Source of the DNA: an uncultured Pseudobdellovibrionaceae bacterium
Lineage (GTDB): Bacteria > Patescibacteriota > Minisyncoccia > Moranbacterales > GCA-2747515
DNA: 64,000 nt
NCBI GenBank assembly: GCA_964463705.1
Contig: CAYXCH010000021.1
Span: forward strand, 65,162 to 129,161
Direction: 5' to 3'
Positions within the stretch are counted from its first letter, which is position 1. Every line of letters starts with the position of its first letter. The notes beneath the pieces were generated by a model. That model was not told the DNA's origin. It ran no database searches and saw nothing but the letters and a program-made list of their open reading frames with translations. The translations under genes were made by a program, and so were the position numbers. This document shows positions 1 to 64,000 of the stretch, one piece after another.

Positions 1-457
1 TTAACCGCACCCGTACCGTCGTGGAATATCCCTCGGTCCCCGGTGTCGCTCGCTGCGGTGATGTGTTCCGCCCACTGCGAAAGTGATAATTCCCCAAACC
101 GCCTCGGCCTCCGCGCGCAATAACAACACGCTGATCAACTTCTGTAATATCATACGTATCGCCGCTGCGCTCATCCGTAATAACCGACCCGACGGGAACG
201 CGAATTATCGCCGTCTTCCCGTTTGCACCATCTCGCATATTTTGCTCTCCATCGCCGCCATTGCCGGCACGGATTGTTCGTTGAGTTCGAAATGCTCGCA
301 ATGCTCCCAAGTCACTTACTCCCACTGCCACAACATCACCTCCGCGACCGCCATTTCCACCGGTGGGACCTTGTGCCATCATTGTGCGAGCAAATCGTAC
401 CACACCATTACCACCTCGGCCGGCACGAACCGATATTGTAACGTCATCCGTAATCAT
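1..457 (-). CDS. obg: GTPase Obg, N-terminal Gly-rich Obg-fold domain (5' part only; gene continues beyond window start)
   Basis: Manual minus-strand translation from ATG at 457..455: MITDDVTISVRAGRGGNGVVRFARTMMAQGPTGGNGGRGGDVV...NGGDGEQNMRDGANGKTAIIRVPVG, typical Obg N-domain glycine-rich repeats. ATGA overlap with the stop of the upstream YqeY gene. Not in the ORF track because there is no stop inside the window. Confidence 0.6.
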   Translation of the reverse strand, partial: MITDDVTISVRAGRGGNGVVRFARTMMAQGPTGGNGGRGGDVVAVGVSDLGALRAFRTQRTIRAGNGGDGEQNMRDGANGKTAIIRVPVGSVITDERSGDTYDITEVDQRVVIARGGRGGLGNYHFRSGRNTSPQRATPGTEGYSTTVRVRL

Positions 458-933
458 CGCGATGCCAACAACTCTCGGACAATACCGGTAACACGCGCCC
501 CGTCTGCTCGCGCTCCACATTCTTGCATTACTCGCCCCATTACCGATCCGAATGATGGCGCATCCTCTTGAATGTCATTTAGCACACGCTCTACCACACC
601 CCGAATTTCTTCATCACTCATCTGTTGCGGAAGATACCGAGCAATAATTTCCGCTTCGGCAGATTCCGCTTCCGCTCGATCTGTTGCTCCGCTATCGGCA
701 TATTGACGCGCCGCCTCCGCTCGTTGTTTTTGCGCTCGTCGCAGTACGGCAATCACAACATCCTCCGGTAACTCCGACACATCAATGCGCTGCGCAATCG
801 CTTCATTTTTCAGCGCCGTTATCAACGATCGTAAAACGTCTCTCGCCTGCGTATCACCGGCACGCATCGCTTCCTTCAATGCCGTTGTAAGAGTTTCAAT
901 CATCATCATAATATTACCTGTTCCAAATGACAA
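454..933 (-). CDS. yqeY: GatB/YqeY domain protein
   Basis: 159 aa. C-terminal ...FGSVMGRVMQECGARADGARVTGIVRELL resembles the YqeY/GatB C-terminal domain. Typical size. Confidence 0.65.
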   Translation of the reverse strand: MSFGTGNIMMMIETLTTALKEAMRAGDTQARDVLRSLITALKNEAIAQRIDVSELPEDVVIAVLRRAQKQRAEAARQYADSGATDRAEAESAEAEIIARYLPQQMSDEEIRGVVERVLNDIQEDAPSFGSVMGRVMQECGARADGARVTGIVRELLASR

Positions 934-968
934 CGGCGACCCTCCGGCCGCCGATGGTGGACAACGTA

Positions 969-1235
969 TTAAAGCAGCCCATCTTTTTTCATCCGCTTTC
1001 GTAATTCACGAACGGCTTGCGGAGAGTATTGACCCATCTTTTTGAGACGATCAATCGCGCGGCGCAACTGCGCTTTGTACAGCGCTTCGGCACGCAACGC
1101 ATCCTTACTCTTTGGACGCTGCTCAAATCGTTTCGCACGTACTTCTCGCAACAATCCGCTCTGCTGAATCTTACGTGTAAAACGACGAATCAGGCTCTCT
1201 GTACTCTCTCGCTCTTTGCGAACAATCGTTACCAT
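969..1235 (-). CDS. rpsU: 30S ribosomal protein S21
   Basis: 88-aa basic protein MVTIVRKERESTESLIRRFTRKIQQSGLLREVRAKRFEQRP... S21 signature. AGGGAGG Shine-Dalgarno immediately upstream on the minus strand. Confidence 0.85.
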   Translation of the reverse strand: MVTIVRKERESTESLIRRFTRKIQQSGLLREVRAKRFEQRPKSKDALRAEALYKAQLRRAIDRLKKMGQYSPQAVRELRKRMKKDGLL

Positions 1236-1340
1236 ATACCAACCTCCCTTCCAGAAAGGATTATTTCATAAAAAACACACATTGTGCGTTCTCTACAATG
1301 CTATCACAATTTCCCGTATAATGCAACGTGTGACAAATGC

Positions 1341-2759
1341 CTATTTTTTCAACAATTTCTTTACCGTTGCTACCATTTTATCTTGCGGAACAGTTTCCTG
1401 TGATCCGCTACGCATATCCTTAATGATTACCGTCTCGTCCAATGCTTCTTGCTGACCGATAATAATTGTAACATCCACACCGGATCGCTCCGCTTTTCGC
1501 AACTGTGCTCGCAGATTTCCTCGTCCGAAACTTTCCGCTGTCATAATTCCCGATCGTTGCAACCGATCAAAAATTACCAAGCTCTTTCGCTTTGCCAATG
1601 CACCCAACTGCGCCAAAAACACCCGCGGACGAGGCAATGAGGGTTCTGTTGTACCGCTGTTCTGCAATGCCAATACCACACGATCCAGTCCAAGACCGAA
1701 TCCCACCGCCGGCATTTCCGGACCACCCAATGACGATAACAACGCATCGTACCGACCGCCACCACCCAGTGAGCGACGCTTAATCCCGGCATCTTCATCG
1801 GCTTTTACATAAATTTCAAAAACGGTTCGCGTATAATAATCCAGTCCGCGCACCAATGTTTGATCATGAACAAACGGAATCTTTAACTCCTCCAAATATG
1901 ACTGAAATGCCGCAAAATGTTCTACACTCTCTTCATCCAAACTCTCCGCCGGTGTGGGCGCATTAGCGGCAATTGCCCTACAGGCTTCATCTTTTGCATC
2001 TAAAATGCGTAACGGATTTGCTTTGATAAGCGGACGCAATTCTGCGGGAATTGATCGCCGATGTTTTTCCAAATATCGTGTAAGTGTTCGCTTATATGCC
2101 GCTCGGCTTTTCGGTGTCCCAATAGAATTGATGTGAAATACCACCGATCGCAGTCCCACACCGCGTAAAATCCGCCACGCCAACTGAACCATTTGCGCAT
2201 CTACAATCGGATCTTCTTCACCGAACACATCATAGTTTGCCTGATAGTGCTCCCGATACCGACCTTCTTGTGGACGATCATATCGGTATACCGGACCCAT
2301 GGAAAATAGCTTTACCGGCTTACTCCACACACTCATTCCATGCTGAATAAATGCACGAACATTTCCGGCAGTCAACTCCGGACGCAACGCTACCGCATCT
2401 CCACCCCGTGTCGTAAATGTATACATTTCCTTCTCTATCACTTCCGTATGCTCACCAACACTGCGAACAAAGAGATTTTCAAACTCAACTAACGGTGTTT
2501 GAATCCGTGAAAAACCATATTCTTGGGCAGCGCGACGACATGTTCGTCGCAATTGTTCCCAATACGGCTGCTGTTCCGGCAAGATGTCCCGCATTCCACG
2601 AACTGTTTGCAATACCAGTTTTCGCGAGGAAGATAATGTGGACCGTGAGGAAGATGATCGCGATGCCCGAGAACGCGAAGAAGATGCTGCACTCTTCTGA
2701 CGAGATCGTGATGATGAACGCTTTGCAGGACGTTGTGTGCGTGATGTTGCTGCCGACAT
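1341..2759 (-). CDS. hisS: Histidine--tRNA ligase with about 50-aa Ser/Arg-rich N-terminal low-complexity extension (start codon uncertain)
   Basis: Conserved HisS block VRGMRDILPEQQ...LRPELTAGNVRAF..., class II aaRS motifs, and anticodon-binding C-terminus. The N-terminus SRSRQKSAASSSRSRASRSSSSRS precedes the conserved core. Confidence 0.85.
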   Translation of the reverse strand: MSAATSRTQRPAKRSSSRSRQKSAASSSRSRASRSSSSRSTLSSSRKLVLQTVRGMRDILPEQQPYWEQLRRTCRRAAQEYGFSRIQTPLVEFENLFVRSVGEHTEVIEKEMYTFTTRGGDAVALRPELTAGNVRAFIQHGMSVWSKPVKLFSMGPVYRYDRPQEGRYREHYQANYDVFGEEDPIVDAQMVQLAWRILRGVGLRSVVFHINSIGTPKSRAAYKRTLTRYLEKHRRSIPAELRPLIKANPLRILDAKDEACRAIAANAPTPAESLDEESVEHFAAFQSYLEELKIPFVHDQTLVRGLDYYTRTVFEIYVKADEDAGIKRRSLGGGGRYDALLSSLGGPEMPAVGFGLGLDRVVLALQNSGTTEPSLPRPRVFLAQLGALAKRKSLVIFDRLQRSGIMTAESFGRGNLRAQLRKAERSGVDVTIIIGQQEALDETVIIKDMRSGSQETVPQDKMVATVKKLLKK

Positions 2760-2776
2760 AAATATCGTATGTTATC

Positions 2777-3400
2777 TCAATTAACGGCTCCTGCCCGTGT
2801 CACGGGATAAAGACGGACAACCGCTTTTCCCATAACATATCGCTTTGGCAATGGTCCCCATGCGCGGGAATCGTAACTATGATTACGATTATCCCCCATA
2901 ACAAAATACTCATCTTCACCGACCGTATAGGATACATCGTCAGTTGTCACTCGTGCCGATTCCGAAAGATACGGCTCCTCCAATACCATACCTTCCGGAT
3001 GCAATTCATTATAAATTGTCACTACGCCGCCACGCACCGTAATACGTTCTCCCGGCAATGCCACCACTCGCTTAATAAAAAATGTTCCCGGACGCTGAGG
3101 AAAACGAAATACCACCGTATCCCCGCGACGAAATTCACGAGTAGAGCGCTTGAGAATAAAGTCTCCAATACGTACTTCTTTGTACCCGATTTCATTAATA
3201 ATCAAATACTCCCCACTATGATAATTCGGCTCCATGCTGGCACCATTGACAACAAATGGTTGAAATAGAAATAGACGGATGGGGATAATTACAACCATTG
3301 CCAATGCAAAAATTTTCACCACTTCCCATACAAACGCTCCGACACCCGGCGGGACGGTGGAAGAAGATGAGGCGCAATGTGTTCGTTTCATCTCATGCAT
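2777..3400 (-). CDS. lepB: Signal peptidase I (S26 family)
   Basis: N-terminal TM segment, GASMEPNY box (Ser), KR box, GDNRNHSYDSRAWG box. Confidence 0.85.
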   Translation of the reverse strand: MHEMKRTHCASSSSTVPPGVGAFVWEVVKIFALAMVVIIPIRLFLFQPFVVNGASMEPNYHSGEYLIINEIGYKEVRIGDFILKRSTREFRRGDTVVFRFPQRPGTFFIKRVVALPGERITVRGGVVTIYNELHPEGMVLEEPYLSESARVTTDDVSYTVGEDEYFVMGDNRNHSYDSRAWGPLPKRYVMGKAVVRLYPVTRAGAVN

Positions 3401-3489
3401 ATGCCTCCATTATTACCATATTTGTCATATGGATGCAAATAACAACACAAAACAAGCACCCCTTGGGACAATGCTATTATTTTTTGCAT

Positions 3490-6054
3490 CTATGGATTAG
3501 CCGGTGCCTCAGAACTCTCCGTTGGTGTTTCAGTATTGGCGGGAGCGGCGGCATCTCCACCATTTGTCGGCGCATCGGTATTTGTCTGTGTATTCTCACC
3601 ACTATTCTCCGCCGATGGCGCTACCGTCTGCGATGGATTTCCTTCCGGTGTTACCGCTGCCCGCTTCAGTGTATTGATTTTTTCTGAGATTTGTTTTCGC
3701 GCGGCACGTGTCTGCTCATTTGCCTTCTCTCCATCGGGAAGAACCTCCAACAATCGCTCATAAGTGGCAATTGCCGCCGCTTGCTGATCTTTACGCTCAT
3801 ACAATGTCGCCAACGCCAACAACGTATTCACTTCGGCATCATTGACACCCAAGATGCTTCGCAGCAATGCTTCAGCCCTTGCGGCATCACCCTCGGCATC
3901 CCGCTCCCGTAGCAGTACCGCCAAGTTATACGCGTATGTAATATTCGTATTATTTGTTGAAACAAACGCTTTTGTCATATCTTCCACCGCCGCATCCATA
4001 TCACCCAACGCTTGTTGAATCAATGCCCGCTGATAGTAAGCAGAAGCAAAATTTTCCTTCTTCTCAATCGCTTCCGTAAAAAGATCTCGTGCCGCCGCTA
4101 ACGCATCTTTTCGCGCCGCTTCATCCTTGGCATCTATTTGTATTGCTGCACGCAATGCAAGTTCCGCTCGCTTCAATACATAAACCGGATTGGACGGCTC
4201 TCGTTTCTGCGCCTCCTCATATGCCGTTTGCGCATCAGCAATCACCGTTGGATCATAGATACTGGTATTCTCCATAATCTGCGCATAAACCTCCGCCGCC
4301 GCCGCAGATGTCGGAAGTTTTATCCGTGCCGTATTGGCGGCCAACTGTGCTTGCTGCAAGTATGCGCGCAATGCATTCAAATCGCGCTCTTTTTCCGGCT
4401 TTAACGCTTCTCTGTTTGCCAATACCGCAAACTCTTGTGCCAAACGCATCCAATACGCTCCCTCTCGCGGATTCAGTGTAATGGCACGCTGTAATGACGC
4501 CAACGTATCCTTGGTTACTTCCGACGCTCGTACTGCCGATCCGGCAAATACATCTGCTGCAAAAATTTTACCGACAGAGAAAAAGGACATTCCCACACCG
4601 GCAATCAATATAATGGAAACAAATGCCAACGAGAGCGCAAACTGTGGCGAAGCTTTAAGCGATAATGTAATCGAACGCAATTCCAGACCGCTCTCCCGAT
4701 ATGCCGATACCAATGCCAGTACTCCCAACAATACACAAATAATTAATGCGGATCCATCAATACGTCGTGTCAACAGCGTGCCGATAACTATGATAATTGC
4801 TGAAGTAAGGCCAAGGGTAAATACTTTATTTCGTTGTGCATCTCGTGCCAACAAATACAACAATATACTCAAAAATGTTGCACCCACCAAAAGCAATGCC
4901 ACTGTTCCAAGAACACCGATTGTTGCCAGTGCATCAAAAATTATACCCTCTCCCTGTGTAAATCGCAGCGCAAACAACTGATGTGTATTAAGTCCCTCCG
5001 GACGCACCGTGGAAAAAGCATGTTCAAATTGCGCCGGTCCAAATCCAAGAAAAAAATGTTCTGACAACGCTGACCGTGTAATCTCCCACGCTAAAGATGG
5101 TGTCATGGATACCGTCGGCGGCAGCACCACATGATCTGACAACAACGGACTACGGGATGGAGATGCCATCAAAAATCCGACAACAATCACCAGGACGATC
5201 ATGGGAATAAACGGCAACGCCCCCTGTGCACGAACCAAGCGCGCCAATACAAACACCAAAAAGAATGTTACACCAATAGCAAACGGAATCAATGGAACAT
5301 ACTGCAACAACATATGAATATCAACAAGTGTCGCTATCAATGCCACCAACGCTCCCGCCGTTGCCACACCGCGCACCGAGCGAGAAATTGTTTCGCTGTT
5401 CCATAGCGCAAACAATGATGTCATCCACAACGGCACGCTCGCCGCGAGAAATAATGCCAAACTTTGCAATGATCCCATCATACTTAACGGTGCCATACGA
5501 GCGATACGCTCCGGTAAAAACGGCACGCCCGTTAAAGCCAACAGCGTCCATATCGCCACCACACCGGCTGCCATCATCAGTGCCGTAAAAAATAGGAGCG
5601 AGCGTCGCGGAGTAGAGTGCGTTACCACCAAGAAAAATATTGCCACAAACGCCAATAGCGCCACGACACCGTGAGAAGGATCGCCAAACTGCCCCCAAAC
5701 ACTGTGCCACCGATCACCCGATGCTACGATTGTACTGAGAACAACAACAGCGATAAATGCCAATACTACATAATCCAGCGGCGTCCGACGAAGAATCAAA
5801 CGTCCTCCAAGCGCTCCCTTCGCCGCCCACGCAACTAATGCCAACAAGATGACAATGTAGAAAAATATATACTTATCAAAGACAATTCCCTGCATTGTTA
5901 CCGCGGTAAAAAACACCGGGACACCAAAAAACACTGTTGTCAAACTTGCAGTAATCACACCATCTAACAGTCGTTCCTGCAATGACGCCTTCTCCGCAGA
6001 TGATTCGGCGGTAGTTGCATGATTAAATGCCTGAAAGTTCTGCTGCATGGACAT
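3490..6054 (-). CDS. Polytopic membrane protein, O-antigen ligase/Wzy-like core with C-terminal TPR repeats and Pro/Thr/Ala-rich tail
   Basis: More than 10 TM helices, followed by repeated TPR-like A/L/Y-rich helical pairs (ALGDMDAAVEDMTKAF..., AYNLAVLLRER...). Start chosen at ATG 6054 (MSMQQNF) because the longer ORF would run into the tRNA at 6169-6241. Confidence 0.55.
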   Translation of the reverse strand: MSMQQNFQAFNHATTAESSAEKASLQERLLDGVITASLTTVFFGVPVFFTAVTMQGIVFDKYIFFYIVILLALVAWAAKGALGGRLILRRTPLDYVVLAFIAVVVLSTIVASGDRWHSVWGQFGDPSHGVVALLAFVAIFFLVVTHSTPRRSLLFFTALMMAAGVVAIWTLLALTGVPFLPERIARMAPLSMMGSLQSLALFLAASVPLWMTSLFALWNSETISRSVRGVATAGALVALIATLVDIHMLLQYVPLIPFAIGVTFFLVFVLARLVRAQGALPFIPMIVLVIVVGFLMASPSRSPLLSDHVVLPPTVSMTPSLAWEITRSALSEHFFLGFGPAQFEHAFSTVRPEGLNTHQLFALRFTQGEGIIFDALATIGVLGTVALLLVGATFLSILLYLLARDAQRNKVFTLGLTSAIIIVIGTLLTRRIDGSALIICVLLGVLALVSAYRESGLELRSITLSLKASPQFALSLAFVSIILIAGVGMSFFSVGKIFAADVFAGSAVRASEVTKDTLASLQRAITLNPREGAYWMRLAQEFAVLANREALKPEKERDLNALRAYLQQAQLAANTARIKLPTSAAAAEVYAQIMENTSIYDPTVIADAQTAYEEAQKREPSNPVYVLKRAELALRAAIQIDAKDEAARKDALAAARDLFTEAIEKKENFASAYYQRALIQQALGDMDAAVEDMTKAFVSTNNTNITYAYNLAVLLRERDAEGDAARAEALLRSILGVNDAEVNTLLALATLYERKDQQAAAIATYERLLEVLPDGEKANEQTRAARKQISEKINTLKRAAVTPEGNPSQTVAPSAENSGENTQTNTDAPTNGGDAAAPANTETPTESSEAPANP

Positions 6055-6168
6055 ATATTCTTCTATTACTATTTTTTGTACAACATATTTATAGTATATC
6101 ACACTCCCTACGATATGTCTGTAAAATAAACAGACGATACGTTTCTGTGCATATACCACCAAACCATG

Positions 6169-6241
6169 AGCCACCTGCCGGGCTTGAACCGGCGACCTAC
6201 GCGTTACGAGTGCGTTGCTCTACCAACTGAGCTAAGGTGGC
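6169..6241 (-). tRNA. tRNA-Thr (anticodon CGT)
   Basis: Reverse complement GCCACCTTAGCTCAGTTGGTAGAGCAACGCACTCGTAACGCGTAGGTCGCCGGTTCAAGCCCGGCAGGTGGCT folds as a cloverleaf. Anticodon loop CTCGTAA. No encoded CCA. Confidence 0.75.
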
Positions 6242-6288
6242 ATTACGGAAATCATTATAATAAATTTCCGTAACTTGTCCAGAGAATC

Positions 6289-7293
6289 CTACCGAGTCAT
6301 AACATGTGCCGCCATATCCACAAGGCGATGCGCATATCCTTGCTCATTATCGTACCAAACAACCACCTTAACCAGATCTCCATCTACAACGGTTGTCATT
6401 GACAAATCCACAATACCCGAATATGTCGCTCCGATAAAATCCGATGATACCAACGGCGCATCCGTCACCGCAAGAATGCCATCATATCGCGGCGATTGTG
6501 CCGCCTCGGATAGTGCCGTGTTTATCTCTTCCGCTGTTACTGTGCGATCAAGTAAAAAGGTGCAATCCGCCAATGACACGACCAGTGTCGGAACACGTAC
6601 ACTGATTCCGTCAAACTTTCCCGTCAAACCATCCACGACCGCTGTTGTGGCAACAGCGGCACCGGTTGTTGTCGGAACAATGTTTTGGGCGGCGGCACGA
6701 GATCGTCGCAAATCTCGGTGTGGCGCATCCTGTAACCGTTGATCCGCCGTATAAGAATGGATGGTTGTCATGAGCGCCTTGCGAATTCCAAATGTTTCTT
6801 GTAGTACCGCCACGACCGGCGCAATGCAATTTGTCGTACAGGACGCATTGGAAACAACATCATCATTTGCGTCTACCGCGTCATGATTAACACCCAACAC
6901 AAACGTGTTTACATCTCCCGATCCTTTTGCCGGCGCACTTAACACGACACGTCGCGCACCGGCATCAATATGCGCCCTCGCCGCACCGTCTCGCACAAAA
7001 CGCCCGGTGCACTCCAATACCACATCCACACCATACTCCTTCCATGGTAATGCGGACGGATCCGGCTGCGATAACACTTCATATCGCTCACCATCCACAA
7101 TAATCACTCCTTCCTCCGCCGTTACATCGGCATCATACGCCCCGTATGCCGTATCATGAGCAAGTAAGTGTGCCAGCGTTCGCGCATCCGTCAAATCATT
7201 AATTGCGACAACACGTAGATCGTCCCGCTCATGAATTGCCTTGAATGCCGCACGACCGATACGCCCAAAGCCGTTGATTGCTACTGTAATCAT
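6289..7293 (-). CDS. gap: Glyceraldehyde-3-phosphate dehydrogenase
   Basis: MITVAINGFGRIGRAAFKA N-terminal Rossmann motif, and the ASCTTNC catalytic Cys motif. Confidence 0.9.
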   Translation of the reverse strand: MITVAINGFGRIGRAAFKAIHERDDLRVVAINDLTDARTLAHLLAHDTAYGAYDADVTAEEGVIIVDGERYEVLSQPDPSALPWKEYGVDVVLECTGRFVRDGAARAHIDAGARRVVLSAPAKGSGDVNTFVLGVNHDAVDANDDVVSNASCTTNCIAPVVAVLQETFGIRKALMTTIHSYTADQRLQDAPHRDLRRSRAAAQNIVPTTTGAAVATTAVVDGLTGKFDGISVRVPTLVVSLADCTFLLDRTVTAEEINTALSEAAQSPRYDGILAVTDAPLVSSDFIGATYSGIVDLSMTTVVDGDLVKVVVWYDNEQGYAHRLVDMAAHVMTR

Positions 7294-7313
7294 AGGTTAT
7301 TATATTATTCCAA

Positions 7314-8111
7314 TTATGCTGTATTGTAACAGTGCCGCAGAGAGGCGGCAATACGCAAAAGATCACGCGGCTGCCGCGCTGCGCGACCTACCACCACACC
7401 ACGCACTCCCAATGATGGAGTAAACTGTGTGATATTTTCCGGTGTTACACTCCCCCCATAGAGGATACGCACCGACTGAGCGGTCTCCGTATCATATAGT
7501 TGTGCAATAATTTTTTGCACTAAAATCCTGGCAGCCATAATATCTTCGGCGTCCGGCGGAGACTGAGCACCGATCGCCCACACCGGCTCGTACACCAAGA
7601 CACACCGCTGCAATGATGCCGCATCTACATGCTGTGTCAATACTCGCAAATGCTCCATTACCGCCCGCTGTAAATGACCGTGTTCACGCTCTTGCGCCGT
7701 CTCTCCGACAAAGATGATTGGTGTCATCTTTGCCGCCAATACGGCCGCCACTTGACGACCGACCGCCGCATCGTCCATATGTCGCCACCGATGCTGTTCA
7801 CTATGTCCCACCAACACATAGCGCACTCCCGCATCATACAGCGTCAGCGGAGAAAGTTGTCCCGTATACGCCCCACGCGTATGCCAAAACACATCTTGTG
7901 CTCCACAGGCGATACGAGAATCCACTTGCGCCAGCCGTGACACCACATCATAATGTGGCGCACTCGGACATAGAACAATGCGCACTCCCTGTTTAATATC
8001 CGGAACGGAATCAATATATCCACGCAAGGTATTGCAATACGCCACGATATCCGCACGGCGCACCATTGTCATTTTAAAATTTGCAACAATCAGTAAATCC
8101 GTTGTATTCAT
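7314..8111 (-). CDS. tpiA: Triosephosphate isomerase
   Basis: LIVANFKM..., VLVGHSEQHRW (catalytic His), IIFVGE (catalytic Glu), YGGSV phosphate loop. Located directly downstream of gap. Confidence 0.85.
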   Translation of the reverse strand: MNTTDLLIVANFKMTMVRRADIVAYCNTLRGYIDSVPDIKQGVRIVLCPSAPHYDVVSRLAQVDSRIACGAQDVFWHTRGAYTGQLSPLTLYDAGVRYVLVGHSEQHRWRHMDDAAVGRQVAAVLAAKMTPIIFVGETAQEREHGHLQRAVMEHLRVLTQHVDAASLQRCVLVYEPVWAIGAQSPPDAEDIMAARILVQKIIAQLYDTETAQSVRILYGGSVTPENITQFTPSLGVRGVVVGRAARQPRDLLRIAASLRHCYNTA

Positions 8112-8117
8112 ATACTT

Positions 8118-8612
8118 TTACGATAGTACCGCCGCCGCACCCAACGTAATTACCGTAACAATGACCGAGGCGATCACACTTCCCAATAACAACAATGGGA
8201 GTGCTCGACGGGGAGAAATTCCAAACACGCTCGCCGCCACCGCGCCGGTGAAAATCCCTGTCATTGGTAACGGAATTGCAACAAATAACACCAGTGCCAA
8301 CGCTCCGTACCGCGCAAATCGCTGCTCATTTCGCGTCTGCAATGAGTGAATATATCGCTCCCACATTTGCCGAATACGATCACTGTGCGCAATCATGGCA
8401 CGAATGATCGGCAATGATATAATCAACGTTATCGCTCCGGCGGCAATATTACCGAACAAAGACCATGCAATCGCTGCCACCGGCGACAAGTCGTATACCG
8501 TAATTGCTACCGGAATAGATCCACGCACTTCAATAATGGGTAACGCGGCAAGTACTACCACCGCCAATTCCGGCGGCAATGTTGTTACAGCATCAATGAT
8601 TGCATCCTTCAT
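8118..8612 (-). CDS. Small membrane protein, COG2426/putative small multidrug export family
   Basis: 164 aa with 4-5 TM segments. LPIIEVRGSIP...PLPMTGIFTGAVAASVFGI pattern recalled for this family. Confidence 0.45.
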   Translation of the reverse strand: MKDAIIDAVTTLPPELAVVVLAALPIIEVRGSIPVAITVYDLSPVAAIAWSLFGNIAAGAITLIISLPIIRAMIAHSDRIRQMWERYIHSLQTRNEQRFARYGALALVLFVAIPLPMTGIFTGAVAASVFGISPRRALPLLLLGSVIASVIVTVITLGAAAVLS

Positions 8613-8630
8613 GACAATTGATATTAGGCG

Positions 8631-9647
8631 TTACTGTAACTGAGAACGGAGATAAATCGCCGCATCTTCCGGTGACACCGTAATAATTTCCATACTCGTT
8701 GCCAATTCAAAGCCCGCAATCTTCGTAAACCGCGGGACAATATCCACATACCACATATAGTGCCGATAATCATATCCATCACACGGCGCCGTGTGAAAAA
8801 ATACATTGACCGCCGGATCACCAAATCCCGTATGCAACGCCCGAAGCGCGGCACGTAAGATTTCCGCCAACGCCACCTTCTTCCCATCCGTAATCCGCTC
8901 AAAATACGGCTGTGGATCTTTTGGTAAAATTTGCATGGCATAATTCATGCGAGAAGCAAACGGACACAATAACACAAAATCATCATTTTCCGCCACAATC
9001 CGCGCCCGACGATTCAATTCCCCCTCCACCAATACATGGAACGGACTAAGACGATGTTTTTGATAATACCGCTCCACAGCATCCACTTCCATTTGCACAA
9101 CCAACGGAACTACCGGCAATGCCAGAATTTGCGCATGCGGATGACGAATAGATGCTCCGGCTCGCGACCCGTGATTGTAAAACATGCTAACATACCGAAT
9201 AACACGAGAACGCATATGTGCCAAATAGCGATCTTGAAATGCATCAATCACCTCCGCCAATTCCGCTGTTTCCAACAGCGCAAACGGACGAGACGGATCA
9301 CGCGTCACCACCAACTCATGAGCGCCAAATCCCGACACCGCGCTATGTGGCCCATCATCAATCGCCTGCATGGGAACCTCTGCGGATAGTGCGGGGTATT
9401 TATTCGGAAATACACGCGTTGTCCAGGAACCGCTATCATCACGATAAATCAATACATCCTCTTCTTGACCGGATGCCACCGGATCGGCAAACGGATCATT
9501 TCCATCCATGCCCGTACTCTCCATCGCCGATTGTTCCTCACGAAACTCATCGGGACGCCGACGACGAACACGAGAAAGAATCACCCACTCTCCGGTTATC
9601 ATGTTTTGCCGAAGTTGGATGTCCCCGCGATCAATTGTTGTTGTCAT
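8631..9647 (-). CDS. Galactose-1-phosphate uridylyltransferase-like HIT-superfamily nucleotidyltransferase
   Basis: HPHAQILALP matches the GalT active-site HPHGQ motif. Size about 340 aa. ATGA overlap with the upstream GT2. Confidence 0.55.
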   Translation of the reverse strand: MTTTIDRGDIQLRQNMITGEWVILSRVRRRRPDEFREEQSAMESTGMDGNDPFADPVASGQEEDVLIYRDDSGSWTTRVFPNKYPALSAEVPMQAIDDGPHSAVSGFGAHELVVTRDPSRPFALLETAELAEVIDAFQDRYLAHMRSRVIRYVSMFYNHGSRAGASIRHPHAQILALPVVPLVVQMEVDAVERYYQKHRLSPFHVLVEGELNRRARIVAENDDFVLLCPFASRMNYAMQILPKDPQPYFERITDGKKVALAEILRAALRALHTGFGDPAVNVFFHTAPCDGYDYRHYMWYVDIVPRFTKIAGFELATSMEIITVSPEDAAIYLRSQLQ

Positions 9648-10459
9648 AATGCTGTGTTTTTATTGACGGTTGATGATTCTGTTTTTAGTGTACCACAATC
9701 ACGTGCCCGATCATATACGCCGCGCCAGAGTCTCCAACGAACCTTAAACAAATCAATAATTACTTGCACAAACCCGTTCGGACCAAACAGACTTACCGTT
9801 GACCCCTCCTCATTCATCCAGCGTACGGGAAGCTGTACAACACGGTATCCATGCCGCCGAGCAATCGCAATCATTTCAAAATCAAACCCAAACCGATCCA
9901 CCATCATTCTCGGCGCAATATCCTCCGCCGCCCGAGCGGATAACATTTTAAATCCACACTGTGTATCCGGATATCGCCACAACCCTAATACAATCCGAAT
10001 CAACCAATTTCCCATATCTCCCATAAGCTCCCGGTATCGTGGCTGGTGCACTTTAATATACGCTCCCTCAATATCCCGCGATCCGATCAACACGTCATTG
10101 TTGTTCGCCACTTCCATAAATGCATCAAGATGAGTAATGGACGTGGATCCGTCCGCATCCATAAATAATCGCCACTTCCCCTGTGCATTACATAATCCCT
10201 GTCGCACAACATATCCCTTACCGTGATTGTCCGGATTATCAATGACGCGCAAGGCGGGAATTTGTTGCATATAATTGCGAGCAACGGCAGCGGTATCATC
10301 GGGGGATCCGTCCACTACGACAATAATTTCATACGTCCACTCCGGATGCGCGGCAAAATATTCTTTAATTTCCAATAGTGTACGCCCAATACGCTCCCCT
10401 TCCTTATACGCCGGAATAATTACCGAAAAGAATGGCGACTCCTGTATTTTTTGCATCAT
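9644..10459 (-). CDS. Glycosyltransferase family 2 (dolichyl/polyprenyl-phosphate sugar transferase-like)
   Basis: FSVIIPAYKEGERIGRTL...VVDGSPDDT and DxD region (FMDADGS), GT-A fold hallmarks. Confidence 0.8.
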   Translation of the reverse strand: MMQKIQESPFFSVIIPAYKEGERIGRTLLEIKEYFAAHPEWTYEIIVVVDGSPDDTAAVARNYMQQIPALRVIDNPDNHGKGYVVRQGLCNAQGKWRLFMDADGSTSITHLDAFMEVANNNDVLIGSRDIEGAYIKVHQPRYRELMGDMGNWLIRIVLGLWRYPDTQCGFKMLSARAAEDIAPRMMVDRFGFDFEMIAIARRHGYRVVQLPVRWMNEEGSTVSLFGPNGFVQVIIDLFKVRWRLWRGVYDRARDCGTLKTESSTVNKNTAL

Positions 10460-10487
10460 AAGCTATCTGTCACAAAAATTTACTTCA

Positions 10488-13223
10488 TTATATCACAGTA
10501 TGGGATACTGGTACATAACGCTCCGTTGTCCTCCGCTGCAATCGCCGCAACCACCCCTTTACACACTCAATCATTACAATCTCTAGCAGCACGACAAGTA
10601 CAATAATTACTCCCATTGAGGCGGGGATCAATACTGTCCCCAACAATGCCTGCAAAGAGGGAACGAAAACACCGGCAATCAGCAATCCCAAAGAAATTGC
10701 GACGGAAATATTTAAATACATGTTCCCCACCGCCGCACGAGAAAGCAATCGTGTATGAAGTGTTTGCACACTATATGCAAATACCAACGAATCCATACTC
10801 ATGAGTATAAACAGTATCGTTCGCACTTCTTCGGGCGATAGTCCTTTCGCCGTCGCATAGAAAAACATGCCCACTGCCGCTATGCTGCTGATAACAAATA
10901 CCGCTATGGCGAACAGGATTGTACCGCGCGTAAATAACGATGCGGTAATTCGTTGCGGACGCTGACGCATCATGGAGTCGGCGCCGTGACGAGATGCTGT
11001 CAATGCCATACCGGGCAACCCATCTTCTATCAAATTAATCCACAAAATTTGTGCCGGAAGTAACGGGAGCGGAGCACCGGCAAACAGTGCGGCAAAGAAT
11101 AACACCAGCTCCGTAAAGTCATCCACCAACAAAAAGAACAGCAACCGTTTAACGTTAAGAAATACCAGTCGTCCCTGACGAATTGCGCGAACAATGGTTG
11201 TAAAACTATCATCCAACAACACAACATCCGCCACGCTGCGTGCAAGATCCGTTCCACTTCCCGGTGCTATGGATACGTCCGCCGCTTTCAACGCCGGCGC
11301 ATCGTTTACACCGTCCCCCACCATCGCCACTACGTGACCGTGTGTCATCAATGCACGCACAATACGAATTTTGTGCTCGGGCGCCACTCGTGCAAACAGT
11401 CGCACCGATTGTACCGCTGTCGCCAATTGTTTCTCGGACAATTCGGATAACTCCGCTCCTTCCATAACCTCCTGAGGCAAGACATCAATCCCGGCATCCG
11501 CCAATACCGCCATCGCGGTATCACGGTGATCGCCGGTAATGACTATACTGCGTACTCCCGCCGCCTGTGCCGATTGTACCGATGCGCGAACATCCGTTCG
11601 CACCGGATCATGCAATACCAGTACACCGACAAAAACCATTCGTTGCGGCGCAGCGGTTGTTTCTTTCTGTGATGCCGGACGCAGGGCGCACACCAGCACC
11701 CGATACCCATCACGCATCAGTGCCGTAATCGCCGCCAATACATCGGCCCGCTTCGCCGAGGTCATCGGCTTCACCACTCCCCGGATATCATAATGTGTAC
11801 AATATTCCAATAGACGATCGGGGGCACCGACTGCCATTAGTATTCGCTTACCGGATGCCACATCATACAATCGTGCCGCATATTTTCGCGCGGAATGAAA
11901 CGGTACTTGCGCACGTAGTGTATACGGGGTCGCATCACACCCGGCGTGCAGACCGGCATGGAGTAACGCGGCATCCGTGGGACGACCGTGAATAGTCGGC
12001 TCTTTCTCCGATACTCCCGTATAATCTACCGTTGCATCATTAACAAGATACCCGATTTCCACAATTCGCCGATACCGAGAGTTTGTCGCCGATTGTTCTA
12101 CCGTTACTCCACGATTTGATATATCCGATGTCGCTTCAGAAATATCCTCCGGTGTCAATATGCGCCGAACACGCATCACCCCCGTTGTCAACGTACCGGT
12201 TTTATCCATGCAAATCACACTGATCGCACCCATTGTTTCCACTGCACGTAACCGCCGAACCAATGCTTTGCGCCGCATTAATCGCCTCATGGCGATGACA
12301 AGCACTACCGTAATCGCCGGCAGCAACCCCTCGGGAATCGTACTGACTACCAATGCCACCGCTGTCAGTGCGATAATGGAAACATCATGACCCATCCATA
12401 TTCCCACCGTAACAAACGCCGCGACGGATACTACAACAAATACCGCCATTCCGTGGACAATACGGGTCAATAATTGCTGCAATGGAGAGGGTCGCGATTC
12501 TTGCTTCGCAATCAGGGCGGCAATCCGTCCCATCTGAGTTCGCATTCCCGTGGCGGTGACAACGTAGCGCACCACACCGTCTTCCACCGTTGTTCCGGCA
12601 TACACCATAGAGGAACGGTCCATCACATCCGTCTCCCGTTCCACCGGCTCCACTTGCTTGGGAACACACTGTGATTCTCCCGATAACGCCGCCTCCGATA
12701 CACATACCGCATCTGCCACAAGCACTCGTCCATCCGCCACAATGCGATCACCCGGACGAGCGATTACCACATCACCGCACACTACATCCTCACTGCGGAC
12801 ACTGCGTAACGTTCCCTCTCGAAGGACGGTGGCACGAAACGTTAGTGCGGAACGCAGTACCGCCAATGCTCGTTGCGCTTTAAATTCTTGTACCGCACCT
12901 AACAGCGCATTAAGAAGGACAACAATACTGATAAATATCCCGTCCGCTACATGATGAATGGCAAACGACACGGCAGCCGCAGCCAAAATCATAATCATGA
13001 GCGCACTGCGAAACTGATGGGAAAAACTTTGTATAAATGTCGCCGGTGGCGGAGACGGCATCGTATTGGCGCCATAGAGTGTCCGGTGATGATCCACCAC
13101 CGCTTCCGATAATCCGCGTTCCGGATTACTCTCTACCAGCGCCACCACTTGCTCTGCTTCCTGAGCGTGCGCATCGGCACAGCAATAGTTCTCGTCGTCC
13201 GTTCCCGAATGTTTCCTCTTCAT
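10488..13223 (-). CDS. P-type cation-transporting ATPase (type II, Ca2+/Mg2+-like)
   Basis: ICMDKTGTLTT phosphorylation motif, TGDHRDTA, VAMVGDGVNDAPALKAADVSIA hinge, 10 predicted TM helices. Confidence 0.9.
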   Translation of the reverse strand: MKRKHSGTDDENYCCADAHAQEAEQVVALVESNPERGLSEAVVDHHRTLYGANTMPSPPPATFIQSFSHQFRSALMIMILAAAAVSFAIHHVADGIFISIVVLLNALLGAVQEFKAQRALAVLRSALTFRATVLREGTLRSVRSEDVVCGDVVIARPGDRIVADGRVLVADAVCVSEAALSGESQCVPKQVEPVERETDVMDRSSMVYAGTTVEDGVVRYVVTATGMRTQMGRIAALIAKQESRPSPLQQLLTRIVHGMAVFVVVSVAAFVTVGIWMGHDVSIIALTAVALVVSTIPEGLLPAITVVLVIAMRRLMRRKALVRRLRAVETMGAISVICMDKTGTLTTGVMRVRRILTPEDISEATSDISNRGVTVEQSATNSRYRRIVEIGYLVNDATVDYTGVSEKEPTIHGRPTDAALLHAGLHAGCDATPYTLRAQVPFHSARKYAARLYDVASGKRILMAVGAPDRLLEYCTHYDIRGVVKPMTSAKRADVLAAITALMRDGYRVLVCALRPASQKETTAAPQRMVFVGVLVLHDPVRTDVRASVQSAQAAGVRSIVITGDHRDTAMAVLADAGIDVLPQEVMEGAELSELSEKQLATAVQSVRLFARVAPEHKIRIVRALMTHGHVVAMVGDGVNDAPALKAADVSIAPGSGTDLARSVADVVLLDDSFTTIVRAIRQGRLVFLNVKRLLFFLLVDDFTELVLFFAALFAGAPLPLLPAQILWINLIEDGLPGMALTASRHGADSMMRQRPQRITASLFTRGTILFAIAVFVISSIAAVGMFFYATAKGLSPEEVRTILFILMSMDSLVFAYSVQTLHTRLLSRAAVGNMYLNISVAISLGLLIAGVFVPSLQALLGTVLIPASMGVIIVLVVLLEIVMIECVKGWLRRLQRRTTERYVPVSHTVI

Positions 13224-13236
13224 TACCGTATCATTT

Positions 13237-14208
13237 TCACGATTGGTGTTTCGTTACTTCCGGAGATGCGGGAGCTTCCCACTGCGCCAAAATATATAGC
13301 GCACCACCGACCAATATTAATGCCGCCAGCGTCCCCACTGTTACGTGTACTATCGTTCGCCATACTCCACGATATGAACGACGGCGCCGCGCAGAAGAGG
13401 TAGATGAGGCAGAAGATGTGTCAGAGGCATCAGATGAAGATGATGCGGAGGAGTCATTCTTGATTGCGCCGGATTTGATCGGTGCGGATACGGTATCGGA
13501 TAGATCAGAAGATGTTGTGCTCTGTGCGGCATCTGTGGATGGCAATATTTCTTGTGGTGATTGCGTCGGTAATATCTCGGGAGATAAAATTCCATGCCGA
13601 CGAGCGGTGCGATATAAATCGGCACCCAATGTTGGCGCGGTGGCACGAAGCATATCATAAAACGTCCATACGGAATCATCTATCGTCTCATCACTACGCA
13701 CCAATGCATACTGTGCGGCGGTCAATTGCGCATCCGCCGCCGCCACGGCGCGCAAAAACTCAGAACGCGGCATACTGTTTGCTGTTTCAGAAATACTAAA
13801 TGCACGATGCAATGCCTCACCGATATCCTGAGAAATTTGCTGCGGTGTTCGCGTCCGAAACACCGCCGCCAATGTTTCATACGGAACCCGATCCAACACA
13901 CGTAATGCCGCCATCACGCGCACCGGAACGTCCGAAATTGCAAAAAATCCATCCCGACGCGATCCGGAACGAGCCGGTTGCGCCGCCTCATATGCCGCCC
14001 GAATAACGCGAACATCAGGATGCTCCGATCCCGCAAATCGCCCTGCCGCGACGGCACGAGATAATAATACCGGCACCACAGCGGGACGAACACCACAGAG
14101 CGCAGCGATTCGCGCCGCAAGGATTTCATGATATGTCGCCGTCGGAGGAAACGGAACAGTGGAGCGAGGAGATGATGATTGTGTTTTTGCTTTCATTGGT
14201 ATGATCAA
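13237..14208 (-). CDS. Hypothetical membrane-anchored protein with Ser-rich linker and C-terminal TM helix; N-terminal helical (possibly HTH-like) domain
   Basis: No confident family. Region 200-270 is a poly-Ser/Asp/Thr low-complexity linker followed by one TM helix. Confidence 0.35.
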   Translation of the reverse strand: MIIPMKAKTQSSSPRSTVPFPPTATYHEILAARIAALCGVRPAVVPVLLSRAVAAGRFAGSEHPDVRVIRAAYEAAQPARSGSRRDGFFAISDVPVRVMAALRVLDRVPYETLAAVFRTRTPQQISQDIGEALHRAFSISETANSMPRSEFLRAVAAADAQLTAAQYALVRSDETIDDSVWTFYDMLRATAPTLGADLYRTARRHGILSPEILPTQSPQEILPSTDAAQSTTSSDLSDTVSAPIKSGAIKNDSSASSSSDASDTSSASSTSSARRRRSYRGVWRTIVHVTVGTLAALILVGGALYILAQWEAPASPEVTKHQS

Positions 14209-14219
14209 TTGTGGAAGGA

Positions 14220-16034
14220 TTATGACGATGTCTCCACGGTGGGCGGTGACACCGGACGAACATGCAGTGCGCGCAACTGTTTTGCATCTGTTGGCGCCGG
14301 TGCGTCCATCATAACATCTCGTCCCGCACCATCTTTTGGAAACGCATAAATATCACGAATGGATGAAACATCGTTTAATACCATAAATAACCGATCAATA
14401 CCGAGCGCGCTTCCGCCGTGCGGCGGCGCTCCGTACCGAAACGCTCGCATCATCGCACCAAATTGCGCTTCCACCTCCTCCGCGGAATATCCGGCAATCT
14501 GAAATGCGGCAACCATTATATCCGGATCATGATTGCGAATCGCACCGCTAAGAACTTCAAAACCGTTGAGAACCAAATCGTACTGCTGTCCGAGAATGTC
14601 CAACGGATCAGATTCCTTTAATGCATTCAGTCCTCCCTGCGGCATGGAAAACGGGTTGTGTGAAAAATCAATCGTCCCCTCTTCCGTATGCTCATACATT
14701 GGAAAATCCACAATCCAACACCACGCCGCCGCCCGATCATCCTTTAATCCCAATTTTGTTCCACAAACATCGCGAACCGCCCCCAATGCATCACATACCG
14801 TTCGCCATGTATCTGCACCAAAAAATAGTATATCCCCCGGCTCGGCGCCAACGTGTCGTATCAATGCCTGTGCTGTTTCCTCCCCCAAAAACTTCACGAT
14901 GGGAGACTGTAATCGCCCCTCCTCTGTAACGATAATATACGCCAATCCCTTTGCTCCGTTCCGGAGAGCAACCTCCGTTAACTCATCAATTTCTTTACGT
15001 GTGAACCGTGCTCCACCACGAACATTCAGTGCATGAACCACACCGCCGCGCTCCACTGCGGAAGAAAAGACGCCAAACCCGCATGTCGCCACCAACTCTG
15101 TCACCGGCACAATCTCCATGGAAAATCGCAAATCCGGCTTATCGCTACCGTATCGCGTCATCGCCTCCCGCCATGACAAGCGAACAAATGCCCCGTCCGC
15201 CTCCGTCGCCACCAATTTCTTGTCGGAAAACTCTCGTGTCAATAATACCGCCAATGGCTCAATGGTTTGCAGAACATCTTCCTGCTCCACAAAGCTCATC
15301 TCCATATCCGCCTGATAAAATTCTCCATAATGCCGATCCGCACGCGGATCCTCATCACGAAAACATGGTGCGATTTGAAAATACTTATCCACACCGCCCA
15401 CCATCAGCAATTGCTTAAACTGTTGCGGTGCCTGTGGAAGCGCATAACATGTGCCCGGATGCAAACGACTCGGTACCAAAAAATCCCGCGCCCCTTCCGG
15501 TGAGGGACTTGCCAGAATCGGTGTTTGCACTTCTGTAAATCCCTCCGAATGAAAATACTCACGAATTCGCCGGATATACCGATCTTTCAACTGCAACACA
15601 TGCTGCATCCGTTCTCGTCGCAGATCCACATACCGATGACGCAGACGCAATGACTCATTCACATCTTCTCCGTCTCGTGTAATATCAAACGGGGGTGTAT
15701 GAGAACGCCCAAGTACCTCCACACGAGTAGCCTCCACTTCTATCTCTCCCGTATCCATTGCGTCATTGACCATTTCCTCCGGTCGCCGAACCACCCGTCC
15801 TTCCACACAAATTACCCACTCATTGCGCAGTGCATCCGCCGCCGCATGTGCCGCCGCCCCGGCACCGTCACCATGCGCCACATCAAATGTCACCTGCGTA
15901 ATTCCGTACCGATCACGCAAATCAATAAAAATAATTCCACCGTGATCGCGTCGCCGATGCACCCAACCACAGAGCGTCACTGTCTCGCCCTCCTGCATCG
16001 TCCGCAATTCTCCACATGTATGTGTTCGTAACAT
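14220..16034 (-). CDS. aspS: Aspartate--tRNA ligase
   Basis: N-terminal OB fold (GWVHRRRDHGGIIFIDLRDRYGITQV), class II motifs (FRDEDPRADRH, GGSALGIDRL), GAD insertion, 604 aa. Confidence 0.9.
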   Translation of the reverse strand: MLRTHTCGELRTMQEGETVTLCGWVHRRRDHGGIIFIDLRDRYGITQVTFDVAHGDGAGAAAHAAADALRNEWVICVEGRVVRRPEEMVNDAMDTGEIEVEATRVEVLGRSHTPPFDITRDGEDVNESLRLRHRYVDLRRERMQHVLQLKDRYIRRIREYFHSEGFTEVQTPILASPSPEGARDFLVPSRLHPGTCYALPQAPQQFKQLLMVGGVDKYFQIAPCFRDEDPRADRHYGEFYQADMEMSFVEQEDVLQTIEPLAVLLTREFSDKKLVATEADGAFVRLSWREAMTRYGSDKPDLRFSMEIVPVTELVATCGFGVFSSAVERGGVVHALNVRGGARFTRKEIDELTEVALRNGAKGLAYIIVTEEGRLQSPIVKFLGEETAQALIRHVGAEPGDILFFGADTWRTVCDALGAVRDVCGTKLGLKDDRAAAWCWIVDFPMYEHTEEGTIDFSHNPFSMPQGGLNALKESDPLDILGQQYDLVLNGFEVLSGAIRNHDPDIMVAAFQIAGYSAEEVEAQFGAMMRAFRYGAPPHGGSALGIDRLFMVLNDVSSIRDIYAFPKDGAGRDVMMDAPAPTDAKQLRALHVRPVSPPTVETSS

Positions 16035-16217
16035 AAAATTATATCATCACCAAAACCCTCTACATATCAATCCGACTCGCCAATTACTCTCAGTGTACAA
16101 GACACACCATATTCTGTCCATGATCAAAGCGTGCCACACATACCGCATCCTGACGACCGGTACACTACTTCTCTGTATCAGCAGTATGTATTTTAATCAA
16201 TGTAACAAGAGTAAAAT

Positions 16218-17186
16218 TTAGAGTCCGCGAAATGTCGGAAGACCGGTTGCCGGATTTGTCGGAACATAAATGGTTCCCTTGCGGTCTTTCAACTCATTGA
16301 TGTAGAGATACTCCAAATATCGCGGAGTTAATGATTCATTGATAATCTTTTGCGCATCTCGTTGTCCCTGCGCCTCAATGCGTTTTCGCTCCGCCTCCTT
16401 ACGCTCTTTTTCCAGCAAAAAATCATACCGCTGCGACTCCTGCTCCGCTTGCAATTTCTGTTGGATACTGTCCGCAAGATTTTTCGGCAGTGTAACGTTA
16501 CGCAGCAATACCTGTTCCACAATAATTCCTCGAGGCGTAATGCTCTCCCGCAACCGCTGAACAATCGCTTGCGCAATCTCTTCTCGCTTATCCGAGTACA
16601 CCGCCTTTGCATCATACTGCGCAATTACCTCGCGAATTGCACTCCGAATCTCCGGTCGGATAATTTTTTCCGCATAATCAATATTTAAATCGCGATATAC
16701 ATCGGATGCCCGTGCAGAATCCAAACGATAAAATACCGTAATATCCAAATCCACCGCCAACCCCTCATTGGTTAGCGCACGAATCGCATCCGCTCCCTTC
16801 CGCCGCCCTTCTCCGTGTGCAACACTCATGGTGTACTCCTCGGTACGTATACTCATCATAATGATGCGTGCCAACGGATTTACCAAATGCAACCCGCTGG
16901 AAAGCTCTCGTTCTCGTACCTTTCCGAACACATCCACTACACCGGTATGTCCGGCCGGAACGACAACAATTGCACGAGACAGTATTACCAGTCCAATGAT
17001 AATCCCGAGAATAAGTATTGTCTTCTTACGAATGGCGTCAATAACGGAACGAAGATTGGAAGACATATTGTAAAGCGGTTGATGTTGTGACATCCCGTTG
17101 ATTCCGCGCATCATGCTCCGTTGAATAAATGATGAGCGCAAAAACAATATCAGTGCAAGAAACAAAAGAAAAAGCACTGTAGACAT
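16218..17186 (-). CDS. SPFH/band-7 (prohibitin/HflK-C-like) membrane protein
   Basis: N-terminal TM segment, then SPFH core (VVPAGHTGVVDVFGKV...LHLVNPLARI) and a C-terminal coiled coil rich in E/K/R/Q. Confidence 0.8.
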   Translation of the reverse strand: MSTVLFLLFLALILFLRSSFIQRSMMRGINGMSQHQPLYNMSSNLRSVIDAIRKKTILILGIIIGLVILSRAIVVVPAGHTGVVDVFGKVRERELSSGLHLVNPLARIIMMSIRTEEYTMSVAHGEGRRKGADAIRALTNEGLAVDLDITVFYRLDSARASDVYRDLNIDYAEKIIRPEIRSAIREVIAQYDAKAVYSDKREEIAQAIVQRLRESITPRGIIVEQVLLRNVTLPKNLADSIQQKLQAEQESQRYDFLLEKERKEAERKRIEAQGQRDAQKIINESLTPRYLEYLYINELKDRKGTIYVPTNPATGLPTFRGL

Positions 17187-17282
17187 AAGATTATCGTGGT
17201 TATGGTTTACATAATAACTATACTATAAATAGGAGAACTGCAAAAGATTGTTCCGTAGCGCCTATTGTATTTAATGATACAC

Positions 17283-17309
17283 AAAAACCGCGCATAGCGC
17301 GGTTTTTGG
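17283..17309 (-). terminator. Intrinsic terminator hairpin (palindromic, flanked by A/T tracts on both strands)
   Basis: aaaaaccgcgcatagcgcggtttttgg located 20 nt downstream of the stop of the 17329..18033 gene. Confidence 0.5.
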
Positions 17310-17328
17310 TCAATACACGCGATAGTGT

Positions 17329-18033
17329 CTACTGCTTGCGCGTCATGCGATCCAATGCGCGAGCCGCGTGTTCCTTTCCGCCCAATCCGAACGCCAATCC
17401 CAGCGCCAAGGAAAGTGCGGCAACGATACCGGTGAACAGGATATCCACCATTGCGCCACCGATACCCAAATGATTCAGTGCCGCCAAAACGGTCACTGTC
17501 ATAATGGCATAGTATGGCACATTGACGACAAGCGCCGTGTTGCCGACGTTCTGCGCCGTATCCACAACACGTGTTACCGCCGTACGAACCGCATTTGCCA
17601 CCAGCGATCCGACAATCAGCACAACAACGGCAATGATCACATTGGGAACATATGCCAATACATCATTGAGGAAACTGGAAAGTTGCGGTGCTCCAACAAC
17701 ATTGATAACCACGGAAAATGTCGCGATAATCACGAACCATTTTACCAGCCATGCCACCACCGTGCTGGGCTTCATATCCAAGCCGATGGAAGACAATTGC
17801 TTACTCCACCCGAGTGTGGAAAATGCCGTATCCACCTTTGCCCGACGAATCAATGTCCGTGCCAACCGCGCCAATGCTTTGGCGATAAACAGTCCGACAA
17901 GAACGATAACAATGACCAGCACTGCCGTTTTGAGGTACCCCATCAGCGCGGCAGCTCCCAACGGTCCGTTGCTGACACTATCGGCAACGGGCGAAAGATC
18001 CGCCATGATGCGATCCATATATGGTGCCTGCAT
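17329..18033 (-). CDS. Conserved TM-helix-repeat membrane protein (MscS N-terminal-like)
   Basis: 234 aa with several TM helices and repeated VV.V..A.N..G motifs. Lies next to the SPFH gene. Confidence 0.45.
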   Translation of the reverse strand: MQAPYMDRIMADLSPVADSVSNGPLGAAALMGYLKTAVLVIVIVLVGLFIAKALARLARTLIRRAKVDTAFSTLGWSKQLSSIGLDMKPSTVVAWLVKWFVIIATFSVVINVVGAPQLSSFLNDVLAYVPNVIIAVVVLIVGSLVANAVRTAVTRVVDTAQNVGNTALVVNVPYYAIMTVTVLAALNHLGIGGAMVDILFTGIVAALSLALGLAFGLGGKEHAARALDRMTRKQ

Positions 18034-18118
18034 ATATTTTATAGTATTAATAACTTACAGCTATAGTGTGATGTAATTTATACACACCATTCACTTATTC
18101 AGTGTACCACAAGTTTGG

Positions 18119-19354
18119 TTAAAATACCAACCATTGCGGTGCCAACAGCAATATCAATCCCAACGCCACCATCAACACTCCACCCAACAACGTTGTCCAT
18201 CTACTATAGGACATTGCATAATGACGAATCTTTCCCATCCCGTACAGTGCCAACGCAAAGACCACCACATCATCAATCATATACAACAGGATATATATCA
18301 GCATATACCCTTGCGTCTCCATTGTGGAAAGAGCGTTCATCTCCAAAATCTTTGTAAATGTCTGCGGAATTCCGATAGAGCATGCAAACTCAAAAACATT
18401 AACACTGAATGCAATGCCAATAACACCCAGCGCCGTCACCAGTGTCAGTGGTTTTTCCGCCAACTCCCGCATCCGATTTGTAAAGCGCTCCTGTCTTTTT
18501 TCTCCGGTCACATTGCATACGGCGCGCCATGTTGCCCATTTGTAGAGAAAGTACACTCCGCTTCCCAATGCCAACGCTCCCACCAACGGTGTTACAATCC
18601 GTGACAGTCCGACAAAATCCCACGCGCTGAACCATACCATCAAAATCAAATAGTACATGAGCGCCTCCGCAAGAATAAACAACCCCGCATACTGCCACAT
18701 TCGCCGCCGCGATCCGCTATGCAACAATAATGTCAAAAATACCACCAACACCCACATTGCGCACGGATTAAATCCATCAATAAATCCCAAAATTGCGGCA
18801 ATTGCACCCAGTGAAAACGTTGCAAGATTAACAGATGTTCCCCACGGCAACCGAACACTCAGCGCATCTGCGGCACATCCCTCTGTAACATCCTCACTAC
18901 ACACCGATGCCAACGATGATGCCACCGTTATCGGTGGAGCACGGTCTTCCAAAATTTCCTCCACCGTTGTAAATTCCTTTGCCTCACTCACCGCATCACG
19001 AATTACCGCACCGGTTGTTTGCGCCGTGTCAAATCCGGCGATAATTGTCGTTCCCGCCAGCGTAATCGGTGTTCCTTGCGAAAGACCAAAGCGCTTGGCA
19101 ATTGCAACAAACTGTGCACGATGCTCCGGAACATCAATGTTGTAATACCGCACACGCAAAGAAGAGTCTTCTCGCATCCACTCTGCAAGAAACGCTTTCT
19201 CCGCCCGACAATGCGCACAATCATCCCGTACAAATACGCTGACATGCGGAGGCTCGTCCGACGTTGGAGGTGCTGTCTCCGCCGCCGAAACACCAACCGT
19301 GCCAACCAAGCAAACAATAAATGCAAGTGTTTTCAAACAGTGTTTTACCGTCAT
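18119..19354 (-). CDS. Thiol:disulfide oxidoreductase fusion: secreted thioredoxin/glutaredoxin-like domain + CcdA/DsbD-like transmembrane domain
   Basis: Signal peptide, CAHC redox motif in the N-terminal domain, polytopic C-terminal domain with FNPCAMWVL (CcdA-like conserved Cys in a TM helix). Confidence 0.55.
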   Translation of the reverse strand: MTVKHCLKTLAFIVCLVGTVGVSAAETAPPTSDEPPHVSVFVRDDCAHCRAEKAFLAEWMREDSSLRVRYYNIDVPEHRAQFVAIAKRFGLSQGTPITLAGTTIIAGFDTAQTTGAVIRDAVSEAKEFTTVEEILEDRAPPITVASSLASVCSEDVTEGCAADALSVRLPWGTSVNLATFSLGAIAAILGFIDGFNPCAMWVLVVFLTLLLHSGSRRRMWQYAGLFILAEALMYYLILMVWFSAWDFVGLSRIVTPLVGALALGSGVYFLYKWATWRAVCNVTGEKRQERFTNRMRELAEKPLTLVTALGVIGIAFSVNVFEFACSIGIPQTFTKILEMNALSTMETQGYMLIYILLYMIDDVVVFALALYGMGKIRHYAMSYSRWTTLLGGVLMVALGLILLLAPQWLVF

Positions 19355-19357
19355 ATA

Positions 19358-20341
19358 CTATGATATTTTATAATAGTCTTTATACCACTGCACAAAATTA
19401 CGCAATCCCGTATCTATATCTGTCGTTGGCGCCCATCCCAACGCTCGCAATTTCTGCACATCCGCCATTGTTTGCGGCACATCACCCGGCTGCATGCGCA
19501 ACAATCGCTTTCGCGCCGTCTTTCCCGTCGCTCGTTCCGCCGCCGCAATAAAATCCATTAATGCAATTGGTGTATCTCCGCCGATATTGAACACATCATA
19601 AGAAAAATCGGCATCTAAGACTGTCACCGTTCCACGAACAATATCATCAATATAGGTAAAATCGCGCTTCATTTTTCCCCGATTAAATACGTCAATGCGC
19701 TCTCCGCGCAAAATACGTTCCGGAAACAAAAACACGCCCATATCCGGTCGCCCCCACGGTCCGTAGACCGTAAAATATCGCAGCGCCGCAACATTCAATC
19801 CATATACACGATGAAATGCATGCGCCATCAATTCTTTTGCTTTTTTTGTTGCGGCATAGGGTGACACCGGCGCATCCACCCGAGCATCTTCATGAAATGG
19901 CACCGTTGCCAACTCACCATACACACTACTGCTGGATGCATACAGTACTTTCTTTACTTTATATTTTACGGCAAGTGTAAAGATATTTGTTGTTCCCACC
20001 ACATTGACATCGGCATACAGTGACGGATCTTCCAGTGATGCACGCACGCCCGCCATCGCCGCCAAATGAATAATCGCCGTTGGACGTGTTTTCGCAATAA
20101 TTCGGTCCATCATCGCTATATTGCGAACATCCGCGCGAAATAGTGTAAAGCGTCCCCGCTTATTTTCCCCGCGAGCATTGCGATACCCGCGCAAAAATCG
20201 ATTAATCCTTGCGCGCTTTAATGACGGATCATAGTAGTCGTTAAAATTATCTACCAATACCACGGCGTCGCCACGATCCATAAGCGCCTTCGCCACCGCA
20301 CTCCCGATAAATCCGGCACCACCGGTGATTAGTACAGTCAT
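19358..20341 (-). CDS. NAD-dependent nucleotide-sugar epimerase (UDP-glucuronate 4-epimerase-like SDR)
   Basis: MTVLITGGAGFIGSAVAKAL Rossmann motif, YASSSSVYG, and the YAATKKAKE catalytic YxxxK. Confidence 0.8.
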   Translation of the reverse strand: MTVLITGGAGFIGSAVAKALMDRGDAVVLVDNFNDYYDPSLKRARINRFLRGYRNARGENKRGRFTLFRADVRNIAMMDRIIAKTRPTAIIHLAAMAGVRASLEDPSLYADVNVVGTTNIFTLAVKYKVKKVLYASSSSVYGELATVPFHEDARVDAPVSPYAATKKAKELMAHAFHRVYGLNVAALRYFTVYGPWGRPDMGVFLFPERILRGERIDVFNRGKMKRDFTYIDDIVRGTVTVLDADFSYDVFNIGGDTPIALMDFIAAAERATGKTARKRLLRMQPGDVPQTMADVQKLRALGWAPTTDIDTGLRNFVQWYKDYYKIS

Positions 20342-20361
20342 TTCTATTGATACTTAGCAAA

Positions 20362-20955
20362 TCACAACAATTCCAGTGTACCACAGGAATCACTCAGCGG
20401 CAGATGTTCCAACGTTACAATTTCCCGTGTTGTGCCGATCCGCACCGTTTCATAAACAATAACACTGTCCACTGCCACGGTCACCCGCGTCGGGTACATA
20501 AATGCATCCGCCGGCGGATTTAAGCGACGCAATGCCGCCCGATCCACTCGTGCCATCGTTATGTGCGCATGTTGCGGAGCCAGTTCCGGATGATGCGGTG
20601 ATTGAACACGCGCAATCGCCGTACATAACCGTGCCAGTTCGGGAGACGGTGTTGTTGTGGCAAGCCACAGCATTTTTGCCGTCTCCGGTGTGGGAGCAAG
20701 ACGAATAATTTCCAATGCAAAATCAAACGACGGACACGATTGCACCGCCGTTTTTACCTGAGATAACAGTGAGGGCAACCGTACATCCTCCACATGTCCC
20801 AAAGAAGCAATTGTTATTAACGGTTCCGTTTGCGACCATGTAAACGGCAGTGACCCGTATCTCTCCGTCCACTCCCGACGCCGCGCATTGATCACTCGCC
20901 GCACATACGGCGGTGGAACAATTGCAACAAATACTGTTTTTGTTCGTCCACTCAT
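20362..20955 (-). CDS. 2H phosphoesterase superfamily protein (LigT-like), first HxT motif degenerate
   Basis: The second motif HAHITMARV is present. The first motif position reads LITIASLG, so His is missing. Size is about 197 aa. Confidence 0.4.
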   Translation of the reverse strand: MSGRTKTVFVAIVPPPYVRRVINARRREWTERYGSLPFTWSQTEPLITIASLGHVEDVRLPSLLSQVKTAVQSCPSFDFALEIIRLAPTPETAKMLWLATTTPSPELARLCTAIARVQSPHHPELAPQHAHITMARVDRAALRRLNPPADAFMYPTRVTVAVDSVIVYETVRIGTTREIVTLEHLPLSDSCGTLELL

Positions 20956-23027
20956 AACACTTCCGTACGAATTTCCCGACGCAAGACTGACGACAACTTT
21001 GGCGTAATCATCTCCGTCCGCACCAAATCATCCAAAACATCTTCCTCAATCCTTAATACCTCACGACACAGCAACTCTTCATGCTCCTCGGCAAGTGTCG
21101 GATGCTCCGCCAATACGGATCGCATCTTCCGTTCACTCTGTCGCGCAAACCGCATGTATGTCTCCATCACATCGCGAAGTGATGCATCATTGTCATGAAC
21201 ACCACTACGCTTTTGCAATGCCCGTAATTGCGCCACCACTTCCTGCGCCAGAATCATCAATGCGCGATAATAAAGAAACTTATCGCGTGGCGTCTTAGTA
21301 TGAGGACGCAAGAACATCATTCGCCGCACTATATTGATAATCCCCTCAATCATATCACGCACAAAAATTTGCTCAAAACTCCGGTGTTCATCTTCTCCAC
21401 TCTCCACGTATGCACGCTGCACCGCCAACTTTCCCAACACTTTTTTATATGCTCGTTCCGTAATTTCTCCATAGGTGTAAAGATTTTGCAGTGTACGCTT
21501 CTCCACACCAATAGCATATAATTTTAGCATTCGGCGAACAATGGCGCTATCGGATGCAATGAACGCATGTAATTTGGTCCGCGCGCGGTCATAGTGTGCA
21601 CGAAGTCGCTGATGTAATGTATCATAAGCGCATTGCTCAATATGTTCACGAGCGTGAAGTTGCTGCAATTGAGACAATGCCGTCGCATAAAGATTGGCAC
21701 GCCCCTCCCAATACTCCACCTCTTCCAACGGCTGTCGTTGCGTAATGCGAAGGCGTCGCATCAATAACGGAATTGTTGTAGCCTTGATAAACAACGTAAA
21801 ATAAATACACCCGATTGTCAGTGCCAACAAAAAATCTCGCGGAGAAGTTTGTAATGTCCACCCCGGCACGTGCAAATCCTGCGGAATCATCAGCGCCATG
21901 GTAATTGCCAATGCGCCGCGCAACGAGCCCCAAGACAACAAGTGTTGCCATGTCAGCGGGATACGCTGTGACGATGACACAAACATGTTATACGGCAACA
22001 GTACACCGTACACCGATAATGCGCGCACCACGATAACCACGATGATAATTACCGCCAATGGTATTGCCAACTCTCGCAATGCCACATCAATATCCGCAAA
22101 AATCAACCCCATCAACAGAAATACGATCGCATTGGTCACAAAGGCAAAATAGTCCCAAAATTGTTGCAGATATTCTTCCGTTCGCGGCGTCATTTTATAG
22201 CGTCCATAGTTTCCCACCACCATTGCCGCCACCACTGTCGCAATGATAGATGACAAATGAATTCCATTCTCACTACGCGAAATCATTTCCGTAAGTAAAA
22301 ATGTAAAGTGCGCCACCAGCATTGTCAGTGTAATATGCACATGCGCACGATCCGTATATTGCAACGCCTTGGAAAATATCGCTCCCATCATCAACCCAAA
22401 CACCGCACCGCCCACGATCATCATCATAAATAATCCCGCCGCTGCGGGAATGTCATGGTGCGCAATAAATGTGCCGTTGCGAATAACTTCCAGTACCAAC
22501 ACAAATAACGCCATCGCCGTTGCATCATTGAACAAACTTTCTCCTTCAAATAGCAATGCCAAACGACGTGGTGCGCCATAATCCTTAAATAACGCCAATA
22601 CCGCTACCGGATCGGTCGCGGCAATGATCGCTCCAAATAACACCAGCGCGATAAACGGCACCTCCACGCCAATGACGTGCAATGCCGCCGTGGCAAATAC
22701 CGCCGTGGCAAATACCGCAATCAATAATCCACCCACCGCCAATAATGTGATGGCCCGTAATTGGCGCATCACTTGCGGAATAGACATGTTGTACGCCGCC
22801 TCAAAAATCAGAACCGGAAGAAAAATAAAAAATAACACCTCCGGCGTAAGGTGAAATGTTGTAATATAGGAAAATATTGATGTTTGCGTCAACGGTACCA
22901 ATACAAGCCCGACAAAGACCAACAGCACCGTGTACGGCACATGAAACCGCCGTGACAACAAAAAAACGCCCATAGAAACGAGCATCAGCGTAAACACCGC
23001 CAATGGGAGCGCAATTGCATGATCCAT
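20952..23027 (-). CDS. Cation/proton antiporter (CPA1/NhaP-type) with about 280-aa cytoplasmic C-terminal helical domain
   Basis: 12-13 TM helices with a Na+/H+ exchanger-like core (FFIFLPVLIFEAAY, ATDPVAVLALF). Starts at ATG 23027, immediately next to tRNA-Glu. Confidence 0.75.
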   Translation of the reverse strand: MDHAIALPLAVFTLMLVSMGVFLLSRRFHVPYTVLLVFVGLVLVPLTQTSIFSYITTFHLTPEVLFFIFLPVLIFEAAYNMSIPQVMRQLRAITLLAVGGLLIAVFATAVFATAALHVIGVEVPFIALVLFGAIIAATDPVAVLALFKDYGAPRRLALLFEGESLFNDATAMALFVLVLEVIRNGTFIAHHDIPAAAGLFMMMIVGGAVFGLMMGAIFSKALQYTDRAHVHITLTMLVAHFTFLLTEMISRSENGIHLSSIIATVVAAMVVGNYGRYKMTPRTEEYLQQFWDYFAFVTNAIVFLLMGLIFADIDVALRELAIPLAVIIIVVIVVRALSVYGVLLPYNMFVSSSQRIPLTWQHLLSWGSLRGALAITMALMIPQDLHVPGWTLQTSPRDFLLALTIGCIYFTLFIKATTIPLLMRRLRITQRQPLEEVEYWEGRANLYATALSQLQQLHAREHIEQCAYDTLHQRLRAHYDRARTKLHAFIASDSAIVRRMLKLYAIGVEKRTLQNLYTYGEITERAYKKVLGKLAVQRAYVESGEDEHRSFEQIFVRDMIEGIINIVRRMMFLRPHTKTPRDKFLYYRALMILAQEVVAQLRALQKRSGVHDNDASLRDVMETYMRFARQSERKMRSVLAEHPTLAEEHEELLCREVLRIEEDVLDDLVRTEMITPKLSSVLRREIRTEVL

Positions 23028-23028
23028 G

Positions 23029-23100
23029 TAGCCCGTAGGGGAATCGAACCCCTGTTACGAGGATGAAAACCTCGCGTCCTAACCACTAGACGAACGGGCC
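23029..23100 (-). tRNA. tRNA-Glu (anticodon TTC)
   Basis: Reverse complement GGCCCGTTCGTCTAGTGGTTAGGACGCGAGGTTTTCATCCTCGTAACAGGGGTTCGATTCCCCTACGGGCTA, closely parallel to canonical bacterial tRNA-Glu. Confidence 0.8.
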
Positions 23101-23145
23101 GTGAATACGTCCCCCATTATACAGAAAATTTCCAACTGCGCAAGT

Positions 23146-24363
23146 CTAATATGATAAACGATAAGAATATGTCTGTGCGGTCACCTCTCGTAACGCGCGC
23201 TCTACCAGCGCATCCTCATCATACGTGCGCAATGCCGCCTCCACCTCCTCTGCCGTTGCCCGCAATACCGGAGATCCGGGCATAAAGTTGCTGCACGTAT
23301 CATCATGTGGACGAACGGAAATATCATGGGTTCCAATGTGCTGGGCGCGAGCAATAATTTCCTGCTTACTCATTCCGCAGAGCGGACGGAGCAACGGCAT
23401 CGTCACCGGCGCACCGGTAACCGTCATATTTTCCAACGTTTGACTTGCCACCTGCCCCACCGATTCTCCGGTAACCAGCGCCCGCGCGCCCACTGTTTCC
23501 GCATAGGCCTCCGCTACACGATTCATAAACCGACGAAGTAATACCACGCGTAACGCATCTTGTTTTCCTTCCAGTGCAATCGCTTTCATTGCCGGCACTA
23601 CCGGCACTATTGCCAGACGCACGCTCCCCGTATACTGCGCCAGCACCTGTGAAAGATCGCGCACCTTTTGCACCGATGCCTCTGATGTATGCGGCATTCC
23701 ATGAAAATGAATGGCGGAAATTTCCACTCCACGCGTCGCAATCATCCATGCCGCTACCGGTGAATCAAACCCGCCGGACAATAATGCCACCGCATGTCCC
23801 GACGTCCCCACCGGCAATCCGCCAACTCCGCGCTCTTTGATATATACCAACACCCATGAACGCAGAATCTCCACCACAATCTCCCGTTCCGCTCCCCGCA
23901 ACGCGACAGAGGCGGATTCCCCGCGCGCTGTCCGATCGGCAACTACCGCCGCGCCATATCGCCGCGCCAGCTCTTGCGATGTCCCGGGAAAGTTCTTGTC
24001 TACGCGCTTGACCGTTACACGAAACGTTTTCCATGTCCCTCGCGACGCCGCCACTACATGATGAATTATCTCCGTCTCTTTCGTTTCTTCCTCTCGTGGA
24101 ATCATAACGCCAAGTCCGTACCCGACAATACCGGGAGTCATGCGCAAAACAGATCGCACCGCATCGGCGGTACGTTCCGTTACACCATGGACAATCATGC
24201 GTCCCCACCACCGCTCACATCGCATTGCCGAATCTATGGTGCAAAGCTTCCGCGCGATATTATCCCGCAATGTATTCTCAAACCATCGCCGATTGCCCCC
24301 CTTAAGCGCAATCTCATCATAGGTTATCACTGCACACTGTGTACCGATTTGCATTTCCATCAA
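23146..24363 (-). CDS. thiI: tRNA 4-thiouridine(8) synthase
   Basis: THUMP-like N-terminus plus PP-loop SGGFDSPVAAWM. Confidence 0.85.
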   Translation of the reverse strand: MMEMQIGTQCAVITYDEIALKGGNRRWFENTLRDNIARKLCTIDSAMRCERWWGRMIVHGVTERTADAVRSVLRMTPGIVGYGLGVMIPREEETKETEIIHHVVAASRGTWKTFRVTVKRVDKNFPGTSQELARRYGAAVVADRTARGESASVALRGAEREIVVEILRSWVLVYIKERGVGGLPVGTSGHAVALLSGGFDSPVAAWMIATRGVEISAIHFHGMPHTSEASVQKVRDLSQVLAQYTGSVRLAIVPVVPAMKAIALEGKQDALRVVLLRRFMNRVAEAYAETVGARALVTGESVGQVASQTLENMTVTGAPVTMPLLRPLCGMSKQEIIARAQHIGTHDISVRPHDDTCSNFMPGSPVLRATAEEVEAALRTYDEDALVERALREVTAQTYSYRLSY

Positions 24364-24455
24364 CTCTTTAAATTATAATATGTAATACATCTCTCAACTA
24401 TAAGCACAGACATTAAATACTACTAAAAACATTTGTAGTATATTCCTAAAGATAC

Positions 24456-25535
24456 TTATCTACATCGTGGAAGCGATATTCTTCTTACAACATCTACTTC
24501 CTTTATAATCTCTTTATGAGATTCAATTAATGGTAGAATACGCACCTCTTTGACACCACTATACAATAATGCAACTGGATCTATATCACCATTAATAATA
24601 TTCTGCAAATAAAGATCATTTGGTAATATCCCTTGATCAATATATTGCTGAATTTCATTCCATCCAAACTCTGCCATCAGTGTTTGACGAATAAACTTTG
24701 TTAGTAACTTCTTTTCATGCTGCTCTTTTTGTTGCAGACTAAGCACCTTATAAAAATCATCATTACTGCGCTCCCATGATGTGATAATCGGAACAATGCC
24801 ACGACCATATCTTTTAATAAGATGCATGATAGCAATAATCTCCTCAACACCACTGAGCTCATAGCGCTTTCCATCATGCTCCACAAATGCTCGCTCCTCT
24901 TCCGGTGCGCGCTTTCGTGATATTTTAGGAAAACCACCAACAGAGCGTAACTTATGTATATCCCATAAAGCAAAAGTATTTGCAATGCGCCCATGTAATA
25001 CACTTTCATCAAGTGTGTGTGGAGAATGATATATTCCATGATCCGGAATTAAAAGCTTTTCTTTATCTAAATCTCCAAAGATTGTTGGTCCACTGACATA
25101 AGCACCATCATACATTGCACGGACTGTCTCTTCATAAATAGGGAGTGAAAACGTTTTATGAACAACTTCAGGAGAAATAATCAAAGAGTGTGTCTGCCCA
25201 TCATTTTCCTGCGCATGTAGTGGCTGATTTAGCGCCTCACAAAAGATATCACCGTTTACAATCGGCATAATCTTAATACGGGAGTCCTTACCAATAGATG
25301 ATTGTAACTCTGAAAGAATAACAGTGGATGCTGCGCAATCCTCTCCAAGCTCTGTAACAAAACGACGATCATTCCATACAGCAATTGTAATTGATTTTAG
25401 CGGCTCAATTGCAGATGCTGTTTTATCTAAAAGATGTGTTGCTGCATCTGCAACAAACTGAGCGCGCTCTATTGCTCGTATTGGATCTTTTTCATAAACT
25501 CGTATAATCCCCGATATATTCATAATAGATTGCAA
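24456..25535 (-). CDS. Hypothetical protein encoded in a strongly AT-rich island (no family recognised)
   Basis: 359-aa ORF with local GC of roughly 35-40%, against about 58% in flanking genes. Flanked by AT-rich intergenic regions carrying TATAAT-like boxes. Confidence 0.4.
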   Translation of the reverse strand: MQSIMNISGIIRVYEKDPIRAIERAQFVADAATHLLDKTASAIEPLKSITIAVWNDRRFVTELGEDCAASTVILSELQSSIGKDSRIKIMPIVNGDIFCEALNQPLHAQENDGQTHSLIISPEVVHKTFSLPIYEETVRAMYDGAYVSGPTIFGDLDKEKLLIPDHGIYHSPHTLDESVLHGRIANTFALWDIHKLRSVGGFPKISRKRAPEEERAFVEHDGKRYELSGVEEIIAIMHLIKRYGRGIVPIITSWERSNDDFYKVLSLQQKEQHEKKLLTKFIRQTLMAEFGWNEIQQYIDQGILPNDLYLQNIINGDIDPVALLYSGVKEVRILPLIESHKEIIKEVDVVRRISLPRCR

Positions 25536-25622
25536 TATTAAAATATATTTTTATATAATAACATAAAATGCGGCTTCCTACAAGATAATATTATTGTTGT
25601 CACATAAAAATACTAACCCCTA

Positions 25623-26153
25623 CTATTGAATCACTCGTAATGCCGTAACCGCGCGATATACACTGTCACAACTGACCAGAGTGCGAGAAATCTCCCGCGG
25701 ATCATACAATGCGATCTGCGCCACATCATCCGCCGCACGACACTGTGCGTAAGTTTCTTCGGAAATTGGTGCAAGAAAATGAATATCCACTCCCAGTGTT
25801 GTTACTCCCTTGTACGGATACGTAAATGATCCACTGCACAAATAACGCAGTACTGACGGAGAAAGCGTGATTCCCAACTCCTCATGAATTTCTCGCACCG
25901 CCGCATCCTCAAATGATTCCGGCGCATCCACAAATCCGCCGGGAAAATCCCATTTCCCTTTATTTGGATCATGGGCGCGCTGCGCCAATACCACGCGTCC
26001 ATCCGGTAGTTGTAGAACAACACTAACCGCTGCAGACGCATTCTGAAACAGCTCCGATCCGCACGTACCACATCGTGTCATACGCTGCGGAATCCGCTCC
26101 AATTCCGTACCGCCGCAGAACGGACAGTACCGCTGTTGCGTAAGATCAAACAT
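25623..26153 (-). CDS. NUDIX hydrolase with N-terminal C4 zinc-ribbon
   Basis: CPFCGG...CGTCG zinc ribbon, then the Nudix box GGFVDAPESFEDAAVREIHEELGI. Confidence 0.8.
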   Translation of the reverse strand: MFDLTQQRYCPFCGGTELERIPQRMTRCGTCGSELFQNASAAVSVVLQLPDGRVVLAQRAHDPNKGKWDFPGGFVDAPESFEDAAVREIHEELGITLSPSVLRYLCSGSFTYPYKGVTTLGVDIHFLAPISEETYAQCRAADDVAQIALYDPREISRTLVSCDSVYRAVTALRVIQ

Positions 26154-27138
26154 TGCGTTCTTTTAATGGCTTCCACCAAGAGGTATGTTCACGAAACCAT
26201 TCTACCGTCCGCTCCAATCCCTCATCCAATGTCACACTCGGCGTCCATCCCAACTCTTCGCGGATTTTGGTGTAATCAATATCGTAACGAAAATCATGTC
26301 CTTTACGATCCTCCACATACCGAATTACATCCTCCTCCTTCTTTCCCATCAGCGCAACCAGCGTCCGAACAATATCTATATTGGTCGGCTGATTATCACC
26401 ACCGACACCATATGTCTCTCCACTGCGTCCACGACGAATAATCAAGTCAATCGCACGACAGTGATCGGTCACAAATAACCAATCCCGCACCTGCATTCCC
26501 GTCCCGTACACCGGTACCGTCTTCCCTTCCATCATATTGGTGATCGCCAAAGGAATCAGTTTCTCCGGAAAGTGGTACGGACCATAATTGTTTGTGCAAT
26601 TACTTATCGTCACATCCACACCGTAAGTACGATGATAGGCGCGCACCAGGTGATCCGATCCCGCCTTGGACGCACTGTACGGACTGCTCGGATCATAGGG
26701 CGTCTCCTCGGTGAACGGCGGATCGTTGGGTCCGAGATCACCAAAAACCTCATCAGTGGAAACATGATGAAAACGAATAGACCGCCCCGCTTCTTGCGCA
26801 TTCCGCACCGCCTCCAACAATGTAAACGTACCGACAATATTTGTTTGAATAAACACCGCCGGACCCGTAATAGAGCGGTCCACGTGACTTTCCGCCGCAA
26901 AATGTACAACCGTATCTATTCCATCATCTATCAACCGGCGGACAAGCGCACCATCACAAATATCTCCGTGGACAAATGTAAATCGTGGATCATCATCCCA
27001 CTGTGCCAGTGTTGCGCGACACCCGGCATATGTTAACTTATCCAATACGACAACACGATCTTCCGAAGAACGACTCAATATGTAGTGCACAAAGTTTCCC
27101 CCGATAAATCCGGCACCACCGGTAACAAGATAGTTCAT
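26146..27138 (-). CDS. rfbB: dTDP-glucose 4,6-dehydratase
   Basis: MNYLVTGGAGFIGGNFV Rossmann motif, YSASKAGSD (catalytic YxxxK), 330 aa. Confidence 0.9.
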   Translation of the reverse strand: MNYLVTGGAGFIGGNFVHYILSRSSEDRVVVLDKLTYAGCRATLAQWDDDPRFTFVHGDICDGALVRRLIDDGIDTVVHFAAESHVDRSITGPAVFIQTNIVGTFTLLEAVRNAQEAGRSIRFHHVSTDEVFGDLGPNDPPFTEETPYDPSSPYSASKAGSDHLVRAYHRTYGVDVTISNCTNNYGPYHFPEKLIPLAITNMMEGKTVPVYGTGMQVRDWLFVTDHCRAIDLIIRRGRSGETYGVGGDNQPTNIDIVRTLVALMGKKEEDVIRYVEDRKGHDFRYDIDYTKIREELGWTPSVTLDEGLERTVEWFREHTSWWKPLKERNV

Positions 27139-27199
27139 AAAAAACGCACAATTATTCTTAATACTGCCATTCTACCAATACTTTACATTCGGGACAATA

Positions 27200-28330
27200 T
27201 TATGGCGTTATGGAGCGGATATACCAATAAAAAATCCCTTTGGCAGCATCAGAACAACGCCCATCATCCGTACATCCACAACGCCACTGCATCCCCTGGC
27301 GCTCACACTGGTAGACCGCCACAATATTGGAGCGAGCCGTTACTGCCGGAGGGAGTGTGCCAACTGCCGTTCCGATAATCCATTTCCCTGTTGTATCCCG
27401 TATTCCCTGTAATGAGATTGCCTGCGTAAAATTTTGCCCATCCGTTGTTGCATATGCCGTTGCATATGTATATGTTTGTTTATTGCCTGTCCGAAACTGC
27501 CACGGCAACTGATCACAACGAACATGCAGCCTTTCTTCACCTACCGGAATTAATGCGGGATTTTGCACAAATAACGGAATCGGTCCCGTACAGGTACGTG
27601 GGAGTGTTCCCAAATTCTCCGATGAGGAGTTCTGCATGGAAGTATTTTGTAAAGCAGTGGCATTCATGGCAGCGGCAAATGTCTCCGCCATAACATCATA
27701 TCCTTTGGCATTGGGATGGACGCCATCTACCATCAACGTCGTTTGCCAATCCGGTTGTGACACAAATGCCGCATACTGATCTACCAAGTAGAGTTGTGGG
27801 ATATGAGCGGAGGCAACATAAGAGCGAATCTCGGAATTCAATTCCTGTGCCCGAGCGTTTGCCGGTCCATCAATGGGAATGATTGTGGATACATAAATAC
27901 CAATCTGTGCATCATGCTGCACAATTGCATCCACCATTGCACGAATATTGGCAATCGTGCTCTCAATGGAATTTCCATTTAGCACATCATTGGTGCCGGC
28001 ATGAATAAGAACAACGGAGCCCGATGGCGCATCTGCCAGTTCATTTGTAAGATTTTGCCGCAAGCGATTCAATATTTGCGGTGTCTCTTGTCCACTGACT
28101 GCCGAATGATCATAATCACCATCTCCCACTCCGTTACGAAACGGTCCGACAAAATCATATGCCCCCATTCCAAGCAATCGCTGTAACGTCCCACGGTAAG
28201 AAAAATAAAACGGTGCCGGATACCCTTCGGTAATGGAGTCGCCTAGTGGGAGAAGTCGTGGAGGTGCCGCCGATACAGTGTCCACAATCAAAACAAAAAG
28301 CAGTATCCCGCCAAATAACAATCGGAACAT
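27200..28330 (-). CDS. Secreted SGNH/GDSL-family hydrolase with C-terminal Cys-rich module shared with the 1435-aa surface protein
   Basis: Signal peptide, then LGDSITEGY (block I Ser), GTNDV, DGVHP (block V). The last ~90 aa, TAYATTDGQNFT...QWRCGCTDDGRCSD...FYWY, are homologous to the C-terminus of ORF 30061..34368. Confidence 0.7.
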   Translation of the reverse strand: MFRLLFGGILLFVLIVDTVSAAPPRLLPLGDSITEGYPAPFYFSYRGTLQRLLGMGAYDFVGPFRNGVGDGDYDHSAVSGQETPQILNRLRQNLTNELADAPSGSVVLIHAGTNDVLNGNSIESTIANIRAMVDAIVQHDAQIGIYVSTIIPIDGPANARAQELNSEIRSYVASAHIPQLYLVDQYAAFVSQPDWQTTLMVDGVHPNAKGYDVMAETFAAAMNATALQNTSMQNSSSENLGTLPRTCTGPIPLFVQNPALIPVGEERLHVRCDQLPWQFRTGNKQTYTYATAYATTDGQNFTQAISLQGIRDTTGKWIIGTAVGTLPPAVTARSNIVAVYQCERQGMQWRCGCTDDGRCSDAAKGIFYWYIRSITP

Positions 28331-29481
28331 TAGGCAAACATGCTAAATTGCTTACGATACCGATCCATCATATCCGATATTTTTGATCGGATAATTTGTG
28401 CATTGTATTTCATATATTCTTCATTGATAGTGATATTTCTGTATGCAAAATCAATATGTAGCAACATGGATACATGAGAAATGAGAATGCGTGCAATCTC
28501 TAAATTTAGAAGCGCGTCTTCCGGTCTCTGCTCATATGTTGTCAAAAATGATTTCATAGTGGGCGTATACTGTATATCATCTATATCACCATCCTCTTTT
28601 AGATAATAAAAACTACCGAGTGTATCTACAACGGGTCTAACGATGTTTGTTTTCACAGCATTAATATAATGCCTCTCTGTCTCATCTAAAAAGATAGAAT
28701 CACGATCACGAGAGGTGTCCATCAGTGTCGCCAACAGATTGCGTACCTCTTTATTCTCGGAAAGCTCTGCCGCTGTCAATACAAACGCTCTTTGCATTAA
28801 GCGCTCACGAAACGATTGGTTGGCAGTAAGATAAATTGACCATAAATTATCCATGCTATTGTTGTGTGTACCATTATATGATTTTCCGGAAAGCATTTGA
28901 GCATATACAGATTCCATGGACGGATAAAAAGAAAACTCTTCAAAAGACTGATCAATATCATGAAAAAATGATATCTCCGCCCCTCGTTTAGACATTAATT
29001 CCTTAACAAAGAAAGATATTGTGGTCAGCCCCACTGTTGCATCCGGTGAATACTCTTGCCGCTCCGCACCCTCACTCCCCTGTGCTTCTTTGGGTACTCT
29101 TAGGGTGTGTTTTGCGGTATTTACTATACGATCAACAAATGCCGCCGTTTTGAGTGCGGGAGTCATACCCACCGTGGAACGTATTCCATGACGTACCCAA
29201 GATGGAATATCTCCTCCGGTGTCAATCACCTGAATTGCCTGATCCACCGCCTGCGTCCGACTCTTAGACTCTTCCGTTATATCCTCTCCAAAATAATCGG
29301 CATAAAATTCTTCCAAAATATTTCGTGGCGAAACACCACGGTCTTGAGCCAGCGAAAACACCGCTCGTCGAGCAAGCGCAGCGTCAATCAACGGCGGACG
29401 TTGATGTTTTTGTGTATTAAACGGATTCTCCATCATCACATTTGGTAAATACGGGTAATTGCGAATCTTTTTCACTAACAA
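28330..29481 (-). CDS. Hypothetical protein (lower-GC, no family recognised) inside the rfbB/rfbC surface locus
   Basis: 383-aa ORF. TAATG overlap with the SGNH gene start. Start may be at an internal Met (M16 or M17) to reduce overlap with the rfbC stop. Confidence 0.4.
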   Translation of the reverse strand: MLVKKIRNYPYLPNVMMENPFNTQKHQRPPLIDAALARRAVFSLAQDRGVSPRNILEEFYADYFGEDITEESKSRTQAVDQAIQVIDTGGDIPSWVRHGIRSTVGMTPALKTAAFVDRIVNTAKHTLRVPKEAQGSEGAERQEYSPDATVGLTTISFFVKELMSKRGAEISFFHDIDQSFEEFSFYPSMESVYAQMLSGKSYNGTHNNSMDNLWSIYLTANQSFRERLMQRAFVLTAAELSENKEVRNLLATLMDTSRDRDSIFLDETERHYINAVKTNIVRPVVDTLGSFYYLKEDGDIDDIQYTPTMKSFLTTYEQRPEDALLNLEIARILISHVSMLLHIDFAYRNITINEEYMKYNAQIIRSKISDMMDRYRKQFSMFA

Positions 29482-30028
29482 TCGGACGTGCTATGCCATA
29501 GCGTTCCATCGGCCACGGAATTGCCAGTGTCGGATCATTCCACCGAATACCGGCGTCATGAGAGGGTGTATATACCGCATGGGTACATTTGTAGGAAAAT
29601 AACGTATCATCATCTAATGCAAGAAATCCGTGGGCAAATCCCGGTGGAATCCAGAACTGTTTCCATGTCCACATTTGTGTATTCGCATCAAATGTCGGTG
29701 GTGTTAATGTTATATGCACAGATGATCCATACGTCGGCGATGTCGGTCGCATATCTACCGCCACATCAAACACCGCTCCGCGAAGTACGCTCACCAATTT
29801 CCCCTGCGCATAAGGTGCACGCTGAAAGTGCAGACCACGCAATACGCCTCGTGCGGAACAGGAAAGATTATCTTGCACAAATGCGTCCTCTGACACTCCC
29901 AGCGCCCGCGCATACTCCTCCCGACGAAAACTTTCCACAAAGAAACCGCGCGCATCACCAAACACGCGCGGTGTCACGATTTTCACATCGGGAATTGTTG
30001 TGGGTGTAACATCAATCATTGAACACAT
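29417..30028 (-). CDS. rfbC: dTDP-4-dehydrorhamnose 3,5-epimerase
   Basis: PRVFGDARGFFVESF and the downstream cupin core are typical of RmlC. 203 aa. Confidence 0.85.
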   Translation of the reverse strand: MCSMIDVTPTTIPDVKIVTPRVFGDARGFFVESFRREEYARALGVSEDAFVQDNLSCSARGVLRGLHFQRAPYAQGKLVSVLRGAVFDVAVDMRPTSPTYGSSVHITLTPPTFDANTQMWTWKQFWIPPGFAHGFLALDDDTLFSYKCTHAVYTPSHDAGIRWNDPTLAIPWPMERYGIARPIVSEKDSQLPVFTKCDDGESV

Positions 30029-30060
30029 CTACCTCCTCCTCAGAAGAGGGGGTATTTCAT

Positions 30061-33000
30061 CTAGCGCGATACCGCTGTTTCATATCCTGCAACATACCAG
30101 ATAAATCGGCCGGCGGCGGGATCAGAGCAGACACCGGAACCGGTACATCCGCATTGCCACTGATTTCCGCTACGCTTACACGTATACGTTGCCACATACT
30201 GTTGACCGCCATCCGCCGGAAGTTGTATCTCACCACGCCCGATAACCCATTGTCCCGTTGAATCCATTGTACCACTTACCGGTACGGAATTGGTAAAGTT
30301 GGAACCGTCGGTTGTATAGTATGCCGTATTCCACGTATATATCGTATCCCGATCTTCTCCAACCACCGCAATAGGTGAACCGCCATCACAGTATACATCA
30401 ATAATTGCAGCACCATTAGTCAATGTTTCGTTTAGCTCACTCGGGACACGCGTTTCACATGAGTGTCGCAAATCTCGCGTAACCGGCGATACCGGACTTG
30501 TCGGTGATGTGCCAACCTCTGTTGATGCTCCTATCGTTGTTGTTGTTGTATTCTTCGTTCCAGTGGTGGTAGTTGTCGTATCGTTGGGACACTGACGGAA
30601 TTCACAATTATTCTTCGGATCCCTTCCCACATATGTCCGTCCATCGGCGCAAAGTTTAACATCTGCCGTACATGCCGTCTGAACAACATCTTTATCCTGT
30701 GTATTCTCCGTATCAACACTTCCGACATATTTTGCAAGCATACATCCGGGATTCAAGCTGGCATTTTCACCATCCGAGTGAACCGCCGCCACACTGTACG
30801 CATCTTGTGACAGTACAACACGACCCACACCCTCCGCATGACCTTGCGCTTCTACCGTTTTTAGATCCGTTGTCGGATTTGTTTGAACAATCGCCTCTCC
30901 GTTTTTCCCATAAAACGCAACGTAGTATCGCTCGTTCGGCTGATCTTGATTATGGCGACCATCAAAGGAGTCTGATGCGGAAAGATATACTTCATACACA
31001 CCGCGCGGAATTGTGATACCGCTGATAACATCTTTTTGCCCCGCCCATTCCAGACGCTGTGTAAACCGTACAATAATATCTCGAGAACTTCCCGTCTTAA
31101 ACGGACAGTAATTAATATACTGGGCATTTTCCGTTCCATCCACCGCCGTTGTTCCAATATGATCACCCACAACAACAGTCAGCGTCTTTTTATGCTCCGC
31201 TTCACCGCTCTTTCGCGGAGTACACGTCAAAGTAAATTCTGTTGTTTGATCTACATACATCAACTCTTCCTGACTACTCCATGTCTGCAAATCAATAGAC
31301 TTTACCGCCGCCCGCGCTCGTACATAAGCGGAATTGTTTTCCATTCCCTTGCGAGAGACCTTACAGGATTTCATTCCATAGAAATCCCAACTTAGCAAAA
31401 CATATCCCGGATCAGTCAGGTGCGGTTTATTGGCGGTAAAGTACCGAATACCGGCCGTCCCCCCGACGCGAACATCTTTGGTGCGAACTTCTGTAATTGT
31501 CGCATCCGCCAAGTCATAACATGCAAGGGATACATGGACTGTTCCATCTTCAAATCCATGAAGTGCAAACGTCTTACTATATGCCGTTGCCTCATAGTAT
31601 ACGGCACGCGGAATCAACTCTATCGCCCGACTTCCGGACGAAGTGCGCTGTGATGCAACCAAGCGACAACGCATCGGTTTCTTATCCACCACCGCCCAAG
31701 TAGCGGTAACACTTCCACCGGACTCTACACTTTCCGGCGTAACATCAAAGGAGGAAATAAAGGTCCCCGCCGTGGAAGGATCTCCGGAAGTATCCGCCGG
31801 ATCCGTTGTTGTTCCCGTGTCGGAAAATGTAATAATTACGGTTCGTGTATCGTTGGTATTTGTTCCCACACGCCAACAATCCAGTGCCAATACAACCTGA
31901 TCACCGGATGCGGCGGTAGATCCGAAATTACTCCACGTCAATGACCCCTTTACAGTAAGTTTATCCTTTCCTTCCACAACCTTAACAAGAGACTCATCAA
32001 TTGCCTTGATCCCGGCAACCGTCCATCCGTTATATGCACGACAGTGACTGCGATCATCAGCATAGTTCCACGCAATGGAGAGATCACTTCCCGGAGCTAC
32101 CGTAATGCTATCCGATGCTCCATTAACGGTAAATGCAAATGCGGGCGCATCAGAATCAGTCTGCTGTGTGGTATCTCCTTGAACTTTTACCGTTATACTT
32201 GCAGATACCTCATTAAGACCAAACGCATTGGAACAGGTGATGGTGTATGTTGAGTCTGCGGTAATTCCCGGAACGGTAAACTCTCCCTGTGGTTTCAGGA
32301 CGGTACGATAAATACGAAACGTCGTTGCATCGGAAGCACTTGCCTTTACATCGTTGGCAGACCATGCACCGGACGCCGTACAAAATGTACGATTCGGAGC
32401 ATTCCACTGTAGCGTAAAGTGTTGTCCGGGCGCAACCGTTTGTGTGCCTTCTTTGATAGAGAATGCAACAGTTCCATCTGTTGCCGTAGGAGCATTTCCC
32501 ACCGTTTTTGTCGCTGTCAACGGTTTTGTGTCGGGCTGTACCACTCCGTTGGCACTCACTCGATGACGCAGACATCGTATTGTGAAAGAATAATATCCGG
32601 CCGGCGTTTGAAACTCCACATTTCCGTTCGGCACAAGAGCGCGAGGAGATCCGTCCTTCTCAAACAAGAGCTCGGGCTTATTCTGCAACAATTCTTCCGT
32701 TGTTGTATCTCCCGTGATCAAACAGTAGTCTTTTCCGGTAGTTTTCCACTGTAATGATACGGTATACATTTCATTGTTATCCGGAGATGATGCCACCGCC
32801 TGAAAATCCAATGATGCGGAATCCTGAGACACGAACCCTCCACTATCATCGGAAGAATCATTGTTATTTCCATTGTTGGAAGAGTTACCACCTGCCGAAT
32901 CAACAACGTTAAGAGTGATTGTGGAAGTTTTGATATAATGGCGTGGTGCCGGATACTTACATGTTAATACCGCCTTATATTCCCCCGGAGAGTCAAATAC

Positions 33001-34368
33001 CACCGGATAGAATACCCTATTATTAGATGCTGTGGATTGTAGTTTTCCTCTATCAAAATCTGCATCATATTTGGAAAATGTCGCATCACCCACCTTTGAA
33101 ACCCTGATCGAACATTCCGTTGCAGGTACGGTTAATTTTTTTATCTTAAAATAGTTAAACCAATTCAATGTTACCGTCTCACCAATGGCAATATTATCTT
33201 GCTTTGTTGCATAAAATGATAATATTGCACGATCACCGGTGACCTCACCACCCGTGGCATCCATCGCCTTAAAGCGAATATTTGCACGTAATGGATAGTA
33301 AGTTTCCGTACCACATTCTTCATGTGCTTGACACTCTCTTGTGCCGCGACAACGTAACTCAAATGTCTGTGACCAATTAATGCTGTCAAACGTAAGTGTG
33401 TCTGATGTCTTGACATCCGGACGATATTGATCCAGACTTGCACTGCATGAATCAGCATTCGGAACATTCCAAGAAATCTTTACCGGCGTATCCAGTGGCA
33501 CCGAAATATCTCCCGATGTATTCTCGTAAACGGTATCACCAACGATAACGGCAAAAGGTCGCCTACTTTCATCCACGGATGATGTATCTACTTTTACGGT
33601 ACGATGCGAATCATAGTATGTTCCTCCACTCTTTGAATGCTCAAGACATTTTAGGTGTATATTAAGATCCGAATTTCCATAATCATCCGCATGGAGTGTT
33701 ACTTGACCGGATTTTTTAGAAACACCGGGAACAGGTTTCTCGTTAACAAACATCCTACACCTATCATCCATTGCGCGAGGTGCATTCCACGATGCGACAA
33801 CGGAACCATATTTTGGAATCGTTTCCTTATCAACAGACAGAGCCGTTTTATCTACAACCGTCATCCACCAGGAACTCCCGTACACCTTTCCATCCTTTGT
33901 ATCTTTGTCACAAACAAGTACAAACGTATTCTTTCCCAGCGAATAAAGATCCGGTGTTATTTTTAAACGTTTATCTTTGGTAATCGTTACTATTTTCTGC
34001 TTCTTTCCCTTAGCATTATCCAAATATACCGTACACTGCGGATAATAAAAAGAACCGCCATCTTCACCCTCCTCGCGTCTTCCAATACCATTAGCATTGG
34101 CAAGTATTGATATTTCCTCATCTTTATACACTTCCGCCCCGCTATCAAATATGCCGTATCCATAAAACTTAATATCGGGTCGACTTTTATCAATATAATC
34201 ATATCCTTCAACAACCTCCGCTGAAGCGGTGTGCATGGACGCAAAGATGCCAACGATACCAATCCCCAGCGCAAGAACCCCCTTCATCACAACATTGCCC
34301 ACCCAATGCCGCACAAAATACCCGATATTATGAGAATATCGTATATATTTGTTTTTCATAAAAACCAT
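30061..34368 (-). CDS. Giant (1435 aa) membrane-anchored/secreted beta-sandwich repeat surface protein with conserved Cys-rich C-terminal module
   Basis: N-terminal signal/anchor helix. Many 90-110-aa repeats of W/Y/T/S/G-rich beta-strand character with paired Cys. The Thr-rich linker TTTTTGTKNTTTTT precedes a C-terminal module similar to the SGNH hydrolase C-terminus. Confidence 0.6.
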   Translation of the reverse strand: MVFMKNKYIRYSHNIGYFVRHWVGNVVMKGVLALGIGIVGIFASMHTASAEVVEGYDYIDKSRPDIKFYGYGIFDSGAEVYKDEEISILANANGIGRREEGEDGGSFYYPQCTVYLDNAKGKKQKIVTITKDKRLKITPDLYSLGKNTFVLVCDKDTKDGKVYGSSWWMTVVDKTALSVDKETIPKYGSVVASWNAPRAMDDRCRMFVNEKPVPGVSKKSGQVTLHADDYGNSDLNIHLKCLEHSKSGGTYYDSHRTVKVDTSSVDESRRPFAVIVGDTVYENTSGDISVPLDTPVKISWNVPNADSCSASLDQYRPDVKTSDTLTFDSINWSQTFELRCRGTRECQAHEECGTETYYPLRANIRFKAMDATGGEVTGDRAILSFYATKQDNIAIGETVTLNWFNYFKIKKLTVPATECSIRVSKVGDATFSKYDADFDRGKLQSTASNNRVFYPVVFDSPGEYKAVLTCKYPAPRHYIKTSTITLNVVDSAGGNSSNNGNNNDSSDDSGGFVSQDSASLDFQAVASSPDNNEMYTVSLQWKTTGKDYCLITGDTTTEELLQNKPELLFEKDGSPRALVPNGNVEFQTPAGYYSFTIRCLRHRVSANGVVQPDTKPLTATKTVGNAPTATDGTVAFSIKEGTQTVAPGQHFTLQWNAPNRTFCTASGAWSANDVKASASDATTFRIYRTVLKPQGEFTVPGITADSTYTITCSNAFGLNEVSASITVKVQGDTTQQTDSDAPAFAFTVNGASDSITVAPGSDLSIAWNYADDRSHCRAYNGWTVAGIKAIDESLVKVVEGKDKLTVKGSLTWSNFGSTAASGDQVVLALDCWRVGTNTNDTRTVIITFSDTGTTTDPADTSGDPSTAGTFISSFDVTPESVESGGSVTATWAVVDKKPMRCRLVASQRTSSGSRAIELIPRAVYYEATAYSKTFALHGFEDGTVHVSLACYDLADATITEVRTKDVRVGGTAGIRYFTANKPHLTDPGYVLLSWDFYGMKSCKVSRKGMENNSAYVRARAAVKSIDLQTWSSQEELMYVDQTTEFTLTCTPRKSGEAEHKKTLTVVVGDHIGTTAVDGTENAQYINYCPFKTGSSRDIIVRFTQRLEWAGQKDVISGITIPRGVYEVYLSASDSFDGRHNQDQPNERYYVAFYGKNGEAIVQTNPTTDLKTVEAQGHAEGVGRVVLSQDAYSVAAVHSDGENASLNPGCMLAKYVGSVDTENTQDKDVVQTACTADVKLCADGRTYVGRDPKNNCEFRQCPNDTTTTTTGTKNTTTTTIGASTEVGTSPTSPVSPVTRDLRHSCETRVPSELNETLTNGAAIIDVYCDGGSPIAVVGEDRDTIYTWNTAYYTTDGSNFTNSVPVSGTMDSTGQWVIGRGEIQLPADGGQQYVATYTCKRSGNQWQCGCTGSGVCSDPAAGRFIWYVAGYETAVSR

Positions 34369-34433
34369 ACACTTTTTATTACATAATACTTATTTACAAT
34401 ATATCATACCACCCCCTGGCGTCGCAAGTACTC

Positions 34434-36044
34434 CTACTCTCGTGTCAAGTCCTCCAGTGTCAGCTCCGTATCATGACGCAATGCGTCGGTATGATATGTA
34501 TATCGCGTACCATCCGGAAGAATAACAGTTAGTGTAAACGGTGTGTCGGCAATTCCGGATTGCTTTTGAATCTTGAACCGATAATTTTCCGGCGTAATAG
34601 ACGTCGGTAACACATACTGCAACATTGTCGGAAGCACGGGACGCTCACCGATAAGAACATCAAATTTATAAGCGTAAACCGTCCGATTGGCAAATGTTTC
34701 TGTATCCGCCGATGGCGGGAAAAACCACTCCCGTGTAATCCACCGCGATCCGCGCGGAACAATCATGCGCGTATAGGAATGATAATCTTTGGTGTCCCAA
34801 TCTTCCGACTTCGCCGTGTGCGTATAAGTAACCCGTGTTGTTGCGAGGGCATGGGGCGCACGATATGATCCGCTCATAATTTTCTCTTTCAAATCCGCCG
34901 TCCGATAACGTATCATACGTCCCGCCGCCGCATCATTGACCACCGCCCCTCGCCCGCGAAAATCTACTGTGTGCTCAATCACTCGTGTAATATATCGATC
35001 ACTCTTAAGTGACCCGAGATTTGCATCCACAACAAAGAGATAATCCCCCGTCCATTCCGTGTCCACCTCTCCCGTCCAATGATGTTCTCGCGCAATGGAT
35101 TGCAATCGCTCATCAGCAAGGAACAGCTGAATATCTTTTCGCTCCAATCCCTCCAACACAAAGTGAATCAGCGCCGGAATTGTCTGTGGAAGCTTCTGCG
35201 GAGCAGTAAGACGATGAACGATTTCCGCACCAAGATCCTTCATAACCTGCTTCCGCTGAACACGCTCCCACGGACGAACGCGACGAATTTTCTTTCCATT
35301 TTCATCTCGCGGCTCCGTGTACTTTTTCCCCAGGCGCTCTGCCTCCGCTTCTGCACGCTCCACCGCCGCGTCACGCAACAAAATATCTTTTTCTACCGCT
35401 TCCTGCAACTGCCACGCCGCATCCTCCGGCGTAAACGTCACCGTATAAGACCCCCGCTGACGACTCTTTGCTGTGACAGTGATGGGGCCGGTCACCGCGA
35501 TGAGATCATTCAACAATGTTGCGTTAAGCGCCACCACCGCATCAAACTGCGGATTGCTCTGTGGATTCAGCCCATAGAAATGCAACACATCCCGTACCGC
35601 AGTGGGAAAATCCGGAGAGAAATTGGCATCTCGGAACTTCCACTTTTTAATACCCATGTACTTCGCCAGTGGCGGAAGCGCCGGCCGATCACTCTTGATA
35701 CTTTTATCAAAACGATTTGCGTCCACAATCTCCATCTGTGTAACACGCCCATTCCGAATTTCCATGACCGCAAATTGCCCTAAAAATCCTCCCGTAGGTC
35801 GCAATTCAAAATTATTCTGCAACAATACAAATATCCGATATGTCCGATCATCCGACGCAAGGAACGCTTTGGCAATTTCTGTCAATGCCCGCATCTCCTC
35901 CTCCTGTCCCTCCGGTGCGGGCAAATAGTCAATTGCCGTTTTCGCAGCAGTGGTAATAATAATGTGTTCATTTTTTTGAAACAGTATGTATCCGCCGGCA
36001 CCCAGAATCAGTACCGCAAGCACTATGCCAAAAATCGTCTTCAT
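34434..36044 (-). CDS. DUF4012-like membrane-anchored extracytoplasmic protein
   Basis: N-terminal TM segment plus NNFELRPTGGFLGQFAVMEI, a motif recalled from the DUF4012 family. 536 aa. Confidence 0.45.
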   Translation of the reverse strand: MKTIFGIVLAVLILGAGGYILFQKNEHIIITTAAKTAIDYLPAPEGQEEEMRALTEIAKAFLASDDRTYRIFVLLQNNFELRPTGGFLGQFAVMEIRNGRVTQMEIVDANRFDKSIKSDRPALPPLAKYMGIKKWKFRDANFSPDFPTAVRDVLHFYGLNPQSNPQFDAVVALNATLLNDLIAVTGPITVTAKSRQRGSYTVTFTPEDAAWQLQEAVEKDILLRDAAVERAEAEAERLGKKYTEPRDENGKKIRRVRPWERVQRKQVMKDLGAEIVHRLTAPQKLPQTIPALIHFVLEGLERKDIQLFLADERLQSIAREHHWTGEVDTEWTGDYLFVVDANLGSLKSDRYITRVIEHTVDFRGRGAVVNDAAAGRMIRYRTADLKEKIMSGSYRAPHALATTRVTYTHTAKSEDWDTKDYHSYTRMIVPRGSRWITREWFFPPSADTETFANRTVYAYKFDVLIGERPVLPTMLQYVLPTSITPENYRFKIQKQSGIADTPFTLTVILPDGTRYTYHTDALRHDTELTLEDLTRE

Positions 36045-37135
36045 AGGGTATCAATTACTCGTGATGTTTCGCTATGTTGCGCATGTGTACGAATATGTAC
36101 ATCGTGTTGCGGGAACGGAATCTCTATTCCGGCAGCGGCAAATCGTTTATAAATTGCACGATTAACATAATGTCGGGACTCTCCCCGTTGCTCCGGACGT
36201 GCCACCCAATAGAACAAACTATACTCTATACTGGACTCCCCAAACGCCCGAAACCGAGCGCGCGGTGCCGGCGTGTCCACTACCAATTCCGTCTCCGTTG
36301 CCGCAGCAATTAACTCTTGTTCCACTTTATCAATATCCGATCCGTATGCCACGCCGACATCTACACGAACGCGAAACCGCTCTGATGGGCCGCCGGACTC
36401 GTTCACAATCTTGGTATTGCCCATGATACCGTTCGGCACCGTCACTTCCACATCATCGCGCGTCAGCATGCGCGTAGACCGCAGTCCGATATGTGTCACT
36501 CGTCCCCGCTCACCGCTATCCAACTCAATATAGTCTCCAATCTTATACGGTGCATCCGCTACGATAAACACGCCCGCAAAAAGATTGGCCAACGTATCCT
36601 TCGCCGCAAATCCCACCGCCATCCCGATAATTCCCGCACTGGCGAGCCACGCTGTCATGTTAATACCCCAAATGGTGAATATTGCATATAATGCCGCCGC
36701 CACGATCAATACCACCAACGCATTTTCAAATAACGGTAACGTTTGCTCTTTTACAAACGTCACTTGTGGAATGTCTTTGGACTTGTACAATACTGCACGA
36801 ACCGCATGAAACAAAAACTGTGCCCAGAGGAATACAAGAATAGTCTGCACGATACGCATTCCAAATTGCGCACTCTCCATCCCGATGATACCGTCCATTG
36901 TCAGTGCGGCCAGCGCACCGAAAAGAAACACCGAATAAAACAATGGACGCTGTAACGCCGCAATAATGCGATCATCAATCTCCGTTGTCGTATGCCGTGT
37001 TACGGCTCGCAACATACCGATAACAACGATACGCACAATCACTGCCGCCATCACCACCCCCACGCCGAGCAAAATCAGTTGAATAGTATGGGGCTGCGCG
37101 GCAAACAGTGTGGAAATCTCTGTACGAATACTCAT
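36041..37135 (-). CDS. Mechanosensitive ion channel, MscS family
   Basis: Several N-terminal TM helices, then the MscS beta-domain KIGDYIELDSGERGRVTHIGLRSTRMLTRDDVEVTVPNG. Confidence 0.8.
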   Translation of the reverse strand: MSIRTEISTLFAAQPHTIQLILLGVGVVMAAVIVRIVVIGMLRAVTRHTTTEIDDRIIAALQRPLFYSVFLFGALAALTMDGIIGMESAQFGMRIVQTILVFLWAQFLFHAVRAVLYKSKDIPQVTFVKEQTLPLFENALVVLIVAAALYAIFTIWGINMTAWLASAGIIGMAVGFAAKDTLANLFAGVFIVADAPYKIGDYIELDSGERGRVTHIGLRSTRMLTRDDVEVTVPNGIMGNTKIVNESGGPSERFRVRVDVGVAYGSDIDKVEQELIAAATETELVVDTPAPRARFRAFGESSIEYSLFYWVARPEQRGESRHYVNRAIYKRFAAAGIEIPFPQHDVHIRTHAQHSETSRVIDTL

Positions 37136-37146
37136 AGGACTTGCGG

Positions 37147-38505
37147 TTAGCGATCAATCGGGAATCGGCGACAGACGGAACGAACATCGGCGCGAATTGC
37201 ACGTAACGATGTATCTCGTGCACACCGCGCTCGGAACGCTCGCACCGCGGCGGCACGATTCGTTGTCGGCATCTCCACATCGGCAATAAGATCCATTACC
37301 GCCGAAATCCACACGGCAATCTTTTTCATCTCTCGCACTCCCATACCCCGTGTCGTAATACTCGGCGTTCCGATGCGAATACCGCTGGGGTAGAACGGAC
37401 TGGACGCATCGGCGGGAATGGTGTTTTTATTTACCGTAATCCCGACGGTTTCCAGCGCCAACTCCGCAAATACGCCCCGCCCGACGCCGCAATCAATAAG
37501 CATCAAATGTGTATCGGTTCCACTGCCCACCACACGCACACCGCGATTCTTTAGCTCTTGTGCAAGTACGGCGGCATTCTTCACCACTCGCGCACCGTAT
37601 GCGCGGAATGATGCCGTTGACGCTTCTTTAAGTGCGACGGCAATCGCTGCGGTTTGATGATCATGTGGTCCTCCCTGCAACATCGGAAATACCGCCGCAT
37701 CAATCTTGGCACCCAACTTCGGATCCCGCGCAAGTCCGCGTGATGTCACCATAATCATCCCGCCCCGCGGTCCGCGTAACGTCTTGTGTGTCGTTGTTGT
37801 AATAATATCCACATGTCGCACCGGTGACGGATGAACACCGCTGACAATCAGTCCCGTGATATGTGATGTATCCGCCGCAAGATACGCTCCGACATCCCGC
37901 GCAATCCGCCCGAATGCCGCGTAATTGATTTTCCACGGGTAGGCACTGGTTCCCACCCATATCAACTTCGGACGGTGCTTCTTTGCCAATGTTGCCACTT
38001 CATTCATATCAATCCGCCCACGCCGATTCACATGATATTGAACGGCGGAATAAAACGTCCCCGTCGCACTTGCCTTCCATCCATGGGTAAGGTGTCCGCC
38101 ATCCGGCAACGCCTGCCCCATCACCGTATCTCCCGGCGCACATGTTGCGGCATATACGGCGAGATTTGCCGGCGAACCGCTGTACGGCTGCACATTGACA
38201 TACGGCACACCGAACAACGCTCGCGCCCGCTCTTGCGCCAACTCCTCAATCGCATCCACATGCTCCTGACCGCCATAATACCGCTTCCCCGGATATCCCT
38301 CGGAATACTTGTTTGTCAAGATTGAGCCCATCGCTTCCCGCACCGCCGCAGACGCGATATTCTCTGACGGAATCAATTCCATTGTCTCATTCTGCCGGCG
38401 CGCCTCCGCCGCAATCAGTGTCGCAACTCGCGGATCACTCTGCCGCAATGATGTTCGCGTTCGTGATGATTTTGCGGTAGTTTTTGCGGTCTTCATATCC
38501 TTCAC
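37147..38505 (-). CDS. glyA: Serine hydroxymethyltransferase with about 40-aa N-terminal extension
   Basis: TTTTHKTLRGPRGG PLP-lysine motif and an SHMT fold throughout. Confidence 0.9.
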   Translation of the reverse strand: MKDMKTAKTTAKSSRTRTSLRQSDPRVATLIAAEARRQNETMELIPSENIASAAVREAMGSILTNKYSEGYPGKRYYGGQEHVDAIEELAQERARALFGVPYVNVQPYSGSPANLAVYAATCAPGDTVMGQALPDGGHLTHGWKASATGTFYSAVQYHVNRRGRIDMNEVATLAKKHRPKLIWVGTSAYPWKINYAAFGRIARDVGAYLAADTSHITGLIVSGVHPSPVRHVDIITTTTHKTLRGPRGGMIMVTSRGLARDPKLGAKIDAAVFPMLQGGPHDHQTAAIAVALKEASTASFRAYGARVVKNAAVLAQELKNRGVRVVGSGTDTHLMLIDCGVGRGVFAELALETVGITVNKNTIPADASSPFYPSGIRIGTPSITTRGMGVREMKKIAVWISAVMDLIADVEMPTTNRAAAVRAFRARCARDTSLRAIRADVRSVCRRFPIDR

Positions 38506-38663
38506 ATAATTAACCCGTTATTTTTCCATCATACCACAGAAATACTTTTTATATAAAACACAAATAACAAAGACCGTCCATTCCGTAACAGTAATGACAT
38601 CACTCATCCGGACTACTTGCACAATTTGTATTGAAAATATCTCAAATACTTGCAAATAATAAA

Positions 38664-38690
38664 AAAACCCCCGTCATTGGGGGGTCTTAT
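38664..38690 (-). terminator. Intrinsic terminator directly after rplU
   Basis: acccccgtcattggggggt hairpin followed on the minus strand by a T-tract (plus strand aaaaaaa at 38660-38666). Confidence 0.55.
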
Positions 38691-39017
38691 TTATGCGTTA
38701 ATCTTTGTAATCTTCACCATCGTAAGCGGTTGCCGATGCCCAAAGAAAATGCGATATCGCTTCTTTGGCTTATACTTCACACCGCTGACTTTCTTTGCTC
38801 GTGTCTGATCAACAATTGTCCCCTCTACCGTCGCACCGTCCACCGTGGGAGATCCCAATGTAACGGATGGCGTCTCTCCCTCCTCCGCTACCAACAATAC
38901 CTCATCAAATGTCACCGTTGTCTCCGGTGCTCCGTCAATTTTCTCTACGGCGACAACATCACCCTCCGCCACGAGGTACTGCTTTCCGCCGGTCTTTATC
39001 ACTGCAATCATAGTCAT
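38691..39017 (-). CDS. rplU: 50S ribosomal protein L21
   Basis: MIAVIKTGGKQYLVAEGDVVAVEKI... Canonical L21. Confidence 0.85.
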   Translation of the reverse strand: MTMIAVIKTGGKQYLVAEGDVVAVEKIDGAPETTVTFDEVLLVAEEGETPSVTLGSPTVDGATVEGTIVDQTRAKKVSGVKYKPKKRYRIFFGHRQPLTMVKITKINA

Positions 39018-39093
39018 GAAACTTAGTCAAACAAAAACCGCGCTCTGCGCTTTTGCCATATTATCGCATATCTTATACATTTTGTCCAGCACA

Positions 39094-39960
39094 TTATCGC
39101 TGTGTTGTTCGTGTACACGGTACATCGGCGCGACAGGTATAAATAATATCTCCACGCTCATCGGTGCGCACTGTTGTAATGCCATACTGTGTCAACCGAT
39201 TGATTACCGCCTCATGCGGATGTCCATACCGATTGTTGCGCCCAACACTAATTACCGCCTCCTTCGGATGCGTCCGCTCCAACAATGCCACCGAAGTGGA
39301 TGTATCCGATCCGTGGTGCCCCACTTTAAGGACCGTAATATCTCGTGCGGGAAGATTACGCTCCTGAGCGGTGGATAAATCTCCGGTAAACCAAAATACC
39401 GTTTGTCCAATCGTATACTCCGTCACAATGCTGGTATCGTTTACATTGCGAATATTCCGCACCTGCGTTTCCCGTCGCGGAAAAAGCACGCGCAACTGTC
39501 CGTACTCCGGCGCTCCTTGTACCATATCTACCGAAACATATTGATCAGCCATAACAACCTCTGCCCGACTCTGCGTCAATGCACTGTGCCACGCCGTTGC
39601 CACACGAGATGTCTTAAATGCATTGGTTGAAATCACGGTCCCGACGCGCAACGTTCGCAACACCGCCACTTGCGCACCGATATGATCCGCATCCGGATGC
39701 GTGGCAATAACAACATCTACCACTCGGTCCCACACGGGCATATATCGCGCCAACGCCTCCAACAGCCGCTGTCCGTCCGCGCCCCCGTCAATGAGAATTT
39801 GTCTCGCACCCTGTGTAATCAAGATTGCATCACCCTGTCCGACATCCAAAAATACCACTCGCACCGTATCATCCGTGCGCACATCATATAATGCCAGCGC
39901 TCCGATACTTATTGCACCCCCCAGTACCAAAACGCCCACAATGTGTCCCAGTAACCGCAT
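39094..39960 (-). CDS. comEC: ComEC/Rec2 C-terminal metallo-beta-lactamase domain protein (separate ORF)
   Basis: FLDVGQGDAILI and HPDADHIGA MBL motifs, with an N-terminal TM segment. TAATG overlap with the upstream ComEC membrane ORF. Confidence 0.75.
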   Translation of the reverse strand: MRLLGHIVGVLVLGGAISIGALALYDVRTDDTVRVVFLDVGQGDAILITQGARQILIDGGADGQRLLEALARYMPVWDRVVDVVIATHPDADHIGAQVAVLRTLRVGTVISTNAFKTSRVATAWHSALTQSRAEVVMADQYVSVDMVQGAPEYGQLRVLFPRRETQVRNIRNVNDTSIVTEYTIGQTVFWFTGDLSTAQERNLPARDITVLKVGHHGSDTSTSVALLERTHPKEAVISVGRNNRYGHPHEAVINRLTQYGITTVRTDERGDIIYTCRADVPCTRTTQR

Positions 39961-41438
39961 TATTTCGACTTATGATGATGAATACATCGTCGGCGACGAT
40001 GTATCATCCACAGTATACAAGCAAATGCCGCCGCATAACACCCCACAACACTCCATAGCGGCGGAGATACGGACACCGTTTCCGCCGTATGGCGTACAAC
40101 AAAAAAGACCCATCCCAATATCAGTGCCGTTACACTTCCCAATACGGCCGCCACCGGTGACGCCACCCACGCACAGAACACCACCAGCACCGAGAGCGCC
40201 ATTGCCGCGGGAATCATCGGCAGTACAACAAGATTACTGATCAATGCCCATGGAGAAATTACGCCGAAATGATAGGCAATCAGTGGCGCAACACTGATTT
40301 GCGCACTCATTGTTACCGCCACCAATTCCCGCAATACCCGAGGCGCGTACCCAATAACACCCCATAATGGCACCAGTCCGATAATCCCCGCTGTTGCCGC
40401 TACGGATAATTGAAATCCGATGTCATACAATCCCCGAAACGGTTGAATCATTACCATTGTTGCCGCCGCCAATGCCAGTGCATTCCATGCTCCGTGAGAT
40501 CGTCCGCCATACACCACCCCTAATGTCACCACCCCCATAATGGCGGCACGCACCGCACTGCTGGGCGCTCCGATCATCACAACAAATGCCGCAATTGCGG
40601 CAATCGCCACCACAATCGCCTGTGTCCGATACAACCCCATTGCCACCGCCAGTACCAATACCGCGTGCGCAATCACCGCCACATTGTATCCGCTCACCGC
40701 TACAATATGTGTTAATCCGGCACCGGAGAATGCCGATTGCCACTCCCGTGAAAGTCGGTCATCTCCTCCAAAAATCAATCCGGCCGAAAGCGCACCCGAC
40801 GGAGCGCTGACATACCGAGCAATTGCCGATTCCCCAAACTGCCGAAATGTTTGCAATACTCCGGCGATACGATCCGGAAACAACCGAGGCGTCCACGGCT
40901 CCACCGTTTTTGTCCGACAAGTATATAATACTCCACGCGCCGCCGCCCGATACGCCCATATCCCCGGAGCATCAGATGATTCGGCAATACGACGTAAACG
41001 ACACGTTGTTCGGATACCATTCGGAACATCCGTAGCCATTACCGGAGTCTCCACACGCAGGCGACGTATCCCGCGAATTGCACACACCTCTCGTGTTTCC
41101 GTGTCCAAACAATCTCGCACCGCCACCGTCAATACTGTTGTAAATGATGACGATCGTACCTCCCGTACCACACCGGATATTGTTACCGTCCGCCCTTCTC
41201 CCGATGTATCGGCAAATGTACTTCGCGCGATTGTTGCACGCAATAAACCGATGGCCACCGCCGCCGACACCGCAACAATCACAAGTGTATGTTTTGGGCG
41301 AAGAATTGCCGCACTACCGCATATCGCCAATGCCAGCAGTCCTCCGATTGGTGACATTTCAGTGGATACTCCGACCGTGGCCGCCACCGTCCCCGCCGAA
41401 AGCGCAAGAAATGTCACAACAGATTTATGCATCATCAC
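39960..41438 (-). CDS. comEC: ComEC/Rec2 N-terminal competence membrane channel domain protein
   Basis: About 10 TM helices and a DUF4131/Competence-domain-like architecture. Ends 1 nt into the MBL ORF. Confidence 0.7.
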   Translation of the reverse strand: MMMHKSVVTFLALSAGTVAATVGVSTEMSPIGGLLALAICGSAAILRPKHTLVIVAVSAAVAIGLLRATIARSTFADTSGEGRTVTISGVVREVRSSSFTTVLTVAVRDCLDTETREVCAIRGIRRLRVETPVMATDVPNGIRTTCRLRRIAESSDAPGIWAYRAAARGVLYTCRTKTVEPWTPRLFPDRIAGVLQTFRQFGESAIARYVSAPSGALSAGLIFGGDDRLSREWQSAFSGAGLTHIVAVSGYNVAVIAHAVLVLAVAMGLYRTQAIVVAIAAIAAFVVMIGAPSSAVRAAIMGVVTLGVVYGGRSHGAWNALALAAATMVMIQPFRGLYDIGFQLSVAATAGIIGLVPLWGVIGYAPRVLRELVAVTMSAQISVAPLIAYHFGVISPWALISNLVVLPMIPAAMALSVLVVFCAWVASPVAAVLGSVTALILGWVFFVVRHTAETVSVSPPLWSVVGCYAAAFACILWMIHRRRRCIHHHKSK

Positions 41439-41661
41439 ATCCGATACTCACCATCTTGCGCCGAGCCGTCGCCCCGGCAACAATGCGCACACACCGACGC
41501 GGAACATTAAAAAACCGCGCCAGTGCATCACAAACGGCACGATTGGCACGGTTTTTTTCCGGTGCGGCATGCACCCACACTTTATACTCGGAGGATGAAA
41601 CCTCCATCACATGCACCCGAGATGCGCGAGTCTGTACCGTCACGACAATCCGCCGCGACAT
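41425..41661 (-). CDS. DUF167/YggU family protein
   Basis: 78 aa; VQTRASRVHVM...VWVHAAPEKNRANRAVCDALARFFNVPRRCVRIVAGATARRKMVSI matches the YggU pattern. Confidence 0.65.
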   Translation of the reverse strand: MSRRIVVTVQTRASRVHVMEVSSSEYKVWVHAAPEKNRANRAVCDALARFFNVPRRCVRIVAGATARRKMVSIGCDDA

Positions 41662-41664
41662 AGA

Positions 41665-43209
41665 CTATTTCTTCAATTTTCTGCGAATAAATGCCGGAAT
41701 CTCAAATTCATCGTCACCACCACCGGTAGCTCCATCCTCTTCTGTCATATGCGGAATATCCTCCACTTTTTCATCTAAAATAATTTCCGGCTTAAGAGAC
41801 TTCTTACGACGAGGCAATGTCATGCGTTGCAATAACGATGATGCTCCACTCCCCTGCGTATCATCGGAAGACGACACATTGGAAGAATGGACCGGATCAT
41901 TCGCCGGCACCTCCTCGGAAACCTCGGGGGCGGGAGTCGGTGTTGAAATTGGGGCTGATTCATTATCTTCAACTCCCCGATGCTGTTGCGCAATGGCGCG
42001 ATGAGCGAACGCCGCCGCATCCACACTGCGAGCCGTATCATCCGATGAGGACGTGTCTATTGCCGACGCGGAAGCCGGTGGTGGAGTATGTGTCGGTGCG
42101 GAAGCCGGCGGTGGAGTTGTCGGAACCGAGGTTGGAGTGGCGGGCGTTGAAACAGGCGCTTCTCTCCTCTGGTCCTGCTGTGTCGCCGTCTGCAATGCCA
42201 CCCGAGACAGTTTCTGTTCCGTCGTTTCCGAGTCTCGGTTTGTATCATCAAATCCGGTTGCCACCACTGTAATGCGAATCTCTCCCTTATGAGCGCTCTC
42301 CTCCGTCACAACACCGAAGATTACGCGAGCATCTTTATCTACACTGGCGGTAATAACATCCGCAGCCTCCGATACCTCCATCATCGTCAAATCACTTCCA
42401 CCACTGACATTAAAGAGAACACCGCGCGCACCGTCAATGGACAACTCCAACAACGGTGAGTTAATCGCGGCACGCGCCGCCTCCACGGCACGATCGTCTC
42501 CACTCGCAACACCGATACCCATCAATGCACTGCCACTGTCCGCCATTACCGCCCGTACATCGGCAAAGTCCACATTAACATCTCCCGGCTTGGTAATGAG
42601 ATCGGAAATTCCCTGCACTCCCTGCCGCAATACATCGTCCACAATCTTAAATGCGCTAATTAACGACGTCTTGCGATCAATAATATTCAATAACTTGTCA
42701 TTGGGAATTGCAATCAACGTATCTACACGCTCCCGAAGCTGTTGCATCGCCTCGGACGCAATCCGGCGACGCTGCATACCCTCAAACGTAAACGGTTTCG
42801 TCACGACCGCCACGGTCAACGCTCCGGATTCTTTTGCAACCTCCGCCACTACCGGCGCGGCACCGCTTCCGGTTCCACCGCCCAATCCGCATGTAACAAA
42901 GACCATATCGGCATCCTTGAGTACCTCCTGTATTTCATCACGATTTTCCTCCGCCGCTTGACGTCCGACCTCCGGATTCATACCGGCACCCAAACCTTTG
43001 GTAAGATTTTTCCCAATATGGATTTTTTCCGCCGCCTTGGATGTATGCAATGCCTGTGCATCCGTATTGATTGCAACAAACTCCACTCCCGCAACATTCT
43101 CATCCACCATACGCGTCACGGCATTGTTTCCACTACCGCCGACACCGACGACTTTAATGCGAGCAAATGTTTCAATATCAGGTTTAATCTCTGCCATAGG
43201 TTTCTTCAT
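41665..43209 (-). CDS. ftsZ: Cell division GTPase FtsZ with about 200-aa Pro/Ser/Thr/Ala-rich C-terminal extension
   Basis: [24 protein letters not shown] tubulin signature, NVDFADV T7 loop. C-terminal low complexity ends in [14 protein letters not shown], a conserved C-terminal-peptide-like tail. Confidence 0.9.
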
Positions 43210-43252
43210 CTAAATTGCCAATATTCTACACTACCATGCCCCACAAGGACGG

Positions 43253-44284
43253 TCAAATATTACGTAATATCACGGTCATGCGCGTCCCATCTCGCAGAAT
43301 TTCCATCGGTACATCCTCTGATGTTTTCGTTTGCAAAAACCACTGCGTCGGAGTGGAAAACATTCCCACTTCCTCTGAGTTAATCGCCAAAATCATATCT
43401 CCCGACCGTAACGGAATATCCTTGCGCATTACCCGTGTCACCAAAGCAACATGTGATACACGACCATCCGGTGCCGGCACCATTGTATATTCAAATCCCG
43501 GTGATTGCATTGTATCCGTTTGCTCATGCACAAAACGATCTACAGCCAATGCCAATGCATCGGACGGCAGTGGCAATGACTGTTGTGCGCGAGATAATGC
43601 CGCAACATCACCGGTTCGTGTAACATACACCGCTCGCCGCTGTGATTGTACACTGTCGTCGGTCAATAGTGCCGTATCCCATTGTACGGCATCGGTTGGT
43701 GTCCACACGTGCGCCTGTGCATGAACGGCACGCGCCCGAATAAAATCCTGTGCCACCGTATCAGCATCAAGAGCAACCAACCGCTGACCGGCAAAAATAT
43801 CCCGGCTTCGCGCAATCGCCACCGGTGACAAATCACTTCGCGGTGTGCGAATAAACGATACTCCCGTTACCGCATCTCGTGCCACCACCGTCCCCGTTTC
43901 CGCTCGCGCATCCAGAAATACCACCCGCACGGATGATGTCGCCATATCATCCTCGGGAAGCATTGCCGCAATCACCCCATCCGTGGTCACAACAATACCC
44001 GTTGCAACCGTCGTATCATTAACCGTAACGGCAACCACGCTCCCGCGTAACCGCTGTATCACATCACGCACAACATCATCTTCAGTAATTTCCGTTTTCA
44101 CCGTCTTTTCAATTACCGTTGTCTGCTGTAACTGCTGTGCGAATATCTTCTCCCCCCATGGATGAGATGCCGCATAAGGGATACCATAGACTTGCATTAA
44201 TGCGCCACCCAACGCGCCACCGACCAATAATACACACAACATTAACACGTTGTACCACCGTGTCTTCTTTTTTGTCATATTCAT
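43253..44284 (-). CDS. Membrane-anchored protein with trypsin-like beta-rich region lacking an obvious catalytic triad and a C-terminal PDZ domain
   Basis: N-terminal TM segment and a C-terminal PDZ-like motif GDMILAINSEEVG...ILRDGTRMTV. No GNSGG serine motif found. Start chosen at MNMTKKK to avoid overlap. Confidence 0.35.
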   Translation of the reverse strand: MNMTKKKTRWYNVLMLCVLLVGGALGGALMQVYGIPYAASHPWGEKIFAQQLQQTTVIEKTVKTEITEDDVVRDVIQRLRGSVVAVTVNDTTVATGIVVTTDGVIAAMLPEDDMATSSVRVVFLDARAETGTVVARDAVTGVSFIRTPRSDLSPVAIARSRDIFAGQRLVALDADTVAQDFIRARAVHAQAHVWTPTDAVQWDTALLTDDSVQSQRRAVYVTRTGDVAALSRAQQSLPLPSDALALAVDRFVHEQTDTMQSPGFEYTMVPAPDGRVSHVALVTRVMRKDIPLRSGDMILAINSEEVGMFSTPTQWFLQTKTSEDVPMEILRDGTRMTVILRNI

Positions 44285-44288
44285 AGAA

Positions 44289-45071
44289 TTACACCACGGG
44301 ACGCCACTGTGCACTCATTAGCACCATCAGCGCCACCAATATCAACAATATCGTATTTACCACAACGCGGGAACGAGAGAGTGTATCACGAAAAAACATA
44401 TCACACATATCCCACACAATATAGTATATCATAAGGAGAACAATTGCGCTGGTCATATGTCCGAATGGCCACCAGAGTGCCACCGCGATTACTTGCACCA
44501 TAACCACTGTTACCGCCACCGCATACATAACCGTCTGCGAAAACCGCCCGCGTGCCACCATGACAAAATATTGCCATGATACCAATAGTGTCCAAAACCC
44601 CAATATGACAAGTACCGCTGTTCGCGGAACGGTGAAATTCACATAAACCGCAAATGTTCCGGCATACCATAAAAACAGTCCGGAAAAAATTCCCGCGACA
44701 ATCATCCCGCGCGCCACGGCATCTCGCACATTGGAACGGAGGCGATATGATCCCAACAAAACGGCATAAACGATTACTGACGCTATCCCCGCCATAATAT
44801 TGCGTTGCACCATGCTATCAACAAAGAACATCAATGACGCCATTCCCAGCAAAAACAGTAGCGGTGTAATGGCAAAAAACAAGTGCCGTGCAATGCGCCG
44901 CGACGCGATAATCGTTATAACACACAATGCCGCGGTAGCAATGGCAAGCGCAACTCCTCCACGTGCCGTATTCGCCGCAAATACCAACAACACTCCGCCA
45001 CAAACAGCGGCATATAGAGCGGTAGCGACATGAAATAAAACCGGTCGTTGATGTACGGATTCCATACTCAT
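44289..45071 (-). CDS. Hypothetical polytopic membrane protein
   Basis: 260 aa with about 8 hydrophobic helices. No family recognised. Confidence 0.35.
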   Translation of the reverse strand: MSMESVHQRPVLFHVATALYAAVCGGVLLVFAANTARGGVALAIATAALCVITIIASRRIARHLFFAITPLLFLLGMASLMFFVDSMVQRNIMAGIASVIVYAVLLGSYRLRSNVRDAVARGMIVAGIFSGLFLWYAGTFAVYVNFTVPRTAVLVILGFWTLLVSWQYFVMVARGRFSQTVMYAVAVTVVMVQVIAVALWWPFGHMTSAIVLLMIYYIVWDMCDMFFRDTLSRSRVVVNTILLILVALMVLMSAQWRPVV

Positions 45072-45089
45072 ACCATACCATGTGCACCC

Positions 45090-45968
45090 CTAGCGTGCAA
45101 TGCGCTGAATGTGCTCCACTACATCTGAACGGTCCACCACCATATCATTTAACATATACACCTCTGTCGGAGGGTGACCGAAACGAGCAATGTCTCGTAC
45201 AATGTCTGTTATACGATCTGACATCGGTACGTCCTCACAGGGTTTCCGCACCGACAATTTCAATCCGTCTCCCCGTCGCGCCGCACATATGGAGCGTCGC
45301 ACATCATCCGATGATGCTCCAAAGGGCAAGACAATCAGAACCGCTCCCGCTTTCCGTACCGCCCGTTCCAATCCTCGTGGTGGTACCACCGACGATTCTC
45401 GCGGAACCAACACTGCCAACACGGGCGCATCCGTCTCTATCACTTCTGCAAGGTGACGTACCGCCCGATGATACGCCACTTCCACCGTACGCAAAAACGG
45501 CACATCCACAATCCACAATCCTTCCTCGGCACCGGTGGCAAACAACCCTTGTGATTGTGCAAATAACCGTGTCTGCGTAACCGCAGCGTTCAATACAATC
45601 GCCGGCAAATACGGAACGTCGGCACGGGCGCGGATCTCCGCCGCTTCCCCACCGTCTACGCAACGAATTCGTACCGTTGGCAATACATACCGCAGCCATG
45701 TCGTCAATATATCGCGAGAGGATGCGTTTGCGGTACAAGACTCCGTTACAAACATCGCGGTAATCGGAGGAGCCGAATATGCCACCCATGTACGGTGATC
45801 ATAGGAAACAACACTGGCATTTCGCAATGCTCGTATTGTAAACCCTTCTCCGCGATATAACTGAACTACATCTACCAATACACTGCCGCATACCAGTCCG
45901 ACCAGAACAATGATTATTGCCGTTCGTGTTTTTATCGCACGACGACATTCTTTCGCAGTCATCGTCAT
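45090..45968 (-). CDS. Hypothetical N-terminally membrane-anchored protein
   Basis: 292 aa with a single N-terminal TM segment. Position upstream of ftsZ, but no FtsA or FtsQ motifs recognised. Confidence 0.3.
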   Translation of the reverse strand: MTMTAKECRRAIKTRTAIIIVLVGLVCGSVLVDVVQLYRGEGFTIRALRNASVVSYDHRTWVAYSAPPITAMFVTESCTANASSRDILTTWLRYVLPTVRIRCVDGGEAAEIRARADVPYLPAIVLNAAVTQTRLFAQSQGLFATGAEEGLWIVDVPFLRTVEVAYHRAVRHLAEVIETDAPVLAVLVPRESSVVPPRGLERAVRKAGAVLIVLPFGASSDDVRRSICAARRGDGLKLSVRKPCEDVPMSDRITDIVRDIARFGHPPTEVYMLNDMVVDRSDVVEHIQRIAR

Positions 45969-46159
45969 AAACGAATTTCACTATCCGGTATTACCGTGTA
46001 ATCATCATATCCGATTGTAATGTTCCGTAACGCCCAGAGTTTCAGTACCGCGCCACATACCACAGCAAAAAGAAACACCAATACCAAACGTACAGAACGG
46101 TGCCGCCACCACCGCCGCACCGGCTTACCGATTCGTCGTATGTACGTCGTTATATCCAT
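45965..46159 (-). CDS. Small hypothetical single-TM protein
   Basis: 64 aa with one TM helix. ATGA-coupled to the downstream gene. May be spurious. Confidence 0.2.
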   Translation of the reverse strand: MDITTYIRRIGKPVRRWWRHRSVRLVLVFLFAVVCGAVLKLWALRNITIGYDDYTVIPDSEIRL

Positions 46160-47351
46160 GACCGCTTACTGTAGCACGAGCAAGCGTTTCGCGCAAGAAT
46201 TCCGTGTATGGATGATTGTGCAATGCCTCTGTTGTATACCGTTTATTCGCCGTCCGCAGAGCCGCCGCTCCGATGCGTTCTCGCAAGGACGCATCGTCAA
46301 TCAACGCGCTCAGTGCCGTTACCCACTCTTGCGTCGTCTCCGCAACATATCCATCCACTCCCTGCGTTATCGCTTCGCGAAATGTTTGAGTGGCACTGGC
46401 AACCGTCGGCACTCCGACAATTCCCGCCTCAAAAAATTTCAACTCACTCTTTGCCTGACAAAACGGGTTATCTTCCAATGGCGCAATATTAATGTCCACC
46501 GATGCGATATTGGCAAAATGTTTCATTCGCGGAACATATGGCCGACAGATAAACCGATCGGCATAGGATTGCAGCGCCGGGTCCAGATCCAACGGCCCGT
46601 AAATTGCCACCCGCACCTGTTTGTAACGCTGAAAAATTTCCGTCAATACCGGTGTTAATATGGCGAAATCCTTATTATGACTGAGTACTCCGCTAAAATA
46701 CCCGATTGTCACCGTATCGGCAGATACGTGCCGATGGCGGCGAAGACGACGCGCCCGCGCACAGTCTTGTTGCGACAACATATTCGGAACAACAAACACC
46801 CGTTTCCCTTCCTCTCGCAGCCGCTCCGCAAGATACGATGTTGACACCGTGGCAACACGAACATACGGATCACGCACCATTTCTCCACCAATACCATTCT
46901 TATACTGTAAGCGCTCCAACGGCTGCATCTGTGTATAAAAATCCATGTAACGCAAAAACTTCGGATCATATACCAAATCATCCGTTTCAACAATGATTGT
47001 CTTCCCTGCGGCTTTGGCGGCATCATAGAGTGCCTTGGCGGATCCCATATACAATACACGATGAAATACAAACACTTCAAATCGGCGAACATATCGTGAA
47101 AGAAACGGGTTATCCTGTACCGTTACCTGCGCCGCAATCCCGGCACGGCGTAACGCCTCTGCCACATGATGTGCTCGGTACCGCGCACTATCTCCAATTC
47201 CGGACGTGATTATCAATACCGTTCCCTTTGGCACCCACATCATCCGTACAAATGTCACCGCTCCGTGAACCGCGCGTCGCACCCCCCACACAATCCCATC
47301 ACGGCGGATTACGGCGATAACCTTCCCGCATTTGATAAGAAACAGCTTCAT
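46125..47351 (-). CDS. Glycosyltransferase family 4 (GT-B, group 1)
   Basis: C-terminal E..G.VGVPTVASATQTFREAI...GYVAE GT4 motif region. Start set at ATG 47351 (MKLFLIK), giving an ATGA overlap with the Calx-beta protein stop. Confidence 0.7.
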   Translation of the reverse strand: MKLFLIKCGKVIAVIRRDGIVWGVRRAVHGAVTFVRMMWVPKGTVLIITSGIGDSARYRAHHVAEALRRAGIAAQVTVQDNPFLSRYVRRFEVFVFHRVLYMGSAKALYDAAKAAGKTIIVETDDLVYDPKFLRYMDFYTQMQPLERLQYKNGIGGEMVRDPYVRVATVSTSYLAERLREEGKRVFVVPNMLSQQDCARARRLRRHRHVSADTVTIGYFSGVLSHNKDFAILTPVLTEIFQRYKQVRVAIYGPLDLDPALQSYADRFICRPYVPRMKHFANIASVDINIAPLEDNPFCQAKSELKFFEAGIVGVPTVASATQTFREAITQGVDGYVAETTQEWVTALSALIDDASLRERIGAAALRTANKRYTTEALHNHPYTEFLRETLARATVSGHGYNDVHTTNR

Positions 47352-50300
47352 GACTCTTGACGTCCTTCGCGTATCATTCGTCGCAATACCATCGCAAGCA
47401 ATATTGCTAACAGCAACAATAACAACAGCAACACGACCAGCCATATCCATTGATAACCGCGAGATGACGATTCCGGTACCCGTGTTTGCACACCTAATAC
47501 TTTTGGAGAATTGCGAGATACGGTAACTGTCGGCGTCGTTGGTCGCTCTTTTTGTTCCGTCGCTCGCAACGCCGCCACGGGGACAATAGTCTCCCGCGGT
47601 GCAACCGATCGTGCCGCCGTCTCTCCCAATGCTCGCAACGGACGTGTTACCGTTTGCACAACGGTTGCCGGTACCTCCGTCTTCTTCTTCTTTTTCTTTG
47701 CGGAGCGATCACGTCCCTTATCACGAGAGGAGTTCTCCGATGCAACAATATCATCTTCATCATCATCAATCGTTGCCATCGCCGTATCCGTCAAGATTGT
47801 TACGTGAGGCAGGGATGGTGACGCAATGCGAACACGGACCGTTTCCTCTCCCTCTAACACCGCATCATTTACCACCGGCACCGTCAGCCGTGCCGCCGTC
47901 TCCCCCGGCGCAATCGCTACAACACGAGTCCCGAACACACTACTACCATAATCCTCCGCACTTGCCGTACCGCCATCTACCGTGACATCAAATGCCACGC
48001 TTTCCGATGCTCCATTCGGCGCGGACAACACGACCTCAAAAATCATATCGGTGGGCGCATGCTCCGCCCCGTTCTGCACGGTACGCACAACTGCGGTAAC
48101 CGGTCGCACCTCATCGTCGGCGAGAGTGGCGGTGGCGGTGGACGTATCAATTGTCAACGCCGCAATACTGGGATCGCTTATTGTGGCAATAATCGTTTCC
48201 TCTCCCTCATAAATCGTATCATTTAATGGTGAAATCGTAATCACCGCCCGTTGCTCGCCGGATGGAATACGTACGGTAGAATCCGGTGCCACATAATCCG
48301 TTCCTTGTTCCGCCGTTCCGGATAGCGCCAATGCAAATGTCACCTCTTGCCCGGTGGCGTTTATTCGATCCAATGCAACCGTGAATGTCACCGGCGTACC
48401 GTCCTCCCGACCCTGTTGCGTCGCACTAATTGTTGCACCACGCGTATCGTTATCGGTAATTGTTGCCGTTGCACTCGCCGTGGTAATGGTAACGGCGGAA
48501 TGTGATGGATTGGAAATCTGCGCACGAAGTGATTCTGTCACTTCCATCAACGCATCATCCACCACCGGCACCGAAAGAACGCCGGCGGCGGCACCGGACG
48601 CAACACTGAGACTGTGTGCCCCCAACGTATCGGCATAATCATCACCGACAGTAGCACTTCCATCCGTACGAACAATATCAAACGTAATGGGCGACGCAGT
48701 ATCATTGGTGTAATCCAGTGTGACAACAAAGGTCATATCTGCGCCACCCTCTGCACCGGGGGTGGCGGATAATGTCGCCGACACCGCCGTGTTATCAACA
48801 ATCTGTGTCGTGGCGGTGGCCTGTGCCATCGTAACGCGTGATGCTGTTGTTTGCACCGTCCCGGTCACCGTCTCGGCGTCCTCCAACGCCCGATCGGATA
48901 ACACTGCAACGGAAAACGATGCCGTTCGCTCACCGGGCGCGATACTTGCGGTGCGAACAGCGGAATTATTGTCATCATAATCCACTCCTCCGCGGGCGGT
49001 ATCCGATGTGCTCCCCAATGCCAATGTCACGGGAATTGCCGTACCGGTATCATTTACTTTATCTAACGTAACGGTAAACGTTACCGGTGTTGGTGTTTCT
49101 CCCTCTGCACCGGGGGTGGCGGAGACGGTTGCCTGCGCAATACTGTCATCGGAAATTGTTACCGTAACCGCTCCACCATTGGTCATACTTACCGCCGTCG
49201 CATTATCACTGCGCGGCGTAAGAATAACACGAAATGTTTCGTCCGTTTCCAGTGAATCGTCCGCTCGCACCGGAATCGTAATATCCGCCGTTGCACTCCC
49301 GGGTGCAATGACCGCCGTCTGTGCCGTATTGTCAAAATCCCCATCCGTGTCTCCACCGTGTGCCGTTTCATCGGCAAGCGCAACGGTAAATGCAAGATCC
49401 CCACCGGTTGTATTTGTATATGACGCACCGGTATCATCAGTCAATGTTACACGAACAACGGCATCACGAACCGTTCCATCAGCATATTCCCTCCCGTTCT
49501 GCACCGTTTGTACCACTGCCGAAAGAGCAGTTGTTCCACATCGTAATGCGGGAGTGTTTGCCGTCATATCACCGGTTGCATTTGATGCACCGACAATTTC
49601 CACTCGCGCATTATCGGCAAGTGATGTCGTAATCTGTAACACGCCGGCAGATGTTACCAGTCCGGCACGTGGGGAGCGTATATCACGAACAAACCCCAGC
49701 GGTGTCACTGTTCCGGTATTCGTAACGGTTACATTTTCTACCGTAACATCCCGTGCGGTATACAATGCCAATAACGGACTGTCCGTAAATGTTACATCGC
49801 GAATTGTGATTGCTCCGCTCTGTGCGGCATGAATGGTCAGCGGTGCGCTGCGCACATCACGCAGCGCATCATCATTCCATGTTGCCTCACAGCGTACAAC
49901 GGAACTCGTAGTGGCGGGTCCGCGATGTCCAAACGCTTCAAGATGTACATTACGTATCGTCTGTGCTGCCGTGGATCGCAATACGATAAATGCCCCTGTT
50001 GTCAATGACATCGTCGTGGGTACACCACCTTGCAACAAGGTAATGGATGTATTCACATTGCGCAGTGTTGCCCTCTGTGTGGGAGAAATATCCACTGCCG
50101 CATCACCGCCCACATAAACAAACACCGGCGGCAACCCTTGTGCCTGACCACTTTGATCAAACGTTACCGTCGCTCCGTCCTCCACCACCAGCCGCGCAGA
50201 CCCAAATAACACAATCGGCTTTGTTACCGTTTCCCCGTCGGTCAATGTTAATGTATCAGTTCCCTCTACACAAGTAATCACGGGTTGTGGCGCCGTCGGC

Positions 50301-50554
50301 GGAACAAGTGTGGCAACCATTGCCTGTGCCGATGCACAGTCTTGTGTAATATTCGCCAACCCCGTAATTTGCAGCACCGAGCCGGTGGGCGTCTGCATTG
50401 TTCCCCCATCAACAAAGATATGCGCATTCGCACTGAATGGCGCAATACAGAACAAAAAAAACACGCCGACGCGAACGATGGAAATAGTCATCTTCATAAG
50501 CACAGCGTGTCGTATATTACACCGCATAATAACACAAAAACGATGTTTTATCAA
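47348..50554 (-). CDS. Large secreted surface protein: right-handed beta-helix (pectate-lyase-like) N-terminal region + at least 5 Calx-beta repeats + poly-Lys linker + C-terminal hydrophobic anchor with basic tail
   Basis: Signal peptide. Beta-helix-like TIRDVTFTDSPLL...VTVENVTVTNTG. Repeated xDDxxExxETF/V Calx-beta motifs (RADDSLETDETFRV, VNDAVLEGEETVRV, ...). KKKKKKTE linker, then ...WIWLVVLLLLLLLAILLAMVLRRMIREGRQES. Confidence 0.6.
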   Translation of the reverse strand: MIKHRFCVIMRCNIRHAVLMKMTISIVRVGVFFLFCIAPFSANAHIFVDGGTMQTPTGSVLQITGLANITQDCASAQAMVATLVPPTAPQPVITCVEGTDTLTLTDGETVTKPIVLFGSARLVVEDGATVTFDQSGQAQGLPPVFVYVGGDAAVDISPTQRATLRNVNTSITLLQGGVPTTMSLTTGAFIVLRSTAAQTIRNVHLEAFGHRGPATTSSVVRCEATWNDDALRDVRSAPLTIHAAQSGAITIRDVTFTDSPLLALYTARDVTVENVTVTNTGTVTPLGFVRDIRSPRAGLVTSAGVLQITTSLADNARVEIVGASNATGDMTANTPALRCGTTALSAVVQTVQNGREYADGTVRDAVVRVTLTDDTGASYTNTTGGDLAFTVALADETAHGGDTDGDFDNTAQTAVIAPGSATADITIPVRADDSLETDETFRVILTPRSDNATAVSMTNGGAVTVTISDDSIAQATVSATPGAEGETPTPVTFTVTLDKVNDTGTAIPVTLALGSTSDTARGGVDYDDNNSAVRTASIAPGERTASFSVAVLSDRALEDAETVTGTVQTTASRVTMAQATATTQIVDNTAVSATLSATPGAEGGADMTFVVTLDYTNDTASPITFDIVRTDGSATVGDDYADTLGAHSLSVASGAAAGVLSVPVVDDALMEVTESLRAQISNPSHSAVTITTASATATITDNDTRGATISATQQGREDGTPVTFTVALDRINATGQEVTFALALSGTAEQGTDYVAPDSTVRIPSGEQRAVITISPLNDTIYEGEETIIATISDPSIAALTIDTSTATATLADDEVRPVTAVVRTVQNGAEHAPTDMIFEVVLSAPNGASESVAFDVTVDGGTASAEDYGSSVFGTRVVAIAPGETAARLTVPVVNDAVLEGEETVRVRIASPSLPHVTILTDTAMATIDDDEDDIVASENSSRDKGRDRSAKKKKKKTEVPATVVQTVTRPLRALGETAARSVAPRETIVPVAALRATEQKERPTTPTVTVSRNSPKVLGVQTRVPESSSRGYQWIWLVVLLLLLLLLAILLAMVLRRMIREGRQES

Positions 50555-50566
50555 GAGGTAGTACGC

Positions 50567-50788
50567 TTATACACTGCGAACCGAGCGTGTACGGTGAGCG
50601 CGAGAAGCGGTACGACATGTACGGAATCCCGCGATGTGGTATAACGGACACCATCGCACCGTTGCCGTTGCGAGTACCGCCACACCGACAAATCCCCACC
50701 ATGCGCCACTCTTTACCGCCGCGGTAACAATCGCCAACCCCACCGCTACGCGAACCATGCGATCTATCGTTCCAATATTGCATTGCAT
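50567..50788 (-). CDS. DUF2892 (YgaP-like) small membrane protein
   Basis: MQCNIGTIDRMVRVAVGLAIVTAAV...WWGFVGVAVLATATVRWCPLYHIAGFRT matches the DUF2892 G..LL.TG..G.CP.Y pattern. Start at an internal Met of the longer ORF. Lies 12 nt upstream of the Calx-beta gene. Confidence 0.5.
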   Translation of the reverse strand: MQCNIGTIDRMVRVAVGLAIVTAAVKSGAWWGFVGVAVLATATVRWCPLYHIAGFRTCRTASRAHRTRSVRSV

Positions 50789-50811
50789 ATGTGTATAATT
50801 ATAGTTTTCTT

Positions 50812-50838
50812 CAGTATACCATAAAATATGGTATACTG
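50812..50838. promoter_or_regulatory. Perfect 11-bp inverted repeat CAGTATACCAT-(5 nt)-ATGGTATACTG carrying extended -10-like TGGTATACT on both strands
   Basis: Read directly from sequence. Located about 25 nt upstream of the DUF2892 start. The same TGGTATACT motif recurs at 53383-53391. Confidence 0.35.
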
Positions 50839-50980
50839 GTAATGAACCTTCAGAATCAGCTGATGAACACACCCGCTATCGGCGGGCTCATGGGACCCAC
50901 CTGGGTTTCCGGGGAAAGCGCTTATCACTTTTCCTACATGCGTATTATGGGACCCATATGCGGCTGTGCATTGAGGGTTC

Positions 50981-51007
50981 ACTTAAAACACCTCTCCGAG
51001 AGGTGTT
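50981..51007 (-). terminator. Intrinsic terminator immediately after corC stop (also terminator-like on plus strand)
   Basis: aaaacacctctccgagaggtgtttta, a 9-bp stem flanked by A/T runs. Confidence 0.5.
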
Positions 51008-52030
51008 TTATGATAAGCGTCGTTTTCGTGCCGCACGGGCACTGCGCGCATCTGTTTCGTCGTCAATTTCCCCCACAATTTCTTCCAATAAATCTTCCAT
51101 TGTCACAATACCGATAATTTCTTTTGGAGAGTTGGCGCGATGAACGGCATATAAATGCGCTCGCTCTCGTTTCATCGCACGAAAGACGCGATCAATGTTT
51201 CGATCTTCCGGCACTGAATGAAGCGGTACAACAAACTCCTTCACCGGACGGGAGCGTTCATCACTTTTCAATGCCCGCAACAATGCATTAACATGAATAT
51301 ATCCGACAATATTATCCTCATCTCCAACATAGACCGGATACCGTGAGTGCGCATCTTGACCGACAAAATATGCAATTTGCTCCACCGGCACCGTTCCATT
51401 GAGTGCCACCACCTTATATCGCGGTGTCATTACTTGACGAACAGGAATATTGTCAAAACGAAAAACATTCTCAATCATCTCGCGCTCCCGATAATCCATT
51501 TCCCCGTGTTCCACACTCATTCGCGCCATCATGCGTACTTCCGATTCCGTTACGCCGCGTGATGTGCCGCCGACCCGACGCTGCAACATCGCACTAAACG
51601 CTGTCAGTGCTCGTACCGCCGGAAACAGCACAATCCGCAATACCGCCAACACCGGTGCGGCAAATAACGCAATTCGCTCATTATTACTATACGCCAACGA
51701 CTTCGGAACAATCTCTCCACATACAAGAATAAACAACGTTGTTACTCCCGTTGCCGCCGCCAATGCCGCATCCCCAAACATTCGCGCCGCCACCACCGTC
51801 GCATACGATGCGGTAAAAATATTAACAATATTGTTTCCGATTAAAATTGTCGTCAATAATTCCTCCGGCGTACGTTTAAGCGACCATAGCAATCGGGCGC
51901 TGCGAGATGCCCCCGGTCGCTGCGCCGCCAATCGTGCTTGCGCATCCGGCAATGAAAAAAATGCCGTTTCCGCTCCCGAAAAAAACCCGGAAAGCGCAAT
52001 CAGAATCATAAAAATCACCACGTCTATCAT
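51008..52030 (-). CDS. HlyC/CorC family transporter (DUF21 membrane domain + CBS pair + CorC_HlyC)
   Basis: N-terminal 4-TM DUF21 (FFSGAETAFFSL), then a CBS pair and a C-terminal transporter-associated domain. Confidence 0.85.
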   Translation of the reverse strand: MIDVVIFMILIALSGFFSGAETAFFSLPDAQARLAAQRPGASRSARLLWSLKRTPEELLTTILIGNNIVNIFTASYATVVAARMFGDAALAAATGVTTLFILVCGEIVPKSLAYSNNERIALFAAPVLAVLRIVLFPAVRALTAFSAMLQRRVGGTSRGVTESEVRMMARMSVEHGEMDYREREMIENVFRFDNIPVRQVMTPRYKVVALNGTVPVEQIAYFVGQDAHSRYPVYVGDEDNIVGYIHVNALLRALKSDERSRPVKEFVVPLHSVPEDRNIDRVFRAMKRERAHLYAVHRANSPKEIIGIVTMEDLLEEIVGEIDDETDARSARAARKRRLS

Positions 52031-52050
52031 AGACCGTCAGTATACCATAT

Positions 52051-53307
52051 CTATCGACGCAACCAGAATGTAATTGCGGTGCCACGTCGTCCGGCACGTC
52101 CGGTACGTCCGATTCGGTGTACGTAATCATCATACAACAATGGCGGCATTGCGTTAATGACATGTGATACATCCGGAATATCCACCCCGCGCGCCGCCAC
52201 ATCCGTTGCAACCACTGCTGTGACTTCCCGATTGCGCAGCTTCTGAATCGCTCGCAATCGCGCCGCCCGCGTCATGTCACCGTGTAACGCCGCAACAGCA
52301 AATCCGCGCGCCTTCAACTCCGCATATAACTGTGCAGCATCTCGCTTGGTATTAACAAACACCAATGCCCGCGTTACCGCCGGATCAATCAATACATCAT
52401 GTAATTTCTCATGCATCTCCTCCTGAGAATGTACATATACCAATGATTGATCCACCGTTGCCGCCGTCGGACGCGGAGTAATGGCAACGGTAACGGGATT
52501 GTGCAGCAATGTCCGCACCCGGGATCGCATATCCTTTTTAAGGGTGGCGGAAAATGTTACCACCTGCCGACGCGCCGCCACTTGTGATAACAAAAAACGC
52601 ACCTCATGCAAAAAGCCCGCATCCGCCAACCGATCAATTTCATCAATCACCACCGTCCGGATAGCGCTGAAATCATAAGCATCCCGCTCCACCATATCAT
52701 GTAACCGACCCGGTGTGGCGATAATACACTGCGGCATGGTTTGCAAATCACGTAGTTGCCGATCTACATTCCCCCCGCCAACCACCGTTACACATCGCAA
52801 CGGCGTGTCTCCCGCCAGTGCCGTAAACATTTCCGCCACTTGCGCCGCCAATTCTCGTGTCGGAACGATAACGACAAACGGACGTGGACGAGACGATCGC
52901 ATACTGCGCGTCATTAACGGCAACAAATATGCCGCCGTCTTCCCCGTCCCGGTCTGTGAGAGCGCAATAACATCTCTTCCGTGCAATATCGGAGGAATTG
53001 CCGCCGCTTGAATTGCCGTCGGCGTAACAATTCCCACCGACTCTGCCGACGCAATCAATGTCCGATTAATTCCAAGTTGCGTAAACGATACCGTCGCCTC
53101 TTGCTGTGCAATCATGCGCGGATCGTGGGACTTCACACAATCTTCCGGCCGCAATACACCGTTCTTTTGTCGCTTCCGTCGTGTTGTATGCAAACGATTT
53201 TTCCGCCCAAAACTATTAACGGAACCTCCTCGCACCGCCTCATGCACTTTTTTCGCGTTCCGCGCACCCCAAATTTTCCCGGAAACGTTCCGAATACTCT
53301 TCCTCAT
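52051..53307 (-). CDS. DEAD-box ATP-dependent RNA helicase (motif II variant DEID)
   Basis: Q-motif region, GTGKTAAYLLP (motif I), TPGRL, VIDEIDRLADAGF (motif II variant), SAT, HRIGRTGRAGRRG (motif VI). Confidence 0.85.
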   Translation of the reverse strand: MRKSIRNVSGKIWGARNAKKVHEAVRGGSVNSFGRKNRLHTTRRKRQKNGVLRPEDCVKSHDPRMIAQQEATVSFTQLGINRTLIASAESVGIVTPTAIQAAAIPPILHGRDVIALSQTGTGKTAAYLLPLMTRSMRSSRPRPFVVIVPTRELAAQVAEMFTALAGDTPLRCVTVVGGGNVDRQLRDLQTMPQCIIATPGRLHDMVERDAYDFSAIRTVVIDEIDRLADAGFLHEVRFLLSQVAARRQVVTFSATLKKDMRSRVRTLLHNPVTVAITPRPTAATVDQSLVYVHSQEEMHEKLHDVLIDPAVTRALVFVNTKRDAAQLYAELKARGFAVAALHGDMTRAARLRAIQKLRNREVTAVVATDVAARGVDIPDVSHVINAMPPLLYDDYVHRIGRTGRAGRRGTAITFWLRR

Positions 53308-53382
53308 GTCTATCCATTAATTTTTATTATAATCGCACATATTATACTTACTGTCAAATTCTATTCACTGTTTATATCATTG

Positions 53383-53391
53383 TATGGTATA
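53383..53391 (+). promoter_or_regulatory. Extended -10 element TGGTATACT for the plus-strand repeat-protein gene, in an AT-rich divergent region
   Basis: Located about 50 nt upstream of ATG 53441. Same 9-mer as in the 50812-50838 palindrome. Confidence 0.3.
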
Positions 53392-53440
53392 CTGTATATG
53401 AGTACTCCGTACTCACCTTAAAAAAATAAACACTACTTCT

Positions 53441-54265
53441 ATGCGTACTCTCATTCGTACGCGCGTCATGGTTGCATTACTTTCCGTGATGTGTGCATTG
53501 ACAGCGGCCGGTACGGCGCACGCCGGCATTTCCGGCACCAATGCCAAACACGTGGATGTAACCGTCAAAACAAAACAAGGCGGTACATGGTTTACCGCGC
53601 GCGCAACGACGACTGATCAAGATGGCGTCGTAACGCTAAAGAATGCCCTTCCGGGTAAGTACCGGTTCTTTATTGACTCCGACGATCGCCGTGATAGTCA
53701 AACACTGGCGCTGCAAGTTCGTCTATTGGATGAGCGCGGACGACGCTTTACCGATCGCGCTGATGTTGCGGTCAGTGTCTATACGGAAGACGGAACGGAG
53801 GTTGTTGTCGGAACATATCGAACAGACCGTCACGGGTGGCTGGATCTCGTCGGTATTACGCACGGAACAACATATAAGTTGGACGTCAAAGATACCGCTC
53901 ATTTGAAAAAGAAAAAGAATAAACCGCGAGTTCGCGTCAAAGCAAAAATTGACGACAGCAAGTGGTTCCCCGCCGTATATAAACGGTTGCGCACCGATGG
54001 CACATTGCGAGTTCGTGATGTCCTTCCCGGCTCGTATAAGTTTTCATATAAACGCGGTGACGCGCAAGAAGACCAACCATTTACGCTTCACATGCGCTTA
54101 CGTACGGAAGACGGAAAAACCGCCAAACGAAAAAAGGTTACCGTTTATGCATATCCGTTTGGTATCAAGCGAAAGATTGGAACATTTAAGACAACACGGA
54201 CCGGCGATCTTGTCCTCCCGGGCGTACGCACCGGCATGAAGTATAAGATTCGTGTTAAGGACTAA
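53441..54265 (+). CDS. Secreted basic protein with four carboxypeptidase-regulatory-like (transthyretin-like beta-sandwich) repeats
   Basis: Signal peptide MRTLIRTRVMVALLSVMCALTAAGTAHA. Four repeats end in TDxxG...L...LPGxYKF (TTDQDGVVTLKNALPGKYRFFI, RTDRHGWLDLVGITHGTTYKLDV, RTDGTLRVRDVLPGSYKFSYK, TRTGDLVLPGVRTGMKYKIRVK). Confidence 0.5.
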   Translation: MRTLIRTRVMVALLSVMCALTAAGTAHAGISGTNAKHVDVTVKTKQGGTWFTARATTTDQDGVVTLKNALPGKYRFFIDSDDRRDSQTLALQVRLLDERGRRFTDRADVAVSVYTEDGTEVVVGTYRTDRHGWLDLVGITHGTTYKLDVKDTAHLKKKKNKPRVRVKAKIDDSKWFPAVYKRLRTDGTLRVRDVLPGSYKFSYKRGDAQEDQPFTLHMRLRTEDGKTAKRKKVTVYAYPFGIKRKIGTFKTTRTGDLVLPGVRTGMKYKIRVKD

Positions 54266-54287
54266 GAGAACTGAAATCGGATAGTAA

Positions 54288-54318
54288 AAACACCGCACTC
54301 ACAGCGGTGTTTTTATAT
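54288..54318. terminator. Bidirectional intrinsic terminator (ends plus-strand gene and minus-strand tRNA operon)
   Basis: aaaaacaccgcactcacagcggtgtttttat: a 6-bp stem caccgc/gcggtg with A-tract 5' and T-tract 3'. Confidence 0.55.
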
Positions 54319-54323
54319 TTATG

Positions 54324-54394
54324 CACGGGATGAGGGAGTTGAACCCCCACTGGCGGTTTTGGAGACCGCTGTTCTACCATTAAACTAATCCCGC
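54324..54394 (-). tRNA. tRNA-Trp (anticodon CCA)
   Basis: Reverse complement GCGGGATTAGTTTAATGGTAGAACAGCGGTCTCCAAAACCGCCAGTGGGGGTTCAACTCCCTCATCCCGTG. Anticodon loop CTCCAAA. Confidence 0.75.
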
Positions 54395-54405
54395 AGCAGT
54401 GGCTG

Positions 54406-54478
54406 AGCCAACACGCGGGATTGAACCGCGGACCTCATCCTTACCATGGATGCGCTCTACCGACTGAGCTATGTTGGC
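54406..54478 (-). tRNA. tRNA-Thr (anticodon GGT)
   Basis: Reverse complement GCCAACATAGCTCAGTCGGTAGAGCGCATCCATGGTAAGGATGAGGTCCGCGGTTCAATCCCGCGTGTTGGCT. Anticodon loop ATGGTAA. Confidence 0.75.
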
Positions 54479-54484
54479 AGGGTG

Positions 54485-54568
54485 TGGGCCGGGACGGATT
54501 CGAACCGCCGTAGACCAAAGGTCGTCAGATTTACAGTCTGATGCATTTGACCACTCTGCCACCGACCC
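54485..54568 (-). tRNA. tRNA-Tyr (anticodon GTA), type II long variable arm
   Basis: Reverse complement GGGTCGGTGGCAGAGTGGTCAAATGCATCAGACTGTAAATCTGACGACCTTTGGTCTACGGCGGTTCGAATCCGTCCCGGCCCA. Confidence 0.75.
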
Positions 54569-54596
54569 ATTTGTGGAGATGGTTCCATCTCCCATG

Positions 54597-54669
54597 AGCC
54601 ACCTGTCGGACTCGAACCGACGACCGACGGTTTACAAAACCGCTGCTCTACCAACTGAGCTAAGGTGGC
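54597..54669 (-). tRNA. tRNA-Thr (anticodon TGT)
   Basis: Reverse complement GCCACCTTAGCTCAGTTGGTAGAGCAGCGGTTTTGTAAACCGTCGGTCGTCGGTTCGAGTCCGACAGGTGGCT. The acceptor stem and D-arm are identical to tRNA-Thr(CGT) at 6169-6241. Confidence 0.75.
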
Positions 54670-54715
54670 AACATTGCCCATTGTAACAAACTTCGTCTTG
54701 ATATGCAACACCCCC

Positions 54716-55126
54716 TTAATCCGAGTCTTCGGATATAGACGTATCGGATGCGGCAATCAATTTCTTCAGCTTGTTTCGCTGCTCTACCGCCCGAAGATTT
54801 TTCGGATCCAGTACCATTACCTGATGAAAGCACTCTTCCGCATCATTGAGATTTCCTTGTACCATATAGAGTTGTCCAAGCAAATCGTATGCCTCAACAT
54901 CACGCGGATCTTCCGCAATTCGCTTGATAAGCACTTTCTCACGCTCCACGATCCCATGCGTATCATCCATCTTCCGCTGTGCTCGTTCCGCAAATGAATC
55001 TTCCGCCACCGGCGCATCATCAGCGGCACGATGTCGTGGACGCAAAAGCGCAATGGCAATCGCACCGCTGACAATGGCAATAAGAGGCGGAAGAACAATA
55101 TGGTACGGCGTAATGGGATCAAACAT
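54716..55126 (-). CDS. Membrane-anchored TPR-repeat protein
   Basis: N-terminal TM segment, then TPR-like EAYDLLGQLYMVQGNLNDAEECFHQVMVLDPKNLRA. Confidence 0.5.
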   Translation of the reverse strand: MFDPITPYHIVLPPLIAIVSGAIAIALLRPRHRAADDAPVAEDSFAERAQRKMDDTHGIVEREKVLIKRIAEDPRDVEAYDLLGQLYMVQGNLNDAEECFHQVMVLDPKNLRAVEQRNKLKKLIAASDTSISEDSD

Positions 55127-55141
55127 GGGAATACGAGCGCA

Positions 55142-55720
55142 TTAAAGAGCGTAGCGAATAAAGCGAGCAACGACAATCTTCTCACCGATCTTTGCTACCG
55201 CCGCGGTAATAACATCTTGAACCGTTCGCTCGGGATCCTTAACGAATGATTGACTGAGTAATGCATTCTCTTCACGAAACTTCTTCTCTTTTCCTTCCAA
55301 TATTTTCTCCATGATATCTTCACTTTTTCCCTCGGCGACAAGTTGTTCTTTCCAAATACTACGCTCTCGCTCTACCAGCTCATCTTCCACATCTTCCGGC
55401 GCGATAACGCGCGGATCACTTGCCACAACATGCATCGCCAAATCCTTTGCCAACGCTTGAAACTCCTCGTTTCGCGCAACAAAATCCGTCTCACACTGCA
55501 ACATCACCATTGCCGCCATTTTCCCATTGGCATGAACATAGACGCCAATATATCCCTCGGATGTCTCGCGATCCGCTTTTTTCAACGCTTTCGCTTGTCC
55601 ACGTTTACGCAAGATATCTCGCGCGGCATCCATATCGCCGCCCGCCTCTTCCAATGCCGTCTTTACATCCACAACTCCCGCACCGGTTTCTTCACGCAGT
55701 GTTTTAATATCTTCCAACAT
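55142..55720 (-). CDS. tsf: Elongation factor Ts (short form)
   Basis: LREETGAGVVDVKTALEEAGGDMDAARDILRKRG UBA-like N-terminus, then a dimerisation core. 192 aa. Confidence 0.85.
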   Translation of the reverse strand: MLEDIKTLREETGAGVVDVKTALEEAGGDMDAARDILRKRGQAKALKKADRETSEGYIGVYVHANGKMAAMVMLQCETDFVARNEEFQALAKDLAMHVVASDPRVIAPEDVEDELVERERSIWKEQLVAEGKSEDIMEKILEGKEKKFREENALLSQSFVKDPERTVQDVITAAVAKIGEKIVVARFIRYAL

Positions 55721-55731
55721 ATTTCTTCTCG

Positions 55732-56625
55732 TTATTTTTTATTACTCTTCGCATCAGATGATGCAGCACTCGCCGTCTTTGCCGTCCGCTTCGTCTTTTT
55801 CTTCGAAGCACCATCTTTTGAGCCGCGAGTCACAGACTTGGAATTCTTTGACGTTTTCGGCGGTGCCGCGACCACACCATCCAACGCCTTTAACAATAGA
55901 CCCAAAATTGTCTTTACTGATGAAATTGCATCATCATTTGCCGGAATCGGATAGTCTACCATTGAGACATCAATATTTGTGTCGGCAATCGCAACAACGG
56001 GAATTCCTTGCTTGCGCGCCTCATTCACCGCCAATGCGTCCGCTTTAACATCCAGTACCACTATTGCTCCCGGCAGTGTATCCATTTTTTTCAATCCGCC
56101 CATCTTACGATTGAGCTTCGCAATTTCCTCTCGCTTCCGCAACTGCTCCAACTTGGTGTACTTCAGGAATACTCCCTTTTCCATATCCTCCTCCATTTTC
56201 AGCAGCGCTTTCACGCGAGAGCGAATCTGCGGAAAGTTTGTAAACGTTCCCCCAATCCAGCGCTCAATCACATACGGCTCGTCAGCACGGTTCGCCGCAC
56301 TTTTAAGCAAGTCCAGCATCTGCTTCTTTGTCGTAACAAAGAGAATATGCTTTCCGCTTTTTCGTACAGACGTCAGAAACTCCGCCGCCGATCGAATACC
56401 GCGTTGCGTCTTTTCAAGATCAATAATCGTTACCCCGCCGCGAACGGTAAAAATGTACGGTATCATCCGCGGATGACGACGAGATTTCTGGTGTCCGAAA
56501 TGCGCTCCGGCCTTCAACAGCGCTTCCAAATCGTCCGTATATGACGATAGATCCGCCGTTGCGAAAAAATCCGTAATATCAACGGATTGCTGTGGCGATG
56601 GTGTCGCCGTGTGTTCATCACTCAT
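55732..56625 (-). CDS. rpsB: 30S ribosomal protein S2 with Lys/Ser/Ala-rich C-terminal tail
   Basis: LLKAGAHFGHQKSRRHPRMIPYIF...GGT S2 signature. The tail is SKNSKSVTRGSKDGASKKKTKRTAKTASAASSDAKSNKK. Confidence 0.9.
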   Translation of the reverse strand: MSDEHTATPSPQQSVDITDFFATADLSSYTDDLEALLKAGAHFGHQKSRRHPRMIPYIFTVRGGVTIIDLEKTQRGIRSAAEFLTSVRKSGKHILFVTTKKQMLDLLKSAANRADEPYVIERWIGGTFTNFPQIRSRVKALLKMEEDMEKGVFLKYTKLEQLRKREEIAKLNRKMGGLKKMDTLPGAIVVLDVKADALAVNEARKQGIPVVAIADTNIDVSMVDYPIPANDDAISSVKTILGLLLKALDGVVAAPPKTSKNSKSVTRGSKDGASKKKTKRTAKTASAASSDAKSNKK

Positions 56626-56749
56626 AGGAATGGTCCTTTATAACCACTGTATACGCGCAATGACGGTGCGCAATCGCACAGGACCGCATCGCACATTTGT
56701 TCATACAGTGAAAGATCTTACAATGAAAGTATAGACAACTTCCCCCCTC

Positions 56750-56778
56750 TTGTCAATTTATCTACGCCATGGTATAGT
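56750..56778 (+). promoter_or_regulatory. Sigma-70-like promoter for rpmE: -35 TTGTCA, 17-nt spacer, extended -10 TGgTATAGT
   Basis: ttgtca(56750-56755)-17 nt-tatagt(56773-56778) with a TG at -15/-14. Read directly from sequence. Confidence 0.45.
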
Positions 56779-56829
56779 GTGTACATCAGCGCAAAATTGC
56801 GCTTTTTTCACTGTAAATATTTCCCGATT

Positions 56830-57177
56830 ATGAAGAACGATATCCATCCGGAATCTCGCGCAGTTGTATTCCATGACTTGGCGAGTGACCACTACATCAT
56901 TGCGCGCAGCACCGTTGAAACGGATGAAACGGTGGACATTGACGGGACGACATACCCGATTGTTCATATTGAGGTATCCAGCGCTTCACATCCGTTCTAC
57001 ACAGGTAAACGCACGGTAGTAGACTCCACCGGTCGCGTAGATCGCTTTAAGCGATTGGCGAAGCGAGCGGAAGACGCGGCAAAGCGAGCATCTGCAAAAA
57101 AGGCATCCGACACAAAAGATTCATCGGATACTGTTGAAAAGAAGACACTGTCGGACCTTGCAGAAATTGCACAATAA
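56830..57177 (+). CDS. rpmE: 50S ribosomal protein L31 with Ala/Lys-rich C-terminal extension
   Basis: MKNDIHPESRAVVFHDLASDHYIIARSTVETDETVDIDGTTYPIVHIEVSSASHPFYTGKRTVVDSTGRVDRFKRL is the canonical L31 core. Start set at the internal ATG 56830 of the longer ORF. Confidence 0.8.
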   Translation: MKNDIHPESRAVVFHDLASDHYIIARSTVETDETVDIDGTTYPIVHIEVSSASHPFYTGKRTVVDSTGRVDRFKRLAKRAEDAAKRASAKKASDTKDSSDTVEKKTLSDLAEIAQ

Positions 57178-57179
57178 CA

Positions 57180-57207
57180 AAAACCGCCCCGGAGGGCGGT
57201 TTTTTTA
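57180..57207. terminator. Bidirectional intrinsic terminator between convergent rpmE and the rhodanese gene
   Basis: aaaaaccgccccggagggcggttttttt: GC-rich 7-bp stem with a 3' T-run on plus and an A-run giving a T-run on minus. Confidence 0.6.
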
Positions 57208-57741
57208 TTGTGTGCAACGTCGGTTCCATGGAGCATATCCAAGCAGCTTCATCATTAGGCAGTTGCCGCTAGCACCCCCGTAAAGTAATCCGCCACCCAC
57301 AAACCAAACGATAAAAACAAATGCCGGGTGAAGGGCGATACTCAGGAAGAGGCCCATAAGAATCAACGCACCCGCCACAATCATCACCTGACGAACTAAG
57401 GAAATCGGCGGACCCGCACCGTCACTCTTACACACTGTCGGCAACCCTTCCGCATGCCACTGTGCGATACCGCCCTGAACATTATAAACAGTCTTTACGC
57501 CGGCGTCTTCCAAGATTTTACATGCCATCGCGCTACGATTACCACTTGCACAATGCACATACACTTCACGATGTTTTTTGAGATCGTCTATATGCTCTCC
57601 CAACTCTTCCAATGGAATATTGACAACGCCGGGAATGCGTAAGTCCTTATGTTCTCCACCGGTACGAACATCAATACAAAGAATATCCGGTGATGGATGC
57701 TTGACCTTTTTATAAAACTCTTGAGGAGAAATTGTGTTCAT
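57205..57741 (-). CDS. Rhodanese (sulfurtransferase) domain fused to DUF2892 membrane domain (YgaP-like)
   Basis: Rhodanese core with catalytic Cys in YVHCASGNRSAMAC. C-terminal two-TM DUF2892 (…GGLLYGGASGNCLMMKLLGYAPW). Confidence 0.75.
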   Translation of the reverse strand: MNTISPQEFYKKVKHPSPDILCIDVRTGGEHKDLRIPGVVNIPLEELGEHIDDLKKHREVYVHCASGNRSAMACKILEDAGVKTVYNVQGGIAQWHAEGLPTVCKSDGAGPPISLVRQVMIVAGALILMGLFLSIALHPAFVFIVWFVGGGLLYGGASGNCLMMKLLGYAPWNRRCTQ

Positions 57742-57781
57742 AGTTTTATGATTATATATGTTTTCTTATAGTATATCACGT

Positions 57782-59074
57782 CTATGACACAATACGCGGC
57801 AACGTCTTCCCTTGTGCATCAAATCTCTCCCGCTGCTTTACCAGCATAGAAAATACCGGATAAAGCTCCGGTTGTGTTACAAACCGCATGGGCGCCAATG
57901 TTACGGCCCCTCGTGTCTTCTCATGAGTATAAAGATCGTGTATTGTCGTCCCCTCCGGAATATCACGTATACCTTCGGAAACATATCGCTCTAATAATTC
58001 CGCACTCTCTTCTATGTCGTATCTCACCCACTTTGCACTCTTGGGAATCTCTCCCTGCTTTTTAGCATCCCGAGCCATCCGCAACAACAGCCTGGAAAAC
58101 TCATTCCGTACACCCAGTGCACAAATTTGTCCGGCTCGTATCAGAGCATGCCCGTTCGGTGTAAATACGGTACGCAGAGCGATAAAGGATTTTTCACCAT
58201 GCCCTTTGATAAAGCCAATCGGCATGTTATCGGCGTAGACTATTACGCCATTAACCAGCAATCGTGATTTAAAAAACGACTCGGTTCGTGAAGCTAATAT
58301 AGACTCCGCTATCGTACCTTCTGCCTGTCTACAGTATTCTACATGCACGACACCAAATGATATAACTCCCCAATATAATACGGGATCCTCTTCTTCCAAA
58401 TCACTAATATTAAACAAACCCTGTACCGGCATTTGAACCGCCGTACGCTCTAAATCCACGTCTTGTGCATCCTCAAAGCGATCCCCGACACGAATCGTCC
58501 GCATCCGTGCTCGAGAAAGGTTCATTCCCGTGAGATACGTATTTCCAAAATATGCACCATCCAAAACGGCATCATGGACATTGATAATAAACGGCGCATC
58601 GCGATCCGACGTTTCTGAAAAATCAAGGTATGACAATAACCGGACACCGCATCGCTGTATCAATATATTTAGTGTCTGCTCATCCAGTGGTGTTATCCGC
58701 CGCTCACTCGCCGGCGCCTGCCGGACATCTCCCGTTTCTATCACTCGCGCGATCAATGAAATCACTTTCGCCATCATATTTTGACCGTCACGAATACCGT
58801 CGGCAGCGATCTGTCCACCTCCGTCCGTATTTAACATGATTGCTTCCATGCGGGCCAATATCTTGGCACGCTCCGCATCGGTTACTGTTTCATCGTTGGC
58901 AAGTATACGTCGCGCATGCGCAACAAGAGCATGCGCAATATCTTTAGAAGAAGGAGTATCCTGCTCCGCCTCGGAAATACCGGATTGCACATGAAGACAT
59001 AATTCCCGTAATGGTGCATCATCTGTGGGAACTTCCGGAGATGTTTTCCGAAATACATCAAATATTCTCATCAA
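57782..59074 (-). CDS. Hypothetical protein (possible pentapeptide-repeat-like stretch), slightly lower GC
   Basis: 430 aa with no confident family. Segment LSYLDFSETSDRDAPFIINVHDAVLDGAYFGNTYLTGMNLSRARM resembles pentapeptide repeats. Confidence 0.35.
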   Translation of the reverse strand: MMRIFDVFRKTSPEVPTDDAPLRELCLHVQSGISEAEQDTPSSKDIAHALVAHARRILANDETVTDAERAKILARMEAIMLNTDGGGQIAADGIRDGQNMMAKVISLIARVIETGDVRQAPASERRITPLDEQTLNILIQRCGVRLLSYLDFSETSDRDAPFIINVHDAVLDGAYFGNTYLTGMNLSRARMRTIRVGDRFEDAQDVDLERTAVQMPVQGLFNISDLEEEDPVLYWGVISFGVVHVEYCRQAEGTIAESILASRTESFFKSRLLVNGVIVYADNMPIGFIKGHGEKSFIALRTVFTPNGHALIRAGQICALGVRNEFSRLLLRMARDAKKQGEIPKSAKWVRYDIEESAELLERYVSEGIRDIPEGTTIHDLYTHEKTRGAVTLAPMRFVTQPELYPVFSMLVKQRERFDAQGKTLPRIVS

Positions 59075-59081
59075 AATATAT

Positions 59082-61031
59082 TTACCAAATACTGATACGC
59101 TCCCGAGGCGAGCGGTACATGGTGTCTGTCGGTGTCACATGAAATGCATCATACCATGCATCAATCTGTGTTACCGGTCCATTAACACGAAATCGTGCCG
59201 GCGCATGCGGATCCGTTACAACAATCTGACGGAGATACTCCTCTCGTATATTTGTCGCCTCTGTCAGTGCATACGCCAAGAAAAATCGCTGCGCTCGCGT
59301 GAACCCGTCCGGTCCCCGTTTGTCCATTGCCACTCCCGTCCGACACAGCGCATCATATGCCACCGCCAATCCGCCAAGATCCGCAATATTTTCTCCCACT
59401 GTTAACGCACCGTTGACAAATAATCCCGGCAATGCTTCATATGCGTCAAACTGCGCAATTACCCGTTTCGTCAATGCGCGAAATCGCGCCCGATCCCGAG
59501 CGGTCCACCAATTATTCAAATTTCCGCGCGCATCACACTGTGATCCCTGATCATCAAATGCGTGAGAAATCTCATGAGCAATAATGGTTCCAATTCCGCC
59601 ATAGTTGATTGCCACATCCGCATCTTCATGAAAAAACGGCCACTGTAAAATTCCCGCGGGAAATACAATCGTATTGTCTGACGGATGATAGTACGCGTTT
59701 ACCGTCGGCGCCGTCATTTCCCACCGAGTGCGGTCCGTCGGCGCTCCGATTCGCTCCATATCTCGTGCGTGATGCCATTGATGAGCACGAATCATATTAC
59801 CGAAAAAATCGGATGGATCAATCACCAATGTATCATATGTTTTGGGCGTCTCCGGATACCCGATTTTTACCGTGATGGCGGAAAGTTTTCGGAGTGCTCG
59901 ACGCTTTGTCTTCACCTCCATCCACGGCAACTCCCGAATTCGCTCACCGAATGTTGAAAGAATCTGTTGTACCATTGCTTCCGCCCGCCGCTTTGCGCGA
60001 GAAGAAAAATGCTCTGCGCACCACATCGCTCCCAACGCTTCACCCACCGCTGCATCCGTCGCCGACACCACTCGCTTCCAGCGCTCTCTCATTACCGGCG
60101 TACCGGACAATACTGTTCCGAAAAATGCAAAATGCGTCCGTGCAATATCCTCGCTCAGATAGGGCGCAACCGTTACGATCGTGCGCCATGCCAAATACCG
60201 TTTCCGTTGTCGCAACGAGGTTTTCGCACAGAGCGCTGAGAATGCACGCATGTACTCCGGTTGTCCCACAATAACCGTACGGGGCGGTGTCACCCCCTGT
60301 GCACGAAAGTACGTAACAAAATCAAATGACGGCACTATCCGACGCAACTGCGCTACCGTCATTTTATTATATTGCTTATGCACATCTCGTAAGGCGGCGC
60401 GCTCTCGCGAATGTATTGCCAGTGTACGTTCCGTCTGCAATACATCACGTAAAAATGCCGGTTGTTTTGTCCGTGGAACATACGTTCCCATGTGCGTAAA
60501 CAACTCCCGATATGCCCGACGTACTTGCGTATACGCCGCCGCCCGTGAACAATAATACGTTCGCTCCGGCAATGTCAATCCTCCTTGATACAGATACAGT
60601 GCCATTACATCGGTACGTTTTTCATCGGGTTCTACAAACGGTGTAAAAAACGCACGTACTCCCATGGCGTGACATTCCGCCACCGCTCGTGCAAATTCTT
60701 CCTCGGTTGTTATCGCATCAATACGCTCCAATAACGCATCCAGCGGTGCACTCCCACGCCGATTTCGTGATGGGTGTAATCCGCTTTTGTATAAATCCAC
60801 CACTTTCTGTTGCTCGGGTGTGCGACGAGGCGCGGCGGCGGCACGCAAGATAACGGCACGCATCGTTTTCTCCACCTCCACCCGCAATGCATGAAATGAA
60901 CTCCATACCGGATACGCATCCGGAATTGGGTTTCGTGATTGCCATCCACCAACGGCATACTGATAGAAATCCTCCCCCGGTGCCGTTTGCGGATCAATTG
61001 TTGTCGTATCGCAATAGCGTGTGTGTGCCAT
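59082..61031 (-). CDS. M13-family zinc metalloendopeptidase (PepO/neprilysin-like)
   Basis: HEISHAFD (HExxH), GENIADLGG (ExxxD region), NAYY, 649 aa. Confidence 0.85.
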   Translation of the reverse strand: MAHTRYCDTTTIDPQTAPGEDFYQYAVGGWQSRNPIPDAYPVWSSFHALRVEVEKTMRAVILRAAAAPRRTPEQQKVVDLYKSGLHPSRNRRGSAPLDALLERIDAITTEEEFARAVAECHAMGVRAFFTPFVEPDEKRTDVMALYLYQGGLTLPERTYYCSRAAAYTQVRRAYRELFTHMGTYVPRTKQPAFLRDVLQTERTLAIHSRERAALRDVHKQYNKMTVAQLRRIVPSFDFVTYFRAQGVTPPRTVIVGQPEYMRAFSALCAKTSLRQRKRYLAWRTIVTVAPYLSEDIARTHFAFFGTVLSGTPVMRERWKRVVSATDAAVGEALGAMWCAEHFSSRAKRRAEAMVQQILSTFGERIRELPWMEVKTKRRALRKLSAITVKIGYPETPKTYDTLVIDPSDFFGNMIRAHQWHHARDMERIGAPTDRTRWEMTAPTVNAYYHPSDNTIVFPAGILQWPFFHEDADVAINYGGIGTIIAHEISHAFDDQGSQCDARGNLNNWWTARDRARFRALTKRVIAQFDAYEALPGLFVNGALTVGENIADLGGLAVAYDALCRTGVAMDKRGPDGFTRAQRFFLAYALTEATNIREEYLRQIVVTDPHAPARFRVNGPVTQIDAWYDAFHVTPTDTMYRSPRERISIW

Positions 61032-61033
61032 AG

Positions 61034-63418
61034 TTATTGTTTTACGTGAACACCCTCTTCCGTTTCCACCGCCTCCATAATTGCCTCCATCATCGCATCA
61101 ACATCCGTACCGGACAGTGTCCGATCCGGCGCACGAAATGTTAAGCGAAACGCCAGAGATCGTGTACCGTTATCGTCCGTATATGAGTCAAACAATGCAA
61201 CATCCTCCAACAACTCTCCCCCGGCTTCTCGTATACGCCGCTCTATATCCGCAACATGAGTACGCGCTCCCACCGTCATGGAAATATCTCGCCAAACCGC
61301 CGGAAATGTTGGTAACGGAACAAATGTTGGTTGTGATGCTGTGGATAATGTGCGAACCGACGCCAAATCAAATTCCATTACCGCCACTCGCGCCGTTTTC
61401 ACACCACACTGACGAGCGCAACTCCGCGTCATTTCACCAATTATTCCGATACATTCTCCTTCCGATGAACGTATTATCGCTCGTCGCGATGGATGCAAGT
61501 CCACCGAATCATAACCCTCCGTTTCCATTGCGTCATCAAATGTCACACCCGATATTCCCATTGTGGTAACATATGCTTCCACCATCCCTTTCAGAATAAA
61601 GAACGGTGTTCCATCCGTTGCCTTCAACGCTACGGCTGCTGCCAGCACATCATACTCCATCGGAAGTCCCGTCTCTATTTTGGATGGTATAAATGTTCGC
61701 CCGATTTCAAAAATGCGTACATCATCACTATGTGTAAGATTTCGTGCCACTGCACGAGTAAGAGAGTGTACCAGTGTGCGCCGCAAATGAGTAAGTGATT
61801 GCGACAACGGGTTCTGTATCGTAACATGATGCGTTACATCCAACCCAATGGACCGAGCATCATCCGCACTATAAAATGCATAGGTTCGCACTTCGTCATA
61901 TCCGCCACCAACCCAAATCTCCCGTGTCCTGTGTTCAATATTGCGCGCCTCATTTCTGGGAGGAGCGACAACATCTGAACATAGTGCTTGCGGTGGAATA
62001 CGATCATATCCATACAAACGCCCCACTTCCTCGGCAATATCCGCCATTGTATGCACATCGGCACGCCATGTCGGTACTGTACACCGCACTGTTTTTCCAT
62101 CATTCCGGGCATCAATTCCCACTCGTGCAAGAAGAGAAACAATCTCTTCACCGGATACCGATATACCCAACAACCGAGAAATCTCTACCGGAGATACCGT
62201 AAGGTCTCGCGGAACACATGATTGTGTCCGATGCTCTCCCCGTGCCCGACATGTTCCACCGCACGTCGCCAATATTTCCGCTTCCAATATGGTACGAACA
62301 CGCTCCACACCACACGCATCCGGATCTCGCTCAAAACGAAATGCCGCATCCGATGATATTCCGTGCCGTACTCGTGTCGCACGAATACGTACCGGATCAA
62401 AATGTGCCACTTCCACAATAATTCGCGTTGTATTCTCTGACACCGCACTGGAAGCGCCGCCCATCACACCCGCCAACGCCAGTACCGATGTATCGTCCGC
62501 AATCACCATATCATCCGCGGAGAGTGTTATCTCTCGTCCATCCAACAGTGTAATCGTCTCCCCTTCTTGTGCATTGCGGACTGTCAATGTCCCATGAACC
62601 GTATCCGCATCAAATATATGACTGGGTTGTCCGGTACGCAGCATAATTTCATTACTGATATCCACCAGCGCATTAATACTGCGCAACCCGCACGTCCGCA
62701 ATCGCGCCACTCGCTCTCGTGAGCTTGCCACCGTATTATCCACTCCGTCTATGTACGTTGCACTATAGGTATCACATCCCGATGTCTGCACCGCCACCGG
62801 CACTGTCGTATCACATGGTACTGCCGACGGCGTATCAATGGTTATCGTCTGTCCATCCAGTGCTGCAATTTCTCGCGCAACTCCCTCATGAGAAAGACAG
62901 TCATGTGCCCGATTGGGAAGAATATCAATTTCCATCGCCGTATCATCCAGCCCCATGTATTGTGCAAATGGCACTCCAACAGGCGCATCATCGGGCAATA
63001 CCATAATTCCCTCGTGATCCTCACCCAATCCCAACTCATCTTCGGCACAAATCATTCCGTTGCTTTCCACCCCGCGAATCACACTCTTTGTGATTGCAAA
63101 TCCCGCTCCGTCCGGTGTGGGAAGCACCGCGCCCGGTAACGCCACCGCCACCATCTGCCCTTCGGCAAGGTTCGGCGCCCCGCAAACAATCTGACGCTCC
63201 GTTTCTTCTCCCACATCAACAGATGCTACGCGCAACCGGTCCGCATCCGGATGAGGACGGACATGACGAACACGTCCCACCACGACCTGTTCCAATCCCG
63301 CATCCAGCGGTACCACTTCTTCCACCTCAAAGGCGGTTTGTGTTAGCGCATCCGCAATCTCTCGTACCGAGCGTTTTGTTCCACTCAACGCCACCAACCA
63401 TGCGTAACTAAATCTCAT
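61034..63418 (-). CDS. pheT: Phenylalanine--tRNA ligase beta subunit
   Basis: MRFSYAWLVALSG... tRNA-binding OB domain, B3/B4, B5 and FDX-ACB C-terminal domain. 794 aa. No pheS adjacent. Confidence 0.9.
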   Translation of the reverse strand: MRFSYAWLVALSGTKRSVREIADALTQTAFEVEEVVPLDAGLEQVVVGRVRHVRPHPDADRLRVASVDVGEETERQIVCGAPNLAEGQMVAVALPGAVLPTPDGAGFAITKSVIRGVESNGMICAEDELGLGEDHEGIMVLPDDAPVGVPFAQYMGLDDTAMEIDILPNRAHDCLSHEGVAREIAALDGQTITIDTPSAVPCDTTVPVAVQTSGCDTYSATYIDGVDNTVASSRERVARLRTCGLRSINALVDISNEIMLRTGQPSHIFDADTVHGTLTVRNAQEGETITLLDGREITLSADDMVIADDTSVLALAGVMGGASSAVSENTTRIIVEVAHFDPVRIRATRVRHGISSDAAFRFERDPDACGVERVRTILEAEILATCGGTCRARGEHRTQSCVPRDLTVSPVEISRLLGISVSGEEIVSLLARVGIDARNDGKTVRCTVPTWRADVHTMADIAEEVGRLYGYDRIPPQALCSDVVAPPRNEARNIEHRTREIWVGGGYDEVRTYAFYSADDARSIGLDVTHHVTIQNPLSQSLTHLRRTLVHSLTRAVARNLTHSDDVRIFEIGRTFIPSKIETGLPMEYDVLAAAVALKATDGTPFFILKGMVEAYVTTMGISGVTFDDAMETEGYDSVDLHPSRRAIIRSSEGECIGIIGEMTRSCARQCGVKTARVAVMEFDLASVRTLSTASQPTFVPLPTFPAVWRDISMTVGARTHVADIERRIREAGGELLEDVALFDSYTDDNGTRSLAFRLTFRAPDRTLSGTDVDAMMEAIMEAVETEEGVHVKQ

Positions 63419-63590
63419 AACACAACATTTAACACCGGCTCACCATATTATACCCATATGATGTCATTGTACCATTCTCTACATAAAAAGAGAAATTATT
63501 ACACCGATACTGCAGATTATCAAATATATCAATTACATTAACTGATCACATCACTAAAACTGCGCACTGACACGGGTGTCGCCGCTAATA

Positions 63591-64000
63591 TTACAAACAA
63601 ACTTCTACCCCCACTGCATCATGATCGGTAAATGATACCGGCACCACCCCGGCGGTTAAATTTCCTGGAGGTAAATTTTCTGAAGGTAAATTTTCTGAAG
63701 GCACAAATACGAAAATATGGTCCAATTTCATTCCCACCAACCCACCAGCAGCACGAAGGGTTGGTGTATGGGATACATCTGACGGTGTGAATCCAGCTTG
63801 TTTAGCAATCTTTTCCAAATGTTTATTTTCATGTATATCGGTGCGCAGTATTGCGCCAGCTGCCGTTACCGGCGGATGCACCGGCATTCCAAGAATTTTC
63901 CGGTGTGTTGTATCTACGCCATAAGAGTTACAATCTCCGGCAAGAATTGCTATACCATCTGGTTCACTTAACTCTTTTAGATGCGTAAGTGATGCACGAA
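63591..64000 (-). CDS. Endonuclease/exonuclease/phosphatase (EEP)-family protein, C-terminal part (N-terminus likely beyond window end)
   Basis: C-terminal ...SFTDHDAVGVEVCL matches the EEP family SDHxPV terminus. Contains a tandem SENLP-SENLP duplication. Confidence 0.4.
   Translation of the reverse strand, partial: RASLTHLKELSEPDGIAILAGDCNSYGVDTTHRKILGMPVHPPVTAAGAILRTDIHENKHLEKIAKQAGFTPSDVSHTPTLRAAGGLVGMKLDHIFVFVPSENLPSENLPPGNLTAGVVPVSFTDHDAVGVEVCL

Follow-up and report, generated by a model that had tools for sequence, protein, structure and literature searches.

Genes for the synthesis of dTDP-L-rhamnose are found in more than one arrangement. In the canonical rmlABCD (rfb) cluster they lie together; in a sample of GTDB representative genomes, RmlA, RmlB and RmlD were all encoded within 10 kb in 65 of 80 RmlC loci. 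Dispersed rml genes are also common, and can be found in Mycobacterium tuberculosis, Neisseria gonorrhoeae and Streptococcus thermophilus (bioRxiv 10.1101/854612). Gram-positive bacteria, in turn, have loci for rhamnose cell-wall polysaccharide and for EPS, such as RhaCWP in streptococci and lactococci (PMC4931226) and an EPS cluster with DUF4012 in Bifidobacterium longum (PMC5412050).

In the CPR, dTDP-rhamnose synthesis is reported to be conserved in Paceibacteria and other classes (PMC9166423), and its product has been proposed to feed a wall polysaccharide (PMC9166423, PMC11809585, PMC5220378). A single-membrane, wall-bearing envelope has been proposed for the Patescibacteria (PMC11809585). 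CPR/Patescibacteria rely on cell contact, and the ways in which proteins are attached to their envelope, as well as the roles of their wall glycans, are almost uncharted.

The locus described here lies within a 64-kb stretch of DNA, called the window below. On balance, it is probably a conserved envelope neighbourhood of a streamlined, Moraniibacteriota-related member of the CPR/Patescibacteria, with some genes of a dispersed dTDP-rhamnose pathway, rather than a self-contained half-pathway operon. The genes rmlB and rmlC are interspersed with genes whose products are exported or lie in the membrane: an anchored DUF4012 protein, a modular protein of 1435 aa, and a CE3-like SGNH esterase.

Each of the known arrangements resembles the window in part. 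As in the canonical cluster, RmlB and RmlC equivalogs are encoded on one strand and less than 3 kb apart, but local RmlA and RmlD are missing, and two genes unrelated to sugar metabolism part rmlB from rmlC. As in the dispersed systems, the pathway genes are non-contiguous and set among unrelated neighbours; here, however, those neighbours are lineage-specific envelope proteins that are kept with rml genes in a relative, and about 82 kb of the genome were covered. The Gram-positive loci share with the window the placement of sugar-nucleotide genes next to envelope proteins, including DUF4012, whereas the block described here lacks priming and elongating glycosyltransferases, Wzx/Wzy/Wzz and an ABC exporter.

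Both rhamnose enzymes named in the initial annotation are present. RmlB, a dTDP-glucose 4,6-dehydratase (26146-27138, minus strand), scores 496.6 bits against TIGR01181 (cut-off 365.1), and RmlC, a dTDP-4-dehydrorhamnose 3,5-epimerase (29417-30028, minus strand), scores 208.3 bits against TIGR01221 (cut-off 155.75). Both scores exceed the NCBI equivalog cut-offs. The motifs GGAGFIGG, STDE and YSASK can be read in the sequence of RmlB, and RmlC matches PF00908 with an E-value of 2.1e-63. By these scores and motifs, both are genuine members of the dTDP-L-rhamnose pathway.

The annotation was equally right that rmlA and rmlD are missing from the 64 kb. Among window ORFs of at least 150 aa, none has a Pfam match to RmlA or RmlD, and an NTP_transferase domain is found in no ORF of the window. 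A standard operon with the two genes just outside the window had been named beforehand as an outcome that would refute the initial reading; six-frame searches with RmlA and RmlD HMMs found neither in the window, in 8.7 kb to its left or in 9.4 kb to its right, about 82 kb in total. An RmlA HMM made from 55 seed sequences had no match at E<=10 when run on the window, L083, L085 and a Moraniibacteriota relative, each translated in six frames. The RmlD HMM reached an SDR in the window (19358-20341) with 34 bits only. This SDR was rejected as a substitute RmlD because it resembles UDP-sugar 4-epimerases (5u4q, 6zl6). Likewise, a GalT-like protein (8631-9647) was rejected as a substitute RmlA because of its resemblance to ADP-glucose phosphorylase 1z84.

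Since 82 kb is about one tenth of a typical CPR genome, the absence of RmlA and RmlD says little. What looks like half a pathway is most likely one whose genes are dispersed, with RmlA and RmlD presumably encoded elsewhere in the genome. A rhamnose-containing wall polysaccharide would then draw its dTDP-4-keto-6-deoxy sugar from RmlB and RmlC. The idea that half a pathway is the design of the locus gives way before three observations: a relative has RmlD in its block, rhamnose synthesis is reported as conserved in the CPR, and dispersed rml genes are common.

That relative is a Candidatus Moraniibacteriota MAG, the sole one recovered with the whole locus. Its gene order is MscS-DUF4012-giant-RmlC-X-SGNH-RmlB-RmlD-NUDIX, which matches the window except for RmlD and the slot X. 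The block proteins of the two genomes are 32-74% identical, with 74% for RmlB, 64% for RmlC and 69% for the DUF4012 protein, and the grouping of rmlB and rmlC with SGNH, giant and DUF4012 genes, claimed earlier for the window, is conserved there. The relative has RmlD (PF04321, 219 bits) in the interval from RmlB to a NUDIX hydrolase; this hydrolase follows RmlD directly and is 51% identical to its window counterpart. The window NUDIX (25623-26153, minus strand; PF00293, E 1.4e-19) carries an N-terminal Cys4 zinc ribbon.

At the other end of the block is an MscS-type mechanosensitive channel (36041-37135, minus strand; Pfam MS_channel_2nd and MS_channel_3rd), which is 68% identical to that of the relative. 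A scan of metagenomes with a DUF4012 alignment found two short contigs, one of which represents a third genome with the MscS-DUF4012 edge; its MscS is 71% identical to the window protein. The rml side of the block is on neither contig. In all three genomes MscS adjoins DUF4012, and the flank upstream of MscS is different in each. In this gene order, MscS is the upstream edge of the conserved block and NUDIX the downstream edge. Several genes have been inserted between block parts in the relative, encoding a DksA-like protein, a GNAT protein and proteins of 948 and 574 aa. Conservation of the whole block is seen in two genomes, and of one edge in a third as well; it could simply reflect shared ancestry. 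The ENA and JGI contigs of the locus are at least 99.85% identical, with too few SNPs for dN/dS.

Rechecking of the ORFs and coordinates bears out the six minus-strand genes of the initial annotation and their junctions, including a real TAATG stop/start overlap of the SGNH gene and its neighbour at 28330. From RmlB through SGNH, an orphan gene, RmlC and the giant protein to DUF4012, the successive gaps are 61, -1, -17, 32 and 65 nt. Such tight packing had been taken to be consistent with a single transcription unit. Across the window, the median gap is 20 nt, 29 of the 44 junctions are <=65 nt and 9 are overlaps, so that the six genes share a strand and short gaps, yet are packed no more tightly than their surroundings. 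Because this packing is the genome-wide norm, it is no evidence for one transcription unit; neither close spacing nor a shared strand counts as an argument here.

The six-gene boundary is itself arbitrary and not real. The overlap-linked run goes on into MscS and SHMT upstream and NUDIX downstream, with an overlap of 4 nt between the MscS stop and the DUF4012 start and one of 8 nt between the RmlB stop and the NUDIX start. Nearly all genes of the window are on one strand, and the housekeeping genes for SHMT, ThiI and tRNA-Glu both flank the rml block and join the same run. Further glycan genes, for a GT2, a GT4 and an SDR epimerase, are dispersed over the window. No terminator-like sites were found in the intergenic gaps of the block. 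Promoter-like sites occur at 34427-34398 and 27197-27151, and their total count of 35 equals that in shuffled sequence (31.5). From 64 kb of such a genome, neither packing nor "missing" steps should be taken for design.

The SGNH esterase (27200-28330, minus strand) matches Lipase_GDSL_2 (PF13472) with an E-value of 2.9e-23. Its catalytic domain spans aa 27-216, where GDS (with Ser32), HAGTND and DGVHP can be read in the sequence; SGNH/GDSL blocks I (GDS), II (G), III (GxND) and V (DxxH) are all present. The closest solved structures are the CE3-type acetyl esterases 2vpt (E 1.6e-9) and 5b5s (E 6e-5), and the score against NCBIfam AxeA1 is 27.5 bits, far under the cut-off of 700. As in modular CE3-type SGNH esterases such as PDB 2vpt, a catalytic domain with all four blocks is followed by a separate C-terminal module. 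Unlike in those enzymes, the module matches no known CBM or Pfam family, and the similarity to CE3, at E 1.6e-9, is modest. The esterase may act on an envelope glycan and strip it of O-acyl groups, which are probably acetyl.

The giant protein (30061-34368, minus strand; no Pfam match) contains a signal peptide, at least six two-cysteine modules of about 100 aa, a domain of about 130 aa that is conserved in the relative, and a C-terminal domain, the CTD (30064-30471). The cysteines of a module are about 50 aa apart, and the linkers are, by inspection, rich in Ser/Asn/Gly and in Thr. No match was found in Pfam, NCBIfam or the PDB sequences, and a homologue search returned only the protein itself among the 8000 candidates sharing most words. 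Identity to the orthologue in the relative is 32% across aa 644-1215 and 42% across the CTD. The modules of about 100 aa are homologous repeats: an HMM made from the modules of the relative alone finds modules of the window protein with iE 4.4e-10, 3.6e-5 and 0.011, and the best of 200 shuffles against the same HMM gives E 0.048. Compared with the PDB, the module profile finds IgNAR V domains only (E 0.012-0.9, of which even the best is marginal), which hints only weakly at a beta-sandwich fold.

Very large, fast-evolving secreted proteins are known from the CPR. The giant protein resembles them in its signal peptide, its many modules of Ig-like size, its low-complexity linkers and its fast divergence (32% identity, versus 64-74% for the neighbouring enzymes). 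It differs in that its family has no detectable homologues past one relative, and in that its C-terminal domain recurs in an esterase.

The DUF4012 protein (34434-36044, minus strand) matches PF13196 with E 8.3e-23 and 81.9 bits, above the Pfam gathering threshold of 28. Its N-terminus is hydrophobic by inspection and probably serves as a membrane anchor. DUF4012 is enriched in CPR and Gram-positive bacteria (PMC6744442). A gene of this family is found in the EPS cluster of Bifidobacterium longum (PMC5412050), and DUF4012 has been tied to polysaccharide loci in the literature (PMC5412050, PMC6744442).

The esterase and the giant protein are linked by the CTD, a region of about 110 aa with six invariant cysteines that is common to both proteins in both genomes (four-sequence alignment A5). 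In the window esterase it covers about aa 245-376 (nt 27203-27598), and the esterase of the relative, 45% identical overall, likewise bears it. The domain is marked by the motifs TAYxTTDG, GxWIxG and CGCxxxGxCS. Within the window, the CTD of the giant protein is 49% identical to the SGNH C-terminus over 85 aa (E 1e-23). Identity is 43-46% between orthologous CTDs and 32-40% between paralogous ones, and the sharing of the CTD between the two proteins is older than the split of the two genomes. This link had been overlooked in the initial annotation.

No credible match was found for the CTD profile in the PDB or for any member in Pfam, and a search of viral contigs found no copy of the domain. 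A search with a two-sequence CTD alignment returned nothing; since it missed even both parent proteins, this null is uninformative. An AF2 model of the CTD was unusable (pLDDT 36). By these comparisons the CTD is an undescribed domain. Both proteins are predicted to be exported by the Sec route, and the shared CTD may hold them on the same envelope component.

The adjacency of these genes might also have no meaning. In a compact, one-strand CPR genome, residual ancestral synteny could keep them together while RmlB and RmlC serve a complete pathway and the esterase, giant and DUF4012 proteins act independently. The short gaps (median 20 nt, with 29 of 44 junctions <=65 nt) and near-uniform strand of the window agree with this, as do the SHMT, ThiI and tRNA-Glu genes that flank and join the run, the unrelated insertions between parts in both genomes and the scatter of the GT2, GT4 and SDR epimerase genes. 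Such an explanation is rather unlikely: the block persists while the flank upstream of MscS varies across three genomes, both exported proteins have a private domain in common, and DUF4012 is tied to polysaccharide loci elsewhere (PMC5412050). Less likely still is the reading first put forward, a dedicated six-gene operon in which a truncated RmlB+RmlC sugar glycosylates the giant protein and the SGNH enzyme edits acyl groups of the glycan. Start/stop overlaps, gaps without terminator-like hairpins, the CTD tie between esterase and giant protein and the lack of RmlD at the position it occupies in the relative all fit this operon, and the Thr-rich and Ser/Asn/Gly-rich linkers could, by inspection, bear O-glycans. 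The overlaps, however, run past the six genes on both sides, the block has no glycosyltransferase, and the orphan gene is not conserved. The relative has RmlD in its block, and therefore the design of the lineage is no half pathway. The 4-keto sugar is an intermediate of the Rml pathway and no usual donor. Taken together, these points make the dedicated operon highly unlikely.

Alternately, the pathway may be decaying or rewired. After loss of RmlD, and perhaps of RmlA, no L-rhamnose would be made, an unrecognised reductase would lead to another 6-deoxyhexose, or precursors would come from the host. CPR metabolism is reduced and host-dependent (PMC9166423), the RmlD slot of the relative is empty in the window, where the RmlB stop/NUDIX start overlap leaves no space for a remnant, and some 82 kb give no RmlA or RmlD signal. 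Against this stand the intact RmlB and RmlC, whose scores lie well over their cut-offs, and the resemblance of the sole other SDR nearby (19358-20341) to UDP-sugar 4-epimerases and not to RmlD, against which it reaches 34 bits. An absence from about a tenth of a typical CPR genome is little informative, and decay is hardly probable. A conserved envelope neighbourhood with a dispersed pathway is preferred. Among the points against it, the block is devoid of genes for a glycosyltransferase, flippase or polymerase, and cytoplasmic genes unrelated to the block part its members in both genomes.

The block may also be read more boldly. The CTD could be a new anchor that binds a rhamnose-containing wall polysaccharide, in which case the block would couple synthesis of the ligand sugar (by RmlB and RmlC, with RmlD in relatives), the displayed proteins and an editing enzyme. 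This is quite unlikely. If true, it would be a CPR-specific module to make a wall glycan and hang proteins on it, possibly for attachment to host cells. The combination of rml genes with a giant protein and an esterase that have a private CTD provides a testable hypothesis, namely that the CTD anchors proteins to the wall glycan. The observation itself is lineage-restricted and modest, being based on two genomes.

The orphan gene of 367 aa (28330-29433, minus strand) overlaps its neighbours at both ends, the stop of RmlC by 17 nt and the start of the SGNH gene by 1 nt. Its frame is open to 29481, and the ENA call places the start at 29433, 367 codons before the stop. The product is predicted to be helical and has no signal peptide; an AF2 model (pLDDT 41.6) was unusable. 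No match was found in Pfam, NCBIfam, PADLOC or PHROG, and only the protein itself was returned by a k-mer search of 5.8 billion proteins and by a complete HMMER run over 1.84 billion representatives. The GC content of the gene is 41.3%, compared with 49.4% for the window. In the relative, the same RmlC-SGNH interval holds an unrelated protein of 948 aa, and Smith-Waterman comparison of the orphan with the slot genes there shows no homology (z-scores -0.3 to 1.2). A defence island was considered for these slots and rejected, as the slot genes have no PADLOC or PHROGs match. The earlier view of this gene as a component of the module does not survive the lack of homologues among 1.84 billion representatives, the low GC content and the unrelated gene in the slot of the relative. 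The orphan is probably a recently acquired or fast-evolving passenger and no working part of the block.

The six open reading frames that the initial annotation grouped into one surface locus are all present on the minus strand. Two belong to the dTDP-rhamnose pathway: RmlB (26146-27138; TIGR01181, 496.6 bits against a cut-off of 365) and RmlC (29417-30028; TIGR01221, 208.3 bits against 156). A 376-aa protein (27200-28330) carries an SGNH domain (PF13472, E 2.9e-23), complete with the blocks GDS (Ser32), GTND and DGVHP, and by inspection has an N-terminal signal peptide. Its nearest solved structures in the PDB are the CE3-type acetyl esterases 2vpt and 5b5s. The 536-aa protein at 34434-36044 matches DUF4012 (PF13196, 82 bits). 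The remaining two, a 1435-aa giant protein (30061-34368) and a 367-aa protein (28330-29433; 383 aa if the frame is extended to 29481), have no match in Pfam or NCBIfam. The TAATG overlap at 28330 is confirmed.

The esterase and the giant protein are linked by a feature that the initial annotation missed. Homology extends over their last 110-130 residues or so (85 aa aligned at 49% identity, E 1e-23), and the same domain terminates both orthologues in L003, a locus from a Candidatus Moraniibacteriota MAG. Six cysteines and the motifs TAYxTTDG, GxWIxG and CGCxxxGxCS are invariant. Orthologous pairs are 43-46% identical and paralogous pairs 32-40%; since orthologues are the closer, the domain was already shared before the two genomes diverged. 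A domain HMM matches just these four proteins across the roughly 105 kb covered, and no match was found in Pfam, PDB sequences or viral contigs. It is an undescribed domain; its AlphaFold2 model is unusable (pLDDT 36).

The giant protein has a signal peptide and six or more modules of roughly 100 aa; every module shows a W...C...xLxC pattern and two cysteines spaced by about 50 residues. Linkers are Ser/Asn/Gly-rich or Thr-rich. A domain of about 130 aa is kept in L003, and a four-cysteine mini-motif, CTADVKLCADGRTYVGRDPKNNCEFRQC (aa 1233-1260, window about 30589-30672), immediately precedes the Thr-rich linker and resembles a small disulfide knot; the shared domain forms the end. An HMM built from the L003 modules alone finds window modules (iE 4.4e-10 and 3.6e-5; best of 200 shuffles, E 0.048). 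Against the PDB, the sole matches of the module profile are shark IgNAR V domains (E 0.012-0.9), so an Ig-like sandwich would be compatible with the modules, though it is not proven by them.

Comparison with relatives shows that the gene order of the locus is conserved within a larger block, from an MscS gene (36041-37135) to a NUDIX gene (25623-26153). In L003 the order, with identity to the window protein, is MscS (68%), DUF4012 (69%), a 1485-aa giant protein (32% over aa 644-1215, 42% over the C-terminus), RmlC (64%), an uncharacterized 948-aa protein, the SGNH protein with its C-terminal domain (45%), a 163-aa DksA-like protein, RmlB (74%), an uncharacterized 574-aa protein, a GNAT protein, RmlD (PF04321, 219 bits) and NUDIX (51%). 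The 948-aa, DksA-like, 574-aa and GNAT proteins have no counterpart here, and RmlD is not in the window. The MscS-DUF4012 pair is also found in a third genome fragment (L086). Upstream of MscS, each of the three genomes has a different gene (SHMT in the window, AstE/AspA-like in L003, AspRS in L086); thus, the block was kept while at least one flank was rearranged. These two to three genomes provide modest evidence, at the level of gene order, that the linkage exceeds chance.

RmlD, the 574-aa protein and GNAT lie between RmlB and NUDIX in L003 (L003 19054-20019, compared with window 26146-26153). Here RmlB runs 8 nt into the start of NUDIX, so the RmlD segment is absent without remnant, through either a deletion in this genome or an insertion in L003. 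Because the lineage's block includes RmlD and the window's RmlB abuts NUDIX, the "half pathway" that had been taken as a design is a local state.

The 367-aa gene was also counted as part of the locus, and this does not hold: it is not conserved between rmlC and the esterase gene. Neither 5.8 billion proteins searched by k-mers nor 1.84 billion representatives searched in full with HMMER yielded a homologue, and it has no similarity to the L003 genes in this slot (z at most 1.2). Its GC content is 41.3%, compared with 49.4% for the window, and it is read as a passenger. A 359-aa gene just 3' of the block (24456-25535, minus strand; GC 37.8%, GC3 25%), with no match in Pfam, NCBIfam, PADLOC or PHROG, appears to be another orphan of foreign composition.

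Tight packing, previously regarded as meaningful, equals the window norm. Almost every gene of the window lies on the minus strand; intergenic distances have a median of 20 nt, and 29 of 44 junctions are at most 65 nt (nine overlaps). A run of such junctions spans SHMT (38505) to NUDIX (25623) with the locus inside, and MscS runs 4 nt into the start of DUF4012 just as RmlB runs into NUDIX; the six-gene boundaries are therefore arbitrary. Consensus scans found no terminator-like hairpins in the block's gaps, and promoter-like sites 5' of the giant gene and rmlB at the same frequency as in shuffles. The likeliest start of the transcription run holding the locus would be the 588-nt gap 5' of SHMT (38505-39094). 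It contains the region's clearest intrinsic-terminator-like hairpin (38688-38664; nine pairs and a T run) and, at 38557-38528, a promoter-like site whose -10 is extended. The top terminator-like match lies inside rmlC (29945-29972, minus strand; a 12-bp G+C-rich hairpin, then a T-rich tail), 56 nt into the coding sequence. It overlaps the conserved DARGFF motif and so may be a by-product of coding constraint.

The absence of rmlA and rmlD from the window stands: no NTP_transferase or RmlD-type protein occurs among ORFs of at least 150 aa. HMMs built from fetched loci (55 RmlA and 35 RmlD seeds) were run on six-frame translations of the window, 8.7 kb to its left and 9.4 kb to its right. Neither gene lies in these flanks; RmlA gave zero matches, and the sole RmlD match (34 bits) is a 327-aa extended SDR at 19358-20341 (minus strand). 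This protein is under every NCBIfam cut-off and closest to PDB 5u4q (308 bits), then to the UDP-glucuronate 4-epimerase 6zl6; it is therefore rejected as an RmlD substitute and is probably a UDP-sugar 4-epimerase. A GalT/HIT-family protein (8631-9647, minus strand) is closest to the ADP-glucose phosphorylase 1z84 (E 4e-44) and is not RmlA. It overlaps a GT2 glycosyltransferase by 4 nt, and the pair (8631-10459) is a possible alternative sugar-nucleotide route. In contrast to the window, RmlC is accompanied within 10 kb by RmlA, RmlB and RmlD at 65 of 80 loci from GTDB representatives.

A Bifidobacterium EPS cluster includes DUF4012 (PMC5412050), and the family is enriched among CPR and Gram-positive bacteria (PMC6744442). 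Conservation of dTDP-L-rhamnose synthesis has been reported for Paceibacteria and for other CPR classes, with a proposed role as a source for rhamnose wall polysaccharides (PMC9166423, PMC11809585, PMC5220378), and dispersed rml genes are frequent in bacteria (bioRxiv 10.1101/854612). Together with the CE3-like relatives of the esterase, this leads us to interpret the region as an envelope neighbourhood that has been conserved. RmlB and RmlC would serve a dispersed rhamnose pathway with RmlA and RmlD encoded elsewhere in the genome, and the esterase and giant protein would be exported and held on a common envelope component via their shared domain. In this reading, rml genes sit inside an envelope locus specific to the lineage, two of whose proteins share an undescribed domain.

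The strongest rival is that compaction and ancestral synteny alone hold these genes together, with no functional link, because conservation is known from very few genomes and the block has no glycosyltransferase or exporter. A decayed or rewired pathway is another rival, as is the dedicated glycosylation operon of the initial annotation, whose observation is confirmed and whose interpretation is partly supported.

The window sequence comes from metagenome assemblies, with contigs in ENA (119.9 kb) and NCBI (139.0 kb) and fragments in JGI and Logan, each matching it at 99.77% identity or more. The species was not found among GTDB representatives, where the best RmlC match is that of L003 (64%) and the others listed are 46-53% identical, mostly from Proteobacteria. 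In the ENA strain, a Ser/Asn/Gly-rich linker of the giant gene (window about 32933-32969) has 12 extra nt and a substitution cluster, a strain-level length variation of a low-complexity linker; the remaining 21 kb has only about a dozen differing sites.

The genes present (interleaved housekeeping genes on one strand, ComEC and DUF4012) are indicative of a CPR/Patescibacteria genome. The window pairs a glycan gene with a large protein a second time at 46125-50554, where a GT4-type glycosyltransferase ORF (46125-47450, minus strand) overlaps by 103 nt a 1068-aa ORF (47348-50554, minus strand) with three Calx-beta repeats and a TTG start. About 6.6-9.8 kb left of the window, the extension L083 (18012-21200) encodes a DUF8128 protein and a TrwB/TraG-like type IV coupling ATPase. 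Of the window's tRNA genes, four are clustered at 54323-54669 on the minus strand (Trp-CCA, Thr-GGT, Tyr-GTA, Thr-TGT), and tRNA-Thr-CGT (6168-6241) and tRNA-Glu-TTC (23028-23100) stand alone.

What the first reader, a model, noticed from the sequence alone, without database searches (positions are those of the whole stretch)
27203..30348. A conserved Cys-rich C-terminal module of about 85 aa is shared by a secreted SGNH hydrolase and a 1435-aa surface protein in the same locus
The last ~90 residues of ORF 27200..28330 (QTYTYATAYATTDGQNFTQAISLQGIRDTTGKWIIGTAVGTLPPAVTARSNIVAVYQCERQGMQWRCGCTDDGRCSDAAKGIFYWYI) align by eye with the last ~90 residues of ORF 30061..34368 (TIYTWNTAYYTTDGSNFTNSVPVSGTMDSTGQWVIGRGEIQLPADGGQQYVATYTCKRSGNQWQCGCTGSGVCSDPAAGRFIWYV). 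About 40-45% of positions are identical, including TAY.TTDG.NFT, TG.W.IG, Y.C.R.G.QW.CGCT..G.CSD.A.G.F.WY and four conserved Cys. The two proteins otherwise have unrelated catalytic and adhesin bodies, and both carry N-terminal secretion signals. A C-terminal module shared between unrelated secreted proteins is the hallmark of a sorting or anchoring tag, as with T9SS CTDs, PEP-CTERM or LPXTG, or of a shared glycan-binding domain. I do not recognise this module as any named family, and two copies sit within 3 kb.
Basis: seen in the sequence. Interest (0 to 1): 0.72.

Follow-up and report, generated by a model that had tools for sequence, protein, structure and literature searches.

The report
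Uncatalogued disulfide-rich domain on secreted proteins
Two unrelated secreted proteins of an uncultivated (Moraniibacteriota-like) bacterium share a real, previously uncatalogued 140-residue beta-sandwich domain; it is a movable module found at either end of many secreted enzymes, most likely a sugar-polymer-binding "handle", and not a C-terminal sorting tag.

Summary
The tails of the SGNH esterase (27200..28330, -) and the 1435-aa protein (30061..34368, -) align at 49% identity over 85 aa (BLASTP E=1e-23). The unit is larger than reported: about 140 aa with six conserved Cys.

The sorting-tag reading fails. Of 87 proteins, the domain is N-terminal in 39, C-terminal in 27, internal in 3, essentially alone in 18, and sometimes tandem. 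In one related genome it is C-terminal on the SGNH ortholog and N-terminal on two beta-helix proteins. The candidate "processing" gene is not conserved.

Fusion partners are beta-helix, GH26, CE4, polysaccharide lyase, DPBB, SGNH, peptidases, TIG and LRR. The conserved DUF4012–giant–rmlC–SGNH–rmlB synteny sits in an envelope-glycan context. Together these point to a non-catalytic glycan-binding or surface-targeting module.

It is a new family of a familiar kind. Binding and ligand are untested. Interest is moderate.

The parts
27203..27613 (-). Domain copy 1: residues 240-376 of the SGNH protein, with six Cys (247, 272, 342, 351, 353, 359). The strongly conserved core is 27203..27484.
   Evidence: BLASTP E=1e-23 to copy 2. 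Family HMM E about 1e-28. AF2 model pLDDT 84.8, all-beta.
27695..28246 (-). SGNH/GDSL esterase catalytic domain (residues 29-212) of the same protein. The GDS, GTND and DGVHP blocks are present, and the domain contains no Cys.
   Evidence: PF13472 E=2.9e-23. The nearest solved relatives are small GDSL esterases such as 2vpt and 5b5s.
28268..28330 (-). Probable Sec signal peptide of the SGNH protein (MFRLLFGGILLFVLIVDTVSA).
   Evidence: Read from the translation. Not run through a signal-peptide predictor.
30064..30477 (-). Domain copy 2: residues 1298-1435 of the 1435-aa protein, with six Cys (1304, 1327, 1397, 1406, 1408, 1414).
   Evidence: BLASTP E=1e-23 to copy 1. Family HMM E about 5e-28.
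30478..30585 (-). Thr/Ser/Pro-rich linker (…NDTTTTTTGTKNTTTTTIGASTEVGTSPTSPVSPVT) between the body of the giant protein and the domain.
   Evidence: Read from the translation. P0003 has a comparable T-rich linker.
30586..34368 (-). Body of the giant secreted protein: N-terminal signal-like segment, about 10 Cys-pair repeats, a conserved block of about 140 aa, and a 4-Cys knot. It matches no Pfam family or PDB sequence.
   Evidence: Orthologs are P0001, P0002, P0004, P0006, P0007 and P0008.
29417..30028 (-). rmlC (dTDP-4-dehydrorhamnose 3,5-epimerase), lying between the two domain-bearing genes. Its position is conserved in relatives.
   Evidence: TIGR01221 E=7e-62. Synteny in L003, L004, L009 and L011.
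26146..27138 (-). rmlB (dTDP-glucose 4,6-dehydratase), immediately downstream of the SGNH gene. Its position is conserved in relatives.
   Evidence: TIGR01181 E=2.6e-149. Synteny in L003, L004, L011 and L014.
34434..36044 (-). DUF4012 membrane protein immediately upstream of the giant protein. This adjacency is conserved.
   Evidence: PF13196 E=8e-23. Adjacent to the giant-protein ortholog in L004 and L009. The literature links it to CPS/EPS loci.
28330..29481 (-). Unknown gene between rmlC and the SGNH gene. It is NOT part of the feature: it has no signal peptide and is not conserved in syntenic loci.
   Evidence: No Pfam or NCBIfam hit. No homolog in L003, L004 or L014; in L003 rmlC abuts the SGNH gene directly.

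Best explanation
The shared segment is an autonomous extracytoplasmic domain of about 140 residues, an Ig-like beta-sandwich with six conserved cysteines that probably form three disulfides. It belongs to a rare family that no curated library tested here contains. It behaves as a mobile non-catalytic module, joined by Thr/Ser-rich linkers to either end of many different Sec-exported proteins. These include polysaccharide-active enzymes, peptidases, adhesin-like repeat proteins and a redox enzyme. It also occurs alone or in tandem.

The most likely job is binding. It would act as a lectin-like or CBM-like handle that holds its passenger on a polysaccharide surface. In this locus the two carriers sit among rmlB, rmlC and DUF4012 in an arrangement conserved across relatives. 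The favoured ligand is therefore the cell's own rhamnose-containing envelope glycan. The CE3-like SGNH esterase would be targeted to that polymer, and the giant repeat protein would be tethered to it non-covalently, much as SLH, LysM or CWB2 domains do in Gram-positive bacteria.

Shown: homology, domain boundaries, variable position, partner repertoire, fold class and synteny.
Inferred: binding as such, carbohydrate as the ligand, and the identity of the ligand.
For: - Significant homology between the two copies.
- 85 true family representatives from an exhaustive HMMER search.
- The domain sits at the N-terminus, C-terminus, internally, alone or in tandem. Both N- and C-terminal positions occur within one genome.
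- Partner domains are those typical of modular secreted enzymes: Beta_helix in 9 proteins, TIG in 5, then Polysacc_deac_1, Polysacc_lyase, DPBB_1, Peptidase_C1, Peptidase_S8, CBM9, LRR and SGNH.
- In L006, three consecutive genes (beta-helix, GH26 and an unknown) each carry a C-terminal copy.
- Two AF2 models are confident and all-beta (pLDDT 84.8 and 95.5).
- Ten aromatic positions are at least 80% conserved, and six Cys are conserved.
- 69 of 87 proteins have a hydrophobic, signal-like N-terminus.
- Thr-rich linkers precede the domain.
- The synteny DUF4012–giant–rmlC–(variable)–SGNH–rmlB is conserved.
- DUF4012 is linked to CPS/EPS loci in the literature.
- The SGNH domain is closest to small carbohydrate-type GDSL esterases.
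Against: - No binding was measured.
- Some partners are not glycan enzymes: cytochrome d1/b5, C1 and S8 peptidases, CAP and LRR. This favours general surface retention or adhesion over substrate targeting.
- The rml/DUF4012 context holds only for the Moraniibacteriota subfamily. Genes in these genomes are co-directional over long stretches, so adjacency is weak evidence of a shared function.
Confidence: 0.55

Rival explanations
1. It is a C-terminal sorting or anchoring tag, like the T9SS CTD, PEP-CTERM or LPXTG, recognised and processed by a dedicated enzyme encoded nearby.
Against: - 39 proteins carry the domain N-terminally, 3 internally, 18 essentially alone, and some in tandem.
- In one genome it is C-terminal on one protein and N-terminal on two others.
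- There is no TM helix or sorting motif after it; the proteins end …FYWYIRSITP and …WYVAGYETAVSR.
- Neither full-length window protein nor any of the 68 domain sequences matched an NCBIfam sorting-signal model such as the T9SS CTD.
- Only 2-3 carriers were seen per genome sampled.
- The candidate processing gene is not conserved.
- Moraniibacteriota belong to the CPR, which are regarded as lacking an outer membrane, so a T9SS would be unexpected (my own knowledge, not tested here).
Confidence: 0.03
2. It is a protein-protein interaction or adhesion module. It would bind a protein partner such as an S-layer or scaffold protein, DUF4012, pili, or a protein on the surface of a host cell, in the manner of cohesin-dockerin or Ig-like adhesin domains.
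Against: The partner spectrum is dominated by polysaccharide-active domains. No conserved partner gene accompanies the domain outside the giant-protein locus. The top structural neighbours are CBMs.
Confidence: 0.2
3. It is a structural or stabilising Ig-like spacer domain with no specific ligand.
For: The beta-sandwich is generic, with no close structural relative. Much of the conservation (Cys, Gly, aromatics) could be core residues.
Against: Spacer domains are usually internal and repeated. This one is usually terminal, single and set off by flexible linkers. Stand-alone secreted copies and lipoprotein-like tandem copies (P0024) imply a function of its own. Polar positions such as N105, K120, D125 and Q136 are also conserved.
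Confidence: 0.12
4. It is a redox or metal-binding module that uses the invariant C-x8-CGC-x4-C cluster, comparable to the Ig-like nDsbD, SoxY or CopC domains.
Against: All of these similarities are at background level. No conserved His or Met was found. An even number of invariant Cys in an exported domain fits structural disulfides. The SGNH passenger has no Cys that would need oxidising. Most partners are hydrolases.
Confidence: 0.05

Closest known systems
Carbohydrate-binding modules (CAZy CBMs), structurally nearest CBM56 (beta-1,3-glucan-binding; PDB 5t7a, 6a6c, 7quz)
Non-covalent cell-wall-binding domains of Gram-positive bacteria (SLH, LysM, CWB2, SH3b, GW)
   Same: These are modular domains at the N- or C-terminus of otherwise unrelated secreted enzymes and surface proteins, retaining them on a wall polymer. 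Several carriers per genome are often encoded near genes for wall-polymer synthesis. Here those genes are rmlB, rmlC and DUF4012.
   Different: There is no sequence match to any of them. The fold and the Cys pattern differ. Wall binding has not been shown.
T9SS C-terminal domain (Por secretion tail)
   Same: Both are Ig-like beta-sandwiches shared by unrelated secreted proteins. In the window the domain is at the extreme C-terminus.
   Different: The T9SS CTD is strictly C-terminal, is cleaved, and is confined to organisms with T9SS machinery. This domain is often N-terminal, internal or alone. It matches no CTD model and comes from a CPR lineage.

Membership tests
T9SS C-terminal sorting domain | Located at the extreme C-terminus of every cargo protein | tested here: not met
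   The domain is N-terminal in 39 of 87 proteins, internal in 3 and stand-alone in 18. In assembly GCA_054012215.1 it is N-terminal on two proteins and C-terminal on one.
T9SS C-terminal sorting domain | Sequence match to curated CTD models (the TIGR04183/TIGR04131 type) | tested here: not met
   NCBIfam scans of both full proteins and of 68 domain sequences gave no such hit.
T9SS C-terminal sorting domain | Genome encodes T9SS machinery (PorU/PorV etc.) | not tested
   Only 64 kb plus the fetched loci were available. The lineage is Moraniibacteriota-like, where no T9SS is expected (my own knowledge).
Short tripartite sorting signals (LPXTG, PEP-CTERM, PGF-CTERM) | Short motif followed by a hydrophobic helix and a basic tail at the C-terminus | tested here: not met
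   The C-termini read …GIFYWYIRSITP and …RFIWYVAGYETAVSR. There is no motif and no hydrophobic stretch. The conserved unit is a folded 140-aa domain.
CBM56 | Sequence homology to CBM56 members | tested here: not met
CBM56 | Shared beta-sandwich fold | tested here: inconclusive
CBM56 | Binds beta-1,3-glucan | not testable with these tools
   Needs a binding assay.
Carbohydrate-binding module in the general CAZy sense | Contiguous, independently folding, non-catalytic module within carbohydrate-active enzymes | tested here: met
   The domain gives confident stand-alone AF2 models. It is fused to Beta_helix, GH26, CE4, polysaccharide lyase, DPBB and SGNH domains.
Carbohydrate-binding module in the general CAZy sense | Demonstrated carbohydrate-binding activity | not testable with these tools
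This is the decisive missing feature.
SGNH/GDSL hydrolase (host protein 27200..28330) | Pfam match plus catalytic blocks I (GDS), III (GxND) and V (DxxH) | tested here: met
   PF13472 E=2.9e-23. The motifs LGDSITEG, HAGTNDV and DGVHPN are visible in the translation.
Any curated Pfam-A or NCBIfam domain | Profile match above or near threshold | tested here: not met
   No family was hit by more than 2 of 68 domain sequences. The best E-values were 0.013 for Pfam and 0.011 for NCBIfam.

The most novel reading that the evidence does not exclude
The domain is the anchoring device of a surface-display system in Moraniibacteriota and possibly other CPR lineages. It would bind a rhamnose-containing envelope glycan built with the adjacent rml/DUF4012 genes, or else a glycan on the host cell of these episymbionts. 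Either way it would retain enzymes and a giant adhesin at the cell surface, as a functional analogue of SLH-SCWP anchoring in a lineage whose envelope biology is essentially unknown.
Probability: 0.2. Interest if true: 0.65.

Novelty: new member of a known kind. Interest (0 to 1): 0.4.

Why it matters
If binding is confirmed, this would be a new CBM-like or wall-binding family from candidate-phyla bacteria, a group whose cell-surface biology and host attachment are poorly understood. It would also give a handle for locating secreted enzymes and a giant surface protein on these uncultivated cells, for example with fluorescent domain fusions as probes, and for annotating about 85 currently nameless protein clusters. 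It does not reveal a new secretion or sorting pathway.

Tried and rejected
- **Word-indexed protein search.** The two-sequence profile found nothing, and the 68-sequence profile found only 2 proteins. The exhaustive HMMER search was needed.
- **Genome scan.** The two-sequence alignment gave no confirmed locus. The 68-sequence alignment was too diverse to yield search patterns. The 10-sequence subfamily alignment worked.
- **Metagenome scan.** It added only 3 short loci, two of them the window organism itself.
- **AFDB Foldseek.** This library was unavailable. Model coordinates were not exposed, so disulfide distances and surface exposure could not be computed.
- **Correlated Cys loss.** It supports pairing only for the first two Cys. 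The last four are effectively invariant, so their connectivity stays unresolved.
- **False positives.** P0036 and P0063 from the HMMER list are repeat and PAS proteins. They were dropped after the second-round profile.
- **Gene 28330..29481 as a processing enzyme.** Rejected. It has no signal peptide, matches no family, and has no homolog in the syntenic loci.
- **DUF4012 as a dedicated partner of the module.** Rejected. It accompanies only the giant-protein ortholog.
- **Literature searches.** Searches on the domain, on CPR CBMs and on Moraniibacteria found nothing relevant beyond the DUF4012 context.
- **Cluster look-up.** It gave no names or taxonomy for family members. The taxonomic range of the wider family is therefore undetermined.
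Full report
**Observation**

The two ORFs are present as described: 27200..28330(-), 376 aa, and 30061..34368(-), 1435 aa. BLASTP of the full proteins yields one significant alignment, between their C-terminal tails. It covers 85 residues with 42 identical (49%), E=1e-23. Searching the six-frame translation of the whole window with either tail recovers only the other copy (E 1e-23 and 1e-19), with nothing else below E=0.6. The similarity is therefore real and far beyond chance, and the window has exactly two copies. That held even with a later family-wide HMM.

**Extent of the unit**

A second-round profile built from relatives extends the homology upstream to about 135-140 residues. It adds a further conserved cysteine pair, so each copy has six Cys: 247, 272, 342, 351, 353, 359 in the SGNH protein and 1304, 1327, 1397, 1406, 1408, 1414 in the giant protein.

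The family signature is C-x~31-C … YIY..AY … W … L.G … G.W..G.A … NYVAAY.C … WKCGC.D..C … W.LQ.F. Ten aromatic positions are at least 80% conserved. The first two Cys are lost together in a tandem-repeat subfamily, which suggests they pair with each other. The last four are essentially invariant. In window coordinates the domains are 27203..27613(-) and 30064..30477(-).

**Is it a known family?**

- Pfam-A finds nothing in either tail.
- Scanning 68 domain sequences one by one, no Pfam family is hit by more than two of them (best E=0.013) and no NCBIfam model matches.
- Profile searches of all PDB sequences find nothing better than E=0.46 and E=1.1.

An exhaustive HMMER search of 1.84 billion cluster representatives returned 87 hits at E<=1e-3. 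Of these, 85 survive a second-round profile; P0036 and P0063 are false positives. Clusters are tiny (1-4 members), derive from metagenomes or MAGs, and carry no names. The domain is thus a rare family absent from the curated libraries tested.

**Position and partners**

Across 87 proteins (85 relatives plus the two from the window):

| Position of the domain | Proteins |
|---|---|
| Just after an N-terminal signal-like segment | 39 |
| C-terminus | 27 |
| Internal | 3 |
| Makes up essentially the whole mature protein | 18 |

P0024, P0025, P0030 and P0039 carry more than one copy: two tandem copies in the first three, and a full copy plus a split second match in P0039. Some entries are fragments, so these counts are approximate.

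Pfam domains found on the same proteins:
- Right-handed beta-helix in 9 proteins, with NosD-like matches in 4
- IPT/TIG in 5
- MopE-type Cys repeats in 3
- C1 peptidase in 2 and DPBB in 2
- Single cases of CE4 polysaccharide deacetylase, polysaccharide lyase, subtilase, CAP, LRR, CBM9, LamG, FN3, F5/8-C, SGNH and a cytochrome b5/d1 enzyme

In locus L006, three consecutive genes each end with the domain: a beta-helix protein, a GH26 enzyme and a 747-aa unknown.

In assembly GCA_054012215.1 the gene neighbourhood is syntenic with the window: the SGNH ortholog is 56% identical and rmlB 78%. There the SGNH ortholog has the domain at its C-terminus, while two beta-helix proteins (P0011 and P0014) have it at their N-terminus.

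69 of 87 proteins have a hydrophobic N-terminal segment. Thr/Ser-rich linkers separate the domain from its passenger in the window's giant protein and in P0003.

**Structure**

AlphaFold2 with the family alignment gives two confident models:

| Modelled sequence | Mean pLDDT | pTM |
|---|---|---|
| Window SGNH copy (first 30 residues uncertain) | 84.8 | 0.79 |
| Canonical member P0046 | 95.5 | 0.89 |

Both are all-beta sandwiches of about 11-12 strands.

Foldseek finds no significant PDB match: best E=0.019, TM at most 0.42. The fold class is therefore an Ig-like sandwich. The CBM56 resemblance is consistent across both models but weak.

**Genomic context**

The genes run co-directionally as MscS – DUF4012 – giant protein – rmlC – unknown – SGNH – rmlB – NUDIX.

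The nearest genomes are Candidatus Moraniibacteriota MAGs, going by their record titles. The same order recurs in several loci:
- L004: DUF4012 – giant – rmlC – 948-aa ORF – SGNH – … – rmlB
- L003 and L011: giant – rmlC – SGNH – rmlB, with no intervening gene
- L009: MscS – DUF4012 – giant – rmlC

The unknown gene 28330..29481 has no homolog in those loci and no signal peptide. It is not a conserved partner.

DUF4012 accompanies only the giant-protein ortholog. It is absent around more distant family members. The literature places DUF4012 in a capsular/exopolysaccharide cluster of Bifidobacterium longum, and reports it enriched in CPR and Gram-positive bacteria (PMC5412050, PMC6744442).

A neighbour-joining tree groups the SGNH-linked copies from three genomes together and most giant-protein copies together. 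The two window copies are therefore old paralogs inherited with their host proteins, not a recent local duplication.

**The host proteins**

The SGNH domain matches PF13472 (E=2.9e-23) and keeps the GDS, GTND and DGVHP catalytic blocks. Its closest solved relatives are small GDSL esterases (2vpt, E=1e-9; 5b5s and 5b5l, described as acetyl esterase). I recall these as CE3-type carbohydrate esterases, from my own knowledge and not from a tool. All six Cys of this protein lie in the module.

The giant protein has no Pfam or PDB relative. Its 32 Cys fall mostly in pairs 37-55 residues apart, which suggests about ten Ig-like repeats. These are followed by a conserved block of about 140 aa, a 4-Cys knot, a poly-Thr linker and then the module.

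**Interpretation**

The C-terminal sorting-tag reading is contradicted by five points:
- the variable position of the domain
- its size and independent fold
- the absence of any motif or helix after it
- the small number of carriers per genome
- the lack of a conserved processing gene

What remains is a mobile, non-catalytic, disulfide-stabilised extracellular module. Its partner spectrum, linkers, tandem and stand-alone forms, aromatic-rich conservation and nearest structural neighbours are those of carbohydrate-binding or wall-binding modules.

For the window locus, the conserved embedding of both carriers among rmlB, rmlC and DUF4012 makes a rhamnose-containing envelope glycan the most economical candidate ligand. 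The esterase would act on or at that polymer, and the giant protein would be tethered to it.

This last step is inference. Adjacency is weak evidence in genomes where every gene over 64 kb lies on one strand. Non-glycan partners such as peptidases and the cytochrome d1 enzyme fit general surface retention or adhesion just as well.

Rivals that remain open are a protein-binding or adhesion module, an inert structural domain, and a redox or metal site built on the CGC cluster (least likely).

**Verdict**

The tag interpretation is rejected, and the alternative binding-domain interpretation is supported but unproven. This is an undescribed family of a familiar kind of module, found in a poorly known bacterial lineage. 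Interest is moderate.

Noticed in passing
window 30724..31146 (-), residues ~1075-1215 of the giant protein: A block of about 140 aa (YINYCPF…QRLEWAGQKD…SASDSFDGR…QDQPNERYYV…HSDGENASLNPGC) is strongly conserved among the giant-protein orthologs P0002, P0004, P0006, P0007 and P0008. It has no Pfam or PDB match and may be a second uncatalogued domain.
   Followed up: partly
window 31200..34100 (-), giant protein residues ~100-1050: About ten cysteine pairs are spaced 37-55 residues apart (112/153, 204/241, 419/470, 549/599, 663/712, 776/831, 901/950, 1002/1049). This suggests a string of disulfide-bonded Ig-like repeats that Pfam does not recognise. Self-BLAST found no significant internal repeats.
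   Followed up: partly
window 30586..30672 (-): A small four-Cys motif, CTADVKLCADGRTYVGRDPKNNCEFRQCP, lies just before the poly-Thr linker. Similar motifs occur in P0006 and P0013.
   Followed up: no
window 1..64000: Every plausible gene in the 64-kb window is on the minus strand, and GC skew is negative throughout (-0.08 to -0.27). Co-directional adjacency therefore says little about operon membership here.
   Followed up: no
window 28330..29481 (-): This unknown ORF overlaps the rmlC ORF at its 5' end (the ENA gene call is 367 aa), and its stop codon overlaps the ATG of the SGNH gene by one base. It has no signal peptide and no family match, and it is absent from syntenic loci in relatives.
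   Followed up: yes
window 47348..50554 (-): A 1068-aa protein with three Calx-beta domains, probably another large surface protein, lies next to a GT1-family glycosyltransferase (46125..47450).
   Followed up: no
L006 7515..13129: Three consecutive genes (a beta-helix protein, a GH26 enzyme and a 747-aa unknown) each carry a C-terminal copy of the domain. Type IV pilin-like genes are nearby.
   Followed up: partly
L015 5055..18461: P0028 has an N-terminal copy of the domain, MopE-type repeats and a C1 peptidase. It is flanked by 650-aa and 2005-aa proteins with T4SS_pilin/Big_5 matches.
   Followed up: no
P0013 (L005 1483..3402), P0017, P0020: A separate eight-Cys motif (GCSGQICSD…CEW…YACY…CERQ.DG.CGWTQT) recurs in several family proteins, alongside Kazal-like segments. 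These organisms appear to secrete many disulfide-rich modular proteins. A DsbA-like gene lies near P0027 in L008.
   Followed up: no
L007 6484..10013: One family member fuses the domain to cytochrome b5 and a cytochrome d1-type beta-propeller. It sits beside a multicopper oxidase and a P-type ATPase, which is an unusual non-glycan context for the domain.
   Followed up: no

Follow-up and report, generated by a model that had tools for sequence, protein, structure and literature searches.

What kind of protein is encoded by the long open reading frame that ends at position 47348 of the window (the whole 64,000-nucleotide stretch of DNA analyzed here), and how is it held at the cell? We judge the reading frame, which carries Calx-beta repeats, to be a real gene occupying 47348-50497 on the minus strand, and its product is a rare, fast-evolving cell-surface protein. 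At a probability of roughly 0.62, we read it as a lineage-restricted, Sec-exported, single-pass anchored surface protein that would have its own promoter and would be an accessory insertion before a conserved GT4 glycosyltransferase gene. An earlier note had proposed that a DUF2892 gene, the Calx-beta gene, and the GT4 gene form an operon at 47348-50788; that span includes the first two genes but leaves the third outside. The neighboring genes and the site between them are these:

50567..50788, minus strand: YgaP-like_TM (PF11127, formerly DUF2892) small membrane protein (Pfam E 1.8e-19, 70.1 bits against a cut-off of 25.3)
50526..50554, minus strand: sigma-70-type promoter-like site, TTGATA-17-TATTAT with an extended -10 TG (10/12 consensus matches)
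46125..47351, minus strand: GT4-type (GT-B fold) glycosyltransferase, 408 aa

The length of 1068 aa previously given for the Calx-beta protein depends on a TTG start codon at 50554. Public gene callers, and the public protein records (P0001), use an ATG at 50497 instead, which yields a product of 1049 aa; the TTG was rejected as a start codon and forms the first hexamer (-35 box) of the promoter-like site. With the start at this ATG, the gap to the upstream gene is 69 nt rather than the 12 nt first claimed, although the presence of a PF11127 gene at that place is well supported. The DUF2892 gene also adjoins the Calx-beta gene in the related loci L001 and L004 and is absent from a third, L091. 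By consensus matches, promoter-like sites lie 5' of all three orthologues of the Calx-beta gene. In L001, the site upstream of the orthologue reads TTGCCA-17-TATTAT, and in L004, a 17-bp terminator hairpin and then a promoter-like site lie between the two genes. Together with the site in the gap of the window, these elements argue against membership of the DUF2892 gene in the operon, and we regard it as a conserved neighbor that probably forms a separate transcription unit.

The family comparison comprises three sequences from metagenomes (P0001, P0002, and P0039), all of them orthologues encoded at one shared locus that is flanked by a CNNM gene and the GT4 gene. The three genomes group with Ca. 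Moraniibacteriota, with SHMT proteins that are 74-79% identical, and the host of the Calx-beta gene, as placed from its sequence, is an uncultured Ca. Moraniibacteriota (CPR/Patescibacteria) bacterium. Identity among the surface proteins is 30-41%, compared with 66-74% for the products of the flanking genes. One further context protein can be related to the L001 locus:

45090..45968, minus strand: membrane-anchored context protein (blastp E 2e-32 to an L001 DsbA/thioredoxin-like protein)

It is 38% identical to that L001 protein, which follows GT4; Pfam DSBA/Thioredoxin_4 is recorded for the L001 protein, and the window protein has no Pfam match.

The domain architecture described in the earlier note, namely a signal peptide, Calx-beta repeats (five in number), a linker rich in Lys, and a C-terminal helix followed by a basic tail, is present in the protein and can be laid out from the N terminus as follows:

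50423..50497, minus strand: ATG start codon at 50497 and Sec-type signal peptide, aa 1-25, read from the sequence
49532..50422, minus strand: orphan N-terminal head, aa 26-322, predicted all-beta, with 3 invariant Cys (C54, C76, and C320)
49142..49531, minus strand: Calx-beta repeat 1, aa 323-452, with the first repeats of P0002 and P0039 as orthologues
48110..49141, minus strand: Calx-beta repeats 2, 3, and 4, aa 453-570, 571-684, and 685-796
47756..48109, minus strand: Calx-beta repeat 5, aa 797-914, with the last repeats of P0002 and P0039 as orthologues
47681..47755, minus strand: post-repeat block DDIVASENSSRDKGRDRSA and then K6, aa 915-939, conserved in family alignments
47507..47680, minus strand: disordered T/V/A/R/P-rich tether, aa 940-997, pLDDT about 25, without secondary structure
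47483..47506, minus strand: juxtamembrane motif PKVLGVQT, aa 998-1005, family pattern P-[KE]-V-L-G-[VA]-x-T
47384..47449, minus strand: C-terminal transmembrane helix WIWLVVLLLLLLLLAILLAMVL, aa 1017-1038, mean Kyte-Doolittle hydropathy 3.59
47348..47383, minus strand: Arg-rich cytoplasmic tail RRMIREGRQES, aa 1039-1049, and stop codon

The signal peptide (MKMTISIVRVGVFFLFCIAPFSANA, with cleavage before the following H) is visible in the sequence, its AxA cleavage site is kept in the orthologues (QSAHA, cleaved after the last residue), and a signal peptidase I gene lies elsewhere in the window at 2777-3400. Where at least five Calx-beta repeats had been claimed, both lines of evidence give five. 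Pfam Calx-beta (PF03160) matches in five stretches (E 1.6e-32, 112.5 bits against a cut-off of 27), and the acidic motif occurs at aa 413, 534, 647, 759, and 877 of the 1049-aa numbering, with a spacing of 112-121 aa. The acidic segment follows the pattern D-D-x-x-x-E-x-x-E within repeats of about 110-130 aa, and the NCX1 Calx-beta (CBD) region is matched weakly, both in TIGR00845 and in PDB entry 3us9. A full-length AF2 model contains, at low confidence, five beta-sandwich blocks of ~7 strands each. The orthologues have three repeats where the window protein has five. P0002 has a single middle repeat, and this is the nearest relative of each of repeats 2, 3, and 4 (47-50% identity), which points to an old triplication that would have lengthened a stalk. 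Repeat 5 shares 50-55% identity with the last repeat in P0002 and in P0039.

The head is confined to the three orthologues: an exhaustive phmmer search with the N-terminal domain against 1.84 billion representative proteins returned only P0001, P0002, and P0039, each a singleton cluster. A pectate-lyase-like beta-helix had been proposed here. At E<=10, the N-terminal ~300 aa of the window protein have no meaningful Pfam match, and Beta_helix, Pectate_lyase_3, NosD, and similar profiles do not match the window protein; one of the three family members has a PF13229 Beta_helix match at E 0.092. Searched against PDB sequences, the head domain has no match. Structure prediction gave a head of short beta-strands that resembles a beta-helix, with a pLDDT of 53.6 and a pTM of 0.60 in AF2. 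The Foldseek matches of this weak model to the PDB and BFVD are non-significant (none at E<=1e-3; best E 0.05, TM 0.2-0.3), yet almost all of them are beta-helix proteins. The proposal lacks the support of HMMs; going by the weak structure models, the head is probably a right-handed beta-solenoid.

Past the last repeat, the poly-Lys linker (RDRSAKKKKKKTEVP) is present as previously described, and the family consensus of this region is V-A-x-E-N-x-x-R-D-K-x-R followed by 3-6 Lys. Model secondary structure predicts a short helix at aa 914-925, and aa 926-1014 are disordered in the full-length model; the tether varies among the orthologues in both length and sequence. The basic block (RDKGRDRSAKKKKKK) could be taken as a processing site, such that the membrane-bound form is a precursor and its ectodomain is shed by proteolysis at the block as a secreted glycan-degrading or glycan-binding factor. 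The R-D-K-x-R and oligo-Lys block is conserved, immediately follows the final Calx-beta repeat, and lies at the start of the disordered region, all of which would suit such shedding, as would a gene for an HtrA-like protease at 43253-44314, a few genes further downstream. Anionic wall polymers or lipid head groups are equally plausible ligands for an oligo-Lys block, however, and HtrA-like genes are common housekeeping genes; this one is missing from the genes called in the examined L001 stretch. We consider shedding very unlikely and favor a protein that would remain anchored.

The nature of the anchor turns on the C-terminal segment. In the juxtamembrane motif, P, V, L, G, and T are invariant in all three orthologues, 9-14 residues before the helix; a plain anchor has no need of this conserved P[KE]VLG[VA]xT motif. 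The modeled helix spans 1015-1048 with a pLDDT of 77-79. A C-terminal hydrophobic anchor with a basic tail is there as the earlier note had it, in the form WIWLVV(L8)AILLAMVL-RRMIREGRQES, although the string first reported was one Leu short. After the helix, the orthologues differ: the segment is 11 aa long and basic in the window protein, measures about 24 aa in P0002, and in P0039 is acidic with about 50 aa, with a D-x-E-x-W-W-[ED]-K motif common to the two longer segments.

An alternative to a plain anchor is that the C-terminal cassette as a whole (P[KE]VLG[VA]xT, spacer, WxW helix, and basic tail) constitutes a new CPR-specific sorting or processing signal, with a putative sortase-, rhomboid-, or exosortase-like enzyme that would recognize and cleave it and then release the protein or attach it. 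Known sorting signals have this same order of motif, helix, and basic tail, and the motif is invariant at 5 positions even though the orthologues are 30-41% identical and their tethers have freely diverged. Moreover, an unrelated partial CPR protein (L093) has a similar ending, PQVAGKQT followed by 9 aa, a helix, and GRKKRNI, but this loose likeness amounts to four residues only. LPXTG, PEP, PGF, and GlyGly motifs are absent from the C terminus, and no curated NCBIfam or Pfam C-terminal sorting model (CTERM, LPXTG, and Gram_pos_anchor) matches any of the three C-termini at E<=10, CTERM-model searches having returned only generic membrane-helix noise. The tails of two orthologues, moreover, are long (about 24 and 50 aa), partly acidic, and marked by a conserved WW motif of their own. 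The 64-kb window offers neither paralogous substrates nor a candidate enzyme: none of its other ORFs has a PKVLG-type motif or similar tail, none has a TLxTC motif in a plausible context, and no sortase, exosortase, or rhombosortase appears among the ORFs scanned against Pfam/NCBIfam (about 35 of roughly 55). The window also encodes, at 44289-45071, a polytopic protein of 260 aa that matches no family. Two database searches with the cassette, one of them a scan of JGI metagenome contigs, were empty; one of the two is uninformative, since it missed the three known members too.

Given the varied tail lengths, the lack of a model match, and the lack of a second substrate or enzyme in 64 kb, a plain stop-transfer anchor is the best reading: most likely, a C-terminal helix of the ordinary kind, and not a new sorting signal, keeps the protein in the membrane. 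These same observations speak against the sortase- or exosortase-type sorting signal suggested in the earlier note. They come close to the opposite case that it had named, a family-less stop-transfer anchor unique to this protein, in that the cassette occurs only in the three orthologues and in the loose look-alike of L093. We consider a CPR-specific signal in the cassette quite unlikely. Still more doubtful is the wider proposal that P-x-V-[LA]-G-x-x-T, a spacer of 9-14 aa, a helix, and a basic tail, as found in the three orthologues and loosely in L093, represent an undescribed Patescibacteria-specific sorting or processing signal with a putative enzyme.

The downstream gene is a GT4 glycosyltransferase, as had been claimed, with matches to three Pfam glycosyltransferase families (PF13692 Glyco_trans_1_4, E 1.6e-11; PF13524 Glyco_trans_1_2, E 1.5e-08; and PF00534 Glycos_transf_1, E 3.1e-07); no solved relative was found for it. 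The ATGA coupling is likewise confirmed, since the Calx-beta stop codon (TGA) and the GT4 ATG overlap at 47348-47351, and this 4-nt overlap corresponds to a 1-nt gap in both orthologous loci. In other CPR contigs, orthologues of the GT4 (47-66% identity) lie within ABC-transporter (Wzm/Wzt) glycan clusters, where their neighbors include another GT4, an ABC-2 permease, a Wzt ATPase that carries a Wzt_C domain, GT2/methyltransferase proteins, and an NAD-dependent epimerase. The GT4 gene of L091 follows a MerT-like gene, and the Calx-beta gene is absent. These two findings speak against a GT4 dedicated to the Calx-beta protein and indicate that the primary job of the enzyme is independent of the surface protein. 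The tight junction kept in all three genomes makes a functional link possible, for example, glycosylation of the tether.

On one such reading, the protein would be a glycoprotein, S-layer-like or a glycosylated adhesin, with a Thr/Ser-rich tether modified via a pathway that uses the coupled GT4, in the manner of C-terminally anchored archaeal S-layer glycoproteins. The stop/start coupling is conserved in three of three genomes, T, S, and P abound in the tether, and, by analogy, the succession of signal peptide, beta-rich ectodomain, tether, and C-terminal helix resembles membrane-anchored S-layer proteins. The GT4, however, is far more conserved across the orthologous loci (66-69%) than the surface protein (30-41%), exists without the Calx-beta gene in L091, lies inside Wzm/Wzt polysaccharide clusters in other CPR contigs, and appears to be a soluble cytoplasmic enzyme, since its sequence shows no hydrophobic segment. 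The neighborhood encodes no oligosaccharyltransferase. Because the protein occurs in only three genomes among 15 billion proteins, it is unlikely to be a core S-layer component, though S-layer proteins diverge fast. A glycoprotein of this kind thus appears unlikely to us.

Under the favored reading of an anchored surface protein, the topology would be type I single-pass (N-out/C-in), and signal peptidase I would remove the 25-aa signal peptide. The Cys-containing orphan head, probably a right-handed beta-solenoid, would be displayed farthest from the cell, and the five Calx-beta beta-sandwich repeats, with the middle repeat triplicated relative to the orthologues, may form the stalk under it. 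The ENxxRDKxR segment, the oligo-Lys block, and the ~60-aa disordered tether would carry this stalk across the wall zone to the Leu-rich helix, which, from family comparison, would act as an uncleaved stop-transfer anchor that stays in the membrane with WxW outside and Arg inside. Transcription of the Calx-beta gene would proceed from its own sigma-70-like promoter, leaving DUF2892 as a neighbor outside the Calx-GT4 unit. As an accessory insertion immediately upstream of the conserved cytoplasmic GT4, the gene would now be co-expressed, via overlapping stop and start codons, with an enzyme that in other genomes is part of an ABC-transporter-dependent glycan pathway. The likely role, a speculative one, would have as its target a glycan of another cell or surface, which the protein would adhere to, bind, or cleave.

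Several known systems share features with this locus. Archaeal C-terminally anchored S-layer and stalk proteins (for example, SlaB and the haloarchaeal S-layer glycoprotein) have a signal peptide, a beta-rich ectodomain, a Thr-rich linker, and a single C-terminal helix, and their genes adjoin glycosylation genes. Unlike those proteins, the one described here has a bacterial host and no sequence relationship to them. The tripartite arrangement at the very C terminus of a secreted protein, in which a short conserved motif precedes a hydrophobic helix and then a basic tail, recalls the sorting signals of sortases (LPXTG) and of exosortases, archaeosortases, or rhombosortases (PEP-/PGF-/GlyGly-CTERM), from which it differs in the motif itself, in the 9-14 residues between motif and helix, and in the long tails of two of the three members. 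The coupled GT4 resembles those of ABC-transporter-dependent (Wzm/Wzt) glycan pathways in having orthologues within such clusters; unlike them, it is detached from such a cluster and follows a surface-protein gene. Although the head has no significant sequence or structure match to right-handed parallel beta-helix proteins (PL1/PL3 pectate lyases, polygalacturonases, and phage tailspikes), it is similarly predicted to be all-beta; its strands are short and evenly spaced, and '..I.NV.F.n..' segments recur in it. Bacterial multi-repeat Calx-beta surface or adhesin-like proteins (such as P0003-P0038, which include Maribacter proteins) have only the repeats in common with it (25-34% identity); the N-terminal head is in none of them, and precomputed Pfam annotation gives them other terminal domains. 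They share with the window protein its large, secreted form and its tandem beta-sandwich repeats with an acidic motif, whereas the family described here ends in a single membrane helix.

The long minus-strand reading frame that terminates at 47348 is longest when read from TTG 50554 (1068 aa), the start adopted in the earlier note; the gene callers of the public protein records begin it at ATG 50497 (1049 aa). TTG 50554 itself opens the first of the two hexamers in a strong promoter-like site (TTGATA-17 nt-TATTAT, extended -10 TG; 50554-50526, minus strand), and a near-identical site, TTGCCA-17-TATTAT with the same TTTTGTGT before it, lies upstream of the orthologue at L001, one of two orthologous loci from Ca. 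Moraniibacteriota. Because the TTG belongs to a promoter-like site that recurs in L001, we take ATG 50497 as the start, and the gap to the DUF2892 gene upstream, previously put at 12 nt, is therefore 69 nt. The three genes are as follows.

46125-47351, minus strand: GT4, glycosyltransferase gene (408 aa; Pfam Glyco_trans_1_4, Glyco_trans_1_2 and Glycos_transf_1)
47348-50497, minus strand: Calx gene, encoding the protein P0001
50567-50788, minus strand: DUF2892, small membrane-protein gene (Pfam YgaP-like_TM, formerly DUF2892)

P0001 begins with a standard Sec signal, MKMTISIVRVGVFFLFCIAPFSANA, with an AxA site before H, and its orthologues show QSAHA at the same position. Calx-beta is the sole Pfam family that the protein matches (E 1.6e-32, five stretches), and the acidic motif quoted in the earlier note recurs in five copies at a spacing of 112-121 residues, in keeping with the signal peptide and the at least five repeats recognized there. 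The Lys linker and the C-terminal helix with its basic tail described there are also present: the fifth repeat is followed by a conserved block, V-A-x-E-N-x-x-R-D-K-x-R, then by 3-6 consecutive Lys, a region rich in T/V/A/R/P, PKVLGVQT, the helix WIW-LVV-L8-AILLAMVL, and RRMIREGRQES. AF2 modeled the full-length protein poorly overall from the alignment of the three sequences (pLDDT 52.5), yet with five blocks of beta-sandwich, one short helix (914-925), no structure over 926-1014, and a confident terminal helix (1015-1048). P0001 has five repeats and the two orthologous proteins, P0002 and P0039, have three each; repeats 2, 3, and 4 of P0001 each find their nearest match in the one middle repeat of P0002 (47-50%), pointing to an old triplication. 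Slippage within the Lys run as a source of phase variation was considered and rejected, since the DNA reads AAG AAA AAG AAG AAG AAG and any such slippage would keep the frame.

The head, the N-terminal domain of P0001 (aa 26-322), was found in three proteins by an exhaustive phmmer search of 1.84 billion representatives standing for ≈15 billion proteins. Each forms a singleton cluster. The two besides P0001 are the following.

P0002: 835 aa, 38-41% identical to P0001
P0039: 839 aa, ≈30% identical to P0001

The remaining matches to full-length P0001 have Calx-beta repeats alone in common with it, and a profile search of genome contigs with the N-terminal alignment returned no relatives. The gene occupies the same position at all three loci, the window, L001, and L004, between a CNNM/CBS gene and GT4, with flanking genes that are 68-74% identical. 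The serine hydroxymethyltransferase (SHMT) of the window is 74-79% identical to that of Ca. Moraniibacteriota MAGs, and its other matches are from Patescibacteria/CPR or DPANN archaea. By these comparisons, the three Calx genes are orthologues that evolve fast within one small CPR lineage. GC skew is milder over 48-50 kb, for which the T/A/V/D-rich repeats may be a simple cause, as opposed to horizontal transfer. Our literature searches found no papers on Calx-beta in CPR/Patescibacteria and nothing relevant on sortase in Patescibacteria.

The fold of the head, called a pectate-lyase-like beta-helix in the earlier note, is less clear than that wording suggests. The N-terminal 300 residues of P0001 matched no Pfam family, even at E ≤ 10; within the family, one member of the three touched Beta_helix at E 0.092; and a profile of the three head sequences found nothing among PDB sequences. 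An AF2 prediction of the head alone (pLDDT 53.6, pTM 0.60) contains many short, evenly spaced strands, and Foldseek gave no match to this model at E ≤ 0.001 in PDB or BFVD. The weak Foldseek lists consist nearly entirely of right-handed beta-helix proteins, including polygalacturonase, PL1/PL3/PL6 lyases, tailspikes, adenovirus LH3, and E1B-55K. A right-handed beta-helix is therefore plausible, if unproven, and on these models we think it rather probable. C54, C76, and C320 are invariant across the three sequences, and the gene for a DsbA-like-related protein sits after GT4 in both the window and L001.

The C-terminal helix could be a stop-transfer anchor, leaving the protein N-out/C-in, or part of a new sorting signal of the kind raised in the earlier note. 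The layout does fit known sorting signals, and the three orthologues keep P-[KE]-V-L-G-[VA]-x-T, 9-14 residues, G-x-x-[WF]-x-W at the helix start, and R-x-x-R-x-x-R-[QE]-E, a cassette that is conserved while the tether before it diverged freely. However, the LPXTG, PEP, PGF, and GlyGly signatures are all absent from this C-terminus, and none of the three C-termini matches an NCBIfam or Pfam C-terminal anchor model, even at E ≤ 10. The segment after the helix, 11 aa in P0001, reaches ≈24 aa in P0002 and ≈50 aa, with acidic character, in P0039; the two longer segments have a further motif in common, D-x-E-x-W-W-[ED]-K, that looks like a cytoplasmic feature and not a discarded tail. The search for similar endings and sortase-like genes that the earlier note had proposed, run within the window, was also negative: no other ORF of the 64 kb carries the motif or a comparable ending, and there is no sortase, exosortase, or rhombosortase among the ORFs scanned for these enzymes (≈35 of ≈55). 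Of 203 pattern matches to the cassette in a metagenome scan, not one was confirmed. We consider a new sorting signal improbable and, on balance, read the C-terminal helix as a stop-transfer anchor; the conserved PxVLG motif alone leaves room for something larger.

A 260-aa polytopic protein encoded at 44289-45071 was rejected as a candidate exosortase-like enzyme: it matches no family, and no such gene was called in the part of L001 covered. Separately, a partial protein on a CPR contig (L093, 3-302), otherwise unrelated to P0001, has an acidic, low-complexity region in which V-L/A-G motifs recur near its end, which reads ...DKPQVAGKQTQNVRAQ-VIATMILIGAVLLILTWTV-GRKKRNI. Its PQVAGKQT, 9 aa, helix, and GRKKRNI follow the layout of the P0001 C-terminus, a likeness resting on four residues, too few for a claim. 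Two genes downstream of it is a GT4 orthologue.

The earlier note placed DUF2892, Calx gene, and GT4 in one operon. Pfam matches back both neighboring gene identities, and the ATGA overlap is real: the Calx stop codon and the GT4 start codon share 47348-47351. The junction is a 4-nt overlap in the window, whereas 1 nt separates the two genes in both L001 and L004; their co-expression is well supported by this arrangement. DUF2892 probably does not belong to this unit, as a promoter-like site or a hairpin intervenes. The DUF2892-Calx gap holds the promoter-like site in the window and in L001, where an extra MerT-like gene also lies between the two, and L004 has a 17-bp GC-rich hairpin and T-run followed by a promoter-like site. 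The earlier observation is largely right, with its start codon, 12-nt gap, and beta-helix call corrected.

GT4 identity across the three loci is 66-69%, far above that of the surface protein, and nine further orthologues occur on metagenome contigs (47-66%). On three of these (L085-L087) it has a second GT4 on one side and an ABC-2 permease on the other, then a Wzt-type ATPase with a Wzt_C domain, with a GT2/methyltransferase protein and an NAD-dependent epimerase nearby; on L088-L090 it adjoins the same epimerase and another GT4. The closest of the nine, on L091 (66%), shows the order CNNM, MerT-like, GT4, and both the Calx gene and DUF2892 are absent. From this conservation and these contexts we infer that GT4 acts, as a conserved enzyme, in a glycan pathway that depends on an ABC transporter. 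The CNNM-GT4 stretch is best described as a variable slot, in which a Calx gene with its own promoter-like site has been put directly before GT4; a functional link between the two products, for instance through glycosylation of the tether with its many Thr, is conceivable but not called for by the data.

Several further features were noted at these loci. A perfect 12-nt inverted repeat, CAGTATACCATA / TATGGTATACTG (50812-50838; arms 50812-50823 and 50827-50838, 3 nt apart), spans the spacer and -10 box of another promoter-like site, TTACCA-18-TATACT (50842-50813, minus strand), upstream of DUF2892, and looks like an operator; the TATACT box is kept in L001 and L004, the full palindrome not. 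Between the CNNM gene and DUF2892, L001 (1630-3093) and L004 (1667-3329) encode an ECF-type sigma factor (SigW-like) and a 290-/355-aa protein without family match, possibly an anti-sigma factor; the pair is absent from the window. L001 also has a Band-7 protein in the CNNM-GT4 stretch. The MerT-like protein (121 aa, CC motif; L001 3416-3781, L091 1202-1567; weak matches, E 1.5e-5, below cut-off) is a membrane protein; in relatives its gene adjoins DUF2892 or GT4, and the window lacks it. A 64-aa putative ORF with one hydrophobic helix (45965-46159, minus strand) has 35 nt in common with the GT4 3' end and 4 nt with the beginning of the DsbA-like gene.

Elsewhere in the window, a GDSL lipase (376 aa, 27200-28330, minus strand) and a 1435-aa protein without Pfam match (30061-34368, minus strand) both end in a Cys-containing domain of 85 aa, 49% identical between them (E 1e-23); it matched no family and is possibly an anchoring or binding module specific to the lineage. 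ComEC is split into two adjacent genes (39094-41438, minus strand), the Competence domain (492 aa) and then the metallo-beta-lactamase domain (288 aa). A second YgaP-type gene (57205-57741, minus strand), a rhodanese fused to YgaP-like_TM, lies 7 kb from the stand-alone DUF2892, and a Thr-Tyr-Thr-Trp tRNA cluster is found at 54323-54669. Nearly all long ORFs of the window (1-64000) use the minus strand, and every 2-kb bin has a negative GC skew (-0.08 to -0.27).

We propose that P0001 would be exported by Sec and its signal peptide cleaved after ANA, so that a disulfide-stabilized head, probably a beta-solenoid, is displayed on a Calx-beta stalk. The Lys-rich block and disordered tether would span the wall zone, and the C-terminal helix would retain the protein in the membrane with its Arg-rich end on the cytoplasmic side. 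CPR/Patescibacteria are generally regarded as living in attachment to other cells, and their known surface molecules are few. A speculative role in binding or cutting glycans on a partner cell or surface would fit both the rapid divergence and the attached lifestyle. Being fast-diverging, repeat-expanding, and membrane-tethered with an orphan head, P0001 is a reasonable candidate for host or substrate contact in Moraniibacteriota. We found evidence neither for a new sorting system nor for a dedicated three-gene operon, and P0001 as it stands is one more lineage-specific surface protein assembled from familiar parts. Overall, it is a very rare protein of a familiar class, the membrane-tethered repeat-stalk surface proteins, bearing an orphan head.
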